Assembly: GCA_030427125.1 (NCBI GenBank)
Contig: JAUHXF010000003.1
Location: forward strand, 1-63,038
Source: a bacterium
Lineage (GTDB): Bacteria; Patescibacteriota; Saccharimonadia; Saccharimonadales; SZUA-47
DNA length: 63,038 nucleotides
Direction: 5' to 3'
In this document: piece by piece, positions 1 through 63,038 of the stretch
How positions within the stretch are numbered: position 1 is the stretch's first letter
Layout: each line of letters starts with the position of its first letter
Program-made: the position numbers and the translations under genes
The notes under the pieces: model-generated
What the model saw: only the letters and a program-made list of their open reading frames with translations
What the model was told of the DNA's origin: nothing
Databases searched by the model: none

Positions 1-615
1 TGTCGCGCGTAATTGTTGCTTCAACCCGCTCACCATCTCGAACAAGCGTCAATACTACCTGCGTTCCTTTTTCACCACGAATCGTATTCACTGCTTCAGA
101 AATAGTGATGTCAGTTGCATCCTCACCATCAATCTCAGTAATTATGTCACCGGCTTGCACCCCTGCCGCTTCAGCTGGAGAGCCTTTTAAAGGAGCGACG
201 ATAACGACAAAGCTACCTTCCTTGCCAAGCTCGGCCCCAATACCTTCAAACGTGCCATCGAGAGAGTCGTTGAATTCTTTCGTTTCATCAGGTGATAAAT
301 ACTCAGTAAAGCTATCGCCTACTGATGCTACGCCGCCACGTTTCAATCCTTCTGCAAACGCATCTGGATCTACTTCACCATCATAGTTGCGTACAAGTTG
401 ATCATATATCTCGTCAATGCCGTCAATCGTTGTGTTTCGTAACTCCTGATTGCTGACTGGATCCGTTAACGAGACTCGGTCATTTCCAACGAGCCAGCCA
501 ATCCCAAACATAAATGCAAGCGACATAATTATTGCCGCTATTGCACCAGCTTTTTTCTTTTTTGAATTGTCTTGCGGTTCAGTTGGCAGCTGGGGCAACT
601 GTGTATCGTATTCCA
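1..615 (-). CDS. S41 family C-terminal processing peptidase (Ctp-like), 5' part only; the gene runs off the left edge
   Basis: Absent from the ORF track because it is truncated by the edge. My minus-strand translation starts at TTG 615..613, with AAGAGGTGG just upstream. It gives LEYDTQLPQLPTEPQDNSKKKKAGAIAAIIMSLAFMFGIGWLVGN (membrane anchor), then ...FEGIGAELGKEGSFVVIVAPLKGSPAEAAGVQAGDIITEIDGEDATDITISEAVNTIRGEKGTQVVLTLVRDGERVEATITRD. That is the tail-specific protease N-domain plus PDZ pattern. Confidence 0.8.
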
Positions 616-639
616 ATTTCCACCTCTTTTTTCTTACTC

Positions 640-648
640 AAATCTACC
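640..648 (-). promoter_or_regulatory. Candidate extended -10 promoter (TGGTAGATT) for the ctp-like gene
   Basis: The minus strand reads TGGTAGATT, which fits TGnTAnnnT. It lies 24 nt upstream of the TTG start, and the AAGAGGTGG Shine-Dalgarno lies in between. Confidence 0.3.
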
Positions 649-777
649 AATAAGTTTAGCACGGCGCGTCGTTCTTCATAAGAATTATTTCGTCTGTCCG
701 GTTCATCCGGCAGCAAGAAATACTATATGGGTGGAGAGCAGACCGAGTAATCTGCTTTAGCAGTTACGCGGCTCGAT

Positions 778-800
778 GAGAGGAGGAATCACCTCTTCTC
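778..800 (-). terminator. Hairpin 11 nt after the M23 peptidase stop, with no U-tract
   Basis: GAGAAGAGG-TGATT-CCTCCTCTC on the minus strand, with 8 of 9 stem positions paired. It is followed by ATCGAGCC rather than a T-run. Confidence 0.3.
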
Positions 801-811
801 ATAAGCTTGCA

Positions 812-1978
812 CTAACAATACCCATAGACTTGGCCCGATGGTGTCACCATGTGTGGATACCACGTCTGCCAGCCACCGCCGTGATCAATAATAACGACGT
901 ACCCTAAGCCACCCTGACAGCCTCTGAAGATGATCTCACCATCTGCAACAGCTACAACGGGCGTAAACGCACTCGCTGCTATATCTAGTCCTGTATGGAA
1001 GCTGCTTCTCCCGCCGTTGCACGAAGTTATGTAATACCAAGCAGGAGCGACACAACCGTAGCTTTGACTTACCCAACCAGCGCCACCAGCTAATGGCCAA
1101 TCATAGCCATTGATAATACCCGAACCGTTGTAAGGATTCACCGTCGAACCACCTGAATATACCTGGAAGTGAATGTGTGGGCCAGTTGAGTACCCAGTAC
1201 TACCAAGCTCCCCTATTACTTGACCGCGTGCAACAGGTCCATAGCTCGTTGCGGCTCCTGCAGCTAGCTGTGCGGCAATAGCTGCAGCAAGCTTCTCTTC
1301 AGCCTCTTCGAGCGCCCGTACTTGGTCATTCACTATGTCACGATAACGCGCCTCTTCTCCCTCGGTTTGGTCAAGCAAATTCTGCTGTTCTTGACGCTTA
1401 CCAGCAAGCAGATTTTTCTGCTTTTGCTGACGATTAAGTAGTCGCTCTTGTTCTTCCTGCTCTTCTTTAATCTGCGCCCTAAGCTCGATGACTTTATCGG
1501 CAGACTCCTTTACCGCGTTCTGTAATCGCTCTAGATATTCTTGTTCATTAATAAAATCTGAAAAACTATCACTCGCAATAAGCAGCTCCACTGTTGATGC
1601 ATCACGCCGTTCATACAACGCCCGCAAGGCAGCCTTCAGTAAACCCTTCTGTCGCTCCAGCTCTGCTTCTGCTTCTTTGAGTCGTTCAGCTAATTCATCC
1701 AACTTAACTTCTGTTAGCCGTATCTCATCACTTGCAAGCGCTATTTCTGTATCTAATTCCGCTACTTTATTCTCGAGCGAGTCAATTTCTTGCGTCAGAT
1801 TCTTAAGACGTCCCTCATTTTCTGCAATTTGCTCCTCAAGGTCTGCAGTCTCGGCTTGTAGTTCTTGTATCGTATCGGCTCCAACTTGCCTAACACTAAG
1901 CGTTAACGCAAAAATGCTCGCGATAAAGACGAGCAAGAAACGCTTGATCAGACTCTTGTTTATTTTTGCAAAAACCAT
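812..1978 (-). CDS. Membrane-anchored coiled-coil M23 (LytM-type) peptidoglycan metalloendopeptidase, EnvC/PcsB-like partner of FtsEX
   Basis: N-terminal hydrophobic anchor (LLVFIASIFALTLSV), then about 200 aa of E/K/L/Q-rich heptad-like sequence. M23 motifs are GSTGYSTGPHIHFQVY and FHTGLDIAA...GYVVIIDHGGGWQTWYPHM. It lies directly downstream of ftsE-ftsX. Confidence 0.85.
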   Translation of the reverse strand: MVFAKINKSLIKRFLLVFIASIFALTLSVRQVGADTIQELQAETADLEEQIAENEGRLKNLTQEIDSLENKVAELDTEIALASDEIRLTEVKLDELAERLKEAEAELERQKGLLKAALRALYERRDASTVELLIASDSFSDFINEQEYLERLQNAVKESADKVIELRAQIKEEQEEQERLLNRQQKQKNLLAGKRQEQQNLLDQTEGEEARYRDIVNDQVRALEEAEEKLAAAIAAQLAAGAATSYGPVARGQVIGELGSTGYSTGPHIHFQVYSGGSTVNPYNGSGIINGYDWPLAGGAGWVSQSYGCVAPAWYYITSCNGGRSSFHTGLDIAASAFTPVVAVADGEIIFRGCQGGLGYVVIIDHGGGWQTWYPHMVTPSGQVYGYC

Positions 1979-2013
1979 AACCCTATTATATCACTTTGGG
2001 GTAAAGATTAAGA

Positions 2014-2961
2014 TTACCAATACTTTAGTTTCAAATGCTTTTCCATAGCGAGCATTGATGATACTGCACCAATCAAAATTCCAAGCATAATTGAGCCGAG
2101 CAACATCGTTGCCATTGTCCGTGGCTCAGTGAAAAAGGTATATGTTTCAGCAAACTCTTTCTGGTTCGCCACTTCACTGCCCAGTACAGTAATCAACGAA
2201 TAGACGATTATATTCGCAATAACACCTGCAAACACTCCGTACAATGACGCCTCAACCAAGAAGGGTCCGCGAATATAACCAGGTGTCGCGCCGATAAGCT
2301 TCATGATGCGAATCTCTTCTCGGCGAGTGTAAATAGCCATACGAATCGTGTTGAAAATTATCATTATCGATACTGCCGTAAGGACAATGGCAGAAATAAT
2401 ACTACTAGTATTAATGAATGTCTGTGCCGTTGCGGCCTTGTCTATCGTTGCCTGTGCGTCGGTCTGACCGAGCGAAACACTATCGATAAAAACAACATAC
2501 TTTTCCTGCTCAGCAAACGTCTTTATTTCTGGCATACGCTCCAGGTCGCTCACCGTAATTCGCAAACTTGCTGGAAGCACATCGTTACCTGCAAGCGCTA
2601 ACGCTTGAAGAATATCATCATCATTATTAAAGTCACCTGCAAGGTCGGTACGCGCTTGATCTTGCGTAACGTATTCCACTCGCTCTACAAAATCCAGTGC
2701 AGCGACATCAGCTTCTAGTAGTTTTCGCTGAGATTCAGACACCCCGTCCACTAGATATATCGACGCTTTTAAATCACGTGCGAGCTCATTAATCGCGTTA
2801 TTGGCCGTCACGTTAAGTACAATCGCAATAGAGATGATGGTTAACGCAACCACCATAACTGCCGTTGCGGCTATCGTCAGCCAAGCGTTACGGAATAGGT
2901 TCACGAAGCCAATCTTGAAGATGCGAACACTAATATTGATTTGTCTTGATGTACTACTCAT
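2014..2961 (-). CDS. ftsX: Cell division ABC transporter permease-like protein FtsX
   Basis: 315 aa. One N-terminal TM helix, a large extracytoplasmic loop and three C-terminal TM helices (FtsX fold). It starts 3 nt after ftsE ends. Confidence 0.85.
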   Translation of the reverse strand: MSSTSRQINISVRIFKIGFVNLFRNAWLTIAATAVMVVALTIISIAIVLNVTANNAINELARDLKASIYLVDGVSESQRKLLEADVAALDFVERVEYVTQDQARTDLAGDFNNDDDILQALALAGNDVLPASLRITVSDLERMPEIKTFAEQEKYVVFIDSVSLGQTDAQATIDKAATAQTFINTSSIISAIVLTAVSIMIIFNTIRMAIYTRREEIRIMKLIGATPGYIRGPFLVEASLYGVFAGVIANIIVYSLITVLGSEVANQKEFAETYTFFTEPRTMATMLLGSIMLGILIGAVSSMLAMEKHLKLKYW

Positions 2962-2964
2962 AAC

Positions 2965-3648
2965 CTAAGCCTTGTACACCGATCGAGCTTTATCGCCGCT
3001 TACTTTACCGTCTTTGATTGTCACGACACGACGACGTAATTTATTAACGATTTCTTGATTGTGCGTCGTGAGGATTACGGTCGTACCGTATTTGTTAATC
3101 TTCTCTAGTACACGAATAACATCCCATGCATGTTTTGGATCTAGGTTTCCTGTCGGCTCGTCGGCAATAAGAATCTTCGGCTGGCGAACTATCGCTCGTG
3201 CGATTGCAACACGCTGGCGCTCGCCACCTGATAATTCTGCAGGATAACTTTCTTCCTTACCCTTCAGTCCAACAATATCTAACACCTTTGGCACTGTGTG
3301 ACGAATTTCTTTATTTCCCATGCCAACTATTTCAAGGGCAAAAGCAACATTTTCAAATACCGTTCTATTCGGAAGTAGTTTAAAATCTTGGAACACCACA
3401 CCAATCTTTCTGCGTAGATACGGAATATCTTTGTCCTTGAGTCGTTCGTAGTCTATGCCACCGACAACAATCTTGCCACTTGTTGGCTTCTCTTCTCTGG
3501 TAAGGAGCTTTAATAACGTAGATTTCCCAGCGCCACTCGCACCAACTATCACCACGAATTCCTTCGCTTCTACATGCAAATTAATACGCTCAATCGCTGG
3601 GCCACTCTTCCGGCCATACTTTTTGGAAACCCTATCGAGTAATATCAT
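2965..3648 (-). CDS. ftsE: Cell division ATP-binding protein FtsE
   Basis: Walker A GASGAGKST, signature LSGGERQR, Walker B ILIADEPT. I moved the start from the ORF-track 3681 to ATG 3648 (MILLDRVSKKYG, the usual FtsE N-terminus), because TGGTATACT sits 8 nt upstream of that ATG. Confidence 0.9.
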   Translation of the reverse strand: MILLDRVSKKYGRKSGPAIERINLHVEAKEFVVIVGASGAGKSTLLKLLTREEKPTSGKIVVGGIDYERLKDKDIPYLRRKIGVVFQDFKLLPNRTVFENVAFALEIVGMGNKEIRHTVPKVLDIVGLKGKEESYPAELSGGERQRVAIARAIVRQPKILIADEPTGNLDPKHAWDVIRVLEKINKYGTTVILTTHNQEIVNKLRRRVVTIKDGKVSGDKARSVYKA

Positions 3649-3656
3649 TTGCACAT

Positions 3657-3665
3657 AGTATACCA
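3657..3665 (-). promoter_or_regulatory. Candidate extended -10 promoter (TGGTATACT) for ftsEX, leaderless geometry
   Basis: The minus strand reads TGGTATACT, then 8 nt (ATGTGCAA), then ATG 3648. There is no Shine-Dalgarno in between. Confidence 0.4.
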
Positions 3666-3722
3666 AAAAGCACATGCACAATGCTTGCCTCGCATCTGTA
3701 ATCCGGTTATGCTTACATCTAG

Positions 3723-5906
3723 ATGAATCAAAAATTGTATAGTGAGATTGAAGCTGCTGCTACCCGTGGTGTCGCACCCCATCTAATAACAGATGAGATG
3801 ATCAAAGCAGGCTGGCCTCAGAAGCTCGTGCATGAAACCGTCGATGTTTGGCTGCAAGCTCATAGTCAAACAAAAGGCACGGCTTTCAAAGAATGGATTC
3901 AAAAGTACTATCGAAAGGCACTACCTGCTGTCGGAGTAGTTGTCGTACTGAATGTCATTAGTGTCGGCATCTCACTATTAAAACCGTGGCCAACAAAGAT
4001 TCTAGCTGACTCTGCATTCGGGACCATCCCTGCCCCAGGCATACTCGAACCATATACAAATACGACGACGCTCATTCTGATAACGTCTGCGATGACTATG
4101 GCGTTATTTATATTCGGCACAATATTCGGTGTATTTCGTGATTACCTGCTACTGAAAATAGGCTATTGGCTCAATCGCTCAATTAAGCAGGAGTCGATGC
4201 GTCACATTATGCACCTGCCACTGTTTCACCAGGAACGGCTGTCCAAGGGAGACTACGTCTACCGGCAAAATGTTGTCACGAATAGCCTCTCCGACCTCGT
4301 ACTTGGCACCACATCATCAATCACTGAATCAATTATTGTTATATTTGGCGTACTTGGCATCATGCTTTTCTTCAACGTAGGCCTCACAATCATTACGGTC
4401 ATCCTCATTCCGTTCCTCTTTCTCACCATGCGCTTAATCGGACCGAAGATGGGTCAAACAGCTCGCAAGCTAACAGAGGTTGCATCTGAAACATCATCAC
4501 GTATTAACGAGTCTGTCGATAATGCTGAAACCGTTCAGGCCTTTACGCTTGAGGACAAATTACTTAATAAGATCACAAGATTATGGGATAAGGGCTACGA
4601 GCTCTCAAAGCGCAATCTTCTCTGGGGTGAACTCCTTACTGGAACCAATGGATTCCTCATTGTTCTCGCAACCTCGCTCGTCATGTACATTGGCGGCTCG
4701 GCTGCACTTCGAGGTGAGATGACGCTTGGTGAACTCCTCATATTTATGACCTACATGGGCTACCTACTCGGTCCGGTAGAGAGCCTGGTTGAGCAAGTGA
4801 CAAGTCGCAATCAAAAACTCATAGACGTTAATCGTATCTATGAAGTACTGGCTGATCATGAAGGTATTGAATTCTTGCGCCAGGGCCAACACATGCCACC
4901 ACAAATTCAAGGGCAAATTGAATTTCAAAACGTTTCATACGCATACAAAGACCAGCAGATATTCAAGAACCTCAATCTCACCATCCCGCCAGGACAAAAG
5001 GTGGCAATCATTGGCCCATCAGGTGGCGGTAAAAGTACAATCATGAAACTGCTGCCATTATTCTTAGAACCTGAAAATGGCAAAATCCTCATCGATAACA
5101 TCGACATCGAATCAGTGTCGCTCAAAGAACTTCGTCAACACATTTCGTGGGTTGCTCAAACACCGCAGTTATTTGAAGGGACAATTATCGATAACCTCAT
5201 GGATGGTGATGCCTACCGTGAAGTCTCTAACGAAGAAATACTCGATGCTATCGAAACCGCAAACGTCTCGGAATTCGCTTCTAAATTACCGCTTGGACTT
5301 GCCTCTCCTGCTGGAGAAAATGGTGGTTCACTCAGTGGTGGTCAACGCCAACGCGTGTCTATTGCGCGGGCACTGATCAAGAACGCTCCAATCGTCTGTC
5401 TTGATGAGCCAACGGCTGCGCTTGATGCGAAGAGTGAGAATTATATTCGTGACTCATTACTGCAGATGATCAAAGGAAAGACGGTCGTCATGGTAACACA
5501 CCGTAAGTCACTGCTTGCACTCATGGACGTTGTGTATGTACTTGATAATGGTACCTTGACCGACGTTAACCATCTCGGCGGCCTAGACCACTACCTCGCA
5601 CAGCTTGAAGGCATCGAAGAACAAAAAGCTGCTGCGGAGGTAAAACAATCTGAAGCATCCGAAAAAGTTGAGACTAAAAAGCTTGTTGATGATTATGCAC
5701 AATTTGTCGATTCGCAAGAACCGGAAATGCTTCATACACAACCAGTTATTCAGCAACAGCAAGCTCAACAAAAAGCCACTGTACAACTGGACCCTCAGGA
5801 AGTAAAACCATGGTCACCAGAACAGGCGCAAGCGACAAACCGGCAACCAGAAACAACCCCTGAGCCAGAAAAGTCTGACGACGATATTACGATTCAACTA
5901 CATTGA
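3723..5906 (+). CDS. Fused permease/ATPase ABC exporter (type I exporter, MsbA-like fold) with extra N- and C-terminal regions
   Basis: 727 aa. About 6 TM helices, then Walker A GPSGGGKST, signature LSGGQRQR and Walker B IVCLDEPT. The C-terminal 110 aa or so is a Q/E/P-rich low-complexity tail. Confidence 0.85.
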   Translation: MNQKLYSEIEAAATRGVAPHLITDEMIKAGWPQKLVHETVDVWLQAHSQTKGTAFKEWIQKYYRKALPAVGVVVVLNVISVGISLLKPWPTKILADSAFGTIPAPGILEPYTNTTTLILITSAMTMALFIFGTIFGVFRDYLLLKIGYWLNRSIKQESMRHIMHLPLFHQERLSKGDYVYRQNVVTNSLSDLVLGTTSSITESIIVIFGVLGIMLFFNVGLTIITVILIPFLFLTMRLIGPKMGQTARKLTEVASETSSRINESVDNAETVQAFTLEDKLLNKITRLWDKGYELSKRNLLWGELLTGTNGFLIVLATSLVMYIGGSAALRGEMTLGELLIFMTYMGYLLGPVESLVEQVTSRNQKLIDVNRIYEVLADHEGIEFLRQGQHMPPQIQGQIEFQNVSYAYKDQQIFKNLNLTIPPGQKVAIIGPSGGGKSTIMKLLPLFLEPENGKILIDNIDIESVSLKELRQHISWVAQTPQLFEGTIIDNLMDGDAYREVSNEEILDAIETANVSEFASKLPLGLASPAGENGGSLSGGQRQRVSIARALIKNAPIVCLDEPTAALDAKSENYIRDSLLQMIKGKTVVMVTHRKSLLALMDVVYVLDNGTLTDVNHLGGLDHYLAQLEGIEEQKAAAEVKQSEASEKVETKKLVDDYAQFVDSQEPEMLHTQPVIQQQQAQQKATVQLDPQEVKPWSPEQAQATNRQPETTPEPEKSDDDITIQLH

Positions 5907-6965
5907 TGCGTCTAGATACGCTTCAATAAAGCTATCAATACCGCCATCCAAGACTGCTTGAACATCAGTCGTCTCTGCCCTCGTCCTTGTGTCTTTCACC
6001 ATGGTATATGGATGCATGACGTAGTTTCGGATTTGATTTCCCCAGGCTGCTTCTTCATTCGGACCGCGTAGTTCAGATACTTTTTCTTTATGCTGCTCAA
6101 GTTGGAGCTGGGCAAGTTTCGAACGCAAGATAGTCATCGCCGTTTCCTTGTTTTGTAGCTGTGATCGTTCATTCTGAATAGCAACGACAATATTTGTTGG
6201 AATGTGCGTCACGCGGACTGCAGAATCAGTCGTATTAACTGACTGACCACCTTTGCCGCCGCTCCTATATACGTCTATCTTTAAGTCTGCTTCGTCTATT
6301 TCAACAGACTCCGGTGATGATATTTTCGGCATAATTTCCACGCGCGCAAAACTAGTTTGACGTAGATTATCAGAATTAAAAGGACTTAGACGGACAAGCC
6401 GATGTACACCATGCTCACTTTTCAATGTTCCGTACAAAAATGATGAACCACTTAGTGCAAGCGTGACGCTTTTAATGCCTGCTTCTTCCCCGGCAGACTG
6501 ATCAATAGTTTTAACCGAAACCTCATGAGCCTCCGCCCACCTGCTATACATCCGAAGCAGCATCTCTGCCCAATCCTGAGCATCTGTACCACCGGCCCCG
6601 GCAAATATACTTAAAATAACATCGTTGCCGTCATATGGTCCCGAGAACTGTAACTCACGTTTTGCTGTTTGGAATCTACCTTCTAGCTGCGCGTGCTGAT
6701 CAGCTATATCTGCGGCCAGTGTCTCATCGCCTAGAGCTTCAAGTTCTAGCAGGTCATTAGTTTCCTTTTGTAGCCTCGTCCAAAATTCAACACGTTTTTG
6801 CAATGCAGCAGCTGTACGAGAAATCTCTTGAGCTTTATCTGAATCATCCCAAAATGTCGGCTGTTGCATCTGGCTCTGTACGTCTTGCAACCGTGCTTCA
6901 AGCCCAGCAATATCAAGTTGATCGACTGCTTGATTAACGTTGTCACGAAGCTCTTGCACTAGCAT
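5898..6965 (-). CDS. prfB: Peptide chain release factor 2
   Basis: GGQ motif ([23 protein letters not shown]) and the RF2-specific SPF motif (RLSPFNSDN). It is one uninterrupted 355-aa frame. Confidence 0.9.
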   Translation of the reverse strand: MLVQELRDNVNQAVDQLDIAGLEARLQDVQSQMQQPTFWDDSDKAQEISRTAAALQKRVEFWTRLQKETNDLLELEALGDETLAADIADQHAQLEGRFQTAKRELQFSGPYDGNDVILSIFAGAGGTDAQDWAEMLLRMYSRWAEAHEVSVKTIDQSAGEEAGIKSVTLALSGSSFLYGTLKSEHGVHRLVRLSPFNSDNLRQTSFARVEIMPKISSPESVEIDEADLKIDVYRSGGKGGQSVNTTDSAVRVTHIPTNIVVAIQNERSQLQNKETAMTILRSKLAQLQLEQHKEKVSELRGPNEEAAWGNQIRNYVMHPYTMVKDTRTRAETTDVQAVLDGGIDSFIEAYLDASM

Positions 6966-6979
6966 ACATCTAGTATACG

Positions 6980-8272
6980 TTAGTTTTGGTCGAAGATCTC
7001 ACTCGTATAGTCGTACAGCTTGCGAGCAGGAACGAGTGATGTAGAACCCAATACACCGAGCCCCCATCTTGCATCCGCACAAAGCGTCTGGAATACTTCG
7101 ATGCATTCCTTTGGAGTGATTTTATTTATCAAAGCCGGAATCTTATTCATGTCTTCAATCTCGTCTGCAATATAATACTTACCGTACCGACTCACGATAT
7201 TACCAGCTGTCTGGCCGGATCGCATCGTGTTACCAAGCAGATGTTTCTTTGCAGCCTCAAAATCTTGTTCGTCCAAAACACCAGCTTTTAACCTTAAACA
7301 CTCGTCACGAATGAGCCGCAATAGAGGTTGGCTATTCGTTTTGCTCACTTGCGCACCCATCCACCAGCCAGTTGATGAGCCGACTGAAGCAGCCCCTGAG
7401 AACATGTGATATACCCAGCCTTTTTCACGCGCCGCGCCAAAAACACGCGAGTACATGGTGTCTGTCATGATTGTCGAAACAAGTTGGAGTGCTGCTGATT
7501 CTCTTTGGGAGAATAGTTTATCGGCATACAAGTCAATGAAGAGATAGTTATTCGGAACACTTGGCTTGCGGTATACCAGTGGTTCGGCGAGCTTCTCTGG
7601 TAGTTCCTTCGGCATTGGAATTCTTTTACCTTGCTTTGATAGTTTTAGTCGAGTTTCAATAAGCTCAACAGCCTCATCATACTGGCCTTTGAAGTTCCCT
7701 GCGATGATAAAGCGCGCATTTGGCAGTGTATGCGTTTTTTTATAGTGCTCAACTAAATCATCTCGTGTCACCCCATCGAGTCTCTCGACGCGCTCCAAAT
7801 CTGTTAAAGCTCGCATACCCATTGCCTGGCGCATACCGAGATTCAGATGACGAAAATGATTGTTGGAGCGACTGATTAGCTCTTCACGAACATTTGATAA
7901 CTCACTCTCAAACTCTTCCTGCAAAAATAATGGTGTCGATATTGCATCGAATAACAACCCCAGCACTCGCTTCCACTCAAAATCTGCGCACTCTACTTCA
8001 TACGTCACGTCATAGACACTCGTTGATGCGTTTGAATATGCACCGTTCTGCTCTATCGCTGCCTGAAAATCGCGGGCTGTTTTGTGCGTTTTGTTTGCCC
8101 CAAGCAATACGTGCTCGAGCATATGAGCTGTCTCCCACTTGTCGTATGGCAGTAGAAATTCACCGGCACGAAAACTCACTTCAGCGACAACGACACCCGT
8201 TTTCGGCGTGTCTATAATCAGGCCTTTCATACCTGAAGCGAGTTCTACTTCATGAACTTTATGCTTTAACAT
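6980..8272 (-). CDS. M16 family (pitrilysin/insulinase-like) zinc peptidase
   Basis: Inverted zincin motif HxxEH in ETAHMLEHVLLG, with a downstream acidic NVREEL segment. The length (430 aa) is typical for the family. Confidence 0.8.
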   Translation of the reverse strand: MLKHKVHEVELASGMKGLIIDTPKTGVVVAEVSFRAGEFLLPYDKWETAHMLEHVLLGANKTHKTARDFQAAIEQNGAYSNASTSVYDVTYEVECADFEWKRVLGLLFDAISTPLFLQEEFESELSNVREELISRSNNHFRHLNLGMRQAMGMRALTDLERVERLDGVTRDDLVEHYKKTHTLPNARFIIAGNFKGQYDEAVELIETRLKLSKQGKRIPMPKELPEKLAEPLVYRKPSVPNNYLFIDLYADKLFSQRESAALQLVSTIMTDTMYSRVFGAAREKGWVYHMFSGAASVGSSTGWWMGAQVSKTNSQPLLRLIRDECLRLKAGVLDEQDFEAAKKHLLGNTMRSGQTAGNIVSRYGKYYIADEIEDMNKIPALINKITPKECIEVFQTLCADARWGLGVLGSTSLVPARKLYDYTSEIFDQN

Positions 8273-8277
8273 CTACG

Positions 8278-10884
8278 TTACTTGCGTCTGTTTTTCTTTC
8301 GATTTTGACGCTGTGTCTTCTTCTTTTTCTTTGCTTCCGTTTTTCGCTTTGCTGAGCCAACCTGTACTGTCTTTACAACCTTAAAATCGTCTTCGCCAAG
8401 GTCTTCTGTCTCAACAATCTTGTCAGCATTATCTACTGATGAGCGCGCTGCACGCGTTAATTCAGTTTCTACATGATCGTGCGAATGATCATGTGGCACT
8501 GGGCGCGCATGGAATAACCCTCGTACAACATCGTGTCGTAATGTATGCTGCATTTCTTCAAAAATGTCTTTACTAAGCCGACGGTATTCAACCAGTGGAT
8601 TTCGCTGACCTACGGAGCTCCAATGAATACCTTGTCGCAAGTGGTCCATGTTCTCCAAGTGCTGCATCCAAAGATTGTCCATAATCTGAAGGTAAATATC
8701 ACGCTCAACCTTCTCCATAATGTCTTCACCAAAGCTTTTAGTCTGCTCTTTATACTTTGCCTCAACTTCTTTAATAAGCTCTTTCTCAAACTTGTCGGCT
8801 TCTACATCAAATAGTCGATCGAGCTGACTGTCTTCAAGTGAGAACGTCTCCTTAAGCTGCGCCTCAAACTCTTCTGTGTATGAGTCTGGTGATGCAACCA
8901 TTGCTGCAACTTGTTCTCGGATGAAATCTTTTACCTTGCCTGAGATGTTTGTGTTGTTCAATACTTCTCGGCGAATCTTATAGATTGCGACACGATGACG
9001 ATTCATCACGTCGTCATATTCAACGACATTCTTTCGCTGATCGAAGTTAAATCCTTCGACTCGTTTCTGTGCTGCTTCTAGGCTTCGAGATATAACACGG
9101 TTTTGTATTGGCGTCTCGTCATCAATATTTAGCCGCTGCATGATTGTTTTTATCCGATCACCGCCGAATACGCGCATCAAATCGTCTTCAGTGCTCACGT
9201 AAAATTGTGTTTCACCTGGATCGCCCTGACGACCTGAGCGTCCACGAAGCTGATTATCTATTCGCCGTGATTCATGTCGCTCTGAACCGATGACATACAA
9301 TCCGCCAAGTTCCTTCACGCCTTCTCCGAGCACAATGTCCGTACCGCGTCCTGCGATGTTTGTTGCAATGGTCACTGCACCTTTTTGACCTGCCTTTTCA
9401 ACGATACTTGCTTCACGCTCGTTGTTCTTTGCATTGAGCACTTGGTGCTTAACACCAGCCTTCTTCATGAGTCGGCTCAACTCTTCGTTATGCTGTACTG
9501 CTGATGTACCGATAAGAACTGGCTGTCCTTTTTCTTGCAGCTCTTTCGTCTGCGTAACAATTGCATTGTACTTGCCTACTTTTGTTCGGTAGATCTTATC
9601 TGATTTGTCATCACGAATAACAGGCTTATTCGTTGGAATAGAGACTACTTCGAGTGAGTATATTTGGTGGAACTCTTCCGCCTCAGTCTTTGCCGTACCA
9701 GTCATGCCTGACAGCTTGTCATAAAGTCGGAAGTAATTCTGGAAACTGATAGTAGCGAGCGTCATGGACTCTTCTTGAATCTCTACGTGTTCTTTTGCCT
9801 CAATAGCTTGGTGTAGTCCTTCGTTATAGCGTCGGCCCTTCAACATACGACCGGTGAACTGGTCGACAATAACGACTTCACCATCCTTTGATACAACATA
9901 ATCTTTATCTCGCTTGAATAACGCCTCGGCCTTCAGAGCCTGATCAAGGTGATATATCGTTCGAATATGTTGCGTCGCATACAGGTTATCGATGCCGAGC
10001 GCCTTTTCGACATAATTCACACCTTCATCTGTAAGCACGACACTTTTACGTTTTTCATCGACTTCATAGTGCTTGTCCCTTTTAAGCTGACGAGCTAGCT
10101 TCGAGAATTGCTCATAGCTTGCTCCACTGGTCGCTGAAGGTGCAGAAATAATAAGTGGCGTTCTCGCTTCATCAATCAAGATAGAGTCAACCTCGTCAAC
10201 AATGGCGAAGTTTAGTTCTCGTTGGCGTAACTGGTCGACTTCGCGCACCATGTTGTCGCGCAAATAGTCAAAACCGAACTCATTGTTCGTTCCGTACGTG
10301 ATGTCAGCAGCATATGCTTCTTGGCGTGTACATGGTCGAAGATGTTCGAACCGCGGATCGTCATGGTTCTCATCAGAATACTCAGGATCGAAGATAAACG
10401 ATTTGTCGGGGATAATGACTGCGCAACTCAATCCAAGGTAGTGATACACCGGACCCATCCAACCTGCACCGATGCGAGCAAGGTAATCGTTAACTGTCAC
10501 GAGGTGAGCACCCTTGCCTTCAATCGCATTAAGATATAGCGGCAAAGTGGCTACCAAGGTCTTACCTTCACCAGTTTTCATCTCAGCCACAGAACCTTCG
10601 TGCAAAACCATACCACCGATAAGCTGTACTTCGTAGTGTCGTTGCCCAAGCACACGATCGGCAACCTCGCGAACAGTCGCAAATGCATCAGGCATGATGG
10701 TGTCGAGCGTCTGCCCCTTTTTCTTTAATGTCTTTCGAAATTCGTCGGTCTTTTCCTTCAGCTGTTTTTCGGAATAGTTTTTATACTGATCCTCGAGTTC
10801 ATTAATATCTTTAACCCGTTTTTTTAGGCGTTTTAGTGTCTTAGCTTCTGGATCTCCCAGAACTTTTTTCGCGATTTTCTTCAC
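8278..10884 (-). CDS. secA: Preprotein translocase ATPase SecA
   Basis: DEAD-like motor motifs (MKTGEGKTLVATLP, IVDEVDSILIDEARTPLIIS, TNMAGRGTDI-like NIAGRGTDIVLG). The ORF-track start at 10941 is a TTG. GTG 10884 gives VKKIAKKVLGDPEAKTLKRL, which matches the usual SecA N-terminal length, so the start is uncertain by 19 codons. Confidence 0.9.
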   Translation of the reverse strand: MKKIAKKVLGDPEAKTLKRLKKRVKDINELEDQYKNYSEKQLKEKTDEFRKTLKKKGQTLDTIMPDAFATVREVADRVLGQRHYEVQLIGGMVLHEGSVAEMKTGEGKTLVATLPLYLNAIEGKGAHLVTVNDYLARIGAGWMGPVYHYLGLSCAVIIPDKSFIFDPEYSDENHDDPRFEHLRPCTRQEAYAADITYGTNNEFGFDYLRDNMVREVDQLRQRELNFAIVDEVDSILIDEARTPLIISAPSATSGASYEQFSKLARQLKRDKHYEVDEKRKSVVLTDEGVNYVEKALGIDNLYATQHIRTIYHLDQALKAEALFKRDKDYVVSKDGEVVIVDQFTGRMLKGRRYNEGLHQAIEAKEHVEIQEESMTLATISFQNYFRLYDKLSGMTGTAKTEAEEFHQIYSLEVVSIPTNKPVIRDDKSDKIYRTKVGKYNAIVTQTKELQEKGQPVLIGTSAVQHNEELSRLMKKAGVKHQVLNAKNNEREASIVEKAGQKGAVTIATNIAGRGTDIVLGEGVKELGGLYVIGSERHESRRIDNQLRGRSGRQGDPGETQFYVSTEDDLMRVFGGDRIKTIMQRLNIDDETPIQNRVISRSLEAAQKRVEGFNFDQRKNVVEYDDVMNRHRVAIYKIRREVLNNTNISGKVKDFIREQVAAMVASPDSYTEEFEAQLKETFSLEDSQLDRLFDVEADKFEKELIKEVEAKYKEQTKSFGEDIMEKVERDIYLQIMDNLWMQHLENMDHLRQGIHWSSVGQRNPLVEYRRLSKDIFEEMQHTLRHDVVRGLFHARPVPHDHSHDHVETELTRAARSSVDNADKIVETEDLGEDDFKVVKTVQVGSAKRKTEAKKKKKTQRQNRKKNRRK

Positions 10885-11021
10885 GTGATTACCCTTCTTT
10901 GATTCAGATGATACATGAAAGGGCTCAGCCTTTTGCAGCAATTCCCACCAATGCCTGTATCATACGTTGCTGACAGTATAGCGTATAACCCCTGTTCAAA
11001 ACCAGGGCAAATCAATGTTTC

Positions 11022-11405
11022 TTAACGCCTCTTAAACAACTTGCCAAATGCACGACGTGCACCGTTGTTTTTGCGCTTATCACTAGAGACTGAGTTCTTT
11101 TCTTTTCGACGTTTAATTTGCTTCTGAAGCTTCGCCTCAACAATATCAACTGCGGCGTGCATATTCACTGTAGATTCAGTGGCAGTAAGTTTGTAGTCTG
11201 GTGTGTGCAACACAACCTCGACGCTACACTTCTTACCACCCTTACCGGTGCTTTCTTTCAGCGTTACATCAGCACGAGCACCCTCTCGGTTTTTGCGCTG
11301 CATGTGGCGATCAAGCTTACCTACTTTTTTATAGATATATTTCTCCAGATCTTCAGTCGGTGCGTATGTCTTCTGTGGAGCAGAAATCTTTATATTTGTA
11401 ATCAT
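11022..11405 (-). CDS. hpf: Ribosome hibernation promoting factor (short HPF/RaiA family) with a basic C-terminal tail
   Basis: S30AE pattern: ITNIKISAPQKTYAPTEDLEKYIYKKVGKLDRH...VEVVLHTPDYKLTATESTVNMHAAVDIVEAKLQKQI. The hpf-secA neighbourhood is classic. Confidence 0.85.
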   Translation of the reverse strand: MITNIKISAPQKTYAPTEDLEKYIYKKVGKLDRHMQRKNREGARADVTLKESTGKGGKKCSVEVVLHTPDYKLTATESTVNMHAAVDIVEAKLQKQIKRRKEKNSVSSDKRKNNGARRAFGKLFKRR

Positions 11406-12697
11406 AGTACGTTCCTTCCTCCCATGTAGGGTTGTAACACTTTTGGTACACGAATCGACATGTCTTCGTTCTGATAGTTCTCTATTATGGCAGCGATAAT
11501 TCTCCCAAGAGCGAATGCAGTTGCGTCGTTGGTGTGCACCAGTTCTGTACCATTATTAGTCTTCGTTCTAATTTTAAGATCTCGTGCCTGATAGTCAGTC
11601 ATGTAGTCTGCGGTGTGGGTTTCGATGTATCGTTCTTGTCCTGGGAACCAGCAGTCAATATCTATGCCTGCCGCATTTGGCCTGCCTATATCTGCGGTAG
11701 ACTTACGAATAAATCTATAGTGCAGACCGAGTTGCTGCACTAAATATTCCTGAATTGCTATCAAAAGTTTATGTTCTTCAAGACCAGTTTCGGCATCTGA
11801 AAAAACTTCCATCTCTAGTTTGTCGAACTGATGCAGCCGGATAATACCTTCAGTATCTTTACCGTACGTGCCTGCTTCGCGTCGAAAACTAGGGCTGTAG
11901 GCGATATAACGAATCGGCAAATCATCAGCTTGAAGAACCTCATTCCAATACATAGTACACATTGTGTGCTCTGCACTAGCGTTTAGCCACAAATCATCTT
12001 GCTCAATTTTGTACGTCACGTTTTCTGCGTCAAGTCGTGCACTAGCCACATAAGGTTCTGTCCTTAGAAGTGCCGGCGGTAGAACTGGCATGAAAGCTTT
12101 CGGGGAAATGTTTAAGTCATTCTTATCTACAAGCTCTTGTAGCACATCCTCGTTAGTAAGCGTGTCCATAACAAACTGCATAATCGCGAACTGGAGCTGA
12201 ACTAATCCACCCTTCAAATAGACAAATCTACTGCCAGAAATTTTTGCTGCACGTTCTTTATCAAATAAATCTCTTACTTTGGCAATCTCCCAGTGAGTCT
12301 TTGGCTCAAAGCTAAACTCAGGCTTTACACCTTCTTCACGTTCTACAACATTATCTTCTTCCGTCTCACCTATTGGAACAAAATCCAAGGCTAAATTCGG
12401 GATTTTGCGCAGAAGTTCATAAAATTCTGTTTCAGAATCACGCAGCAAATTTTCGCGTTCGTTAAGCTCAACTTTAATTGTTTTACCTGCATCAATCAAC
12501 GACTGGTCAGGCTTGCCACCTTTCATCTGGTCTGATATTTCATTTCGTTTTTGACGTAAAGCTTCAACTTGTTGCAAAATTTCACGCAATTCTTTATCGC
12601 GTCTCAATAAATCTTCTACGTCAATTTGGACTTGTTTTTGCAATGCTTTTTGCGCGACCATCTCTGGGTTATCACGCAGTATTTGTATATCAATCAT
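11402..12697 (-). CDS. serS: Seryl-tRNA synthetase
   Basis: N-terminal coiled-coil arm (MIDIQILRDNPE...) and a class II core ending ...NDATAFALGRIIAAIIENYQNED. It overlaps the hpf start by 4 nt. Confidence 0.9.
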   Translation of the reverse strand: MIDIQILRDNPEMVAQKALQKQVQIDVEDLLRRDKELREILQQVEALRQKRNEISDQMKGGKPDQSLIDAGKTIKVELNERENLLRDSETEFYELLRKIPNLALDFVPIGETEEDNVVEREEGVKPEFSFEPKTHWEIAKVRDLFDKERAAKISGSRFVYLKGGLVQLQFAIMQFVMDTLTNEDVLQELVDKNDLNISPKAFMPVLPPALLRTEPYVASARLDAENVTYKIEQDDLWLNASAEHTMCTMYWNEVLQADDLPIRYIAYSPSFRREAGTYGKDTEGIIRLHQFDKLEMEVFSDAETGLEEHKLLIAIQEYLVQQLGLHYRFIRKSTADIGRPNAAGIDIDCWFPGQERYIETHTADYMTDYQARDLKIRTKTNNGTELVHTNDATAFALGRIIAAIIENYQNEDMSIRVPKVLQPYMGGRNVL

Positions 12698-12714
12698 CTA
12701 CTTTTAGTATACGC

Positions 12715-13509
12715 CTACTTTTGGCGGTTTTGAAGGGCTTCCAGTGTTAATTGTGTCCGAGCTTTTGCATACTCACAGTGTTCACACGGGCCACCCATTG
12801 CTGCTCGTCCAACTGGTGGCATGGTGTCACTATCCATGACTTTTTTCATTTCAAGCAAGGCCTTTTCGACCCATTCACTTGAGCCAGTGTGTGGGAAGAC
12901 GTACGTGTCGAACTCAACGACATTATTGAATCCATCCCTATCCTGCGTACCAGTTGCATAGACAAAATACCCCGTATCGCTCACATCAAATCCATTTTGC
13001 TTGAGCAACCATTGGTATATCTCCATTTGCCGCCTATACATGTCCTGCCAACCACCCTCAGGACCGAGCTTACGCACCGGCTTATCCTTAGCAGTTGCCT
13101 TATAATCGACAACGATAAGGTTGCCATTTTTATCAACCCAAACATCATCAACTGCACCGAATACATGTAGATTTGTAGGCTCATGCACGTGTGTGACTCC
13201 AGTAAAATTCTCCCGCCAAGTATCAAGTTCTTTATGTTTAAACGGTAGAATACCATCGAGATTGTTATCCTTCATGAGTGGGTGCTGTACGCCCTTTTCA
13301 CGGTAGACGTCAAACTCTTTTTTGAATAGTTCGTCAATCGCTTTATTGATATTGAACGGCGGACTACTCGGTCGCTTTATCTTTAATCGTACGTCGAGCC
13401 AGAAACAACGTGGACACTGCATGAATAACTCGATTTTTGATCGAGATACTTTAAACGGTTCACTCTGCCCTGGTTGATACGGCTTACTCCGCTCTTGCCA
13501 ATAATTCAT
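12715..13509 (-). CDS. PD-(D/E)XK nuclease superfamily protein, Cas4/RecB-nuclease-like with terminal Cys pairs
   Basis: CPRCFW near the N-terminus, GAVDDVWVDKNGNLIVVDYKA (D...D/E-x-K), QMEIYQWLL (QxxxY), and CEHCEY near the C-terminus. Confidence 0.6.
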   Translation of the reverse strand: MNYWQERSKPYQPGQSEPFKVSRSKIELFMQCPRCFWLDVRLKIKRPSSPPFNINKAIDELFKKEFDVYREKGVQHPLMKDNNLDGILPFKHKELDTWRENFTGVTHVHEPTNLHVFGAVDDVWVDKNGNLIVVDYKATAKDKPVRKLGPEGGWQDMYRRQMEIYQWLLKQNGFDVSDTGYFVYATGTQDRDGFNNVVEFDTYVFPHTGSSEWVEKALLEMKKVMDSDTMPPVGRAAMGGPCEHCEYAKARTQLTLEALQNRQK

Positions 13510-13514
13510 CCATC

Positions 13515-14195
13515 TTATTGTAGCAGTGCAGCGGCGGTAATCGCTGCCGTTTCAGCACGTAACGTAAATTCGCTCAGACTAATATGCTGGACCTTTCTCT
13601 CGACAAAATACTGTTTCTCATCATCAGTCCAGCCACCTTCAGGACCAACAAGCACGGCTACTTTTTCTGAGTATTGGCTCCTCGTTTCGCCTCCTTGCTC
13701 TGCGACAAAAACCACCACATCATCGGTCTGCATCTCATCAATAATCGCCTGTGGGCTTAATGGTTCTCTGACGCGAGGAATGTCGGCGCGGCCGCATTGT
13801 TCAGCTGCTTCAGTTACAATTTTCAAGGCTCGCTCACCGTCAAAACCAGTTTTCTCCGTCCTGTCGCACAGCATTGGCACAAAATGACTTACTCCTAACT
13901 CAGTACCCTTTTGCAATACCCAATCATTCTTATCTTTCTTGAGTAATGAAAAACACAAATACAGGTCCTTCGATGGGGTTTTAGGCGCCATCTCAGTAAC
14001 AAGCTCCAGGTGAAGCGCGTTATTGCCGATTTTAACAATCTTGTACAAACGCTCCTCTTTCACAGCATTGAATAATACAAGCTCTCTGCCTTCTTGAAAG
14101 CGAAGCACTCGTGTCATCTGATGAAAAAGACCTTCATCATCCATCCAGAAGTCTTTTGGCAATTCTCTATCCAGGTAAAATCTATGCAGTTTCAT
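13515..14195 (-). CDS. rsmE: 16S rRNA (uracil1498-N3)-methyltransferase RsmE
   Basis: MKLHRFYLD N-terminus, ...LQKGTELGVSHFVPM...EAAEQCGRADIPRV...VLVGPEGGWTDDE...LRAETAAITA. This is the SPOUT/RsmE pattern. Confidence 0.8.
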   Translation of the reverse strand: MKLHRFYLDRELPKDFWMDDEGLFHQMTRVLRFQEGRELVLFNAVKEERLYKIVKIGNNALHLELVTEMAPKTPSKDLYLCFSLLKKDKNDWVLQKGTELGVSHFVPMLCDRTEKTGFDGERALKIVTEAAEQCGRADIPRVREPLSPQAIIDEMQTDDVVVFVAEQGGETRSQYSEKVAVLVGPEGGWTDDEKQYFVERKVQHISLSEFTLRAETAAITAAALLQ

Positions 14196-15467
14196 TCACT
14201 TCAACTCTAGCACGATTAGTGATTCTATATGTGGTGTACGTGGGAAGAAGTTATACCCTCTCGCCTCTGTTACGCTATAGCATGATGACAACATATTGAC
14301 ATCTCTTGCCTGCGTAACTGGATTACAGCTGAGGTATATAACCTGCAGAGGTCGGACCTCTGCAATCTGCTTAATGACATCTTTGTGCAGTCCTGCTCGG
14401 GGCGGATCAAGTATCAAGATGGTATCTGAAGTTATGTGCTCGAGTGCTGTTTCGCTTGTAGCATGCACTACTTTTATATTTGCTCCGACCGTGTTCTGCT
14501 CCGCCATTGTTATGTTTGCGTCATCAGACTCTACAAGTGTCTTTGCGCCGACTGGTATACCAATTGTGCCGACTCCGGAATACATATCTACCGCTTCCCG
14601 TGCAGCAACTAGTTCTTTGATACGCCCTGCTACTTCTTCGAACACCGGTAGGTTGACCTGGAAAAATGATAATACATCATACATGATATTTTTGCCCAGC
14701 ACCGTATCCATAAGCTTTATATCACCCAGTGAATAAAGCTTCTTCGTAGGTACACTGGCTGGACTTTTTGGCTCAGAATAGTATATATCTAAGCCCTTTA
14801 GCTCCTTAGGTAAGTTAAAGTCAGCCATATCTAGCTCTTTTTTTATGAAAAGAGCTCCAACTACCTCGGAATCTGAATTTGACGGCTGATTTGCACGCAA
14901 AAGGATTGTCTTGAGGTCACCGCCCCACACACCCAAGCGGTTTAGCTCATCACGCACAGCCCTTGCTGCATCGTTAATGCAATCCATGGCGAGCGCACTT
15001 CCCTCAACCTTTTGCTTGCCGTGCGTACCTCGAACGTAGTGAGCGAGGTGTAACCCCTCGTCATCACCCCAAAAACCAAGTTCCATTTTATTTCGGTAGC
15101 CATACTCCTTTAAGCCAGAGTAGAGATCATCCCATTGAATCCCCTGGACACCTTCATGCTCAAAAGTTTCTTCTAATATCGCTTGTTTGTGCTGGTTCTC
15201 AGCCTCGAATGTCATTATCTGCCAAGGACTTGTAGATAAGTAACTTAAGGGTTCTTTCGGCTCTATTCTCTCCTTAGAAGGTTTATGTACTAATTCCGCG
15301 ACTCCCTCGAGATATGAGCTACGCTTTTTTGTCACGCGTACATCCACTAACTCCCCTGGCAAACCACCCCACACAAACACGGGCTTCCCTTCATGATGTG
15401 CTAGACACTGTCCACCATGAACAAGCTTCTCGAGCCGTAGATTCTCTAAAATAACTCTTTTGCGCAT
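14196..15467 (-). CDS. 23S rRNA (uracil-5)-methyltransferase, RumA/RlmD/TrmA family
   Basis: TRAM-like N-terminus (GGQCLAHHEGKPVFVWGGLPGELVDVRV), SAM-binding DMYSGVGTIG, and LDPPRAGL plus YLSCNP catalytic motifs. Confidence 0.8.
   Translation of the reverse strand: MRKRVILENLRLEKLVHGGQCLAHHEGKPVFVWGGLPGELVDVRVTKKRSSYLEGVAELVHKPSKERIEPKEPLSYLSTSPWQIMTFEAENQHKQAILEETFEHEGVQGIQWDDLYSGLKEYGYRNKMELGFWGDDEGLHLAHYVRGTHGKQKVEGSALAMDCINDAARAVRDELNRLGVWGGDLKTILLRANQPSNSDSEVVGALFIKKELDMADFNLPKELKGLDIYYSEPKSPASVPTKKLYSLGDIKLMDTVLGKNIMYDVLSFFQVNLPVFEEVAGRIKELVAAREAVDMYSGVGTIGIPVGAKTLVESDDANITMAEQNTVGANIKVVHATSETALEHITSDTILILDPPRAGLHKDVIKQIAEVRPLQVIYLSCNPVTQARDVNMLSSCYSVTEARGYNFFPRTPHIESLIVLELK
14344..14364. 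repeat. Copy 1 of a 21-nt perfect palindrome, tgcagaggtc-g-gacctctgca, inside the rRNA methyltransferase gene
   Basis: Exact 21-mer shared with 50472..50494 and 51532..51556. In this copy it encodes AEVRPLQ. Confidence 0.9.
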
Positions 15468-15483
15468 ATGCCACTCAATTCTA

Positions 15484-15513
15484 TCAAAAAGACCTCCCTG
15501 GTAGGAGGTCTTT
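15484..15513 (-). terminator. Rho-independent terminator after the heliorhodopsin gene
   Basis: The minus strand reads AAAGACCTCC-TACCAG-GGAGGTCTTT followed by TTGATAG. That is a 10-bp perfect stem running into a 5-U tract, 20 nt after the stop at 15533. Confidence 0.6.
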
Positions 15514-15532
15514 GGTTTATTCTACATTTTAC

Positions 15533-16495
15533 TTATGGTCGAAGTGTACCGGCGAAGATTTGCCATGCAAGTGCTGATTTCGCGACGAGCGAAAGAATCA
15601 TATACGCACGCTCACCGTAGAGGTAGTCGCTCCACTTACCTTTCCCTCGATATTGGAGCCACATATTGACTGCAAAGCTCATGAAGAACAGGAAGATGCT
15701 AACGTAAATCCAATATACGAATGTAGGGATATCGCCTGATCCGTACTGGTTTGCACCCCAGAAATACAAACCGACAACTGCCCATGGGCCAAGCCCTGCA
15801 ATCGTACCGACAACATAGCTGAGCCAGTTTGTCTTCTTTGTCGTCTGGTTGTGCACTTCCATAACGAGGCCACAAAGGTTCATTACAGCTGTTGCGCCAA
15901 AGATCATGAGGAGTGTAGATGCATCACTCACACCTGCCAGCATAGCTATCGCAATCATCATAACCGATGCACTTGCACTGTACTCGTACCAGCGGGCTTT
16001 ATTCATGCCGTCTTTGAGCTGTGCATTGTACTTCTTGCGACCGATAGTGGCGATGTATAGATGTGCAAGTGACGAGAGGAAGAAGAACGCAGCAACTAAA
16101 TACGCTAAGTTCACATCAAATAGCGAGCGCTGCGATTGTACGAGCACCGGAGCTCCCTCGCTAGAAGCTAATTGATCTTGCGTAATAAAATTAGTCGTTA
16201 CAGGAAAAAGACTATCTGATCGACTAAGGATAAGTACTGCTACACCCTGTGCAAAGTGCAATCCTGCCATAACCCAATTCCAAATATTGAGTTTAGCGAA
16301 TATGTCTTTCTTGACTGGTGATTTACTCGCAGCTTTCGCACTTACCTTTTTAGTAGTTGTCTTCTTTACTGGAGCCTTCTTCGTTGCAGACTTTGACTTT
16401 ACTGAAGCTGCCTTTGTCGTTGTTTTCTTTTTAGTTGTTGTCTTTTTGCGTGTCGATGTAGCGGTAGACTTCCGCTTTGTTGTAGTTGTTGCCAT
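15533..16495 (-). CDS. Heliorhodopsin with a lysine/threonine-rich N-terminal extension
   Basis: Seven hydrophobic helices. The C-terminus LQYRGKGKWSDYLYGERAYMILSLVAKSALAWQIFAGTLRP is close to the heliorhodopsin 48C12 C-terminus as I recall it, including the Schiff-base Lys in SLVAKSALAW. RWYEYS matches the counterion-Glu segment RWVEYS. Confidence 0.8.
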   Translation of the reverse strand: MATTTTKRKSTATSTRKKTTTKKKTTTKAASVKSKSATKKAPVKKTTTKKVSAKAASKSPVKKDIFAKLNIWNWVMAGLHFAQGVAVLILSRSDSLFPVTTNFITQDQLASSEGAPVLVQSQRSLFDVNLAYLVAAFFFLSSLAHLYIATIGRKKYNAQLKDGMNKARWYEYSASASVMMIAIAMLAGVSDASTLLMIFGATAVMNLCGLVMEVHNQTTKKTNWLSYVVGTIAGLGPWAVVGLYFWGANQYGSGDIPTFVYWIYVSIFLFFMSFAVNMWLQYRGKGKWSDYLYGERAYMILSLVAKSALAWQIFAGTLRP

Positions 16496-16502
16496 GCATA
16501 AA

Positions 16503-16511
16503 ATAATAGCA
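16503..16511 (-). promoter_or_regulatory. Candidate extended -10 promoter (TGCTATTAT) for the heliorhodopsin gene, leaderless geometry
   Basis: The minus strand reads TGCTATTAT, then 7 nt (TTTATGC), then ATG 16495, all inside the 36-nt gap after the VWA gene. Confidence 0.4.
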
Positions 16512-16531
16512 CACTTCTAAGGTGTTACCTG

Positions 16532-17749
16532 TTAGAAATTAATTTCTTCCTCGATAACTTCACCAAGTACTTCAATAATTTCATCTGGTCCAGCGGCAAG
16601 CGTCGTGCTGATAAAGCGACGTGGTAACAAGCCGTCGCCTTCAGGATCGTCTGCATTACCGTCGATACTCCCTGTCCACGATCCGCCTGGTGATGCTATT
16701 GCCGCCGAAATCGCCCGAGTAGCGTTGTTTGAATTAATACTCAGCACAGTGAATTGAGAACTGAGCCCAGGATAACCATCACCGTCAAATACCGTACCAT
16801 CTTTAAGCTGATTGTACTCTCCATACCCGTCCAGTACAGAGAAGCCACCCCCATTGCCATTTGTCCAGAACGATGGCTGTGAAGATGTCTTTTTCAGGAC
16901 TGAACAACAACTGTTTTGATTTGGAGACGAAAAGCCCGTCCCCCATGCATCCGTAAATAGCACAAACTGTACATCAGTGGCACCTTCTAGGTCTAGTTCA
17001 TCTCCCGGCCCATAGACAGATCCCAAGCGCATGCGAGCTAATGATCCAGGTAAGTGATCTTGGTAATCCGACGTAGAGGAGCTTCCCGGCCCAAATCGCC
17101 TATCCCACGTTGTTGCAGTAACTGAGTCATCTGTAAATGGCACGGTGACATCGTATTTATGTTCCTGGCTATAGTGATTCGTCCCATACTGCACGACTGC
17201 CACCTCTGAGGTTGGAGCTTCAGTGAGCACATACTCAATCGCGGCATCAACCGTCGATTTACTGTCCAGCCACTCAGACACACTCATCGAGCCTGAATTG
17301 TCTACGATGAATATAAAACGAACGCTCGAAGTACCTGATGTCGTATTCGTAATCTTTCCTTGAATCTCTCGAGTAAATAATGCGTTCGATTCGTCGGTTT
17401 TTTTATAAACACGCCCAATACCCTGTATATCTTGCTGCGTATTAGTCGGGTTTGAGTAGCCTTTTGTTGTCACTTCAAACTTCACAATATGCGTATCAGT
17501 CTCATAAAGAGTCGTCTCCGGTGTGCCAGCATAGGCAATATCGAGCTCATACTGCTCTTTTGCATAGTCCATGGCTGACGTAGCAGCAAGCTGCGCTTGA
17601 CGAACTAACTCTTGCCGAACAGTTGTCTGATATGATTGCAGCGGCAATGAAATAGCTAGTACCGCCAAAATAGTTATCAGCGGTATAAATGCAATAAGGG
17701 TAGCAAGTAAAAAGCCTTTCTCTTCTTTGTTTTTTATGAACTTTTGCAT
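16532..17749 (-). CDS. Pilin-like (lacking Glu5) membrane-anchored von Willebrand factor A domain protein, a candidate pilus-tip component
   Basis: N-terminus KGFLLATLIAFIPLITILAVLAI resembles a prepilin leader plus hydrophobic helix but has Thr at position +5. MIDAS motif DxSxS in FIFIVDNSGSMS. Its start overlaps the stop of the upstream pilin gene by 1 nt. Confidence 0.7.
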   Translation of the reverse strand: MQKFIKNKEEKGFLLATLIAFIPLITILAVLAISLPLQSYQTTVRQELVRQAQLAATSAMDYAKEQYELDIAYAGTPETTLYETDTHIVKFEVTTKGYSNPTNTQQDIQGIGRVYKKTDESNALFTREIQGKITNTTSGTSSVRFIFIVDNSGSMSVSEWLDSKSTVDAAIEYVLTEAPTSEVAVVQYGTNHYSQEHKYDVTVPFTDDSVTATTWDRRFGPGSSSTSDYQDHLPGSLARMRLGSVYGPGDELDLEGATDVQFVLFTDAWGTGFSSPNQNSCCSVLKKTSSQPSFWTNGNGGGFSVLDGYGEYNQLKDGTVFDGDGYPGLSSQFTVLSINSNNATRAISAAIASPGGSWTGSIDGNADDPEGDGLLPRRFISTTLAAGPDEIIEVLGEVIEEEINF

Positions 17750-18558
17750 CAGTTAATCTTCCTTATGGTGTGTTTTACTTCGGCCTCAACTTCTTGGCCA
17801 AATACTTTATCACCCAATGTGAGTGTGATTTCTACTTTGTCAGCCGAGGACGGAAATGTCGTTTCGATATTGTCCTCTGCGAAATAGCGTACCTGCATAT
17901 CAACGACATTTTCCGATAATAAGGAATCTTCGGTTCGACAATTACCCGAGCCGACATTCCCCGCTGGGCACGAAGTGAGTTTTGCATTATCCAGACATGT
18001 AGACGTCGTTGGTGTGCAAGGATTATCAGTAGCAACGTCTATGCTACAAGTCGAAAATGTCGGGACAAGCGTGCGTTTGCGCAAATTACTATAGTTAGAG
18101 TCAGGATTTTCCTCAACGAAGTAAATAACATTATTAATCGCAACTGGATTGTCAGTAATATCAGATGTTTCACATGGATTCAATGCACGCCGAACGATGT
18201 GTCGATCCTCATCTCGCCTTGTTGAGTCGAGAGCTACCTCATTAATGATAAGCGTTTGTGGATCTGAATTATGCGTCCATCCACCGCTCGGCGCGAAAGG
18301 GTCGCTAAGATTTGCATCGGTTTGCTCTCCATACGCAATCGTGAACAGCAACTCATCTTGCAGATTAATGAGTAGGCGCTGTCCTGTTGTACGCAAGTCA
18401 GAGCGCGCAGATTCAGCAAGCACCTCAGTGTATTGCAAGAAGAGTGAGCCGACAAGTGTCACGAGAATAATTGACGTCAGTGGGATCACTACAGCTATCT
18501 CGGTCATTGTGAAGCCGTCCTGCTTCTCATTACGCTTGTGCCGCCGCCAAAACATCAT
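17749..18558 (-). CDS. Type IV prepilin-like minor pilin / pseudopilin, Cys-rich
   Basis: Class III signal peptide: basic leader, then G|FTMTEIAVVIPLTSIILVTLVGSLFL with Glu5. The mature part has eight Cys. It overlaps its neighbours by 1 nt at each end. Confidence 0.7.
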   Translation of the reverse strand: MMFWRRHKRNEKQDGFTMTEIAVVIPLTSIILVTLVGSLFLQYTEVLAESARSDLRTTGQRLLINLQDELLFTIAYGEQTDANLSDPFAPSGGWTHNSDPQTLIINEVALDSTRRDEDRHIVRRALNPCETSDITDNPVAINNVIYFVEENPDSNYSNLRKRTLVPTFSTCSIDVATDNPCTPTTSTCLDNAKLTSCPAGNVGSGNCRTEDSLLSENVVDMQVRYFAEDNIETTFPSSADKVEITLTLGDKVFGQEVEAEVKHTIRKIN

Positions 18559-20105
18559 CAGTCACTCACTCCAAATTCTCGAATAAATGTCGCGTATTCG
18601 ACGCGTTGGCGAATTCCTTGCGCATCGTATTCAATTACCGCTGTTGCTTTCAGGAGTGTCGGGTTATCAGCATCACCATCTGCATCGGTGTCTTCATATG
18701 GACCCGTGTCTGTCATAGTAGACGTCTCAGACCAATTAATCACTAATCTAGGCGCTGGATTACGCTCAGCGACACGTTCACCTGATCCTGAAATATATTG
18801 AATTGCAAATGCCATATCGTTATCAACTTGCCAACCAACTCGATTAATAATCTCTTGCACAATTGACGTCACATCGACTCGTGTATCTTCGCCTACTTCA
18901 CCAGCAGACCATGGATCTGGTGACCATGTTGTTGTTGCCAACGTACCAACACTCCCGTCCGAAGAGTCACTATCAACAGCATTATCCACCGCGAAGGATC
19001 CAGTCCAAGGCTGAGCATTATCCCTGTCAACACCGGTCACAAGGAGATTAACTGCAGTGGAGTCTGTTTCGTCAGCAGTAAACTCAATATACGCACTATC
19101 GATTGTGGCACCCTGCGTCGTATCAATATCATCGAAGATAATACCAATAGATTGATTACCGCGTGACCCGTCTTCTGCCATTTCTAGATCAGAACTGCTA
19201 AAGAATAGATCTCCAGGCGAGTCGCTTGCGTCAGCTCCTTGCTGTTCTACGATGTCTCCCGGGACACCAGCTGAGTACGCCTCAAGCTCCGAAAACACAT
19301 TAAAGTTATTATCTTCTGCGTCCTCGATGTAGAGTCGCCAATATCTATAAGGTGTCGAATTTGAGCTCACATCTATATCCTGCGGATTACTACCCGTACT
19401 GCATGGTATGCCATTATCAGACAACCCGTCGACAATAGTAGTCCAACCACTATTACTATTCGGGGAATTATTTTTTGCTTCAACGCGGAAATCATCAGCT
19501 CCATATCCACAGTAGTACCAATCTACTCGAATCGTATCAACCACCCTAGCAGACCCTAAATCAATAGATGGCGACGCCATATTATTCGGATTATATGAGT
19601 ATGCACTATAGGTATAGTTCGAGTAACTATCATCACGTATTTGCCATTCTCGCCAGTAGTCACCTGTCGCATCATGATAGTTAATACTGTTTATCTCAGA
19701 ACCACTAACAAAAGCTGCATCGGCAGTAATAGTTTGTGTGAAGTCGGTTGTCTCGGTAACTGTCGTCGAGATTACTTCGCTCTCAGGTTCAATATACACC
19801 TTTGCTTCTGCGTTATTTAAGCTGGCTACTTCTGCTTCGGCCGAAAAGTCCTCAACCTCATACGAAAAGGCATTATCGCCAATTGGTATATTGTCATAGC
19901 CCAGATTAATGTAGTCTTGAATCTTCTTGAACGCAAGCGAGCCAGCTTCGGCTCGTAATGCTGTCTGCGCATTTAAGCTCGTACTGTTAATTACGATGAC
20001 GTAGATAATGCTAATGAGCATGGAAACAAGTGCAAGCGAAACGAGCACTTCCACCATACTGAATCCATGTTGTTTGTGTTGTTTATGAACCTTGGGCATA
20101 CCCAC
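18558..20105 (-). CDS. Large type IV prepilin-like protein carrying an F5/8 type C (discoidin)-like carbohydrate-binding domain
   Basis: G|FSMVEVLVSLALVSMLISIIYVIV with Glu5. Residues 135-278 or so read IDLGSARVVDTIRVDWYY...FRVEAKNNSP...WTTIV...RYWRLYIEDAEDNNFNVFSELEAY, a discoidin-like signature. The ORF-track start is a GTG, and ATG two codons later is an alternative. Confidence 0.7.
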   Translation of the reverse strand: MGMPKVHKQHKQHGFSMVEVLVSLALVSMLISIIYVIVINSTSLNAQTALRAEAGSLAFKKIQDYINLGYDNIPIGDNAFSYEVEDFSAEAEVASLNNAEAKVYIEPESEVISTTVTETTDFTQTITADAAFVSGSEINSINYHDATGDYWREWQIRDDSYSNYTYSAYSYNPNNMASPSIDLGSARVVDTIRVDWYYCGYGADDFRVEAKNNSPNSNSGWTTIVDGLSDNGIPCSTGSNPQDIDVSSNSTPYRYWRLYIEDAEDNNFNVFSELEAYSAGVPGDIVEQQGADASDSPGDLFFSSSDLEMAEDGSRGNQSIGIIFDDIDTTQGATIDSAYIEFTADETDSTAVNLLVTGVDRDNAQPWTGSFAVDNAVDSDSSDGSVGTLATTTWSPDPWSAGEVGEDTRVDVTSIVQEIINRVGWQVDNDMAFAIQYISGSGERVAERNPAPRLVINWSETSTMTDTGPYEDTDADGDADNPTLLKATAVIEYDAQGIRQRVEYATFIREFGVSD

Positions 20106-20142
20106 GCCAATTGCAACCTGTGCTTATGCTTATAGACTCATT

Positions 20143-20151
20143 GATTATCTC
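20143..20151 (-). promoter_or_regulatory. Possible internal extended -10 promoter (TGAGATAAT) ahead of the pilin genes
   Basis: The minus strand reads TGAGATAAT within the 72-nt gap between the ABC permease stop and the pilin start. Confidence 0.3.
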
Positions 20152-20177
20152 AGATGTAGTCCCTCGTAGCAACCAGG

Positions 20178-21563
20178 CTATTCGGTACGCAGTGCTTCAA
20201 CCGGATCAAGCTTAGCTGCCTTACGTGCAGGCAGCAACCCAGCAAGCACGCCAATCAACATGAGCGCAAACAACAACCCCAGCAATTGCAGAAAGTCAAA
20301 GACAATTAGATTGTCCTCAATATTAAGCGCATCATTTATGAATGGGTTGAGTATGGTGCCGATAATGAATGCGCCGATTATGCCGAGCAATCCACCAATA
20401 AAACCAATCCAAGCTGCTTCGTAAATGAATAGCAAGCTTATATTTTTCTTGCTCATACCAAGTGCTTTCATTAAGCCAATCTCTCTCGTACGCTCAAGAA
20501 CACTAATATATTGCGTGTTTACAATCCCGAACACTGAAGCGATCAACGTCACAGCACCAAGAGCGAACACCATACCAGTGAGAATATCGACAAATTGATT
20601 CAACGTCTCTTGAATATCATCTGTCGTTAATACGTAAAAACCATCTGCTTCAAGCTGTTCACTCACAGATTGCAACACAGCATCATCTTCTCCATTCTCT
20701 ACCTTTACTGTTGCATAAATGTACTTTTCAAAATTACTGCTTCCTTCGTTTGCGAATACATACAATTCACGCGCATCTTCACTACTTATCTCAAGTGGCA
20801 ACACTCCGAAGACGAAGCTTGTTGCCGGACGAACTGAAACGCCCGAGACTTTGAATGTGAATCGTTTCTCCTGCGGCGCAACCGTATCAACTGATAAATC
20901 TGTAAAATCTTCTGAATCTATCCCGCCGCTCAGCAAGTCTTCGATAGCATCAAACGAGAATTCTTTAGAAATTGATATATCAATTTCTTTGCCAATCGCT
21001 TCGTCTGCATTAATAAAGCCGAGGAGCTCTAAGTATGCCTCTGGCAAAATAATACTACCTGCTTCTAAATCATTATCTACAGGAAGCTCGCCTGCTACCA
21101 GCTCAGGTTTTTGCCCTGGACTGTATGGCTGCAAAGAGCCTGTGTATTCTTTCTGGCCTTCTCTGGTGACATATTGCATTGGTATTGTGAAGAACGGTCG
21201 CACTTGTTCTATCTGTTCATATTGCTCCAAAATTTCGATGTCTGCTTGAGTTACTTGTTTGATTTGTACACTACCCCCATCGCCAAACTGGACATCACCA
21301 ATTGCAGGATCATATTCTTGCGGCGCCCCCGAAGGTCCGCCACCCGTACTTGTTATCTCTGGATCACGAGCAGCAGTCAGTTCTGCAGGGTCAAAGTTAT
21401 TCTCGACCAACTCATCCGTATAGTTTCGCACGCCATTACTTGCGGCTAATGTCAGTGCAAGCGTAAAACCACCGACCGATATGGCGAGAGCTGTGAGGAG
21501 TGTGCGTAATTTTGCTGATTTCAAGCCGCGACCAGCACGCTTGATAAGGTCTGACGTACTCAT
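20178..21563 (-). CDS. ABC transporter permease, FtsX/MacB family with a large extracytoplasmic domain
   Basis: 461 aa. One N-terminal TM, a periplasmic-type domain of about 280 aa, and a C-terminal FtsX-type 3-TM bundle ending ...LPARKAAKLDPVEALRTE. Confidence 0.8.
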   Translation of the reverse strand: MSTSDLIKRAGRGLKSAKLRTLLTALAISVGGFTLALTLAASNGVRNYTDELVENNFDPAELTAARDPEITSTGGGPSGAPQEYDPAIGDVQFGDGGSVQIKQVTQADIEILEQYEQIEQVRPFFTIPMQYVTREGQKEYTGSLQPYSPGQKPELVAGELPVDNDLEAGSIILPEAYLELLGFINADEAIGKEIDISISKEFSFDAIEDLLSGGIDSEDFTDLSVDTVAPQEKRFTFKVSGVSVRPATSFVFGVLPLEISSEDARELYVFANEGSSNFEKYIYATVKVENGEDDAVLQSVSEQLEADGFYVLTTDDIQETLNQFVDILTGMVFALGAVTLIASVFGIVNTQYISVLERTREIGLMKALGMSKKNISLLFIYEAAWIGFIGGLLGIIGAFIIGTILNPFINDALNIEDNLIVFDFLQLLGLLFALMLIGVLAGLLPARKAAKLDPVEALRTE

Positions 21564-22264
21564 TTCTTACCTCCCTTCTTTGTGGATTTTGGCTCTTCTA
21601 TACTACGAATCTTCCCGTCTTTTATATGAATTCGCATATCGCATTTTTTTGCCAACTCTTCATCATGTGTCACTACTATCAATGTCGACGATAGTTTCTT
21701 ATTGAGCTCAAAAAGCATGCTTACAATCCTGTCACCAGTCACAGAATCAAGGTTACCCGTCGGCTCATCTGCAAATAGCAGTTTTGGCTCGTTGACAATG
21801 GCACGGGCCACAGCCAGTCGTTGCTTCTGTCCGCCTGATAAATTTCTCGCCTTGGTGTCTCTCTTTTCGAGCAACTCAACTGCTTCAAGTGCCTTTTCTG
21901 CTTTTTGCTGCCTCCTTGAACGAGTTGTCTTCGCAATCTCCATAGGCAACATAACATTGTCCATGCATGTTCGATTGGCCTCAATGAAAAACGCCTGAAA
22001 TATAAAACTCATTTCACTCGCGCGAAATGCATCTGCTTCTTTCGGTTTCATGTCTGTTATAACTTTACCGTCAAATGTCACTGAACCGCTGGTTGGATGA
22101 TCTAGTCCACTCATGACATGCATGAGTGTACTCTTGCCTGAACCACTTTTGCCGACAATCGCAACAGTTGATCCATCCGGCACTGAAAAAGAAACATCCT
22201 GCAATGCCGTAAATGCGGTGTCTTTCTTGCCATACACCTTAGAGAGCTGTTTCACCTCTATCAT
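21560..22264 (-). CDS. ABC transporter ATP-binding protein (MacB/LolD-like)
   Basis: Walker A GKSGSGKST, signature LSGGQKQR, Walker B LLFADEPTGNLD. GGAG Shine-Dalgarno 7 nt upstream. It overlaps the permease gene by 4 nt. Confidence 0.9.
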   Translation of the reverse strand: MIEVKQLSKVYGKKDTAFTALQDVSFSVPDGSTVAIVGKSGSGKSTLMHVMSGLDHPTSGSVTFDGKVITDMKPKEADAFRASEMSFIFQAFFIEANRTCMDNVMLPMEIAKTTRSRRQQKAEKALEAVELLEKRDTKARNLSGGQKQRLAVARAIVNEPKLLFADEPTGNLDSVTGDRIVSMLFELNKKLSSTLIVVTHDEELAKKCDMRIHIKDGKIRSIEEPKSTKKGGKK

Positions 22265-22288
22265 TTTTTCTCCTTTGCTTTGCCACTT

Positions 22289-22297
22289 ATTGTATCA
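22289..22297 (-). promoter_or_regulatory. Candidate extended -10 promoter (TGATACAAT) for the ABC / pilin unit
   Basis: The minus strand reads TGATACAAT about 24 nt upstream of ATG 22264, with AAAGGAGAAAAA in between. The same 9-mer recurs at 36661..36669 ahead of prmC. Confidence 0.45.
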
Positions 22298-22326
22298 GAA
22301 TGACGCTTACGGTAAGCTGTATTCAT

Positions 22327-22875
22327 ATGTCAAAAAAACCAACATCAAAATCACTCATCCTGGCTCGAATAACCCGGACACTTTACTTCTTTATCGGGTT
22401 TTTTGCCCTTAGTATCATTATTTTTGACAGCGGTAATCTCATTACAAGAGAAGCAGTCATAGATCGCTGGACGCTGGTGACCGTGCTACTAATACTTAAC
22501 ACTATTGTCTGGTATGCCGCTTCACAATCCGTCCTCAAGAAAAACGACATCTTAACTGCAGCTTTGACTCTTGCGTTGTTAGCGGTCGCCGGCTTCATGA
22601 CCTACTGGGAACGGGGCATGGCAAGCACAAGTACTATCCTATACGCGCTACCATTATTGACGGTTGCCACAATAAAAAACCGACACGCGCTACTCGCAAC
22701 ACTAGCTCTTGCAATCGGTACGTATGCATTTGCAGCTGTGAAGTATTTTAATGATTTCTTTAACGAAGGCTATCGGGTGCAGTTATGGGGCACGATTCTA
22801 CTCATATCTGGAGCGTTATGCACTATCACATGGTTCCTCATGATTGTTGCTGGCCTACGCCACGATTCAGAGTAA
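22327..22875 (+). CDS. Hypothetical polytopic membrane protein
   Basis: Five or six hydrophobic helices and no motif I recognise. I prefer ATG 22327 (MSKKPTSKSL, a basic N-terminus) over the ORF-track start at 22300. Confidence 0.5.
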   Translation: MSKKPTSKSLILARITRTLYFFIGFFALSIIIFDSGNLITREAVIDRWTLVTVLLILNTIVWYAASQSVLKKNDILTAALTLALLAVAGFMTYWERGMASTSTILYALPLLTVATIKNRHALLATLALAIGTYAFAAVKYFNDFFNEGYRVQLWGTILLISGALCTITWFLMIVAGLRHDSE

Positions 22876-22877
22876 GC

Positions 22878-24413
22878 TTAACTTTCGAAACGTAATCTAC
22901 GTATTAACCACTGTTTATCAAGCGTGCTCAAAAACCAGCCAGCTCGAGGGCCTGAGTCTTTTCCGATGAGTAGCTTATAGAGTGATGTAAATAATTCTTT
23001 TGGTTGCATACCGACCTCATCGCGAAGGCTATAGACTGCCTTATGGAACCACTCACCATCGGCGTCTTCTGGTGCGCTGGAAATCTTATTAGCAAGTAAT
23101 ACAAATAGCTGTTTCTGTGAATCGCTGAAGTCAGCGTCATCAACTGAATCAATGATTGAGAATCTTGTATCCTCGTCTGCCCATGTATCCAACCAATGAT
23201 CGATAAAGGCAAGCTCTCGTCTAACAATTTCTTCATCTTCGCGAGCTTCTTTGGCATACTCTGTACGTTCAATCACATCGATTGTCTTTTGTGGATCACG
23301 CAACGAAGCTTGATAACTAACATACAGATGCGTAAACGGCACACGGCTCACTGTCGGCTGTTCAACACCCTGAAGACAGAGCTCTAGCAGCTGGTTTTCT
23401 TGCTCGGTCTTGTCGGGCTTTGCAAGTAATTCACTAAACTCATCGAAGAGCTTAATGAGTGTGTCGCCAGTATCGAAGAACAGTAGCTTGTCCGGACTAT
23501 AACGCAGTATAAAGAACCATATCAACTCAGGAGGAAGAATTTTCAGCAAGTCAGCTGCTGTGATGGTATCACCTGCACTTTTACTCATCTTCTTTGTATC
23601 ACCGGTTCGGTTGATGAAATCATATGGTATCGGTAGTGGAGCATCCGCCGAAAACACATCTTGCACAATAACTGCACCAGTGTCGTACGAGCCACCTTTT
23701 GTGGCGTGATCACGTCCGAACGGCTCAGCATCCACACCAAGTTTCCACCATCGCGCAGGCCAATCTATACGCCAGTTTAACTTCACCATACCATCCGTAT
23801 AGCTGATGCTTTGCTCGTTGTTATCGGCGTCAAGGTATGTAACCGTTTTATCTTCTTTCGAAAAACCTACATATGCTCTATTTTTTAGTCTACCGTTCTC
23901 AACAATCTGTACTGGTGACCATTGTGGATCCAGCTTCCGGCCTGATACTTCCTCGAGTGCTGCGCGTACTGCAGGCAGATTTTCTAACGTCTTCTCGATT
24001 GCATCGACAAAAAACCCATCGCGATATTTTTCGTGTGCATGCATGACTTCCATATCAAGATGAAGCCCCTCTGCCGCCACAAGAAGGTCGGCGATGAAAT
24101 AATCAGCATATGAACTAGCTTTGGCTGAATCAGGAGACGGCACATCACACAGTGGCATCCCAAGGTACTGCGAAAAACTCTCATCAACATCGACAGGCAC
24201 TTTTCGGAACACATCCAGGTCATCAGACACGTGAATGTGCTTCGCATCGCGACCTCGCCGCTTCAGCTCCCTGTAGACTGCTTCCGCGGTCAGAACCTCA
24301 CGCAATGTTCCTAAGTGATAGGTACCTGACGGAGACACGCCTGAAGACACAACAATCTCTCTATCAGGATGTTGTGAAATTAAAGAATCAACGATGTTGT
24401 TCAACCAATTCAT
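22878..24413 (-). CDS. lysK: Lysyl-tRNA synthetase, class I (archaeal-type)
   Basis: SGVSPSGTYHLGTLREV (HIGH-type motif in the class I LysRS context) and KKMSKSAGD (KMSKS). The 511-aa length fits. Confidence 0.85.
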   Translation of the reverse strand: MNWLNNIVDSLISQHPDREIVVSSGVSPSGTYHLGTLREVLTAEAVYRELKRRGRDAKHIHVSDDLDVFRKVPVDVDESFSQYLGMPLCDVPSPDSAKASSYADYFIADLLVAAEGLHLDMEVMHAHEKYRDGFFVDAIEKTLENLPAVRAALEEVSGRKLDPQWSPVQIVENGRLKNRAYVGFSKEDKTVTYLDADNNEQSISYTDGMVKLNWRIDWPARWWKLGVDAEPFGRDHATKGGSYDTGAVIVQDVFSADAPLPIPYDFINRTGDTKKMSKSAGDTITAADLLKILPPELIWFFILRYSPDKLLFFDTGDTLIKLFDEFSELLAKPDKTEQENQLLELCLQGVEQPTVSRVPFTHLYVSYQASLRDPQKTIDVIERTEYAKEAREDEEIVRRELAFIDHWLDTWADEDTRFSIIDSVDDADFSDSQKQLFVLLANKISSAPEDADGEWFHKAVYSLRDEVGMQPKELFTSLYKLLIGKDSGPRAGWFLSTLDKQWLIRRLRFES

Positions 24414-24458
24414 TACCGATAAGTGTATCGTATATGGACGAAAAATAACAGAGGTAGT

Positions 24459-24917
24459 TTATGCCACTGAAACGATTTTGTACTTATTAGTGGCTGCAGG
24501 TGTCTTGATTTCAACTTCCTCACCTACTTTTTTACCCATCAACACTTGGCCAATCGGTGATTCATTTGAAATCTTACCTTCAAGTGGGTTGGCTTCAACT
24601 GAGCCGACAACCGTAAATTTTTTATTTCCATCTTTGTTCTTTAGCTCCACTGTATTTCCAAGTTCTACAACATCCTTTTTCTTTGGTGATGCGATAGTCT
24701 CAGCATTCTTTAGCACATGCTCTATCTCTGCAATCCGAGACTCAGTCTTTTCCTGCTCTTGACGCGCAGCGCTATACTCAGCGTTTTCCGACAGATCTCC
24801 AAACTCACGTGCAGTCTTGATACGCTCCGCAATATCTCCTCGACTACCAACAAGCGTCTTCATCTCGTTCTCAAGTTCTTTAATACCGTCAGCAGTTAGT
24901 TGAAACTGTTTTTTCAT
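24459..24917 (-). CDS. greA: Transcription elongation factor GreA
   Basis: Coiled-coil N-domain with FGDLSENAEYSAARQEQ, and a C-terminal FKBP-like domain ending ...ISNESPIGQVLMGKKVGEEVEI. Confidence 0.9.
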   Translation of the reverse strand: MKKQFQLTADGIKELENEMKTLVGSRGDIAERIKTAREFGDLSENAEYSAARQEQEKTESRIAEIEHVLKNAETIASPKKKDVVELGNTVELKNKDGNKKFTVVGSVEANPLEGKISNESPIGQVLMGKKVGEEVEIKTPAATNKYKIVSVA

Positions 24918-25026
24918 AGTTCTTTACCTCTATTACACATTAAAATTAAACGGTCAGTGACAGACTTTTTTTCTCGCATATGTTTGTTTCTTGGAGCCGA
25001 CTATACCAAACCCCAACTACCGTTGA

Positions 25027-26280
25027 CTAGTCTTTTTTCAATATTTCTACTAATTTGTGATTAATATCACTCGTTTTAACCATTTCAGCTTCAGATTGGG
25101 TCCGTAGTTTGAATTCAACCGAATCTTTATCAAGTGTTTTTGGGCTCAGCACTATCCGTAACGGAATACCCATGAGGTCGGCGTCAGCAAACTTGTCGCC
25201 TGGTCGTACATCGCGGTCGTCGTAGAGCACACTCACCCCGGCCTGCTGCAAAGATTCGTAGAGATTTTGCGCTTGTTCATCAACATCTCCTATAGTGGCC
25301 AGATATACCTGGAATGGCGCTATACTTGGCGTCCACACAAGACCCTTGTCATCACTCATCATCTCAGCTATAACGCCCATAACACGCGTTATACCAATAC
25401 CATATGAAGCGAGATACAGTGGCTTCCTGCTCCCGTCTTTATCGGTATACATAAAATCCATCTTTTCTGATTTTTCAGTGCCAAACTTGAATATATTTCC
25501 TACTTCAGCGCTCGTGACGGGCTTTAGCTCCGTTTTATCAATACCCAGCTCTTTAGTAGCATCGTCAAGCACTTCCTCATTCACCGCGACAGTCTGGTCG
25601 GCATTCACATACAGTGTATCTTCACCGGCATCACATATCGTCTGGAACTCGTGTGAAAATTTCGTAAACGCCCCACCACTTGCGAATGTCACGAACGTCT
25701 TATCGCCGATGCCTAACCGATCAAATACACGCTTGTAGGCTTCGATTGCTGCATCATAATAGGTGTCGCAGTCATCAGAGGTTGTATGTACAGAATACAT
25801 GTCCTTCATGACAAATTCTCGGCCCCGCATAATGCCGCTTTTAGATCGAAGTTCGTTGCGGAATTTCGTCTGGAACTGATAAACGCTCTGTGGCAAATCT
25901 TTGTAGCTTGAGACGTGCTGCTTCATCATTTCAACAATTGCCTCCTCGTGTGACCACGCAAGCCCCAGGGGTGACTCATCTTTTAGCTTCGTCTTGAACC
26001 ACACGTCTACAGCTTCATCATCCCAGCGTCCAGTTTCCTGCCACGTATCAGGACGCTGCAACGCAGTCATGATGAGCTCACCGGAATTAATAGCGTTCAT
26101 TTCTTCCCGAACGATTTGTTTGATATTTTCAACTACGCGTATGCCAAGTGGTGTATACGCGTAGACACCGGCCATTACTTTGTATACAAATCCAGCTCGA
26201 ATTAATAGCTGAGCATTTTTGGCCACCTCATCAGCTGGTGCGTCTTTTTGTGTTTTTATGAATAATTGCGATCGTTTCAT
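25027..26280 (-). CDS. proS: Prolyl-tRNA synthetase, short form without the INS editing domain
   Basis: MKRSQLFIKTQKDAPADEVAKNAQLLIRAGFVYKVMAGVYAYTPLGIRVVENIKQIVREEM is a ProRS N-terminus. At 417 aa there is no room for the roughly 180-aa bacterial insertion domain. Confidence 0.85.
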   Translation of the reverse strand: MKRSQLFIKTQKDAPADEVAKNAQLLIRAGFVYKVMAGVYAYTPLGIRVVENIKQIVREEMNAINSGELIMTALQRPDTWQETGRWDDEAVDVWFKTKLKDESPLGLAWSHEEAIVEMMKQHVSSYKDLPQSVYQFQTKFRNELRSKSGIMRGREFVMKDMYSVHTTSDDCDTYYDAAIEAYKRVFDRLGIGDKTFVTFASGGAFTKFSHEFQTICDAGEDTLYVNADQTVAVNEEVLDDATKELGIDKTELKPVTSAEVGNIFKFGTEKSEKMDFMYTDKDGSRKPLYLASYGIGITRVMGVIAEMMSDDKGLVWTPSIAPFQVYLATIGDVDEQAQNLYESLQQAGVSVLYDDRDVRPGDKFADADLMGIPLRIVLSPKTLDKDSVEFKLRTQSEAEMVKTSDINHKLVEILKKD

Positions 26281-26441
26281 TAGTATTCCCCTTTCACTTT
26301 TGTTGGGATTCTAGGTTTATAGACATGCTGAAAAAGAGATTTGAATCCCCGTCCGGGGCATATGTTGCATACATGCTTGCCTCATCATTGCTCATATTGT
26401 AGCTAAATTATCCGTTCTGTACCAATTCTGGCATGATGCCC

Positions 26442-27233
26442 TTAAAGGATGAACAATATAACAAACGCGATGCTATTTTTTATCGCATGTAAAAGTATCG
26501 CACTATACAACGAAGCGTGTTTCTGCGAGATATAAATCAAGAAGCCAGAGAACAACAATGTGTCGATAGCAGCAATCCAGTTCAGATTCCCGAACTCAAG
26601 ATGCGCAGCGCCAAAAATAATACTCGTCAACACATACGCTGCAATAATACCGCCAAATTTTCTCACATAGTTATATAGAAACCCTCTGAACAAAATCTCT
26701 TCAAGTATGGGCGGAATGACGGCAAGCATAATAAAAACTGCGAGTAACCCATTTCCGGATGTCTCTGCGACACCCAACTCCTGAGATTGATTCACATCTA
26801 CCGCCGGGATGAGTAAACTGACCAACACAGAGGCGCCTATGAGCGTCATAAAGTAGACGCCGTACGTTAGTATAACTTCACCAAGCTGCGAGAGACTTGG
26901 AAATTTGTGCAACATCAAGAATCGTACTGGATTGTGTCCCCGCCACCGCAAGAACATCCAGACAAGAAATACAGACCAGCTAGCAATCAACAACGTAACA
27001 GCAAGCTGAACAAGAATGTTATCACTTAATAGTGCTGTAATCTGATCACCTGATTGACCGCCAATACCCAGCAGAGTCGCAACAATAATAACAGGTATAA
27101 TTTGGCCGATAAAGAACATCCCTATAATTGCTATAACGGACCCACCAACCTTTAGCCAATTGCCTTGGCCAGTATCTGTTAGGAGGCTTTTCGATGCAGC
27201 CTTAGCTTCCGGTGATTCTTTGGACATCGACAA
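26442..27233 (-). CDS. CPBP family intramembrane glutamic endopeptidase (CAAX protease-like)
   Basis: Motifs EEILFRGFLY, FGAAHL and LLHAIKNS in a polytopic membrane protein. It overlaps the rseP 3' end by 32 nt. Confidence 0.8.
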   Translation of the reverse strand: MSMSKESPEAKAASKSLLTDTGQGNWLKVGGSVIAIIGMFFIGQIIPVIIVATLLGIGGQSGDQITALLSDNILVQLAVTLLIASWSVFLVWMFLRWRGHNPVRFLMLHKFPSLSQLGEVILTYGVYFMTLIGASVLVSLLIPAVDVNQSQELGVAETSGNGLLAVFIMLAVIPPILEEILFRGFLYNYVRKFGGIIAAYVLTSIIFGAAHLEFGNLNWIAAIDTLLFSGFLIYISQKHASLYSAILLHAIKNSIAFVILFIL

Positions 27234-28365
27234 TAGTTATTAATACAAACAGCAACATGAGTAGTGCAAAACCAGTGCCATGTATCTTCTCTTCCATGTT
27301 TTGTGTAAGTGGTTTGTGCATAGCTCTAAATAGTAATGTTACGAATAATCGACCGCCATCGAGTGCAGGTATTGGCAGAATATTCATGATTGCCAAAGAT
27401 AAGGAAATAAGAGCAATCAAGAGCAGTACTGATTTTAATCCTTGCTCGCTTAATTGACCAAGTGCATCTCCAATGCCAACAATACCCGTGACGTTTTCTT
27501 GCGCCGTTGTTGTATCACCCCTGAATAAATCAGCTATTATCTCGCCAAAAACGTTAAACGTTTCAACGGTTACCTGCCCTGTAAAGACCACACCCACGAT
27601 TGGTGCTGACCACGTTGCTCGCTGCTCAACATATTCAACCGGGACCACTCCAAGATAGCCTTTCGGCTCATCTGTCTGCAAACTTGCTTCAACCTCTTCA
27701 GCAGTACGCAAAGTCGTAGAACTCGTCACATCAACATCCTCAGATCTATCATGATAATTCACCAGGACTCCTTTGCCTTCTAGCGCTGAAGTGGCTTCTC
27801 GTAAATCTTCATCCGTTTTTATCTCAATTTTATTCCCTTCACAGGGCTGCGTAATACAAGCAGCGATATCTTCCATTGAGTAAATAACGTCACCTTGCTC
27901 TAACCCAGCTTGTGAAGCAGGCGAATCGCTACTGACATCAGCTGCAACAACTTCTTGTGTAGAAATAGTGTTATCACCCTCAACTACAAACTGATCATCA
28001 AAGACTTTCGGCAAACCAAATAGCGAAATAACTGAGAATATTACGATAGCTGTCACTGCATTGATGGCTACACCTGCCACCATTATCTTCACTTTATCTA
28101 TTAATTTTGCTGCGCCAAATGATCCTGGTTCTGTATCAGAATCATGCTCACCCTTCAACTTCACAAAGCCTCCAAGCGGCAACCAGTTCAGCGTATATTC
28201 TGTTCCATTTTTCTTTGTAAGCGCCTTCGCGCGTGGTGGAAAACCAATGCCAAACTCCTCAACGTCCACACCTGCACGCCGTGCCGCGAAGAAATGTCCC
28301 ATTTCGTGCAAAATAACAATACCGATTATGAGCAGTGCACCAAGAATTATCAGAGCTATCGTCAT
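27202..28365 (-). CDS. rseP: RIP metalloprotease RseP (M50 site-2 protease) with a PDZ domain
   Basis: HEMGHFFAARRAG (HExxH in TM1), a PDZ-like SDSPASQAGLEQGDVIYSME segment, and the C-terminal NILPIPALDGG motif. Confidence 0.85.
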   Translation of the reverse strand: MTIALIILGALLIIGIVILHEMGHFFAARRAGVDVEEFGIGFPPRAKALTKKNGTEYTLNWLPLGGFVKLKGEHDSDTEPGSFGAAKLIDKVKIMVAGVAINAVTAIVIFSVISLFGLPKVFDDQFVVEGDNTISTQEVVAADVSSDSPASQAGLEQGDVIYSMEDIAACITQPCEGNKIEIKTDEDLREATSALEGKGVLVNYHDRSEDVDVTSSTTLRTAEEVEASLQTDEPKGYLGVVPVEYVEQRATWSAPIVGVVFTGQVTVETFNVFGEIIADLFRGDTTTAQENVTGIVGIGDALGQLSEQGLKSVLLLIALISLSLAIMNILPIPALDGGRLFVTLLFRAMHKPLTQNMEEKIHGTGFALLMLLFVLITIVDVQRITGS

Positions 28366-28394
28366 TAGCGTCTAGTATACGCTATTCGAATCGA

Positions 28395-29087
28395 TTATTT
28401 ACCGAAGCGACGTTTACGCGCGCTATACTCTGCCAATGCTTCGTCAATTAACGATGTTGTCATGTCTGGCCAATAGGTATCGATGAAGTACATCTCTGCA
28501 TAATCAAGTCGCCACATCATAAAACCACTTGTACGTCGTTCTCCAGACGTTCGAATCATCAAGTCTACTGGTGGCACGTCAGCGCCGTACACGTGCTGAC
28601 TTACTGATTCTTCTGTCAGATGTTGCGGGTCTACACCGTCTTCGATAGCGCGCTTACATGCATCAACAATCTCTTGTTTCCCGCCGTAGTTGAAGCACAA
28701 CGACAATGTGCCGCCTGTATTACCGGCAGTTTTCTGCTCAGTTCGTTCGATAGCCTTGAGAACAGGCTTTGTTAACCCGTCCCGACTACCAAGCACTAGC
28801 ACTTTAATGTTCTTCTTATGAAATTCATCAAGATGCTTTTCGACTGCTTTTACAACCAGCTTCATGAGGTACGAAACTTCTTCTTCAGTCCGCTGCCAGT
28901 TCTCTTTCGAGAAAACATAGGCAGTCACATACGGAATATGGCATGTCTCGAATAGATACAAAGACAGCTCACGAAATACTTCTGCACCTTTTCGGTGACC
29001 ATCAAGGGTCTTTAGATTACGCGATTTCGCCCAACGACGATTACCGTCGAGAATTATCGCAACATGACGTAGTTCAGCGTGAGACAC
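28395..29087 (-). CDS. uppS: Undecaprenyl diphosphate synthase (cis-isoprenyl transferase)
   Basis: HVAIILDGNRRWAK, IRTSGERRTSGFMMW, and YAEMYFIDTYWPD. Confidence 0.9.
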   Translation of the reverse strand: MSHAELRHVAIILDGNRRWAKSRNLKTLDGHRKGAEVFRELSLYLFETCHIPYVTAYVFSKENWQRTEEEVSYLMKLVVKAVEKHLDEFHKKNIKVLVLGSRDGLTKPVLKAIERTEQKTAGNTGGTLSLCFNYGGKQEIVDACKRAIEDGVDPQHLTEESVSQHVYGADVPPVDLMIRTSGERRTSGFMMWRLDYAEMYFIDTYWPDMTTSLIDEALAEYSARKRRFGK

Positions 29088-29095
29088 AAATAGAC

Positions 29096-29656
29096 CTAAA
29101 CCTTCAGAATGTCTGATTCTTTTTCTTTAGACTGTGCTTCTATTGTCGACTTTGCAGCATTAACTGCATCGTCAACTTCTTTTTGCATACGCTTTGCGTC
29201 ATCTTCACCGATTTCTTTGTCTTTCTTGGCTTTATCAATCACGCCCATAGCATCATGACGTGCCTTGCGGATGCCAATCATTGCTTCTTCTTGTTTCTCG
29301 CCTAATTGCTTTACGATGAGCTTCCGTCGCTCTTCTGTCAATGCTGGCACTTGTATACGAACTACGTTGCCGTCGTCGCTTGGGTTAAATCCTAAGGACT
29401 GATTATTTCGGATCCCTGATGCTATCGCTCCAACAGTACCCGGATCGAACGCAGCAATTTGAATAAGCTGTGGTTCAGGTGTCGTCACGGTAGCGAGCTG
29501 CTTCAGGGGCATTTGCGTACCGTAAGCTTCAATCATCACTTCTTCAACCATGCTTGGATGAGCACGACCAGTACGAAGTTTCTTAAGTTCTTCCTGAAAG
29601 TGAGCTTCAACTTTCGACAGATTATCAGCAAGCTCTTTCATTACATCTTGATCCAT
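29096..29656 (-). CDS. frr: Ribosome recycling factor
   Basis: 186 aa. ...LRTGRAHPSMVEEVMIEAYGTQMPLKQLATVT...VPALTEERRKLIVKQ..., the typical RRF pattern. Confidence 0.9.
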   Translation of the reverse strand: MDQDVMKELADNLSKVEAHFQEELKKLRTGRAHPSMVEEVMIEAYGTQMPLKQLATVTTPEPQLIQIAAFDPGTVGAIASGIRNNQSLGFNPSDDGNVVRIQVPALTEERRKLIVKQLGEKQEEAMIGIRKARHDAMGVIDKAKKDKEIGEDDAKRMQKEVDDAVNAAKSTIEAQSKEKESDILKV

Positions 29657-29717
29657 AACAATATCCTTTTCTACCTCTTAATTGTACCAGTCGATTATAC
29701 TCATTGAGGTTTTTTTA

Positions 29718-30122
29718 TTATCTCATGTACCTGTTTTGATCAACTGCGGTTGGCAAGCCTACACTTCTCGCATAAAACCAAGTGTCTATAGTCGTTCTAT
29801 AAACCTGTGATTTACTTGTTGAGAAATCAGCGGCACACTCTGCAACTTCTCCGTGGATAGCCGCCGGAATAGATACAGCATACAGGACTCGTTCTCCATT
29901 AAAATAGACGTTATCACTGAGCCTAGCAACAAAAGGGCTTTGATGTAAAATAAATTCTTGATTCTCATCGTTAAAACCCCATACTAAAGCTGCATTAACA
30001 ACAAAACTAGATGTACGTCCTATAATTCTTGAACATACTTCAAGTCTACTTCTCTCAACGGGACTTATTGCAAATGACACTTTTTCAGTCTCACACCCGT
30101 CAGGGAGTCTGCGTAGAAGCAT
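29718..30122 (-). CDS. Hypothetical protein with an internal duplication, possibly a tandem ribbon-helix-helix
   Basis: 134 aa. The two halves align: EKVSFAIS-PVERSRLEVCSRIIGRTSSFVVNAALVWGF against ERVLYAVSIPAAIHGEVAECAADFSTSKSQVYRTTIDTWFY. It occupies the slot where pyrH normally sits between tsf and frr. Confidence 0.5.
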   Translation of the reverse strand: MLLRRLPDGCETEKVSFAISPVERSRLEVCSRIIGRTSSFVVNAALVWGFNDENQEFILHQSPFVARLSDNVYFNGERVLYAVSIPAAIHGEVAECAADFSTSKSQVYRTTIDTWFYARSVGLPTAVDQNRYMR

Positions 30123-30130
30123 CTTCTCTT

Positions 30131-30727
30131 TTAGCTTATTTCGCCTAATTGGATACGAGAGAATCTACGTACGACGATGTTTTCGCCAAGCTGTGCGTTA
30201 GCTTCTTTAACCAAGTCGCCAACTGTGATGTCCGGGTTCTTGATGAATGGCTGTTCTAGTAGACATTGTTCAGCGAAATATTTCTTCACTTGTCCACCAA
30301 CAATCTTCTCCACCATGTCAGCAGGCTTGCCATCAGCTTTTGCCTTCTCACTAAACTCAGTGGTTTTTGCTTCTACAGTGTCAGCCGGGATATCATCTTG
30401 GCTCACATAGAGAGGCGCAGATGCAGCTACATGCATAGCTACATCTTTTACGAGGTCTTCGAACTTTTCGTTTTTCGCGACGAAATCAGTTTCACAGTTA
30501 AGCTCAACAAGGACACCAATACGGTTATCGTGTACATATGAACCAACACGACCTTCTCGTGCTTCACGCTCACCACGCTTTTCAGCCTTTGTCATTCCCT
30601 TTTTACGCATAGCAGCAAGCGCTTTATCAAAGTCGCCTTCGGCTTCGTTTAACGCAGCTTTAGCATCGGTCAAACCAACACCTGTTAGATCTTTTAGTCG
30701 CTTAATATCTTCGATTGAGACTCCCAC
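30131..30727 (-). CDS. tsf: Elongation factor Ts (short form)
   Basis: UBA-like N-terminus IKRLKDLTGVGLTDAKAALNEAEGDFDKALAAMRKKG, then the dimerisation core. It abuts rpsB. Confidence 0.9.
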   Translation of the reverse strand: MGVSIEDIKRLKDLTGVGLTDAKAALNEAEGDFDKALAAMRKKGMTKAEKRGEREAREGRVGSYVHDNRIGVLVELNCETDFVAKNEKFEDLVKDVAMHVAASAPLYVSQDDIPADTVEAKTTEFSEKAKADGKPADMVEKIVGGQVKKYFAEQCLLEQPFIKNPDITVGDLVKEANAQLGENIVVRRFSRIQLGEIS

Positions 30728-31456
30728 TTATTTCTCCTTCTTGTCTTCAGTTTTTGGTGCTTTTTTCTGTGACACACCTAGTTCGATTGCTTGCTGTACA
30801 TAATCTAGTACTAGATTAATTGTCTTCACTGCATCGTCGTTACATGGCACCGGGTACTTCACCGTTCGCGGATCACCGTTTGTGTCAACGAGGGCGACTA
30901 CAGGAATGTTTAGCTTGTTAGCTTCGGCAACAGCGTTCTTGTCGTGCAAGATATCAAGAGCGAAAACCATAGCTGGTCGTCCTGGCATATCTTTGATTCC
31001 GCCGTATAGTACGTTCATTTCATCGATTTCTTCTTGGAATCGTTGTACTTCAAGTTTTGAGTACTTTGCTTCAAGCTCACCAGAAGCCATACGCTCTTCA
31101 AGCTTTTTCAAATGCTTGATGCGAGCCTGCATCGTATTTTGGTTAGTAAGCATACCGCCAAGCCATCGGTTCGTGACATATGGCATGTTAGTTGCATCAG
31201 CAACTTCCTGAATCTTTTCGCGTGCTTGACGCTTCGTAGACATGAGCAGCACAACGCCACCTTCAGATACTACTTTTGTCATTGCATTCAGTGCTTCTTC
31301 TAAATGCGTAGCAGTCTGCGTTAGATCAATAATGTGTGTATCACCCCGCTTTGAGTGAATAAATGGTCGCATAGCTGGGTGCCAGCGACTTGTTTTGTGG
31401 CCGAAATGAGCTCCGGCTTCTAGTAATTTTTTAGCATCAACGGTGACTCCCGCCAT
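30728..31456 (-). CDS. rpsB: 30S ribosomal protein S2
   Basis: LLEAGAHFGHKTSRWHPAMRPFI...NRWLGGMLTN...IPVVALVDTNGDP. Confidence 0.95.
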   Translation of the reverse strand: MAGVTVDAKKLLEAGAHFGHKTSRWHPAMRPFIHSKRGDTHIIDLTQTATHLEEALNAMTKVVSEGGVVLLMSTKRQAREKIQEVADATNMPYVTNRWLGGMLTNQNTMQARIKHLKKLEERMASGELEAKYSKLEVQRFQEEIDEMNVLYGGIKDMPGRPAMVFALDILHDKNAVAEANKLNIPVVALVDTNGDPRTVKYPVPCNDDAVKTINLVLDYVQQAIELGVSQKKAPKTEDKKEK

Positions 31457-31567
31457 AGTGCTAATCCTTTCATCTTCACCGCGAGCTCGCCTTCTGGCAC
31501 AATGCCGTCCGGAGGATTAACTACTCACGATTGTTTAATTTATTGTCCGTATATCTTAACAGATGGG

Positions 31568-31596
31568 TTGAAATAACACAACAGATAGCGTATAGT
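31568..31596 (+). promoter_or_regulatory. Candidate sigma70-type promoter for rpmE: TTGAAA-17-TATAGT
   Basis: TTGAAA at 31568..31573, a 17-nt spacer, and TATAGT at 31591..31596. Only 10 nt separate the -10 box from ATG 31607, so the leader is near zero. Confidence 0.5.
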
Positions 31597-31606
31597 AAGG
31601 CTTCAT

Positions 31607-31939
31607 ATGAAGAAAAATATCCACGCATCAAACTACCGATTAGTCGTGTTCGAAGACCTCAATGACGGGTCTAAGATTTTGACTCGATCAACAATCAAAT
31701 CAGAAGAAACTACCAAATGGGAAGACGGCAACGAATACCCGCTCGTGAAAGTTCACATCTCTAGCAGCTCACACCCGTTCTACACTGGACAAGAGAAGCT
31801 TGTCGACATTGAAGGACGTGTAGATAAGTTCAAGGCACGACGCGAAGCAGCTGAAAAAGCACGCCAAGCTAAGTCAGCAAAGAAGCCTGCAAAAGCTGAA
31901 AAGAAAGAAGAAAAAGCCGAAGCACAAAAGATCGGTTAG
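31607..31939 (+). CDS. rpmE: 50S ribosomal protein L31, type B (no zinc ribbon), with a K/A-rich C-terminal extension
   Basis: [29 protein letters not shown]...[29 protein letters not shown]. There is no CxxC pair. The tail is [21 protein letters not shown]. Confidence 0.85.
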
Positions 31940-31952
31940 CTATCTTGGAATC

Positions 31953-31988
31953 AAAGCTCTGAACCTGTTGGTTTAGAGCTTTTTTATT
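31953..31988 (+). terminator. Rho-independent terminator after rpmE
   Basis: AAAGCTCTGAACC-TGTT-GGTTTAGAGCTTT, a 13-bp stem with one G-U pair, followed by TTTTATTT. Confidence 0.6.
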
Positions 31989-32016
31989 TGTACACTAATA
32001 GAATTGAAGGGTGAAT

Positions 32017-33066
32017 ATGAATCTTGAAGAGTATCAGTCAGAGCTAGACAGCCTAAAGCAAAAGCTTGAAGACCCAAGCTACTTCAGTTCAAAAGAATAC
32101 CCAAAAACTGCAAAACGAATCGCTGAACTGGAAGAGCTAATTGAGACAAACAAAAATCTGCAAAGCGCACAGAAAGCACTAGGTGAAGCTCAAGAATTAG
32201 CAAAAGGCAATGATGAACTAGCAGAACTTGCTCGTGCAGAAGTCGAAGAAACTGAAGCCAAAATTCAAGAAATTGAAACAAAGCTGCAAGAATTACTGAT
32301 TCCAAAAGATCCAAACGCAGACAAAGATTGCATTTTCGAAATCCGTGCTGGTGCTGGTGGTGATGAGTCTTCCCTGTTTGCCGGAGAGCTGTATCGCATG
32401 TACGTGAAGCAAGCCGAAATCGCTGGCTACAAAACTGAGCTGCTTGGTGAGAGCCCGTCAGAAGTTGGTGGCTATAAAGAAATTTCATTTGCAGTACGGG
32501 GTGCTGGCTCATATGGCCACTTCAAACTCGAGGCAGGTGTACACCGTGTCCAGCGAGTACCAGCGACCGAGTCACAAGGTCGAGTTCATACATCAACAGT
32601 GACAGTTGCCGTCTTGCCGGAAGCCGAGGAAACAGATATAGAGATTGACCAAAACGACTTGCAGATTGATACGTATCGCTCGAGTGGAAATGGTGGTCAG
32701 TCAGTCAACACAACCGACTCAGCTGTGCGTATCACCCACAAACCAAGCGGAATAGTCGTCACCATGCAAGACGAGAAATCACAGATAAAGAATCGTGAGA
32801 AAGCTATGGGTGTACTCCGATCGCGATTGCTTCAAGCCAAACTTGATGAAGAACAGGCTAAAGCTTCAGCCGCTCGTAAAAAACTTATCGGTTCTGGTGA
32901 CCGTTCAGAGAAAATCCGTACGTATAACTTCCCGCAGGACCGCATTACCGACCACCGAATCGGTTATTCACGCAGCAACATCCCGTCTGCCCTGTCAGGT
33001 GACATCCAAGATATCCTCGATGAGCTTAAAAAAGCCGAACACGAACTACTAAAGTCAGAAAACTAG
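32017..33066 (+). CDS. prfA: Peptide chain release factor 1
   Basis: PAT tripeptide ([16 protein letters not shown]) and GGQ ([24 protein letters not shown]). I prefer ATG 32017, with GAAGGG 5 nt upstream, over the GTG at 32011. Confidence 0.9.
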
Positions 33067-33070
33067 CCAA

Positions 33071-36000
33071 CTAGATCGTTAAGGTTAGTGTTCCTCTGTT
33101 GAGACCGTAAGCACCGTCACTATAAGCAACAGGCATCTTTAGACTTTGGACTGTAACTTCCTCTGCGTTGCTTGAATCCCCTCGATTAGTGCCAAGTGCG
33201 CCGCCATAACGCACCCCGCCCATTCTCTCGGACATAACTTCTAAATGCTCTCTCATCATGCCGCTTAAACTGCTTGAGGGTATAGATATATAGGTCGGCT
33301 CGGCATACAATACGGGGTCCCCGTTCTGATCCTGCATTAGGCGAACAATTGACCGACCTACTATATTGCCTGACTCGTTGAAAGCAGCAATAATCTTAAC
33401 GTCGGGACCAAAGTAGCCAACCAGCCCCTCACTAAAACCACCTGACGCATAATGCTGGCAGCTTCTTAGAGGCTTCTCTCCAATTTCAACTGTAGTTTTT
33501 GGACTATCGGTGTCCATTACTTCTAGCTTTGTTCTTCCAGCGTGCATTTGCTTATAGCCCTCTATTAGCCTCTGGACTGTATCAGGGATAAATGCCACCT
33601 CTTCAGGTAATTCTGATTTTATCTCGCTCAAAACACTACTCAATTCCTTTTGACGCTTACCCTCCTCTGTCAGCAGGCTGTCTTCTAGTATTTCTTGCGG
33701 CCTAAGACTGGCGATTCGAATTAAGTTGTTTAGTGTGTCTGCTTTTGCTAAAAACTTCTCGACTATTTCGATTTTAACATCAATTCCAGCACCTGCCTCA
33801 GTTATCCCGTGCTTCACGAAATCTATAAAAGGATGCTGACCGCCTTCAATTTTCTTACTAATTTCATCTATTAGCTGCTCTTCTGTGTAACCATCTTTCA
33901 TGCCTCTAAATCTATGGAGCACACCTATAGTTTGGCCCAACGCAGACCGGGCTCCTTGCAGCATACCAGCGTATTCTTCTGTCAGCTCGAACCCTGGAGC
34001 AATCATGCTCAGGTCAGCAGATGCTAGTTGAACGGCTCGATGGATCTCGGCAGAAACGTCTTCGGCTGATGTCTGTAATTCAGATTCAATGCTGGTTACA
34101 GACCCAGCCATCCAGGCTCTATATTGATCAATGCTAATGTTCACTGGTATATGGCCGGCCGCTTTCATCTGTTCAAAGCCACCCTCTTCAATCAAGCCGT
34201 ACTTCCATTCGGTGAAGCTTCCAGCAACTATCGATTCCAGCATACCCTTGAAAACCGTGCTGTATTCTTCATCCCTACAAAATCTCTGAACATATGTAGA
34301 TATCGGTTCTATGTCACCGCCAAAAGCCTCTTTTATGGCGTTTAGTTGATCTAGAGTAATATTACCTTCTACCCCTACGCTTTTGAGCGTGCGTTCAAAT
34401 ATAAATACTTCGATCTCGTCTGCTGAATTAAAGTCTGGTATATGCTCACCGTCATCAATAACTGATGCTAGATTACTGAACAGTCTCAGCGACCGCTGCT
34501 CCTCTTTCGCGCTCAACCCAGTTTTACTAATAAAACCCAAGTAAGATTGCCTCGCCGATTCTTTGAAGTCAAAAGCCCTCATCGTCATAAACAAATCAGC
34601 TATGTTGCGGCTGTAGTGCGCAACTTCCTCGCTGGTTGAGGCGTTTTTGATTCTTTTATAATATTCACCCAGAGTCTTCTCAATGCCACTAAACAGGTCC
34701 GTCATATGTCCTGTGTTGCTGACAATAAAAGCGCTGAGGTTATCATAATCACTCAACATCTCGTCAAAGACACCACTTTCTCTATAAGATTGAATAATAC
34801 TAAGTGCTTCTTTGTTTACGAGCAAATCTCCAAGCAAGTTTTCTAGCCGACTCTTTCGATGAACATGCTCTACGTCGCCGCTACCGTCTTTTTGGCTCAT
34901 AGCCTCTAATCTCTTGATTATCCCGCCAACCACAGGATCACTAAGAGCCTCATTTATATGATCTCTGTTCTTCAGGAACGCAAACTGACCGTCTTCTATC
35001 CTCCCACTCACCACTGAAAAGCTGCCAAATATTCCTTCGACCGCTTGACCTCTGTGGCCTGCAAGCCTGCGAGCGCTTAGATAGTCGCTGAGCAGAGGAT
35101 CATTGAACATATCGTGAATGTCCTCTAGGGTAGCTCCTGGATCGCTGCTTATTGATATGTATTCGACCACACCTCGCTGCAATCCTTCTCTGAATTCTAG
35201 GTCCATCAAGCGGTCATATGAACCTTTCTGGCCATCTTTTTCAGGTGCGACTTCCACAATTTGTTTCTCAAACAAGTCTTTTGCTAGCGGGCTTTTGAAA
35301 GACTCCATAAGCCGTCGAATACCTTGTTCTTTAACGCCACTGTAAGCAAATAAACTGTGTACGGATGAGGCAGATGAAGTTGGCTTAGGAGTAAATACGT
35401 TCAGTGCAACTGTCGCGGCTTCTTCTGATAGCCCGAAGCCCTCCCCGGCAACCTGCATAAACATCTGATTATAAGCGTTTTTGAAGATTTCAAAATCTTG
35501 CTTGGTAGCAGGAGAGCAAGTAGCCGGCTCCTCTAACTCTGTGCCGTTAATTCTGGCGTCCATCGCACTAATTACATCTATAGCGTGGTGCAGAATCTCG
35601 ATGTCCCTTGTGGCTGAATCTGGCGTAAAACCAATTTTTTCTGGCAGAGCTGCTAGAATCAGGGCTTGTTGCTCCCAGACATCACTAGTCGTATATTTGC
35701 TGTTTCTGCTCTCCGACTTTAGACCGAACTTAACCTGATCCATTATGGCTCCTGAGGTGTCCGGGCTAGATACAGACAGAGTCTCCGAGAGTAATACTGA
35801 GGTCGGGATTCTGGCTGGAGGAGGTGCTAGCGCACGCATTCCGCCTTGATCACTCTCTCGCATGTTAATTGATGCGTTTAACAACCCATAGGCCAATTTA
35901 ACGTTTTCGTTTTCTATTGTTTCGGTATCTACTTCTCTGACCAGCCGTATCAACTCTTTATCAATATCTTGCTCAGGATCAAGAAATTCCTGAGGTACGC

Positions 36001-36202
36001 TTCCGTTTAAATAATGAGCCCTTGTGAATCTAGCGGCAATAAGTGCGTCCAAAACACGCCTGTCAGAGCCAGCAGCACTCAGTAAATCTCTGAAGGTGTC
36101 TGCGTTGTCTTGTTCTGAGAACAATGTCATTACGCTCTGGTCTAACTGTGGATTGTGCTGCTGATCGAGAGCTATGCCCGCATTTTGCTCATTTTGAATC
36201 AT
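33071..36202 (-). CDS. Large orphan protein (1043 aa), predicted cytoplasmic, function unknown
   Basis: A single long frame with no signal peptide or TM segment. It is acidic and looks mostly helical. The C-terminal 110 aa or so look beta-rich (EKPLRSCQHYASGGFSEGLVGYFGPDVKIIAAFNESGNIVGRSIVRLMQDQNGDPVLYAEPTYI). I found no catalytic motif I recognise. It has its own consensus promoter. Confidence 0.7.
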   Translation of the reverse strand: MIQNEQNAGIALDQQHNPQLDQSVMTLFSEQDNADTFRDLLSAAGSDRRVLDALIAARFTRAHYLNGSVPQEFLDPEQDIDKELIRLVREVDTETIENENVKLAYGLLNASINMRESDQGGMRALAPPPARIPTSVLLSETLSVSSPDTSGAIMDQVKFGLKSESRNSKYTTSDVWEQQALILAALPEKIGFTPDSATRDIEILHHAIDVISAMDARINGTELEEPATCSPATKQDFEIFKNAYNQMFMQVAGEGFGLSEEAATVALNVFTPKPTSSASSVHSLFAYSGVKEQGIRRLMESFKSPLAKDLFEKQIVEVAPEKDGQKGSYDRLMDLEFREGLQRGVVEYISISSDPGATLEDIHDMFNDPLLSDYLSARRLAGHRGQAVEGIFGSFSVVSGRIEDGQFAFLKNRDHINEALSDPVVGGIIKRLEAMSQKDGSGDVEHVHRKSRLENLLGDLLVNKEALSIIQSYRESGVFDEMLSDYDNLSAFIVSNTGHMTDLFSGIEKTLGEYYKRIKNASTSEEVAHYSRNIADLFMTMRAFDFKESARQSYLGFISKTGLSAKEEQRSLRLFSNLASVIDDGEHIPDFNSADEIEVFIFERTLKSVGVEGNITLDQLNAIKEAFGGDIEPISTYVQRFCRDEEYSTVFKGMLESIVAGSFTEWKYGLIEEGGFEQMKAAGHIPVNISIDQYRAWMAGSVTSIESELQTSAEDVSAEIHRAVQLASADLSMIAPGFELTEEYAGMLQGARSALGQTIGVLHRFRGMKDGYTEEQLIDEISKKIEGGQHPFIDFVKHGITEAGAGIDVKIEIVEKFLAKADTLNNLIRIASLRPQEILEDSLLTEEGKRQKELSSVLSEIKSELPEEVAFIPDTVQRLIEGYKQMHAGRTKLEVMDTDSPKTTVEIGEKPLRSCQHYASGGFSEGLVGYFGPDVKIIAAFNESGNIVGRSIVRLMQDQNGDPVLYAEPTYISIPSSSLSGMMREHLEVMSERMGGVRYGGALGTNRGDSSNAEEVTVQSLKMPVAYSDGAYGLNRGTLTLTI

Positions 36203-36228
36203 TTTTTGTTTTCAATTTTACAGAGGTT

Positions 36229-36257
36229 ATTATAGCAAAAAATCGTGTTATTGTCAA
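36229..36257 (-). promoter_or_regulatory. Perfect consensus sigma70 promoter TTGACA-17-TATAAT driving the 1043-aa gene
   Basis: The minus strand reads TTGACA (36257..36252), a 17-nt spacer ATAACACGATTTTTTGC, and TATAAT (36234..36229). An A-rich 26-nt leader without a Shine-Dalgarno runs to ATG 36202. Confidence 0.6.
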
Positions 36258-36280
36258 TTCTTGCGCCGATAGCCTGAGTT

Positions 36281-36637
36281 TCAGCTTGCAGGCCCGTGCT
36301 GCTCAAGACGACAGCACTCTTCAATTAAAACTGCGCCACCGGCTTCAACTGCTTTTTGGGCAGAATCCATTGCTTCACCATACGCTTGCTCAATTGTCCG
36401 TTCGTCTAAACCCCGAGAGGTTTCTTCCTGTCTCCTAAATAAATCCACTAGCACTCTGGCACCGTAAGCCGCACGTGCACGAAATGGATCTACGACAGTA
36501 TCTTCTTCCCTCACACCGGGTGGGAATGGCTCGTATACAATCCGAGCACTTGCTTCCCCGCTTAATATGCGTTGTGCTTCTGTAGATTGCACGACCTGAA
36601 TAAATCTGCCCATAATTTGTGTTACACCCCAACGCAT
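36281..36637 (-). CDS. Small orphan protein (118 aa, or 110 aa from the second Met)
   Basis: An open frame with no recognisable motif and no TM segment. It sits immediately upstream of the 1043-aa gene, on the same strand, and is divergent from prmC with a 43-nt gap. Confidence 0.45.
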   Translation of the reverse strand: MRWGVTQIMGRFIQVVQSTEAQRILSGEASARIVYEPFPPGVREEDTVVDPFRARAAYGARVLVDLFRRQEETSRGLDERTIEQAYGEAMDSAQKAVEAGGAVLIEECCRLEQHGPAS

Positions 36638-36660
36638 AGCGAATGAGCCGTCAAGTCTAG

Positions 36661-36669
36661 TGATACAAT
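36661..36669 (+). promoter_or_regulatory. Candidate extended -10 promoter (TGATACAAT) for prmC, near-leaderless
   Basis: TGATACAAT ends 11 nt before ATG 36681, and there is no Shine-Dalgarno. Confidence 0.4.
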
Positions 36670-36680
36670 AAAGCTCAATT

Positions 36681-37490
36681 ATGAAAACCCGAGTTTGGCT
36701 TAAGCAAGCCGTGTTACAACTTCAAAACTCCGATATATCCACTGCTCAACTCGATGCAGAATTGCTTCTTGCGGACCGGCTCAAGAAGGACCGCTCTTGG
36801 CTGCACGCTCATCCAGATTTTGAACTGCAGAGATCGGACCTCCGCATATTGAATGAACAGATTACACGCCGCTCAAACCATGAGCCGATTGCGTATATTC
36901 GAGGAAAACAAGAATTCTTTGGACGTGAGTTTATAGTTTCACCTGCCACGCTCACGCCCCGCCCTGAGACAGAGACTATGGTTGAAATGGCTTTAAATTT
37001 ACTTAAAAAACACGCTATAAAATCAGTAGCTGACGTTGGTTCAGGTTCTGGCTGTATTAGCATTTCTTTGCAACTTGAATCGCAGACTTCAGCCAGTATT
37101 ACTGGTTATGAAATCTCACGGGAGGCCCTGGAGATTGCTCTAAAAAATGCAAAAAAACTAGGAAGCACAGTAGCGTTTCGTAAATCTGACATCACCGCTA
37201 CCAAAGAGGGGTGGTCTGAGTCAGAATTAATCCTTGCCAACCTTCCCTACGTGCCAACAGATTTCAAGATTAATAACGCAGCAACACATGAGCCGGACTT
37301 TGCTATATTTGGCGGCAAAGACGGTCTAGACTACTACAGAAAACTTTTTGAAAATCTCTCCAATCAAGTGCAATTTGTTCTTGCCGAGAGCCTCCCACCA
37401 CAACACAGCGGTCTGCAAAAAATTGCAGAGTCAAATGGCTTCAAACCCGTTGAAACCAACGACCTAATTCAGCTATTCGCGAAGAAATAA
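36681..37490 (+). CDS. prmC: Release factor glutamine N5-methyltransferase PrmC (HemK)
   Basis: SAM motif DVGSGSGCISISL and the catalytic NPPY-type motif ANLPYVP. The N-terminal helical domain begins AELLLADRL. Confidence 0.85.
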   Translation: MKTRVWLKQAVLQLQNSDISTAQLDAELLLADRLKKDRSWLHAHPDFELQRSDLRILNEQITRRSNHEPIAYIRGKQEFFGREFIVSPATLTPRPETETMVEMALNLLKKHAIKSVADVGSGSGCISISLQLESQTSASITGYEISREALEIALKNAKKLGSTVAFRKSDITATKEGWSESELILANLPYVPTDFKINNAATHEPDFAIFGGKDGLDYYRKLFENLSNQVQFVLAESLPPQHSGLQKIAESNGFKPVETNDLIQLFAKK

Positions 37491-37491
37491 T

Positions 37492-38667
37492 TTATTGTTC
37501 CGGTGCCGGTTCGAGCGTCACCTGAAGCGTTAATTCTTCATCCCCACGAACCACTTTGATATCAACGGTATCATCAACTTGCTGACGACCCAGTACGCTT
37601 ACGAGACTGTTATCTTCATTTAATTTTTGACCGTTTATCTCGATAATAACGTCTTCTTCTTGCAGGCCTGCTTGATCTGCTGGACTACCTTCTAGTATCG
37701 ACGGACGATTTACTGTACCTTCAGGAATATATGCACCCTCGTTAACGCTAAGCTCTAATTCATCCGCTATTTCTTCATCGAGCGGTATATATCTAACCCC
37801 TAAATAAGGCCGCTCAAGTTTACCGCGCTCAAGCACAACATCTATAAGCCCTTTTACGTCATTTATTGGAATAGCAAAACTAATGTTTTCTGCTGAAGCG
37901 GTCGCGACATTGATACCGATAACCTCACTTGCGGAGTTCACAAGTGGACCGCCTGAATTTCCGGAATTAATTGCAGCATCGGTTTGGAACAAATTCTGCA
38001 GTGTCTCGACGCCGCCGCCATCAAATGCCTCTATATCGCGACCGAAACCAGATATAATGCCGCTTGTCACTGTGTTCTGAAACTGACCGAGTGCATTTCC
38101 GATTGCCACTGCCCTATCGCCTATTTGCACTGCATCAGAATCGCCAAGGTTTGCCGGCTTTAAGTCAACACCAGAGATGTCTGTTATCTTTAAGAACCCT
38201 ATGTCCAACGGATCACTATCGTTTGTTCTGCCAACAACCTCGGCAGCTAGCTCCTCACCGTTAGCAAGCGTTACTGTAACTTCAGATGTCTCACTTGGTA
38301 TAACATGACGGTTCGTAATGATTAATCCATCCGAGGAAATAATAACGCCAGTACCTGCGGACTGCGACTCGAACTCACGCCCAAAACCAAAGAAATCTTG
38401 AGTGACACCACTGCTTGTGACGTTAACCGAGACAACGCTTGGGCTCACGTCCTCAGCAATAGTGTTTATGAGGTTGCCCTCACTTTCCACAATTTCGCGG
38501 GTGACTTTCGTTTCGTTCACATTCACTTGACTCTGAGAACCGAACCACCCGCCGAAAAATCCAGCAACTATTGCTACGAGCACGAGCAATACTGTTTTGG
38601 AGTTCTGAGTGCTGTCCTGTTTCTTTTGTGAAGTAGATTTATTTGGCTTCTTTGTTGACTCTGGCAT
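37492..38667 (-). CDS. htrA: HtrA/DegP family serine protease (S1C) with one PDZ domain, membrane-anchored
   Basis: Catalytic-triad context: ITNRHV, the Asp segment DIGFLKI, and GNSGGPLV. The C-terminal PDZ has GSPADQAGLQEEDVIIEING. Confidence 0.85.
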   Translation of the reverse strand: MPESTKKPNKSTSQKKQDSTQNSKTVLLVLVAIVAGFFGGWFGSQSQVNVNETKVTREIVESEGNLINTIAEDVSPSVVSVNVTSSGVTQDFFGFGREFESQSAGTGVIISSDGLIITNRHVIPSETSEVTVTLANGEELAAEVVGRTNDSDPLDIGFLKITDISGVDLKPANLGDSDAVQIGDRAVAIGNALGQFQNTVTSGIISGFGRDIEAFDGGGVETLQNLFQTDAAINSGNSGGPLVNSASEVIGINVATASAENISFAIPINDVKGLIDVVLERGKLERPYLGVRYIPLDEEIADELELSVNEGAYIPEGTVNRPSILEGSPADQAGLQEEDVIIEINGQKLNEDNSLVSVLGRQQVDDTVDIKVVRGDEELTLQVTLEPAPEQ

Positions 38668-38676
38668 GATACCCTC

Positions 38677-39438
38677 CTAGATAATCTCACCACTCCAGTC
38701 CGAGAAAATGAGAATGAACAATACTATTGTGACAGCAAGCCCTACAAACTGCGTAATATAGGACCGCTTTAGCCGATCCTTATGCTCAAGATAATAGATA
38801 GCTGCTAGACAATAGCCTATCACGGTGATTATGAGAGCCGGCTGAGAAATCGGACCATAATACAGTAACCATTTTGAGCTGACCCAAGTAAGAGATGCGC
38901 AGAAGAACGCCCATACATATGCCGTCGAACGTGCCATAGCTTCATCAAATGCGGCAAGAAAATGCCTTGCTGATAAATAGGTAATTGCAGCCGAGCCAAC
39001 AACTAGCAGCGTCTCATCAGCTTCGTTGCCGATCATGAACATAGCAACGAGTGCGATTGTTTGAGCCACCATAGCCTGAATACCAATCCACAAAACGGAA
39101 TTGCGTGGTTTTATAAATAACAACCACAGTGAATATGACGCCGCCCAAGCTATTTGAATAAGCTGACTGCTATCTGCAAGCGACATGAATGCAACCACCG
39201 AAAAACCAACCATAAGATCCACCGCATTTGCCCGTATGCTTGCTGGCCAGTGTCGCATACGCAGTGCAAACATTCGCCATTTACTGAGTAATACAACAAG
39301 GAAAGCAACCGCGACAAACTCTAAACGAACAAGAGCGAAAAGAAGTAATGGCAAAACGGCAACAAAAAGAATATGTAATGCCGCACCATAGCCTTTAGTA
39401 GGTTTAATTTGTGGTCGCTTTAACAGCTTCATCTTCAC
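38677..39438 (-). CDS. Hypothetical polytopic membrane protein
   Basis: About 7 hydrophobic helices and no motif I recognise. It overlaps the 3' end of the LCP gene by 35 nt. Confidence 0.5.
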   Translation of the reverse strand: MKMKLLKRPQIKPTKGYGAALHILFVAVLPLLLFALVRLEFVAVAFLVVLLSKWRMFALRMRHWPASIRANAVDLMVGFSVVAFMSLADSSQLIQIAWAASYSLWLLFIKPRNSVLWIGIQAMVAQTIALVAMFMIGNEADETLLVVGSAAITYLSARHFLAAFDEAMARSTAYVWAFFCASLTWVSSKWLLYYGPISQPALIITVIGYCLAAIYYLEHKDRLKRSYITQFVGLAVTIVLFILIFSDWSGEII

Positions 39439-41086
39439 CGAGTATTATAACAAAGTCTGCCGTCTCAGCCGTAGGAAGGCCGTCGATATTGTTATTGTTA
39501 ACCTGCAGATTTATCCTTCGCTCTAGATAACTCTGCGTGAACGGCTTATCTTCAGTGCCGACTCGGTACAACGACGACGTCTCATAAGTTCCTGCAGGCG
39601 CATCTCCGATTGAGACAATATTATAGCCATATGACTTCAACTCTTCCTCTTTTAAGCTTGCGAGTCCTGGTGTGCTGGTACCATTTAGAATGATTATCCG
39701 TGCGTTCTCTTGTTTTAGATACGGATCGCGCAATGTATTTCGAATATAATCTTGAATAGCGTCATACTGATATTGACCTTCGAGGGGCAGTACGACTGAT
39801 TGATTCCCGATATAGTCTGTTCCCACTAGAACATTCGGTGGATCAGCCAAACCAACTGAGACTATCTTGTCTTGGCTTATTTCCTGACCTATGTCGTAGA
39901 GTCGTTTTACTTCACCGAGGCCGTTTAAATCGGTTCGCACATTACTGCCGAATGTCTCGAGGAGCTCTATGACTTTGAGCGGATTAGAGAATGTACCTAG
40001 ACTCAGCACTTTTTGCTGCAAAGCAACAATTATTTCACGCTGTCGCTCAGTACGGTCAAAATCACCTCGAGCGCTCCCCTTCCTGGATCGTGCATAGAGC
40101 AGTGCCCGCTCACCATCAAACGTCTGTAGTCCTTCGTCTGCTACAAGCGGATTACCACCGAGTAGCCATGCAACGGACTGATCATACAACGGCTCTTGCA
40201 CATCCACCGTGATACCGTCTACGGTATCTATCGCCTGTTCAAATGCGTCGAAATTAACCATCACATAATAGTGCACCGGAATGCCAATAACATCACTGAC
40301 TGTCTTCTTTATCGCTCGCAATCCAGCATTTTCAATCTGATCGTCGTCTGTCGTGCCGCTGTATTGAGCAAACTGTTTTGCATTTGAATATACAGCGTTA
40401 ATCTTCGTTCCATTTCCATTTTGATCCTGCACATACAAGTCACGTGGGATACTTAATAGTGCAGCTTCATTCTGTACAGGATCGATACTAGCAAGCAGAA
40501 TTGTATCCGTTAAATCAGGAGCCTCATGCCCCGGCCCACCCTTGCCGAGCAACAGAATATTTACCCGCCCGTCACCTTCTCCATTGAGCTGTGCGGGGTC
40601 AATGTTGTCTTGAAGCGCTATAGCGCCCTCACCATTACCATTGAAGATATTGTTTGCTTTCAGAAATCCATATACAAACAATGACCCAACGCCAAACAAT
40701 AGCGCAGCCATCATAATACCGAAGCTACGAGCAATGCGCTTTTTCTTGCTCAACGGCTTCCGATTTCGCTTGAATAGGTTTTTTAAAGATCGCTTTTTCT
40801 TGGGCTCGTCAACGACATCTTCAAACGAACCAACCGTAGACATGTCAATTTCTTCAATATTTTGTGCAGTCGCCTGAACAAATCCTTCTTCGTTGTCTTT
40901 CACTTTGTCTATTCGTGGCGTCGTGAATCGCTTTTCTATTGCGGGACTATAGTTTTTACGAAATTGCTTACGTACATCTTTCTTCAGTGTGTCTTCTGCT
41001 GGTGTTGAGAACGTAATAAAGCCATCACCATTATCAATAGGTTTTTTCTTGAGCGACTTCTTATTTGGCTTCTTAAAATTGTCCAT
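39404..41086 (-). CDS. LytR-CpsA-Psr (LCP) family cell-wall glycopolymer ligase with a LytR_C-like C-terminal domain
   Basis: NILLLGKGGPGHEAPDLTDTILLASIDPVQNEAALLSIPRDLYV, plus a later arginine-containing segment (YARSRKGSARGDFDRTERQ). C-terminal RIIILNGTSTPGLA. I moved the start to ATG 41086 (MDNFKKPNKK). Confidence 0.8.
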   Translation of the reverse strand: MDNFKKPNKKSLKKKPIDNGDGFITFSTPAEDTLKKDVRKQFRKNYSPAIEKRFTTPRIDKVKDNEEGFVQATAQNIEEIDMSTVGSFEDVVDEPKKKRSLKNLFKRNRKPLSKKKRIARSFGIMMAALLFGVGSLFVYGFLKANNIFNGNGEGAIALQDNIDPAQLNGEGDGRVNILLLGKGGPGHEAPDLTDTILLASIDPVQNEAALLSIPRDLYVQDQNGNGTKINAVYSNAKQFAQYSGTTDDDQIENAGLRAIKKTVSDVIGIPVHYYVMVNFDAFEQAIDTVDGITVDVQEPLYDQSVAWLLGGNPLVADEGLQTFDGERALLYARSRKGSARGDFDRTERQREIIVALQQKVLSLGTFSNPLKVIELLETFGSNVRTDLNGLGEVKRLYDIGQEISQDKIVSVGLADPPNVLVGTDYIGNQSVVLPLEGQYQYDAIQDYIRNTLRDPYLKQENARIIILNGTSTPGLASLKEEELKSYGYNIVSIGDAPAGTYETSSLYRVGTEDKPFTQSYLERRINLQVNNNNIDGLPTAETADFVIILGEDEAVKATTN

Positions 41087-41161
41087 ACGTAAGAATCCAT
41101 TATAGCCCCTGCCTCCTGATAAAGTAAACAAAAACGTAAGCAAAAACCTCTTAGCATGCTG

Positions 41162-41167
41162 TATAGT
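41162..41167 (+). promoter_or_regulatory. Candidate -10 box (TATAGT) placed 7 nt before the lepB GTG start (leaderless geometry)
   Basis: The sequence reads TATAGT-C-TATAGT-GTG. The first hexamer ends 7 nt upstream of GTG 41175. Confidence 0.35.
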
Positions 41168-41174
41168 CTATAGT

Positions 41175-41789
41175 GTGAAATTTTTAAAACGAGATACAAC
41201 TGCCCAGACTGATACGCAAAAAGGCTGGAAGAGCATATCAAGCACCGCGCTATTGATAATTTCAGCTCCGATCCTTGCGTTATTCCTTACTGCTCACGTC
41301 TTCCAATCATACGAAGTTGATGGGCTTAGCATGGAAACTACGCTGCAAAACGGAGATAGGCTCATTGTCAACAAGCTACCGAAAACTATCTCTAATATTT
41401 CTGGTAGCGAATATATGCCGAATAGATGGGATATTGTTGTATTCGACAGACCAACATCTTCAGCAATCAGTGGTCGTGTAGGACACCTCATTAAGCGCGT
41501 AATTGCGCTACCCGGCGAACGAGTAACCGTTCGAGATGGCATTGTCACTATATATAACCAAGAAAATCCTGAAGGCTTCAACCCAGATGCAAATCAAGAA
41601 TATAGTGAGTCGTTTAATGTAACCGAAGGTCAAGTGGACATTACGGTTGGGAGCGGCGAGATATTTGTCCTTGGAGACAATCGTTCAAACTCAACGGACT
41701 CGAGACGATTTGGCTCCATTAACACCAACATAGTCGTTGGTACAGCCGAGCTCCGATTTACTCCTATTAATAATATGCGTACGTTTTAG
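41175..41789 (+). CDS. lepB: Signal peptidase I
   Basis: VDGLSMETTLQNGDRLIV (Ser box), LIKRVIALPGERV (Lys box), and VLGDNRSNSTDSRRFG. Confidence 0.85.
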   Translation: MKFLKRDTTAQTDTQKGWKSISSTALLIISAPILALFLTAHVFQSYEVDGLSMETTLQNGDRLIVNKLPKTISNISGSEYMPNRWDIVVFDRPTSSAISGRVGHLIKRVIALPGERVTVRDGIVTIYNQENPEGFNPDANQEYSESFNVTEGQVDITVGSGEIFVLGDNRSNSTDSRRFGSINTNIVVGTAELRFTPINNMRTF

Positions 41790-41797
41790 AGTATTCC

Positions 41798-42646
41798 CTA
41801 ACCCTTTGCAAGTAACTCTAGAAGTTTATCTAACTGAGCCGTATCTTTATAGCTCAATGTCAACACACCGCCTTTTTTCTTCTGCTTGATTGAAGCTTTA
41901 ACCTGCTGTGCAGCTTCAACCTTCGCAATAGCATTGTCGTGCTTTTTATCATTATTGTTTGAGGTAGTTTTTTTCTTAAATTGCTTTACAAAATCTTCCG
42001 CTTCACGAACTGATAATTTTTGAGCAATTATTTTATTCATTAATTCTTTTTGAGCGACTTCATCTGTTTTTAGCGCCAAAATTGCACGTGCATGTCCTTC
42101 AGATATTGAACCATTTTGTAGTGCGGCTACAGCTTCTTTTGGTAAATGTAACAATCGAGTAATGTTGCTAATGGTCGTTTCGGCCTTGCCTAACTTTTGA
42201 GATATTTGCTTTGGTGTCAGGCTAAATTGATCTCGAAGCTTCACGATTGAAACCGCTGTTTCTAGTGGCGACAGATCCACACGCTGTACATTTTCAACTA
42301 GGGCAACTTCCAGCTCCTCAAGCTCTTTATGGTTTCGTATAATACATGGGACAATCTTCAGTCCAGCAATCTTTGAAGCGCGAAAACGACGCTCACCCGC
42401 AACAATTCTATAGTTTTCACCAGACGGCGTCACAACTAGCGGCTGAATGATGCCGTGCTGCTTGATTGACTGTGCTAGCTCTTGGAGTGCATCTTCATCA
42501 AATGATTTCCTTGGCTGTTCAGGATTAGGCTGAAGCAACTCTATACGTATCTGTTTAACATTTTCACCCGGCTCAGCAACAGTGTTCACATCAAATCCAG
42601 TTGGTATCAACCCGTCAAAACCCTTACCTAATGCTTGTTTACTCAT
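41798..42646 (-). CDS. parB: Chromosome partitioning protein ParB
   Basis: QPNPEQPRKSFDEDALQELAQSIKQHGIIQPLVV and VAGERRFRAS, plus an HTH segment LTPKQISQKLGKAETTISN. Confidence 0.9.
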   Translation of the reverse strand: MSKQALGKGFDGLIPTGFDVNTVAEPGENVKQIRIELLQPNPEQPRKSFDEDALQELAQSIKQHGIIQPLVVTPSGENYRIVAGERRFRASKIAGLKIVPCIIRNHKELEELEVALVENVQRVDLSPLETAVSIVKLRDQFSLTPKQISQKLGKAETTISNITRLLHLPKEAVAALQNGSISEGHARAILALKTDEVAQKELMNKIIAQKLSVREAEDFVKQFKKKTTSNNNDKKHDNAIAKVEAAQQVKASIKQKKKGGVLTLSYKDTAQLDKLLELLAKG

Positions 42647-43395
42647 CTAGATTCTATCTCTTTCACCACCTGCTTATATGCTTTAGCGCCTTTTGACCAT
42701 TTATCGTGTTCAAATATGGTCTTTCCGAAACTCGGAGACTCAGCGAGTCGAACATTTCTGGGGATATACGTCTTAAACACATAGTCGCCAAAATGTTTTT
42801 TCACTTCATCAATTACCTGACCCGATAGCACGTTTCGAGTGTCTACCATGGTCATCAATACGCCTTCGAGTTTTAAGCTTGGATTCAAGCCAGCTTGTAC
42901 TCGTTGCACCGTTTGCATTAATAACCCAAGCCCTTCTAGCGCAAAGAACTCAGTTTGTACGGGTATTAACACGCTGTCCGCTGCCACTAACGCATTAATA
43001 CTCAAAAGCCCCAATGATGGTGGACAATCAATAAGTATATAGTCGTATGGCACAGAGGTAATTGTTTGTTTTAAAACAGATTCTCTGTTTGCAACTGCTA
43101 CAAGCTCTTGTTCGGCTGCGGCTAGTTCGGTTGTTGCTGGTGCAACATGTATATTATCTATATTTGTTGCTACAAGAATTTGCGATAATTGCACAGATCC
43201 AGACAAGACTGAATAGATTGATGACTGTAACGCATTTTTATCAATACCGAAGCCGCTTGTCGCGTTTGCCTGCGGATCAAGATCCACCACTAAAACTGAT
43301 CGTCCTTTTTTAGCAAGTCCAGCTGCAATATTAATAGTGCTAGTAGTCTTACCTACACCGCCCTTCTGGTTTAATACCGCAATTACTTTCCCCAT
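42643..43395 (-). CDS. parA: Chromosome partitioning ATPase ParA/Soj
   Basis: Deviant Walker A NQKGGVGKTT and Walker B ILIDCPPSLG. It overlaps parB by 4 nt. Confidence 0.9.
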   Translation of the reverse strand: MGKVIAVLNQKGGVGKTTSTINIAAGLAKKGRSVLVVDLDPQANATSGFGIDKNALQSSIYSVLSGSVQLSQILVATNIDNIHVAPATTELAAAEQELVAVANRESVLKQTITSVPYDYILIDCPPSLGLLSINALVAADSVLIPVQTEFFALEGLGLLMQTVQRVQAGLNPSLKLEGVLMTMVDTRNVLSGQVIDEVKKHFGDYVFKTYIPRNVRLAESPSFGKTIFEHDKWSKGAKAYKQVVKEIESR

Positions 43396-43426
43396 TAGAT
43401 TTATTGTAGCACCGTTTTACGCTAGA

Positions 43427-43930
43427 CTACTCTTCTTCTGGGGCTGGTTCTGATTCTTCTGCTGACCCACCCGCTGCTTCTGATTGAGCCCCTGCACTGA
43501 TTGGTCCGACTTTTACGAGCTGCTTTGTACTTGGTCGATAGAGCACAGCTTGCGAACTATCATTCAGCACTACGAGTATGTCGCCGTTTTCTGCGCCTTC
43601 AAAGAATGGTTGATCTGTAAGCTTTGTAACATCTTCAACAGTCGCAATTGTCGGTGTTTCTCCCTCTGGAATTGCATACACCTGTCGAATCTCATCCAGT
43701 ATGGTTGCGTTCTGTTCCTGCTGCAACCGAGAAACCGCATCATTTGGGTTGCTCACGATATCCCGTTTCAAAGCATCAAGTTCTGCATTCTTTTCATCGA
43801 GTGATGTTTGTAGTGATGATATCTCATTTCGTTGATCGATAATTGTCCAGACACCAAACCCAACTGCACCAACAGCAAGAACTGCCACTGATACAAATAT
43901 AATAGCTTTACGTTTTTGTTTGCTTTTCAT
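43427..43930 (-). CDS. Hypothetical membrane-anchored protein with a short coiled coil and an acidic tail
   Basis: N-terminal TM (AIIFVSVAVLAVGAVGFGVW). GGAGGG Shine-Dalgarno 5 nt upstream of the ATG. No motif I recognise. Confidence 0.5.
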   Translation of the reverse strand: MKSKQKRKAIIFVSVAVLAVGAVGFGVWTIIDQRNEISSLQTSLDEKNAELDALKRDIVSNPNDAVSRLQQEQNATILDEIRQVYAIPEGETPTIATVEDVTKLTDQPFFEGAENGDILVVLNDSSQAVLYRPSTKQLVKVGPISAGAQSEAAGGSAEESEPAPEEE

Positions 43931-43990
43931 GTCGCCCTCCAGTTGAAGTTATACCTTATGCTTACCTAAGAGTATATCATTTAATGCACG

Positions 43991-46900
43991 CTATCTCACC
44001 TGTAGGCGCAACGTTGATATACCGAGCTCGGTTTCCCCATCACCTCCAGAGCACACAATACGCAATTGGACTTCTTCCGCTTCAGTTATATCTGAGCTTA
44101 CGTCGTTCCAATCAGTCTTTATGCTCGTCGCATTGTCAGCATCTACGCTGCCATCCATTGTTACCCAATCTTCAGATCCAGAGAGTTGGTATTGCATAGA
44201 ACACTGTGTTCCCGTTGAGCCAGCCGTACTAATAGATGCAATTATTCTGTACTCAGATACAGAGCGCAGATCGAGCCAGGTTCGAGGCTGACCTGGCATT
44301 TCACTCTCATCAGATTCTACCGCCCACTGCGTAATGTTATTTGCAATGATGTATTCACTTACTACAGATGTGACACAGTCAACCCATTCGTTGTCCTGGT
44401 AGCAGCGGAACTTCTGCATGTATTCGTTATAGTATTGTGCACCATTGACACCTATAGGATCATCTGGTGAGTTTGAGCGAGACAGGATGAATAATACTGC
44501 TGATGGATCAGATGAACCGCCGCCAATCTGTACCACACCGCCCTCAGTATTCACACTGAAGAGATCTATACCATTTTCATCTGCGATGTTGAACGCCTTC
44601 TCTGAAGTCACACGAAGACCAAGCGAACCATCGCCGCTCAAGGTAAATGTATCATTGCCTGCGTACGTTACTTGCAGAACTGCATCATTCGCTGCTTCAG
44701 CCTCGAGTGCAACCTGCTTCGCTTCAACGGTGTATGCGCCGAGTACGTTACCGACCGATCGAATACCACTGAAGTTGTTATCGATACCACCTGCGAGTAG
44801 TGTAATTCCATTAATGTTTACCAACTCTCCTTCTCGTGTGAGTCGTATTATTCCGTCTGTAGCGACACTGTTTACATCTATATCAGTGAACTGTTGCGGG
44901 AACTCAAGCCCATCAGCTGGGATGCTATAGTTTGTTTCTGAAACATAATATGTAAGGCCGACAAATACATCGATCAAGCCGTCTTCGCTGGCATCTTCCA
45001 TCGCGACACCTAGCGCTGTACCGGTCTGCGTCGCCTTAACCGCTCGGCCGTCTGGACCACTCGTCAGGTAATCCCCCTTCTCGATCAAGCCATTCGCTAC
45101 ACTCACTTTTGTTGGCAAACGACCCTTCAAGCCTACTGGCACACCATCGACACCGGCGTCGAGAATAATCGCTGCATCGGAAGAGACTACACCAGCAAGA
45201 CCCTTTTGGTATTGCTGACTTGATTTAGCGACTGTGCGATTATCTACAAAGTAAACTACATCACCAGGCTCTGCACCATCACTGTTCTTGTAGTTCTCGG
45301 CGATATCTGCACCATTAGAGATGTTATTGGTGCCGTCTGAAAATACATCTCCATCACTATCTACTCTAAAGACAACATTGCCGACAGAGCCAACATCACT
45401 TCTTAGGGCCAGTAGGTCGACATTTGATGTCGAGCTTGCATTATAGCCTTCAATGACATTGTCACTATATGTAAATGGACCTAGTTCAGTAATGGTAATA
45501 GTATCGATTCCAAAGTCATTATGCCAATTAGTACCTGCGGCCGGTAATGTCACAACAAATCGTACTTGCGTAGAAGGATCGCTCACCACACCACCACCTA
45601 GGTCTAAACTTTCAAAATTCCAGACATCTGTTGGACCTGTAGGCTGATCACCACCACCATACGTTCCTCGGGTCACCCAACCTGCCCCAGCTTCATTTGT
45701 TTGTACTGTTAGTATCGCAGTGTTATCATCACCTCTTTGATTCCAGTAAAAATCAATTGATAGACCATTTGTAGCATCGAACGTAGAGTTATTTGTCATA
45801 GTAAATACATCGCCGAAAGCACCAGGAGTAGAGGCTTCCGTGTATACATATCCGTCCGGGTTGCCACCCTGTCCTGAGACAGGACCGACATCTGTAGATG
45901 GAGTCTGATCGGTGTCATGAACCCAGAAACCATTGCTACCACCCGCTGCTTGTAGGCCTGGTCCTTGCGGCGACACGAACGTCCAAGCTGCTTCATCGGC
46001 ATCATTATCTGCATTAAATGTATATGGTCCGGTTGAAGTACCTGGCAGTTGTGCTGCACCAGTCGTGATCGCACCTTCGAAATAAGCAGTCGAGGACACG
46101 ATGCCGTTAGTACCAGCAACATTGAGCACTGTACCTACATCTAGGCTATTTGCAGTCGTCACTGCGCCGTTGAGGTTAACAGCACCCGTTCCTGTACTAA
46201 ACGTACCTGTTCCACTTATTGAGAAGTTTCCGGCAGTTTGCGTATATCCTGTTACGCCACTCAATGCCCCACTATTTATAATGAGTCCGTTGATTGTGTT
46301 CACGCTAGTCGGAGCTGTAATAGCATTGTTCGCAGTTAAGAAATCTACAATAACTGTAGTCGCATCAACGGTTCCTGTTGTGGAGAGACCGCCTACTGTC
46401 GCAGTGCCAGATGCATCTATCGTCGTGACTCCAGCGACTGCACCTGCATTTATAATGCCGTTATTTCCAATGTCTAGCGAACCTGCTGACAGCGCGATAC
46501 CGTTATTTGCAGTAAACAGTCCGTCAACATCGAGTGCTCCTGTAAATACTGAGTCACCCGCTACATCAATATCAAGTACGGTGTTTCCATTGGTAAAGAG
46601 CCGCAAGCCATTTGCATCAGTTGTACCGAGCTGCGCTGTGCCGCCAAATGCATTTCCACCATTTAGGAATTCCAGACCTGATGAGCCACCACCACCACCG
46701 CCACCTACAACCGCATCACTATCTACTACAAAGAAATTCCACGATCGATCAACGCGAACACCAGCAGTGCCGCCATTGTCACCTTCGTGCACATCAACAT
46801 CGAAACCAGCTGTTGAAATGTTATCTGCTGTTATGATGACGTCGTCAAGCGTTGCGACTGGCTCATCAACAGTGAGCTGGATAGTGTAGTTTGCAGTAGA

Positions 46901-49900
46901 TGCCGCTGAATCGAATGTTACCCGATAATCACCTGTTGCATTCTTAGTAACAGTTGCACCTTCTTCATTGAGAGCAGAACCAGCAACACCATCATACTTA
47001 CCAAAGGCTAGTACACCTTCAAGTAGTGGTGCGCTTGTAGGAGTGGTTAGTGAGACCCACTGTGAACCGTCATAACCCTCGAAGTCAGCACCAGTCCAGC
47101 GTATCGTACCAGCAACCGCACTCACCGTATTTCCTACGCGCAACCCGTCGTTAAACGACTGCAGTGAACTAAATCCTTGTGCAGTATCAAGTCTTGCAAT
47201 ATTGGCAGAAAGCCTTGCATCACCAATTGTTCCAGTCGTGATCTGCGTACCATTAAGGGCAGTCAATCCGCTTCCATCACCCGTGAATGATGAGGCCACA
47301 ACATTGCCGCTGCTCGTGATATCACCTCCAGATATGTCGCCTTCTACCAAAAGGCCCGCGACTTGAGATAGATCACTGTTCACAATTGAGAAGGTTGTCG
47401 TGCCCGATGCATCAAACAGGTCAAGTGTCGTTGTACCTGTACCTATGCGTTGCAAGGTATCAGCATCAAGGATAATATCGCCACTTGCGCTAGACAGTGT
47501 GAGATCTGCAAACGTACCGCTTGAAATTGTTAAGCCATTTGCAGCGGTAATATCACCGTCTATTGTCAATCCACCGTCAACAGTTAGATCATTTTCAAAC
47601 GTCGCAAGACCAGCAGATGTAAAGGTTAATGCGTTGCTTCCGTTGGTTATGATGTTGAGCCCAAATGTATCAGTCGTTCCAAGGATAGCACCTGCACCAA
47701 AACCATTTCCTCCTTGTTCAAACGCAGTTCCGCCGCCTCCGCCGCCTCCGCCACTTGCAGCAGAAACAGGGACAATCGTTGCAGATGTACCGCCATGGGT
47801 CGTGATGTTTCCAGTGCTGCCATCAACGAAGAACTCAACATAATCTCCTGCGGTTAAGTCAAGAATAACGCTTACACTTCTCTCGACAGGATCAACTGCG
47901 GTGTGCACAAACGTATCATGATTGTATACACTCGCGCCGTTCACCTGGACCAACAAGTTCGTCAACGCATTAGCGCTGGTCTCTAGCATGTAGTTTGCAT
48001 CGACTTTATAAACTCCGTCAGTTGCAATTGTGAAGCGACCGTCTGCAGGAGTGTACACAATACCGTTCGATGCATTTGTTGTGCTTGAATACGCTGCATA
48101 ACTACCTGATTGGAACACATCGTATAAAGCTGTGCTAGCATTTGAGTTCGCTGTCGTCGTAACACTGATGTAGTCGCCGGCTGGATCTACACTGCCACCA
48201 CTTGTCAAGCTCACCCAGTCAGTTCCGTTATAGACCTCGAGATCAGCACCAGTCCATCGAATATTTCCAGCATTCGTAAGTGCACTATTGCCAACGGTTA
48301 AGCCACCGCTAAACGTTGTGTTGTTATCGAAAGTGTTTGTACCGCTGAAGTTCTGCACACCATCAAGTCGAGCGATATTCGACGACAGCACAGAGTCTGA
48401 GATTGTACCGCTTGAAATGGCTGAACCGTTTAGGTCAGTTAACACTGAGCCATCACCAGAGAAGCTAAGCCCAGTAATTGAGCCTTCAACAGTTAGATTG
48501 GCTACTTCTCCTGGATCACTGTTTGTAACCACCAGCCCAGTTGCCCCGCTGTTGTCGTTGAGGTCAATTGTCGTACTACCAGCACCATTTCGACGAATAG
48601 TGTTGTCAGCCAAAACAAGCGTATCGCTGGCTGAGTCTAACGTGAGGTTACCAGCACCACCACTAGAAATCGTCAAAGCATCAGCAGCCGATATATTGCC
48701 AATATTTACCAAATCTTCACTATTAAGGTCTAGTGAATCGCCGCTCACCGTGAGGCCGTTGTTGAATGTTGCAGCACCTAATGCGTCGATTGAAAGGGCA
48801 ACATTTCCGTCCGTCACGATGTCGAGGCCATTTGTATCAGTCGTACCGATAACACCAGTAGCATCGAAAGCATTTCCACCTTGCTGGAATGCAGTCGTTC
48901 CGCCGCCACCCCCATCGTTACCGAGTCTCGTTACCGTCATACTTGTGGCATTTGAGATAGTTGTGAACGATTGTGAGGTACCAGCACCCACAAGTCGAAG
49001 CGTATCACCAGCATCAAGCTGCAGTGTCACAGTTGCAGCAGAAGTACCTTGTGTCTCTGTAGTGATTCTTCCATAGTGATAGGACTGTCCACCAGATACA
49101 TCGCTGTATCCACCACCAGTGTCAAGCTGCAGCTTCGCGTTAAATCCAGATCGAGTACCGCTTGCTAATCGACTCGTTACTTGGTAGGAAATCTCATAAT
49201 AGCCATCTTCTGTTACCGTCACTTCATCTGCTGCCAGACTCAATACCGTCGGATTTGAGTTACTAAGCGTTCCGTCGAGGTTGATAGTCGTGAATGACCC
49301 TGACGGAATTGTTGCCCCGCCAGTTGCATCAAAGAATGTTGCCGTTGCTGATGAAACTGCACCAGCACCTCCAGCTGTCAGCGAAACCCAATCAGCTCCG
49401 TTATAGACCTCGAGATCAGTGCCTTGCCAGCGGATAGTTCCAGCAGTTGTCGAGGTTGAATCGCCAAGTGTCACTCCACCTGCGAGCACTGCGTTTCCAT
49501 TCTTATCGACTGTAAGCGCATTTGAACCGTCACCCTGCAATTGGAGCAATGCCCCACTACCAGTCTGGTTGAGTCGCAATGCAGCTACTGCTGAATTGAG
49601 TGCCTGAACGCTTGATGGTGATAGTTGCGCGAGGTCATCACCGGTCAATGCGTTACCCGCTCCATCTAAAACAGCCCCGGCACGAAAGGCGTACGGGACT
49701 GCAGTGAGTTTGAAGCGTGGCGTCATCTCGCCATCCGATTCAACATTCATGCCGAGCCAAAGTTCTTGATCCCACGGTATCGTATTCGGGAATGCTGTCA
49801 CATCGCCGAGGTAGACGCTAAAGTAACCGTTGCGAATCGTGACTTGATTGCCACCTGTTCGGGATTCAGTCCAGAGTGTTGAACCACCTGTATCAACAGA

Positions 49901-50173
49901 GTAGAGATTGAACTCGATATCATAGTCACCATCATCGACAAGTGATCCGCCGTTTGTCAGCAATCGCCCCTGGAAGTTGAGGGTGTCAGACGTAGCAGCT
50001 TCAGCTGGTGTGAAGATAGCGAGAGAAGTAATAACAGATACGAACAAAATAAAAATTGGCAAAAGAAAACTAATGGTAGTTCCCTTTTGCCATTTGGCAT
50101 GCCTTTGCTTATTAGGAAGCACGTGTCGCAAAATATTGCCCGCTTTTGTTTTTGTTTTTTTGATTTCTACCAA
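43991..50173 (-). CDS. Giant modular cell-surface fibre protein (2060 aa) built from tail-fibre-like modules
   Basis: N-terminal basic segment plus TM/signal (ISFLLPIFILFVSVITSLAIFTPAEA). Three super-modules each open with a poly-Gly run followed by TAF(Q/E)QGGN(A/G)F, and contain S(F)SGDGS.LT.LNG and IRW.G.D(L/F)E.Y(N/D)G..WVSLT motifs. A MAM-like domain ends NWHNDFGIDTITI. The TTG start at 50173 is uncertain. Confidence 0.8.
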   Translation of the reverse strand: MVEIKKTKTKAGNILRHVLPNKQRHAKWQKGTTISFLLPIFILFVSVITSLAIFTPAEAATSDTLNFQGRLLTNGGSLVDDGDYDIEFNLYSVDTGGSTLWTESRTGGNQVTIRNGYFSVYLGDVTAFPNTIPWDQELWLGMNVESDGEMTPRFKLTAVPYAFRAGAVLDGAGNALTGDDLAQLSPSSVQALNSAVAALRLNQTGSGALLQLQGDGSNALTVDKNGNAVLAGGVTLGDSTSTTAGTIRWQGTDLEVYNGADWVSLTAGGAGAVSSATATFFDATGGATIPSGSFTTINLDGTLSNSNPTVLSLAADEVTVTEDGYYEISYQVTSRLASGTRSGFNAKLQLDTGGGYSDVSGGQSYHYGRITTETQGTSAATVTLQLDAGDTLRLVGAGTSQSFTTISNATSMTVTRLGNDGGGGGTTAFQQGGNAFDATGVIGTTDTNGLDIVTDGNVALSIDALGAATFNNGLTVSGDSLDLNSEDLVNIGNISAADALTISSGGAGNLTLDSASDTLVLADNTIRRNGAGSTTIDLNDNSGATGLVVTNSDPGEVANLTVEGSITGLSFSGDGSVLTDLNGSAISSGTISDSVLSSNIARLDGVQNFSGTNTFDNNTTFSGGLTVGNSALTNAGNIRWTGADLEVYNGTDWVSLTSGGSVDPAGDYISVTTTANSNASTALYDVFQSGSYAAYSSTTNASNGIVYTPADGRFTIATDGVYKVDANYMLETSANALTNLLVQVNGASVYNHDTFVHTAVDPVERSVSVILDLTAGDYVEFFVDGSTGNITTHGGTSATIVPVSAASGGGGGGGGTAFEQGGNGFGAGAILGTTDTFGLNIITNGSNALTFTSAGLATFENDLTVDGGLTIDGDITAANGLTISSGTFADLTLSSASGDIILDADTLQRIGTGTTTLDLFDASGTTTFSIVNSDLSQVAGLLVEGDISGGDITSSGNVVASSFTGDGSGLTALNGTQITTGTIGDARLSANIARLDTAQGFSSLQSFNDGLRVGNTVSAVAGTIRWTGADFEGYDGSQWVSLTTPTSAPLLEGVLAFGKYDGVAGSALNEEGATVTKNATGDYRVTFDSAASTANYTIQLTVDEPVATLDDVIITADNISTAGFDVDVHEGDNGGTAGVRVDRSWNFFVVDSDAVVGGGGGGGSSGLEFLNGGNAFGGTAQLGTTDANGLRLFTNGNTVLDIDVAGDSVFTGALDVDGLFTANNGIALSAGSLDIGNNGIINAGAVAGVTTIDASGTATVGGLSTTGTVDATTVIVDFLTANNAITAPTSVNTINGLIINSGALSGVTGYTQTAGNFSISGTGTFSTGTGAVNLNGAVTTANSLDVGTVLNVAGTNGIVSSTAYFEGAITTGAAQLPGTSTGPYTFNADNDADEAAWTFVSPQGPGLQAAGGSNGFWVHDTDQTPSTDVGPVSGQGGNPDGYVYTEASTPGAFGDVFTMTNNSTFDATNGLSIDFYWNQRGDDNTAILTVQTNEAGAGWVTRGTYGGGDQPTGPTDVWNFESLDLGGGVVSDPSTQVRFVVTLPAAGTNWHNDFGIDTITITELGPFTYSDNVIEGYNASSTSNVDLLALRSDVGSVGNVVFRVDSDGDVFSDGTNNISNGADIAENYKNSDGAEPGDVVYFVDNRTVAKSSQQYQKGLAGVVSSDAAIILDAGVDGVPVGLKGRLPTKVSVANGLIEKGDYLTSGPDGRAVKATQTGTALGVAMEDASEDGLIDVFVGLTYYVSETNYSIPADGLEFPQQFTDIDVNSVATDGIIRLTREGELVNINGITLLAGGIDNNFSGIRSVGNVLGAYTVEAKQVALEAEAANDAVLQVTYAGNDTFTLSGDGSLGLRVTSEKAFNIADENGIDLFSVNTEGGVVQIGGGSSDPSAVLFILSRSNSPDDPIGVNGAQYYNEYMQKFRCYQDNEWVDCVTSVVSEYIIANNITQWAVESDESEMPGQPRTWLDLRSVSEYRIIASISTAGSTGTQCSMQYQLSGSEDWVTMDGSVDADNATSIKTDWNDVSSDITEAEEVQLRIVCSGGDGETELGISTLRLQVR

Positions 50174-50257
50174 ATAGAGGAGGTACGTATACCTACGCTG
50201 TTATTTGGCTTTGATCTGTTTTTTGTTGTTTTTGTTTTGTCAGTCAGATCAACTACT

Positions 50258-50286
50258 ACTGTACCGTCTCTGTTGCTCCGGGTCAA
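50258..50286 (-). promoter_or_regulatory. Candidate sigma70 promoter TTGACC-17-TACAGT for the 2060-aa gene
   Basis: The minus strand reads TTGACC (50286..50281), a 17-nt spacer, and TACAGT (50263..50258). This would give a CA/A-rich leader of about 80 nt. Confidence 0.4.
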
Positions 50287-50471
50287 GGATTCATAAGAAG
50301 TTTCACCCCAGTTATCCACATAGCTGTAACGTTCATCACTCCAAATGGGATGTCCTAGGAATAACGCGTTCTACTTCAGCTTGAATGCATAGCCTTACGT
50401 AACTAGCAAGATAATACCATTACTTCTGTACACACTAGCTCCACCCCCGTTATCGGGACCATTTCTAGCGA

Positions 50472-50494
50472 ATGCAGAGGTCGGACCTCTGCAT
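50472..50494. repeat. Copy 2 of the perfect palindrome, here 23 nt (atgcagaggtc-g-gacctctgcat), 15 nt after the hydrolase stop
   Basis: An 11-bp perfect stem with a single central base and no flanking U-tract. It is identical to 51533..51555. Confidence 0.9.
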
Positions 50495-50509
50495 GTATGC
50501 TTCCACGCT

Positions 50510-51445
50510 CTACTGTATGTTCGTGATGCTGTCTACGTAGTTATAAGTGAGAAGAGATATGCGAGCCATTTCCTGACTTGCAACGGGGTCAGTGCCTCTA
50601 ATTACGATACAAAGGCTATAATTAGCCGCCCCATCTTGTGCATATACAATTCCACAATCAGTTCTATAGATACTAGAGAAACTCCCAAACTTATGAGACA
50701 CACGAACATCCTCTGGTAAGAGCTTTGTTATACGATCTGTTGAGTTCGTTCTCGACAAAATCTCAAGGATTTCATTAGAATCCGTCTTATTGTTGTAGCA
50801 TGCAAGATAGAGGCACTTAAAGAGTCGTGAATATTGCTGAGAGGTTATGGTAAGCCGATTATCCACATCTACTGTTCGCTGTTCGTCTAGCGTGTTAAAC
50901 ACATTTAAAACACTCTCGGCTTGAAATGGTAGTAGTGATATGAGTGTTTCCGATGCGGTGTTATCTGACTCAATAAGCATGATATTAACTAATTCTTCAA
51001 TTGAATATGATTTACCGAGTGCTGTTTTATAGAGGTCACCGTATTCATCGTTCAAAAGATCCTCTGTAATTGTTACTTGCTGGTCGAACGATAAATTGCC
51101 ACGTTCTACGAGCTTATAGATTTCCATTGCGACAGCAGTCTTCATGAGAGATGCAGCAACGACTTCTAGCTCAGGGTTAATGGTGAAGGAAACCCCACTC
51201 GAGAGATATTCAAAATAAACTCCTATGTTTTCATTATCTGGGCCTATGTCGTTCAATAACGCGTTCTTTAACCCCGTGAAATCAAACCGTATATCATTAG
51301 GGTTCTCAATAAAAAGCTGTTTCGCTAGATACGGAAACTCTTGGGCTTGCTGCGTTTCATGTCGAATCTCGTACTGATACCCTATAAAGAGCCCTAGCAC
51401 AAACACGACGAGCAATACAGCTGCTTGTTTGATTCCAGTGTTCAT
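50510..51445 (-). CDS. Membrane-anchored class A beta-lactamase-fold serine hydrolase
   Basis: SxxK (AASLMKT), SDN (IESDNTASETL) and a KTG-like KFG (SHKFGS), in the canonical order and spacing. N-terminal TM (AAVLLVVFVLGLFIG). I moved the start to ATG 51445, because the ORF-track start at 51499 is a TTG lying inside promoter-like sequence. Confidence 0.65.
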   Translation of the reverse strand: MNTGIKQAAVLLVVFVLGLFIGYQYEIRHETQQAQEFPYLAKQLFIENPNDIRFDFTGLKNALLNDIGPDNENIGVYFEYLSSGVSFTINPELEVVAASLMKTAVAMEIYKLVERGNLSFDQQVTITEDLLNDEYGDLYKTALGKSYSIEELVNIMLIESDNTASETLISLLPFQAESVLNVFNTLDEQRTVDVDNRLTITSQQYSRLFKCLYLACYNNKTDSNEILEILSRTNSTDRITKLLPEDVRVSHKFGSFSSIYRTDCGIVYAQDGAANYSLCIVIRGTDPVASQEMARISLLTYNYVDSITNIQ

Positions 51446-51475
51446 CCTCGTTTTTTTGTCTACCTTTTCATAAGC

Positions 51476-51481
51476 ATTATA
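51476..51481 (-). promoter_or_regulatory. Candidate -10 box (TATAAT) for the hydrolase gene
   Basis: The minus strand reads GGGGTATAATGC 30 nt upstream of ATG 51445. I found no convincing -35 element. Confidence 0.3.
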
Positions 51482-51531
51482 CCCCTGCCATATATACAAT
51501 TCCTATATAATTCTGTGTATTTTTAAGTCTT

Positions 51532-51556
51532 TATGCAGAGGTCGGACCTCTGCATA
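51532..51556. repeat. Copy 3 of the perfect palindrome, here 25 nt (tatgcagaggtc-g-gacctctgcata), 32 nt after the stop of the >3816-aa gene
   Basis: A 12-bp perfect stem. It has the same central base orientation as the other two copies, and no U-tract. Confidence 0.9.
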
Positions 51557-51588
51557 GACTTATTCACGTATTATTTTTTCAACTATTC

Positions 51589-54500
51589 TTACTGGAGGAT
51601 CTGGTAGTCGAAGCTGTAAGTCTCGTTCTCTGCCGGAATGTCGACAAAGTGAAGAGTGAAGCCATTTTCGTCACGGGTTACAAAGTAATCTATCGTTGCT
51701 GAAGATGCGTCGAGCGGTGTTAGTGTCACGCGCGGTGCTTGATCATACGCTTCATCGAATATGATTTCTATCTGCTCTCCAGCTGCGATTGGATTCGCTA
51801 CTGTATCTGTACCCGTTTCGAATTCGATTGTTCCAGCAGTGTCATTTCCTTCGATAGTGTAGCTACTTCCCTGTCCTGTGGTGGTTGCACCTAGCACCGC
51901 AGTAGGTACATTACCGGCGGTGATAATCTTACCGTTGACTTTGAGGTCGGCTACTTCTGTGGTGCCTGTTACTTTGAGATTAGCTATGGTCGCTGTTCCT
52001 GTGACGGTTAGCTTAACGGTGGTTGCCTGGTTAGTTACGGTGATATTTTTCTTAGTGAGAGAGTTAGTTGTGGACTCGAGGACTGAGAGACGTGATTCAG
52101 CTGATGAGATGCGGGAAGTGTTTGACTGGACTTGAAGATCGAGCTCTTGGATAGAAGATGCAAGAAGAGATGTAAGGTGACGGTACTTTACTCCTGTAAG
52201 CTCACCTTCAGTGTCAAACTCTGCAAAGATCGGATTTACTGCCGCAACCTCTTCTGCAATGAAGCCAGTGTCCCAAATCTTATCATTTATGTTCCACTTA
52301 TATTTAACAGGTCGAAGTTGGCGAAGCGTTTCGAGGCCCCAAGGTAGTGTCGTAGTGTGGTCTTTGAAGCGCTGAAGCGATGTACAACGTGTGAGTGCGT
52401 AAGCTGTTACGCCAAGCTGTGTGTCGCCTGCGTTACGACAAACGGTGTTGCCTGTAAAAGCTGTGTTTGTAAAGCGAAGGTCACCAATATTCATCCCCGT
52501 AGCTCTATGATTCCCTGTTTCAAAATAGTAGTTCAATCCATCAAAGCCTAAACCTATAGTAGTCGAAGAGACATTACTAAATGTGAGATCACCACCAAGT
52601 GTTAAATTATCAGGTGAATATATTTCATTTGCGTTGTAATCAAATCTTAGATACGAAGCACCTGGCTGTGCGTTAGATACAGCTCCTGAGCCAATGAAGC
52701 CATAGCCATCCCCTCTGTATGTCATGTGCATAGAAGCTGCACCAGCCAATCCAGATTCACCTATTGATATGATGGCACCCTGACTGGTCCAGTTATCACC
52801 AGTATTTGGCGAAGCCAGTACAAGAGCAGGCTGAGCTAAGCCCGGTGCGACATACAGATCGCCGTTCGGATCAATTCTTAGCTGTCCGGCACTTGATGAA
52901 CAGCCCGAGGCTGTACAGTTTGTTCCAAACCTTAAGTCTGTGCCACTTGCAGACCAAATCATTGATCTGCCCGTACCTTCACTAAATACTAATCCTCCAC
53001 CCCAGTTCCCTTCTACCCGAATTGCGGCATCATCGTTTGATGTCGGGCTGAATCCAGCCCTCAATACAGTAAGGGCATTATCTGGAGCAGTGTTTCCTAT
53101 GCCGACATTTCCATTAGCTCTTGCTGTCAATATAGCTGTGTCATATGTAAAGTCTCCTGTATAGTTACCGCCGCCGCTGATAATACTAAAAGCGTCTGCT
53201 CCATCATTTTCATATAGTCCGACAACCAGATGTCCTGAATTGGCTCCCTGTATTAAACCGCCGAAGGTAGATCCAGGTACTAGACTTGTGATATCGGTAT
53301 CTCCAGAGCCATAAGATAATAGCTGAATAGAATTACTATTGACACCTATCTTTCCAGTAAAATCAAAATCACCTGACGTATTTACAGTGAGTCGCACAGT
53401 ACCGGCAGTCGAAAGGTTTGGTTCATGGAATAATCTGAGCGTACTAGAAGAGTTGTCTAGATTCCAAACAACATTTGCAGCAGGGTTTGTTGCGTTTCCT
53501 AGTGTGAGCCTAGATTGTCCAGAGCCAGCAACGAGCAAGTTTCCTCCCCACACGGTTGTTTTTACATCTGTGTCATGCTGTGTAGATGTGCCGATACCCA
53601 CAAAATCTCCGGAATTTACCAAAGTAGTAGACCCACCTGACGATGTCCATGCGCCACTTCCTCCACTACAGTTACCAAGGTTGACTAGACATACCTCATC
53701 GGTACCCACAAATGCTGGTATATCTAATACGGTATCGCCTCCAAGGTTATCAACTTGCAATGTTACTGTTTGACCAGTGCCATCAGATATTCGTAGTTGC
53801 CCTTGAGAAGTTGGTTCTCCAACTAGAACAGTGTCCCTGAGGAAAGTTGTGCCTCCAGCAGACTGGATGACATAGTTGTTCCCCAAAGAAGCTTGGCCGC
53901 CGTAGACTGTGTTGGTTCCTTGATCAAGTATTGTGCTGGATCCAGAACCGTAAAATGTGTTACCTTCAAGAATTGTCCCATCCGCTGACGATTGAATATG
54001 GATTGCGTAACCTGTACCTGAAGTATTAGTAATAAAGTTGTTTGAAATCTTTATATTATCACCTATAACATTTATACCGTCCAATCCCGAAGAATCTAGG
54101 CCGAAGTTTTCTATTCTGTTATTACTCACTATTGTATCCACGGATCCAGAATTTATATAAATTCCATCGTACCCCGTATCCTTGATATTATTGCCATCTA
54201 TTACAGTATTTTCTGATTGTGAAAATATACCATAGTCACTGCTAATATTGGATATTATATTGTTAGTCACAATTGTGTTGTTGGATTCAGTCTCTAAAGC
54301 TATGCCAGGATCACTTATTGATCCTGAGATAGTATTATTTGAGATAATATTCTCAAGAGAATTTTGTATTCGTATACCATAGCCACCAGCTGATATTGTG
54401 TTGCCTTCTATTAAGGTTCCTGATCTCAAACCTGCACTACCGTTAGCAACGTATATCGTATCTGCTGTTGCAATATTTGAGGTGAAAGAGTTGCCGGATA

Positions 54501-57500
54501 TTACATTGTTTTGAGCTATTCCTGTAGGAGAATATATGTATATAGCATGGTTAAAGGCAGGACCATTATAATCTGTTAATGTACTATTGATAACTTTGTT
54601 ATTTGAACTATCTTGAAAATGTATATTTGATCCATATGCAAAGTTAATGATGTTTACATTTTCTATAATTCCTCCAACCCTTCTTGTAGTTGGTTCTCCG
54701 ACATCGTCAAAATATATAGCTCGTTGAGTGCCACCAGTACCCAGGGAGCCGTCAAGTGTCAGATTACGGATAGTTTGACCGGTTCTATTTGTACCTGTAG
54801 CTTGAATCAAGTTGTCTGTTCCGGCACCTACTGAAAGCCTAATAATTGTGCCAATTCCTGCTCCTTCAAGAGTGGTGTTATTAGGTATGAGGATTGTACC
54901 GTCTGCAGTATACGTGCCTTCTGCAAGGTAGACTTTACCACCTGCCGCCGCAGAAAGCGCTGAGTTAATCTCTGTTTCGTCGCTTGTACCGTCAGTGTAG
55001 TAATCAGCTGTGATGCCTGAGCCTGATGGAGCGACGATGAAAGTAGCTGTCTTCGGACCGGCACATGCTCCCCAGACAGGCAGCGTGCCGTTTGATACAA
55101 GACATTGGCCATTGGTACCTATACTTCTTTTAGCTATAGTTGTGCTGTTTGATGCATAGAGAATATCGCCGGTTGTATATGAAGTGATGCCAGTACCGCC
55201 GCGAGCAGTTGTTAATGTCCCACCTGTAAAGAATGTACCAGCATCTGCATTCGTTACATTGCTCAAAACACCTGTGCTGTTTATTCTAGTTGTGCCAGCT
55301 GTACGTATTTCAGAACCAGCATCAACAGTCTGATCGACATATAATCTGCCATCATTTGTGAGCGACATAGCTCCTTGTGACTGTGAGTGACCATCTTGGC
55401 CCCACCACCAACCACGGTTAGCCGTGTTGTTCATTTGGAATGTCATGGCATAACCATTTAGGTATCCGTATGTAAAGGAGTTTTGCATACCTATTGTGTA
55501 AAGGTTGCTGTTCCAAACCCGAATCTTGTCTCTTGTGCTAGTTGAGTTTGCAGTGTAGACACCAGAATTAGTAATATTCCCGAAAGTTACGCTGTCTGTA
55601 GTCTGAACATTTTGATTCATATCATATAGTTCATTCGCACCTTGACCGGTGTCTAAGGTAGTAGCTGTCAAAGCACCTGAGAATGATCCTGAGCCAGCAT
55701 TTACGATGTTCCTGCTGCCATCGATGATTGCTGTGGTGCCTATTTTAAGATCCCTAACTCGCAGTGTTTCATAGCCGGTACCAGGATTATCTAACACGGC
55801 AAGATCACCGGATGTGTCACCCTCTAGGAAACCAAACTGCGACGCTACTGCACCACCGAGATGGAAGCCAATGCGTGGAGACCTACCGGATGCGCTTGTT
55901 TCGTACACTTCGATACCAGCCTGTGAATATGCAGCTCCACTGCTTCCTGTGAATCTTTGTTCAGCAGTGAAAAGCTGGTTAGATCGATCAAGTAGTGCAA
56001 CGTTTGAAGTCAATCGAGCATCAGCTAGAGTGCCTGAACTGATGTTAGAAGCGTTGAGGCTAGTCAGCGAAGCTCCAGAACCAGAGAATAGATTACCATT
56101 GATAGTACCCGGCACCGTAAGAGAACCATCTGCTCCGAAAGTAGAAGCATAACTTGCTGCATAGCTGCTCTGTCTATTTGTTATTACTTGAACTGCACCG
56201 TCTGCAGTCAGGTATAACTCTTCGCTGGTTGTACCTGCAGCAATTCCAAGATCACTAACCAATGCGACACCGTTGTCTCCCGCATGTAGAATAGTTGAAC
56301 TATCTGAATACTGAACATAGCCGCCTTGGTTTGTAATTTGCTGCATTGCACCACCAGTCCAGGCTAATCTGTTGTTGCCTGTCGAAGCGCCTAAAGTAAC
56401 TGAGTTAAATGTAGGATTGTCGGATGTTCTGAGGTTTTGGTTACCAAGATATCCAGCGATAGTATTCACTTCTTGTGCGCCGTTGCCTGTGTTGATGGTT
56501 GCGAAGGTTGGTGCAGATGTTGTTGCGATATCCTGAGGCAAGCTTAGAGTAATGTTCGATCCAGATGGAGTAACCGTTATTTGGTTAGCTGTACCTACGA
56601 CGTTAAGGTTACCTGTTAGTGAATTTAAGCTCAGTACTCCGGAACCCGCGGATGCGTAATTACAATTATTGCTAGCGTCACAAATCTCATTTCCAAATAC
56701 ATATGCATCATTTGTATCTGCCTCAAGCTGAAGAGGGTGTGGACCTTCCCATGCATCGTCTTCGTTGCGATCCGCCAATACATAGAAGTTGTTCGAATTC
56801 ACATGAATCCAAAAATTGTCGTTTGCATCGCTATCGTTAAAGTAAAGCTGAGGTGAAGCTTCAGTCAATGTTAGTTCTGCTCCAAATGAAGGACTGTCGG
56901 TCGTACGCAAGTTTTGGTTACCTAGGTACTCAGCAATTGTGTTTACTTCAAGCGCACCATTCCCAGTATCTATGGTAGAGATATTCTGAAGGGCGCCGGC
57001 ATTAGTCAGTCTAGTTGTTCCTGCTGTTTGTATCGCTCCAGTTACAAAATTAGTGTTTCCTGTGCCCTGATCGATTATCAATCTATCGGCGCTTCCATCT
57101 GTCACTACAAGGTCATCACTGGCTGCACCGTCATTCCAGATACTCCATCTTTCAACACTCTGGTTATAGAACGCTATTCCTATATCTCTATCAAAGTTAG
57201 AGTTAAGTTGAAGTGCAGTTCTATTACCTTGGTTTGCAGTGTTATTAATACGTGCAATTGCAGTTCCTTGACTCTGTCCGTCGTTTACAGTGAAGCCTCC
57301 CCCTACTGTAATATCGCCACCACTCTCTGTAATCACTGAATCGCCTAGCGTTCCAGTTCCAGTAAATACTGGTACTGTTCCGCTTGTTCCAGAGCCAGTT
57401 ATCGCTCCTGAGCCAGCAGTACAGGTAACGAGTTGGTTTGAGCCGTTGAGACAGATTGCTGAGCCTGTGCCTGCTCCTAAGCCTGTGTAAGTGATTGTGC

Positions 57501-60500
57501 CAGAACTTGTTATGCCAGTCAGGCCAGTAATGCTATTGGTAGCAGTAATTGCTCCTGTATCCTGTACCTTAAACACAAATCCGGTGTCGTTATTTGCCGG
57601 CGCTACCGCGCTGTGAATTGTAAATTCATCAGAGCTATTATTGTTTGTGTCTAAGAATATTCGAGTGTTATTGATTGAGTCAATAAGTATGCCGCTACCA
57701 GACTCTTGGATGCCTGCAACAGTACCGTTGAAAGTAATTTCTTTGCTCGCACCACTTAGTGCTAAATTTCCTGTTAAAGTAGCGCCGCCAAAGGTAGGCG
57801 AATCAGTAGTTCTAAGATTTTGGTTACCAAGATACTCAGCAATAGTATTCACTTCTAGCGCACCATTGCCCGTATCAATGGTTGTGATGTTCTGAAGAGC
57901 ACCGGCATTTGTAAGTCGAGTTGTACCGTTAGTCTGCAGGCCTCCTGTTGTAATATTAAAGTTTCCTGCTGAAGATAGATTTGCCGCCTCATACTCCGTA
58001 GAATTTGATACACGAAGTGATAGTGATGTATTGCCTGTACCTTGATATCCTGCTGTTATAGCTGCTTCGTTCGCACCTGATATACCAAATGCTAGGTATT
58101 CAGTTGATGTATTTGCACCATCAATACGCAGCGTAAGTGCATCATCTGAGCCATTTGCAATTTGTAGTTTTGTAGATGGATTGTTCAAACCTACACCCAA
58201 GTTCCCATTTTCAAAATATGAATTACCATCAGTAACCGTAAAGAAGTCGCTTGTATCTGCAAAGTTACTCACCTTTAGCAATGTTGCATCGCTTCCTGAG
58301 TTTCCAGCTAAGATTTGTACACCTTTAGCAGTACCGCCGCCATTAGAAATTGATACATTGTAATTCGTATTACTGCTGTTGGTTAGACCTAGCGTCTGCC
58401 CGTTGTAGGTGAAGCCTGCTCCTGAAGCTATAGAACCACTACCGTTAAAGTAAGCTACTTGGTTAGCTGTGCCACTTCCAGTAATACCGCCTCCACTTGA
58501 ACATGCTCCCCATGAGGCAGTGGTGCCATTAGATACGAGACAGGTGTTGTTGCCTCCGATGCCTAGTTTGCTCCAGGTGTTTGAGCCTGCTCCGAGGAGT
58601 AGATCTCCTACAGACGTAGTGGACTGACCTGTACCACCACGGGTGGCTGCAAGCGTACCAGTGGTACCAGTTCCTAGTGGGAGACTGGTTGCGTCAGTAA
58701 GGTTAAAGGCTGGTGTAGCATCACTAGAACCAAGGGATACAGATACTCCACCATAGCTGACTGAACTATTTGCTAAGTAAGTATTAGCTATAGCATTACC
58801 TTGGTAGGTAACATTCTGTAATACCCCCGCGTTAGTAAGCCGGGTAGTGCCCCCTGTTTGGATAGCACCACCTGTTGAATTGATGTTACTGCTAAATGTG
58901 CCCGTTCCATTGATGAATAACGCTGGGTTATTCACATCAATCCAACCAGTCACGACATCTGAATCAGTTTCAATAAACTGTATTTGAGCATCAGCTTCCA
59001 ATGAAATACCTAAGTCATAAGGAGCTGAACCTCCGCCAGTTAGAGCATTTATCCCGCTCCTAAGCGGAATAACTGCATAGTCAGCACCAGCTCCAGCGGA
59101 TCCGGTAGCTCCAGAGCCTGTAGCAAAGCTCGCATCCCCATTCACCGTCAGCCCATTGAATGTCGGCGCTGAAGTAGTGGTGAGGTTCTGCCCTGTATCA
59201 TACTCAAGCTGTGTGTTTCCAATCGAGTTATTTGCTATAGAAAGGTTTATGTTTGAGCCTGATGGGGTGACAGTAAGTTGGGTGTTGCCTTGGATGCTGA
59301 GTGCACCGGTGAGGGAGTTAAGTGAAGTGACGCCTGCTGTGCCAGCAACACTGGCTTGAGACACCCAGGTGAAGCCACCAGTAGTGTGGTCATAAGTAGC
59401 AACGTAGTTATCTTGGCCTGCTCCTGGAGCAGTGGTGTTGTCTAGGTCTTGTGCAAGAATCGTGTCATTGGCTATTTCTTGGGTACGAACAGAACCATCA
59501 ACTATCTCGGCTGAGTTAACACTGTTTGTTGCCAGTGAGGTAGCATCAATGCTGTTGTCGGCTATTTGGGCATCGTCTATACAGTTGGCGGTAATGGATA
59601 CGTCATTGGCATTGGCAGTGATACAGGTGCCTGCTCCGACGTTGAGGGTTGTGCTTCCGCCAAGAGAGACAGAGCCACCGTTAGCTAGGCCATTACCAGC
59701 GGTGACGGTAATAGAAGAGTTTTGTAGTTCTCCATTAGAGATTTGTCCATCGTCTATGATGGATAGGTCTGTTTCAGATATGTTGGTTGAACCTATGATG
59801 AGGTTAGCACCGGTAATGGTTAAGTCTCCAAGTAAGCTTGCATTGCCTGTCTCTGCGACTTGGAAGAGGATGTTGGTTGGGGTGAGGTCACCAAGGCCTT
59901 CGTTCTTCACCACTGAGAAGGTTTGGGTATCTGCATCATTGTTGTTGTAGTCAATGGCGATGATGGCTGAGTCTTCTGCTCGAACGGCTAGGTTACCGCC
60001 ACTGTCATAGATATCTCCACCAAGGGCAGCGATGTCTCCATCGGATTGAAGGAAGTCTGTTTGGACGGTACCGTCAAAGTAGGCATTAGCAAACTGTTCG
60101 GTAGCAGTACCTAAGTCATAGGCATTGGTTGTGCTTGGGATGATGTTACCACCAACCGTGATCTGTCCGGCTGGGTTGAGGAGGATGTCGCCTGATGTGG
60201 TTGTTTGTAGGGTGAGGTTGCTACTTGTTCTATTGATGGTGGTGACAAAGTCTAGTTGGGACTCCAGGTTAATGGTTGTTCCTGTGATGTCTATGTCATT
60301 ACCTGCACTATACGTTGTGTCTGTACCGACACCACTTTGAGCTACCCAATTGAAGCCACCTGTTGAATGATCATAGATAGCTACATAGGTATCTTCAGAA
60401 GCTCCTGGAGCTGCGCCGTTGTTTTCGAGGTCGACGGCGAGGATTGTGTCATTAGCTATTTCTTGGGTGCGGACTGAGCCATCAACTATCTCTGCAGAGT

Positions 60501-63038
60501 TAACACTGTTTGTTGCAAGAGAAGTCGCATCAATACTGTTGTCGGCAATCTGTGCATCATCAATACAGTCAGCGGTAACTGCGACATCATTAGCATTGGC
60601 AGTAATACAGGTGCCACCACCCACGTTGAGGGTGACTGAGCTACCAAGGGCAACACTACCACCATTGGCGAGACCGGTGCCTGCGGTGATGGTGAGGGCA
60701 CCGGAGCCAGTTAGATAGGTGTTAGCTATGGTGTTGCCTTGGTAGGTCACGTTCTGAAGAATACCTGCGTTGGTGAGACGGGTGGTGCCGTTAGTTTGGA
60801 GGTCGCCAGAAATAATGTTTGCATTAGCTGAATCAGTGAGTCTGAATACTTCAGATAACACTGCTGCGTTTGTAGTGTAGAATCGAAGGTCTCCATCTTG
60901 AACACTTCCTGCGTTGAACGACTCAATCTTAGCTGAGTCATACACTCCACCATCATTGTTCTCCCAAATAAGGCTGAATATAGGATTACTATTGCCTGTA
61001 TTACCGCCAACAAATGTTGCTTCACCTACAGGCTCTACAACACGAAGCACTTCTCCTGTTCCACCAGTAATAGTTAGCTCTTGAAACGCAGGGCTATCCG
61101 TAGTCCTCAAGTTCTGATTACCGAGATATGCTGCGATGGTATTTACTTCTAGGTCGCCATTGCCTGTGTTGATCGTGGCGAACTGTGGCGCGGAAGTAAT
61201 CGTCAAATCCTGCCCCGTATTGTATTCCAGTTGGGCATCACCTATTGAGTCGGCTGCTATGGCGAGGTTTATGTTACTGCCTGATGGGGTAACGGTGAGT
61301 TGAGTGTTGCCTTGAATGCTGAGTGCTCCAGTGAGGGAGTTGAGTGAGGTGACGCCAGTACCACCACCAAGGCCATCACCATCTACCCACGTGAAGTTAC
61401 CAGTTGCATTGTTGTAGCTTAAGACATAGCCATCTACCCCTGCTCCACCATTGGTGATGTTGAGGTCTTCTTCAAGAATCGTATCATTGGTTATCTCTCC
61501 GGTGTCTACATCACCTGAGACATTGTCTGGTGAGGTGTCATAGGAACCAGTGGTTTCACTGCCGAGGGTAATGGTGCCGTCTTCTAGGAGGGCAAGATCT
61601 GACTCAGTAAGGTTAGTGGTACCTATGGTGAAGTCACCACCTGAGACGGTGAGGTCACCCGTCGTCGTGATGTTGCCGCCTGCTGTCACAACAAGTTCTC
61701 CTGCATTGACGTTGAAGCTGCCGGCGGTGTTTACCAGGATGTTGCCTGATGTTGTGGTGGAGAGCGTTAAGTTGCTACTAGCTCTCGTGATGGTTTGGAC
61801 AAAGTTTAGTTCACTCTCTATGTCTATCTGAGTACCTGTCACATCAATGTCGTTCCCAGCTGTTGAACCAGTACCACCTGCGCCAGCGACTGAGGAGATA
61901 ACTCGCCATCTACTGGAAGCGCTGTCATAGACAAGGGTATTAGATGCACCAGCTGGGATAGAGATAGCACCACCAGTACCGGTGATGATCCTATTGGCTG
62001 CAGTGGAGGCAGCATCCTGGTTGTTGAGGGTGGCTGCGTTGCTTCCAGCGTTAATAATAGTGATGAGTTCTCCGTCTCTCCCGCCGGCTATACCGGTTAG
62101 TGTCTGAGCAGATGCACCAGTCAAGCGGATGAGTGAAGCATTGGCGAACGAGGCGTTGTTGGTGGTGCCGGTGGTTGCGAAGTCGGTACCCCGCCTGAAA
62201 GCAACACTCTGGGTGACGTCGAGCGTACCAGCCAGTGAGACTGAGTCAGTGAGGTTAACGGTCAGGTTGCCATTGGCACCGGCATCGCTAAAGGAGATGT
62301 TAGTACCTGCAGTTAGGACGCGTTCATTAGTAAGCGTACCGTCTAGGCCAAGGGTGAGATAGCTAGCTGTTTCTGGAGCACCACTGCCGCCACCGCCACT
62401 GCCACAGGTGTCACTGAAGCTTAAGCCCCCTGCTCCATCACCAATGACACAGTCGCCGCTGTCACCATAGGCTGCAGGCAGCGTGAAGGTGAGGTTAGCA
62501 CCGATGCTCGCTGACTGTATCTGGGTGTAGGTAGCGCCTGATCCGTCATACAGTCGTAGTGAGCCTGCTTGGGAGGTTGTCCCTATGGAGAGATTAGCTC
62601 CTTGGACAAGGGCGGTGCCAGCAATCGTGGTTTGGATACTACTGTTGCCAAGCGTTAATGCACTGGCATTGGCCGTACCAAGACTAATGGCTCCAGTGGT
62701 ACCAGTGGCTGTACCGACATCAATGGTGATGTCACCTGAGTCAGAAGTAGCACCAAGGGCATCACCTGTTTGAATCGTAACATCATCAGAGTCAGCAGAG
62801 CCTGCATTGGTGTCATCCGAGGAGACATTACGTGAGGTGAAAGCATACGGGACGCTAGTGAGCCTAAAGCGAGGGCTCATCTCACCATCCCAGCTTGGTG
62901 CACCAGTGCCACCAATGTTCATGGTGAGCCAGAGTGGTTGGCTCCAGTCAATGTTTGGGAGAGCAGTCACATCACCAAGATAGACAGAATAGTAGCCATC
63001 ACGAATGGATACTTGGTTACCACCAGTTCTGGTTTCTA
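51589..63038 (-). CDS. Giant cell-surface fibre protein, more than 3816 aa; the 5' end lies beyond the right window edge
   Basis: The frame stays open to the window edge. The residues upstream of the ORF-track start (a GTG at 62970) read ETRTGGNQVSIRDGYYSVYLGD, continuing a domain paralogous to the N-terminal domain of the 2060-aa protein. It holds many repeated modules, a parallel beta-helix region and a peptidase S74-like intramolecular chaperone domain. Confidence 0.85.
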   Translation of the reverse strand, partial: ETRTGGNQVSIRDGYYSVYLGDVTALPNIDWSQPLWLTMNIGGTGAPSWDGEMSPRFRLTSVPYAFTSRNVSSDDTNAGSADSDDVTIQTGDALGATSDSGDITIDVGTATGTTGAISLGTANASALTLGNSSIQTTIAGTALVQGANLSIGTTSQAGSLRLYDGSGATYTQIQSASIGANLTFTLPAAYGDSGDCVIGDGAGGLSFSDTCGSGGGGSGAPETASYLTLGLDGTLTNERVLTAGTNISFSDAGANGNLTVNLTDSVSLAGTLDVTQSVAFRRGTDFATTGTTNNASFANASLIRLTGASAQTLTGIAGGRDGELITIINAGSNAATLNNQDAASTAANRIITGTGGAISIPAGASNTLVYDSASSRWRVISSVAGAGGTGSTAGNDIDVTGTQIDIESELNFVQTITRASSNLTLSTTTSGNILVNTAGSFNVNAGELVVTAGGNITTTGDLTVSGGDFTIGTTNLTESDLALLEDGTITLGSETTGSYDTSPDNVSGDVDTGEITNDTILEEDLNITNGGAGVDGYVLSYNNATGNFTWVDGDGLGGGTGVTSLNSLTGALSIQGNTQLTVTPSGSNINLAIAADSIGDAQLEYNTGQDLTITSAPQFATINTGNGDLEVNTIAAYLGNQNLRTTDSPAFQELTITGGTGEVLRVVEPVGEATFVGGNTGNSNPIFSLIWENNDGGVYDSAKIESFNAGSVQDGDLRFYTTNAAVLSEVFRLTDSANANIISGDLQTNGTTRLTNAGILQNVTYQGNTIANTYLTGSGALTITAGTGLANGGSVALGSSVTLNVGGGTCITANANDVAVTADCIDDAQIADNSIDATSLATNSVNSAEIVDGSVRTQEIANDTILAVDLENNGAAPGASEDTYVAIYDHSTGGFNWVAQSGVGTDTTYSAGNDIDITGTTINLESQLDFVTTINRTSSNLTLQTTTSGDILLNPAGQITVGGNIIPSTTNAYDLGTATEQFANAYFDGTVQTDFLQSDGDIAALGGDIYDSGGNLAVRAEDSAIIAIDYNNNDADTQTFSVVKNEGLGDLTPTNILFQVAETGNASLLGDLTITGANLIIGSTNISETDLSIIDDGQISNGELQNSSITVTAGNGLANGGSVSLGGSTTLNVGAGTCITANANDVSITANCIDDAQIADNSIDATSLATNSVNSAEIVDGSVRTQEIANDTILAQDLDNTTAPGAGQDNYVATYDHTTGGFTWVSQASVAGTAGVTSLNSLTGALSIQGNTQLTVTPSGSNINLSIANNSIGNTQLEYDTGQNLTTTSAPTFNGLTVNGDASFATGSGATGSAGAGADYAVIPLRSGINALTGGGSAPYDLGISLEADAQIQFIETDSDVVTGWIDVNNPALFINGTGTFSSNINSTGGAIQTGGTTRLTNAGVLQNVTYQGNAIANTYLANSSVSYGGVSVSLGSSDATPAFNLTDATSLPLGTGTTGTLAATRGGTGQSTTSVGDLLLGAGSNTWSKLGIGGNNTCLVSNGTTASWGACSSGGGITGSGTANQVAYFNGSGSIASGAGFTYNGQTLGLTNSSNTNYNVSISNGGGTAKGVQILAGNSGSDATLLKVSNFADTSDFFTVTDGNSYFENGNLGVGLNNPSTKLQIANGSDDALTLRIDGANTSTEYLAFGISGANEAAITAGYQGTGNTSLSLRVSNSTEYEAANLSSAGNFNITTGGLQTNGTTRLTNAGALQNITTIDTGNGALEVNTIAEYLGNQNLRTTDSPTFGGATLTGNLALSGASKEITFNGTVAGIQESGSGILIDSINNTRIFLDTNNNSSDEFTIHSAVAPANNDTGFVFKVQDTGAITATNSITGLTGITSSGTITYTGLGAGTGSAICLNGSNQLVTCTAGSGAITGSGTSGTVPVFTGTGTLGDSVITESGGDITVGGGFTVNDGQSQGTAIARINNTANQGNRTALQLNSNFDRDIGIAFYNQSVERWSIWNDGAASDDLVVTDGSADRLIIDQGTGNTNFVTGAIQTAGTTRLTNAGALQNISTIDTGNGALEVNTIAEYLGNQNLRTTDSPSFGAELTLTEASPQLYFNDSDANDNFWIHVNSNNFYVLADRNEDDAWEGPHPLQLEADTNDAYVFGNEICDASNNCNYASAGSGVLSLNSLTGNLNVVGTANQITVTPSGSNITLSLPQDIATTSAPTFATINTGNGAQEVNTIAGYLGNQNLRTSDNPTFNSVTLGASTGNNRLAWTGGAMQQITNQGGYVQYSDSSTILHAGDNGVALVSDLGIAAGTTSEELYLTADGAVQVITNRQSSYAASYASTFGADGSLTVPGTINGNLFSGSGASLTSLNASNISSGTLADARLTSNVALLDRSNQLFTAEQRFTGSSGAAYSQAGIEVYETSASGRSPRIGFHLGGAVASQFGFLEGDTSGDLAVLDNPGTGYETLRVRDLKIGTTAIIDGSRNIVNAGSGSFSGALTATTLDTGQGANELYDMNQNVQTTDSVTFGNITNSGVYTANSTSTRDKIRVWNSNLYTIGMQNSFTYGYLNGYAMTFQMNNTANRGWWWGQDGHSQSQGAMSLTNDGRLYVDQTVDAGSEIRTAGTTRINSTGVLSNVTNADAGTFFTGGTLTTARGGTGITSYTTGDILYASNSTTIAKRSIGTNGQCLVSNGTLPVWGACAGPKTATFIVAPSGSGITADYYTDGTSDETEINSALSAAAGGKVYLAEGTYTADGTILIPNNTTLEGAGIGTIIRLSVGAGTDNLIQATGTNRTGQTIRNLTLDGSLGTGGTQRAIYFDDVGEPTTRRVGGIIENVNIINFAYGSNIHFQDSSNNKVINSTLTDYNGPAFNHAIYIYSPTGIAQNNVISGNSFTSNIATADTIYVANGSAGLRSGTLIEGNTISAGGYGIRIQNSLENIISNNTISGSISDPGIALETESNNTIVTNNIISNISSDYGIFSQSENTVIDGNNIKDTGYDGIYINSGSVDTIVSNNRIENFGLDSSGLDGINVIGDNIKISNNFITNTSGTGYAIHIQSSADGTILEGNTFYGSGSSTILDQGTNTVYGGQASLGNNYVIQSAGGTTFLRDTVLVGEPTSQGQLRISDGTGQTVTLQVDNLGGDTVLDIPAFVGTDEVCLVNLGNCSGGSGAWTSSGGSTTLVNSGDFVGIGTSTQHDTDVKTTVWGGNLLVAGSGQSRLTLGNATNPAANVVWNLDNSSSTLRLFHEPNLSTAGTVRLTVNTSGDFDFTGKIGVNSNSIQLLSYGSGDTDITSLVPGSTFGGLIQGANSGHLVVGLYENDGADAFSIISGGGNYTGDFTYDTAILTARANGNVGIGNTAPDNALTVLRAGFSPTSNDDAAIRVEGNWGGGLVFSEGTGRSMIWSASGTDLRFGTNCTASGCSSSAGQLRIDPNGDLYVAPGLAQPALVLASPNTGDNWTSQGAIISIGESGLAGAASMHMTYRGDGYGFIGSGAVSNAQPGASYLRFDYNANEIYSPDNLTLGGDLTFSNVSSTTIGLGFDGLNYYFETGNHRATGMNIGDLRFTNTAFTGNTVCRNAGDTQLGVTAYALTRCTSLQRFKDHTTTLPWGLETLRQLRPVKYKWNINDKIWDTGFIAEEVAAVNPIFAEFDTEGELTGVKYRHLTSLLASSIQELDLQVQSNTSRISSAESRLSVLESTTNSLTKKNITVTNQATTVKLTVTGTATIANLKVTGTTEVADLKVNGKIITAGNVPTAVLGATTTGQGSSYTIEGNDTAGTIEFETGTDTVANPIAAGEQIEIIFDEAYDQAPRVTLTPLDASSATIDYFVTRDENGFTLHFVDIPAENETYSFDYQILQ
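59452..59583 (-). repeat. Coding repeat, copy B of a 44-aa invariant block (CIDDAQIADNSIDATSLATNSVNSAEIVDGSVRTQEIANDTILA)
   Basis: It lies 984 nt (328 codons) from copy A. The peptide is identical. The DNA differs at 21 of 132 positions, all of them third codon positions. Confidence 0.9.
60436..60567 (-). repeat. Coding repeat, copy A of the same 44-aa invariant block
   Basis: See copy B. The flanking 100 aa or so on each side are also similar between the two copies, but not identical. Confidence 0.9.

Follow-up and report, generated by a model that had tools for sequence, protein, structure and literature searches.

A Peptidase S74-type chaperone domain ahead of a stalk and a lectin-like head in a giant, apparently secreted fibre protein of a Saccharibacteria-like bacterium

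The way of life of Saccharibacteria, as of other Patescibacteria, is attachment to host bacteria, and little has been learned about how the host is recognised and gripped. Among the described systems closest to the protein reported here are the H-type lectins, which are oligomeric, and the proteins that carry a Peptidase S74-type intramolecular chaperone domain. The characterised S74 domains of phages are released after folding (PMC4690869; PMC12143355). In the pb1 fibre of phage T5, which is related to the L-shaped tail fibre solved as 8hqz, self-cleavage occurs at Ser1264, between Thr1263 and Ser1264, and the C-terminal helix of the domain makes a triple coiled coil (PMC4690869). An internal S74 domain has been published for MYRF, whose cleavage yields two separate trimers (PMC3742443). 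Our literature search returned no paper linking S74 domains to Saccharibacteria or Patescibacteria.

Layout of the giant protein and its S74 domain

We examined a giant open reading frame (ORF) at the end of the window, the whole stretch of 63,038 nucleotides that was analysed. The ORF is listed as 51589..62970, and its reading frame remains open as far as position 63038, where the contig ends, giving a protein of at least 3,815 aa. Approximately 100 N-terminal residues are missing, and with them the protein would measure about 3,900 aa. The adjoining paralogue and the full-length relatives share its N-terminal ~100 aa, and the full-length relatives start with a signal-peptide-like segment, and the product is apparently a Sec-exported, secreted fibre protein. 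The features are as follows, in order from the N-terminal side.

51589..63038, minus strand: giant ORF; 3793 aa are listed, 22 further in-frame codons reach the contig end, and the N-terminus is off contig
54112..54546, minus strand: right-handed parallel beta-helix domain (aa ~2809-2953) of the kind found in tailspike depolymerases (Pfam)
52384..52440, minus strand: conserved Cys3511...Cys3529 loop right before the predicted cut, a putative disulfide (pattern in relatives)
52378..52383, minus strand: predicted scissile bond Thr3530 / Ser3531, Ser3531 being the predicted nucleophile (alignment and T5 pb1 precedent)
52363..52365, minus strand: Lys3536, codon AAA, predicted general base of the Ser-Lys dyad (alignment)
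52231..52374, minus strand: aa 3533-3580, matched by Pfam Peptidase_S74 (31.5 bits; cut-off 22)
52087..52398, minus strand: whole intramolecular-chaperone unit, aa 3525-3628 (family profile A2, local hmmsearch)
52066..52185, minus strand: long helix, aa 3596-3635, predicted trimeric coiled coil closing the chaperone unit (AF2 monomer model)
51934..52065, minus strand: beta-repeat stalk, aa 3636-3679, with L-x-V-T-G-type repeats (sequence inspection)
51592..51933, minus strand: beta-sandwich head, 114 aa, aa 3680-3793 (AF2 pLDDT 93.3, pTM 0.84)

Upstream of the S74 domain, the segment 53680..55113 matched the Pfam families Beta_helix (PF13229, E 4.7e-19) and NosD (E 3.1e-12), and by this order of domains the product is tailspike-like; the 427 aa directly upstream of the S74 domain had no Pfam match. 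Against PHROGs, the whole protein was assigned to no family, and its C-terminal 370 aa gave weak matches only, to tail-fibre families. When the giant relatives were compared mutually, similarity was concentrated in the last ~285 aa and was patchy elsewhere. Additionally, the protein holds 20 Cys, in 10 local pairs. Together with the signal-peptide-like start of relatives, the Beta_helix domain and a BclA_C/C1q-like domain in the paralogue, these pairs speak for an extracellular, trimeric fibre.

The earlier note on this DNA had proposed a Peptidase S74-type domain, and the profile search agrees, with 31.5 bits against the curated gathering cut-off of 22 bits for Peptidase_S74 (PF13884), profile positions 3-54 of 58 aligned, and an E-value of 2.2e-7 on the whole protein and of 9.6e-9 on its last 370 aa. 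The interval that it gave, 52125-52385, lies in the right place and is a few bases too wide on either side, since the 85-aa peptide quoted corresponds to aa 3530-3614, encoded by 52129..52383 on the minus strand. A single-sequence phmmer search with the last 370 aa against PDB sequences found no solved homologue, only a chance coiled-coil match to SMC4, and a family profile was therefore needed to reach the solved S74 domains, namely 6f45 (phage S16 gp37; E 1.1e-9), 8jov (1.7e-9), 8hqz (2.9e-5) and MYRF 7dc3 (5.3e-5). Family profile A2 recognised the domain of the giant ORF itself with an E-value of 4.6e-42 (local hmmsearch), and its limits take in the alpha/beta body and the beginning of the terminal helix. 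The AF2 monomer model shows short helices and hairpins followed by a 40-residue helix (model residues 72-111, pLDDT ~95), and as modelled, the alpha/beta body and this helix resemble known chaperone domains. With the 269-aa monomer model as query, Foldseek listed no S74 structure, an outcome that intertwining of the domain in the trimer probably explains and that we count neither for nor against the assignment. On the profile evidence, the giant ORF carries a real S74-type intramolecular chaperone and autoprocessing domain, placed 263 residues from the C-terminus.

The quoted peptide leaves 179 residues, and an extra domain of 175 aa had been suggested there. The sequence is indeed beta-rich, but it is not one domain and splits in three: ~20-40 aa of the chaperone's own coiled-coil helix, a stalk of ~45 aa and the 114-aa head. 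The stalk has no regular secondary structure in the AF2 monomer model, and its equivalents in relatives show weak or sub-threshold Bactofilin matches. By inspection, the 263-aa C-terminal fragment contains no hydrophobic segment.

With regard to the head, the Pfam profile H_lectin (PF09458) scored it sub-threshold, at 15 bits where 24 are required (E 0.026-0.038), whereas 21 of the 28 head-family members matched this profile, with a best E-value of 3e-6; the last ~58 aa of the head span the entire profile. Searching BFVD with the head model by Foldseek returned proteins of uncultured phages (E 5e-8 and 3e-7, TM 0.80-0.85), and among the BFVD matches are phage proteins that bear the name tail fibre or 'H-type lectin domain'. 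H-type lectins were also among the PDB matches, weakly (probability 0.51-0.91, E above 0.07, TM about 0.4-0.5), with 4q56, 2ccv, 2ce6 and 3wmp at probability 0.77-0.91, E at least 0.12 and TM 0.39-0.50, and further fold matches were the pyocin R1 tip and tailspike C-terminal domains. Against PDB sequences, the head-domain profile gave no meaningful match; it picked up designed 'Pizza' proteins alone, on account of a D-[ST]-A-G-T-V motif. The head would thus be distantly related to H-type lectin domains, as judged from profile coverage and modelled fold, and might bind sugars. It sits at the far end of the fibre, which is the place for a permanent adhesin, and cutting it off looks wasteful, an observation that counts against cleavage.

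The Ser-Lys dyad and the predicted cut

The earlier note had pointed to a Ser at codon 52378..52380 and a Lys five residues later, and both residues align with the catalytic dyad of solved S74 domains. Ser3531 (codon TCG at 52378..52380) and Lys3536 fall on the Ser and Lys of S-D-x-R-x-K in the three phage structures matched by the family profile, the alignment to MYRF 7dc3 beginning just past the Ser position. Of 257 related domains, 253 keep the S-x4-K spacing, as do all 34 domains of the S74-plus-head architecture. The motif of the giant ORF reads C-T-S-L-Q-R-F-K and departs from S-D-x-R-x-K in the canonical Asp, which this subfamily lacks, and partly in the Arg; the matching segment of the 8hqz fibre, S-G-I-E-Y-K, likewise has no Asp.

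We place the cut at Thr3530-Ser3531 because of the T5 pb1 precedent at Thr1263-Ser1264 (PMC4690869). Most likely, the trimer would cut there and free a stalk-head fragment of 263 aa (28.6 kDa), close to the 260 aa or so that had been anticipated. A pattern C-x8-32-C-x1-3-S precedes the predicted cut in 31 of 33 evaluable S74-plus-head relatives, and in the giant ORF the putative Cys3511-Cys3529 disulfide would sit at the new C-terminus (...R-C-T) of the mature fibre. The part after the cut contains Cys in none of 42 relatives, and therefore no disulfide would tether the fragment after cleavage.

Recurrence of the module and fate of the fragment

The non-terminal position of the chaperone had been called unusual, which holds against the phage members compared and against the literature, but not among the nearest relatives. 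Phage tail-fibre genes match the chaperone unit only (query aa 2-108), and in the two that were checked the gene ends 2-5 aa past the S74 match, whereas the giant ORF has 161 aa beyond the part matching phage fibres, so that the domain is not the end of the polypeptide. Among the best 150 matches, 118 have at least 100 aa after the S74 domain, and the same S74-plus-head layout occurs in 25 of 142 relatives, the 25 being cluster representatives. This layout is routine among the relatives and absent from the deposited phage genomes searched, in none of which the stalk-head part was found. Furthermore, in a Saccharibacteria metagenome-assembled genome (MAG) the stalk-head module has an ORF to itself, of 153 aa, which overlaps the end of a giant gene of 3,203 aa; the module also terminates membrane-anchored Saccharimonadaceae proteins of 325-375 aa that lack S74, and in other proteins it stands behind a different 'DxAExY' domain. 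S74 domains occur in 192,153 cluster representatives, and many library proteins contain 2-5 internal copies; extracellular fibres may thus commonly be separated by S74, acting as a 'polyprotein cutter'.

These observations lead us to a reading that we regard as evenly balanced between right and wrong, in which the S74 domain of a giant tailspike-like fibre makes the trimer cut itself and the gene encodes a two-product precursor with an autonomous stalk-head. After export, the conserved C-terminal block (S74 body, coiled-coil helix, stalk and head) would set three chains in register, and the trimeric shaft would then fold onward from this block. Once the trimer has formed, Ser3531, activated by Lys3536, would cut Thr3530-Ser3531. 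One product would be the mature fibre, ending ...Arg-Cys-Thr and closed by the Cys3511-Cys3529 loop, and the other a separate trimeric fragment of 263 aa and 28.6 kDa per chain with the N-terminus SLQRFK. The fragment is more likely an autonomous, lectin-like stalk-plus-head product than waste, because the module also exists as a stand-alone ORF, in membrane-anchored proteins and behind 'DxAExY', and because the fragment is Cys-free; the giant gene would therefore work as a two-product precursor, as MYRF does. In all characterised phage cases the pieces are discarded, and the autonomous role of the fragment is therefore a guess.

Accepting cleavage, the fragment could alternatively be a disposable folding nucleus that registers the three long chains and is then discarded, which we judge unlikely. 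The concentration of similarity in the last ~285 aa of the giant relatives fits assembly and fits a role in specificity less well, the oligomeric nature of H-type lectins suits a trimerisation nucleus, and phage S74 domains are released in this manner (PMC4690869; PMC12143355). However, the stalk-head exists where there is no fibre to fold, in the stand-alone ORF and in the short membrane-anchored proteins, and the extra 161 aa are costly when the helix alone suffices in phage domains.

It is similarly improbable that the S74 domain trimerises without cutting, or that the cut pieces stay together, with the head as a permanent distal adhesin tip. The head does lie at the C-terminal, cell-distal end, like the receptor-binding domains of phage fibres and pyocins, it was matched in fold by the pyocin R1 tip, by tailspike C-terminal domains and by phage tail-fibre or H-type lectin proteins, and the motif lacks its canonical Asp. 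Yet the invariance of Ser and Lys (34/34 of the architecture) is hard to explain without catalysis, the fragment has no Cys to keep the pieces joined, and the literature searched held no non-cleaving S74 member with an intact dyad.

The gene neighbourhood bears on whether this is instead a phage or prophage tail-fibre gene with a domain serving virion assembly, as the earlier note had implied in naming endosialidases and tail fibres. In favour of this, the S74 part is matched by tail-fibre families of PHROGs and by tail-fibre genes of phages, and some structural relatives of the head are labelled as uncultured-phage proteins. The contig, however, is chromosomal, from a Saccharibacteria-like bacterium, and the family scan identified as neighbours SecA, Ser-, Lys- and Pro-tRNA ligases, ParA/ParB, PrmC, HtrA and LytR; none of the 20 other ORFs scanned in the window matched a phage family, the families matched being housekeeping ones. 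We dropped the prophage reading on account of these housekeeping surroundings, which contain no phage structural gene module. The size of about 3,900 aa, the signal-peptide-like N-terminus in relatives, the adjoining 2,060-aa paralogue, and the absence of the stalk-head from every deposited phage genome searched also argue for a giant, apparently secreted chromosomal protein and make a phage gene very improbable. The paralogue has a BclA_C/C1q-like domain and also a 'GADIAENY / DxAExY' domain; we suspected the latter of being a Peptidase_G2-type autoprocessing domain, but it had no Pfam match even at E 10. Finally, a chance or decayed, functionless S74 resemblance, to which the modest 31.5 bits and the blank single-sequence phmmer search might point, is scarcely credible given a score above the curated threshold, a profile reaching solved S74 domains at 1e-9, the local profile E-value of 4.6e-42, and a motif and architecture kept in 25 cluster representatives.

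The region 51400..53000 was found identical, with 0 substitutions and 0 indels, in Logan contigs from four runs, which may be just two datasets each deposited twice, since the sizes and depths of the contigs pair up; the samples in which this contig occurs are biofloc samples. A single-protein scan of 185,579 species genomes found one locus, in an unclassified MAG (63% identity), and the taxonomic spread is therefore judged from few named matches.

Going further, and only tentatively, the self-splitting precursor could yield a depolymerase-bearing mega-fibre of ~3,650 aa and a 28.6-kDa stalk-head lectin, both extracellular trimers, with the stalk-head as a Saccharibacteria-specific, interchangeable cassette for host or glycan recognition. 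If so, the cassette comes in four ways: behind S74, behind the 'DxAExY' domain unrelated to S74, in a small ORF of its own by a giant gene, and membrane-anchored. Giant surface fibres on the phage tailspike plan, in which a beta-helix is combined with a self-cleaving chaperone for trimerisation and with a lectin-like head, are plausible devices for attachment or for remodelling the host surface, and an ATP-independent chaperone suits a protein of 3,900 residues that folds outside the cell. S74 domains are often internal outside cultured phages, and annotators should take an S74 match as the sign of a probable cut, beyond which functional protein may still follow.

Comparison with known systems

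The C-terminal chaperones of phages (K1F endosialidase; T5 pb1; S16 gp37, 6f45; GA-1 gp12, 3gud) belong to the same sequence family as the domain of the giant ORF, and share with it the Ser-x4-Lys dyad at the N-terminal boundary. They have an alpha/beta body followed by a helix, and solved structures show this helix as a triple coiled coil; the monomer model suggests a like body and helix here, for which the same trimeric state is predicted. As in phage tailspikes, a depolymerase-type beta-helix lies upstream, about 570 aa away. The phage domain ends its polypeptide, whereas here 161 more residues form a stalk and a head; phage fibres are virion proteins, whereas this one is cellular, apparently Sec-exported and about 3,900 aa long; and the phage motif is S-D-x-R-x-K, in contrast to C-T-S-L-Q-R-F-K with its conserved Cys loop.

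MYRF / MrfA (ICA domain, 7dc3) resembles the giant ORF in having an internal S74/ICA domain (profile match E 5.3e-5). In MYRF a transmembrane helix and an ER-luminal region follow the domain, whereas a soluble stalk and a beta-sandwich head follow it here; furthermore, MYRF is eukaryotic and intracellular, and the protein of the giant ORF is bacterial and predicted to be extracellular. The H-type lectins (Helix pomatia agglutinin, SLL-2, discoidin II; PF09458), some of which end phage tail fibres, are like the head in profile coverage and, weakly, in fold matches, and differ in that the head, with 114 aa, is longer than the profile of about 67 and scores 15 bits against the cut-off of 24. Lastly, the stalk-head family of Saccharibacteria (P0033-P0041, P0042, P0031) has the same stalk and head, with 21-42% identity to the C-terminal 269 aa, and unlike the giant ORF its members carry no S74 domain; they are either membrane proteins whose anchor is an N-terminal transmembrane helix or the product of a 153-aa ORF that neighbours a giant gene.

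An S74 domain within a giant fibre gene

The window is one complete contig of 63,038 bp, and its fibre gene stays open for 22 further codons beyond the listed start, up to the contig end. Because these codons align at residue ~103 of the adjacent giant paralogue (2,060 aa), the complete protein should be ~3,900 aa long, with its N-terminus missing here. The features of this gene are as follows.

51589..62970, minus strand: giant ORF carrying the S74 domain, listed at 3,793 aa
54112..54546, minus strand: right-handed Beta_helix domain, aa ~2809-2953 (E 4.7e-19)
52129..52383, minus strand: peptide assigned to the S74 domain in the earlier note, aa 3530-3614
52378..52380, minus strand: Ser3531, codon TCG
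52363..52365, minus strand: Lys3536
Giant ORF aa 3511 and 3529: conserved Cys pair

We found a Pfam Peptidase_S74 match at aa 3533-3580, spanning positions 3-54 of the 58-position profile; in the whole-protein scan it reached 31.5 bits (gathering score 22) with E 2.2e-7. The HMM search proposed in the earlier note as a check of its S74 assignment thus bears the assignment out. A single-sequence search of solved structures gave no match. The A2 profile, built from 15 relatives, matched the solved S74 domains of the phage S16 long tail fibre gp37 (6f45; 1.1e-9), the tail fibre in 8jov (1.7e-9), the L-shaped tail fibre 8hqz (2.9e-5) and human MYRF (7dc3; 5.3e-5), and weakly the GA-1 neck appendage (3gud; 0.25). 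In all three phage alignments its Ser and Lys coincide with those of S-D-x-R-x-K, confirming the dyad proposed in the earlier note, while the MYRF alignment begins directly past the Ser. In an AF2 monomer model (last 269 aa, pLDDT 87.6), two short helices are followed by two hairpins and then by a helix of 40 residues, the order described for the T5 pb1 chaperone, which terminates in a triple coiled coil (PMC4690869). The region therefore encodes an S74 domain.

Searching a 1.84-billion-protein library with the A2 profile returned 192,153 cluster representatives (E ≤ 1e-3). We observe S-x4-K at the expected position in 253 of 257 domain instances, taken from the best 150 of the 192,153 and earlier homologues, and in all 34 domains from proteins sharing the downstream head. 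The subfamily motif is C-[TS]-S-[LS]-x-[RK]-[YF]-K, in which the canonical Asp behind the Ser is substituted. Since 8hqz carries S-G-I-E-Y-K at the matching place, likewise without the Asp, and the related T5 pb1 fibre is cleaved at Ser1264 with Lys1269 as activator (PMC4690869), this loss appears compatible with cleavage and need not prevent it.

The subfamily also conserves a Cys pair, C-x8-32-C-x1-3-S, which 31 of the 33 evaluable relatives have; the C-terminal fragment is free of Cys in all 42 relatives. The 20 Cys of the giant protein form 10 local pairs, 5-18 residues apart (174/189, 788/802, 1116/1130, 1477/1490, 1840/1850, 2097/2103, 2623/2636, 3094/3101, 3352/3357 and 3511/3529), which suggests an extracellular protein with putative local disulfide loops. 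In a related 209-kb contig (locus L001, 7100..7420), a frameshift within the Cys loop, ~20 codons before the S74 Ser, splits the homologous giant gene into separate calls of 598 and 235 aa; a sequencing error is one possible cause, a pseudogene another.

Stalk and head behind the chaperone

The stretch 51400..53000 is identical, without indels, in Logan contigs of four public runs from biofloc and other metagenomes, which may represent two datasets each deposited twice; even then, the fusion of S74 to the downstream sequence is no artefact of this one assembly. Behind the peptide of the earlier note 179 residues remain. Tail-fibre genes in deposited phage genomes match query residues 2-108 only (13 records), with a stop 2-5 codons past the match in two genes checked, and because the matches end there, the chaperone unit reaches ~aa 3632, taking in the greater part of the long helix. 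Additional sequence does follow, as the earlier note had claimed, but it is ~161 aa rather than 175 and consists of a stalk and a head instead of a single domain.

The stalk (~45 aa of L-x-V-T-G-type beta repeats) is unstructured in the AF2 monomer model; its counterparts in relatives match Bactofilin weakly. The 114-aa head, modelled alone, is a confident beta-sandwich (pLDDT 93.3, pTM 0.84). It scores 15 bits against Pfam H_lectin, below the threshold of 24, a profile matched by 21 of 28 head-family members (best 3e-6). None of the fold matches in the PDB is strong (E ≥ 0.07); four H-type lectin proteins appear repeatedly (probability 0.51-0.91, TM 0.4-0.5), and tailspike C-terminal domains, CBM3b and the pyocin R1 tip are also listed. 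Among predicted viral structures, two uncharacterised 'uncultured Caudovirales' proteins match strongly (E 5e-8 and 3e-7, TM 0.80-0.85, 28% identity), and proteins bearing the name H-type lectin or tail fibre occur among the weaker hits. Based on these combined matches we term the head H-type-lectin-like, a candidate member of that family.

We further find that the stalk-head unit is a movable module with four settings. It lies behind S74, as in the giant ORF; behind a different domain beginning G-A-D-x-A-E-Y (e.g. library proteins P0020, P0025, P0029 and P0030); as a separate ORF; and at the end of 325-375-aa Saccharimonadaceae proteins with an N-terminal hydrophobic helix and no S74. The stand-alone ORFs are located as follows.

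L002, 9990..10462: stand-alone stalk-head ORF, Saccharibacteria MAG GCA_028289135.1
L003, 5915..6376: stand-alone stalk-head ORF

In GCA_028289135.1 this ORF (153 aa, GTG start, other frame) has a 25-nt overlap with the end of a giant gene of 3,203 aa, whose product closes with a DLAEDY-type domain and a complete Phage_cement_2-like domain. Two assemblies, one of them an independent Logan assembly, agree exactly at the junction. This arrangement looks like the state that the predicted cleavage would yield, a giant fibre and a free stalk-head protein.

Cellular setting and predicted processing

Similarity among the giant relatives is concentrated in the last ~285 aa (62% identity to P0121, of 3,724 aa), with only short patchy matches elsewhere, the N-terminal ~100 aa among them. 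At their N-termini, full-length relatives (P0121, P0143, P0142, P0179) and the paralogue show a basic stretch, then a hydrophobic helix and a site resembling A-x-A, which by inspection we read as a probable Sec signal. The Beta_helix/NosD match was found on an isolated segment and missed by the whole-protein Pfam scan; such scans under-report domains in proteins this long and repetitive. Two neighbouring genes are as follows.

43991..50173, minus strand: paralogue, second giant protein, probably secreted, 2,060 aa, sharing its N-terminal ~130 aa with the giant ORF
50510..51499, minus strand: class-A beta-lactamase-fold protein between the two giant genes (Beta-lactamase2, E 3.1e-37)

The paralogue has a sub-threshold BclA_C/C1q-like match at aa 677-800 (36.4 bits, cut-off 38) and, at aa ~1621, a 'GADIAENY...' domain of the type preceding the stalk-head module in other proteins; the latter has no Pfam match and might represent another type of autoprocessing or chaperone domain. 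The beta-lactamase-fold protein carries an N-terminal hydrophobic segment and may be a cell-wall enzyme linked to the giant genes. A perfect 23-nt palindrome, ATGCAGAGGTCGGACCTCTGCAT, lies at 51533..51555, 34 nt past the giant-gene stop, and again at 50472..50494, 16 nt past the stop of the next gene (50510..51499), with degenerate copies (2-3 mismatches) inside ORFs at 14343..14365 and 36825..36847. No copy is expected in the window by chance and no T-run follows; one possibility is a terminator-like hairpin, another a REP-like element.

In the proposed mechanism, the giant protein would be exported, the conserved C-terminal block would nucleate a trimer, the shaft would fold, and Ser3531 with Lys3536 would cut the bond between Thr3530 and Ser3531, separating an acidic fragment of 263 aa (28.6 kDa, pI 4.5). 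We give an about even chance to this whole reading, in which the lectin-like product is autonomous rather than waste. That the fragment is a disposable folding nucleus seems unlikely, and we lean towards an autonomous product because the stalk-head module occurs independently elsewhere. An S74 domain that does not cleave, or a head retained as a distal adhesin tip, is likewise improbable, the invariant dyad speaking against it. The phage framing of the earlier note does not hold: the contig is chromosomal, encoding SecA, Ser-, Lys- (class I) and Pro-tRNA ligases, RlmD, a pilin-like protein, ParA/ParB, PrmC, HtrA, LytR and a beta-lactamase-fold protein, and no phage family was detected among 20 other window ORFs scanned; that the giant ORF is a phage gene is very improbable. 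The only organism-labelled SerRS relative is Candidatus Saccharibacteria (71% identity) and the named head-domain homologues are all Saccharibacteria or Saccharimonadales. A chance S74 match is scarcely credible given the profile scores.

Comparison with known S74 proteins

The earlier note called the non-terminal position unusual, which is true relative to characterised phage proteins but not relative to the protein's own relatives: among the best 150 of the 192,153 library matches, 118 have at least 100 aa past the matched stretch (median 147.5 aa). In a local re-scan of 142 proteins, the closest S74-bearing relatives, 25 (502 to 3,793 aa long) combine one S74 with the same head, placed behind it at an equal distance, and 100 contain between two and five internally placed S74 domains. 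The multi-S74 library proteins include P0107, P0110 with five copies in 5,473 aa and P0112 with three in 7,103 aa, and S-x4-K is kept in 202 of their 206 instances, mostly as canonical S-D-x-R-x-K. Such proteins have the look of self-cutting fibre polyproteins, each of which would give several trimers. Internal S74 domains are thus common in uncultured sequence space, and the result offers a well-defined, testable entry point to the surface fibres of an episymbiotic lineage.

The giant protein resembles a tailspike, with a depolymerase-type helix followed by ~570 aa without a Pfam match and then S74. The published internal case is the ICA domain of MYRF, where cleavage leads to two trimers (PMC3742443). 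The mechanism of S74 autoprocessing is already known; what is new is the predicted S74 autoprocessing domain in a giant cellular fibre, with a lineage-specific stalk and lectin-like head behind it.
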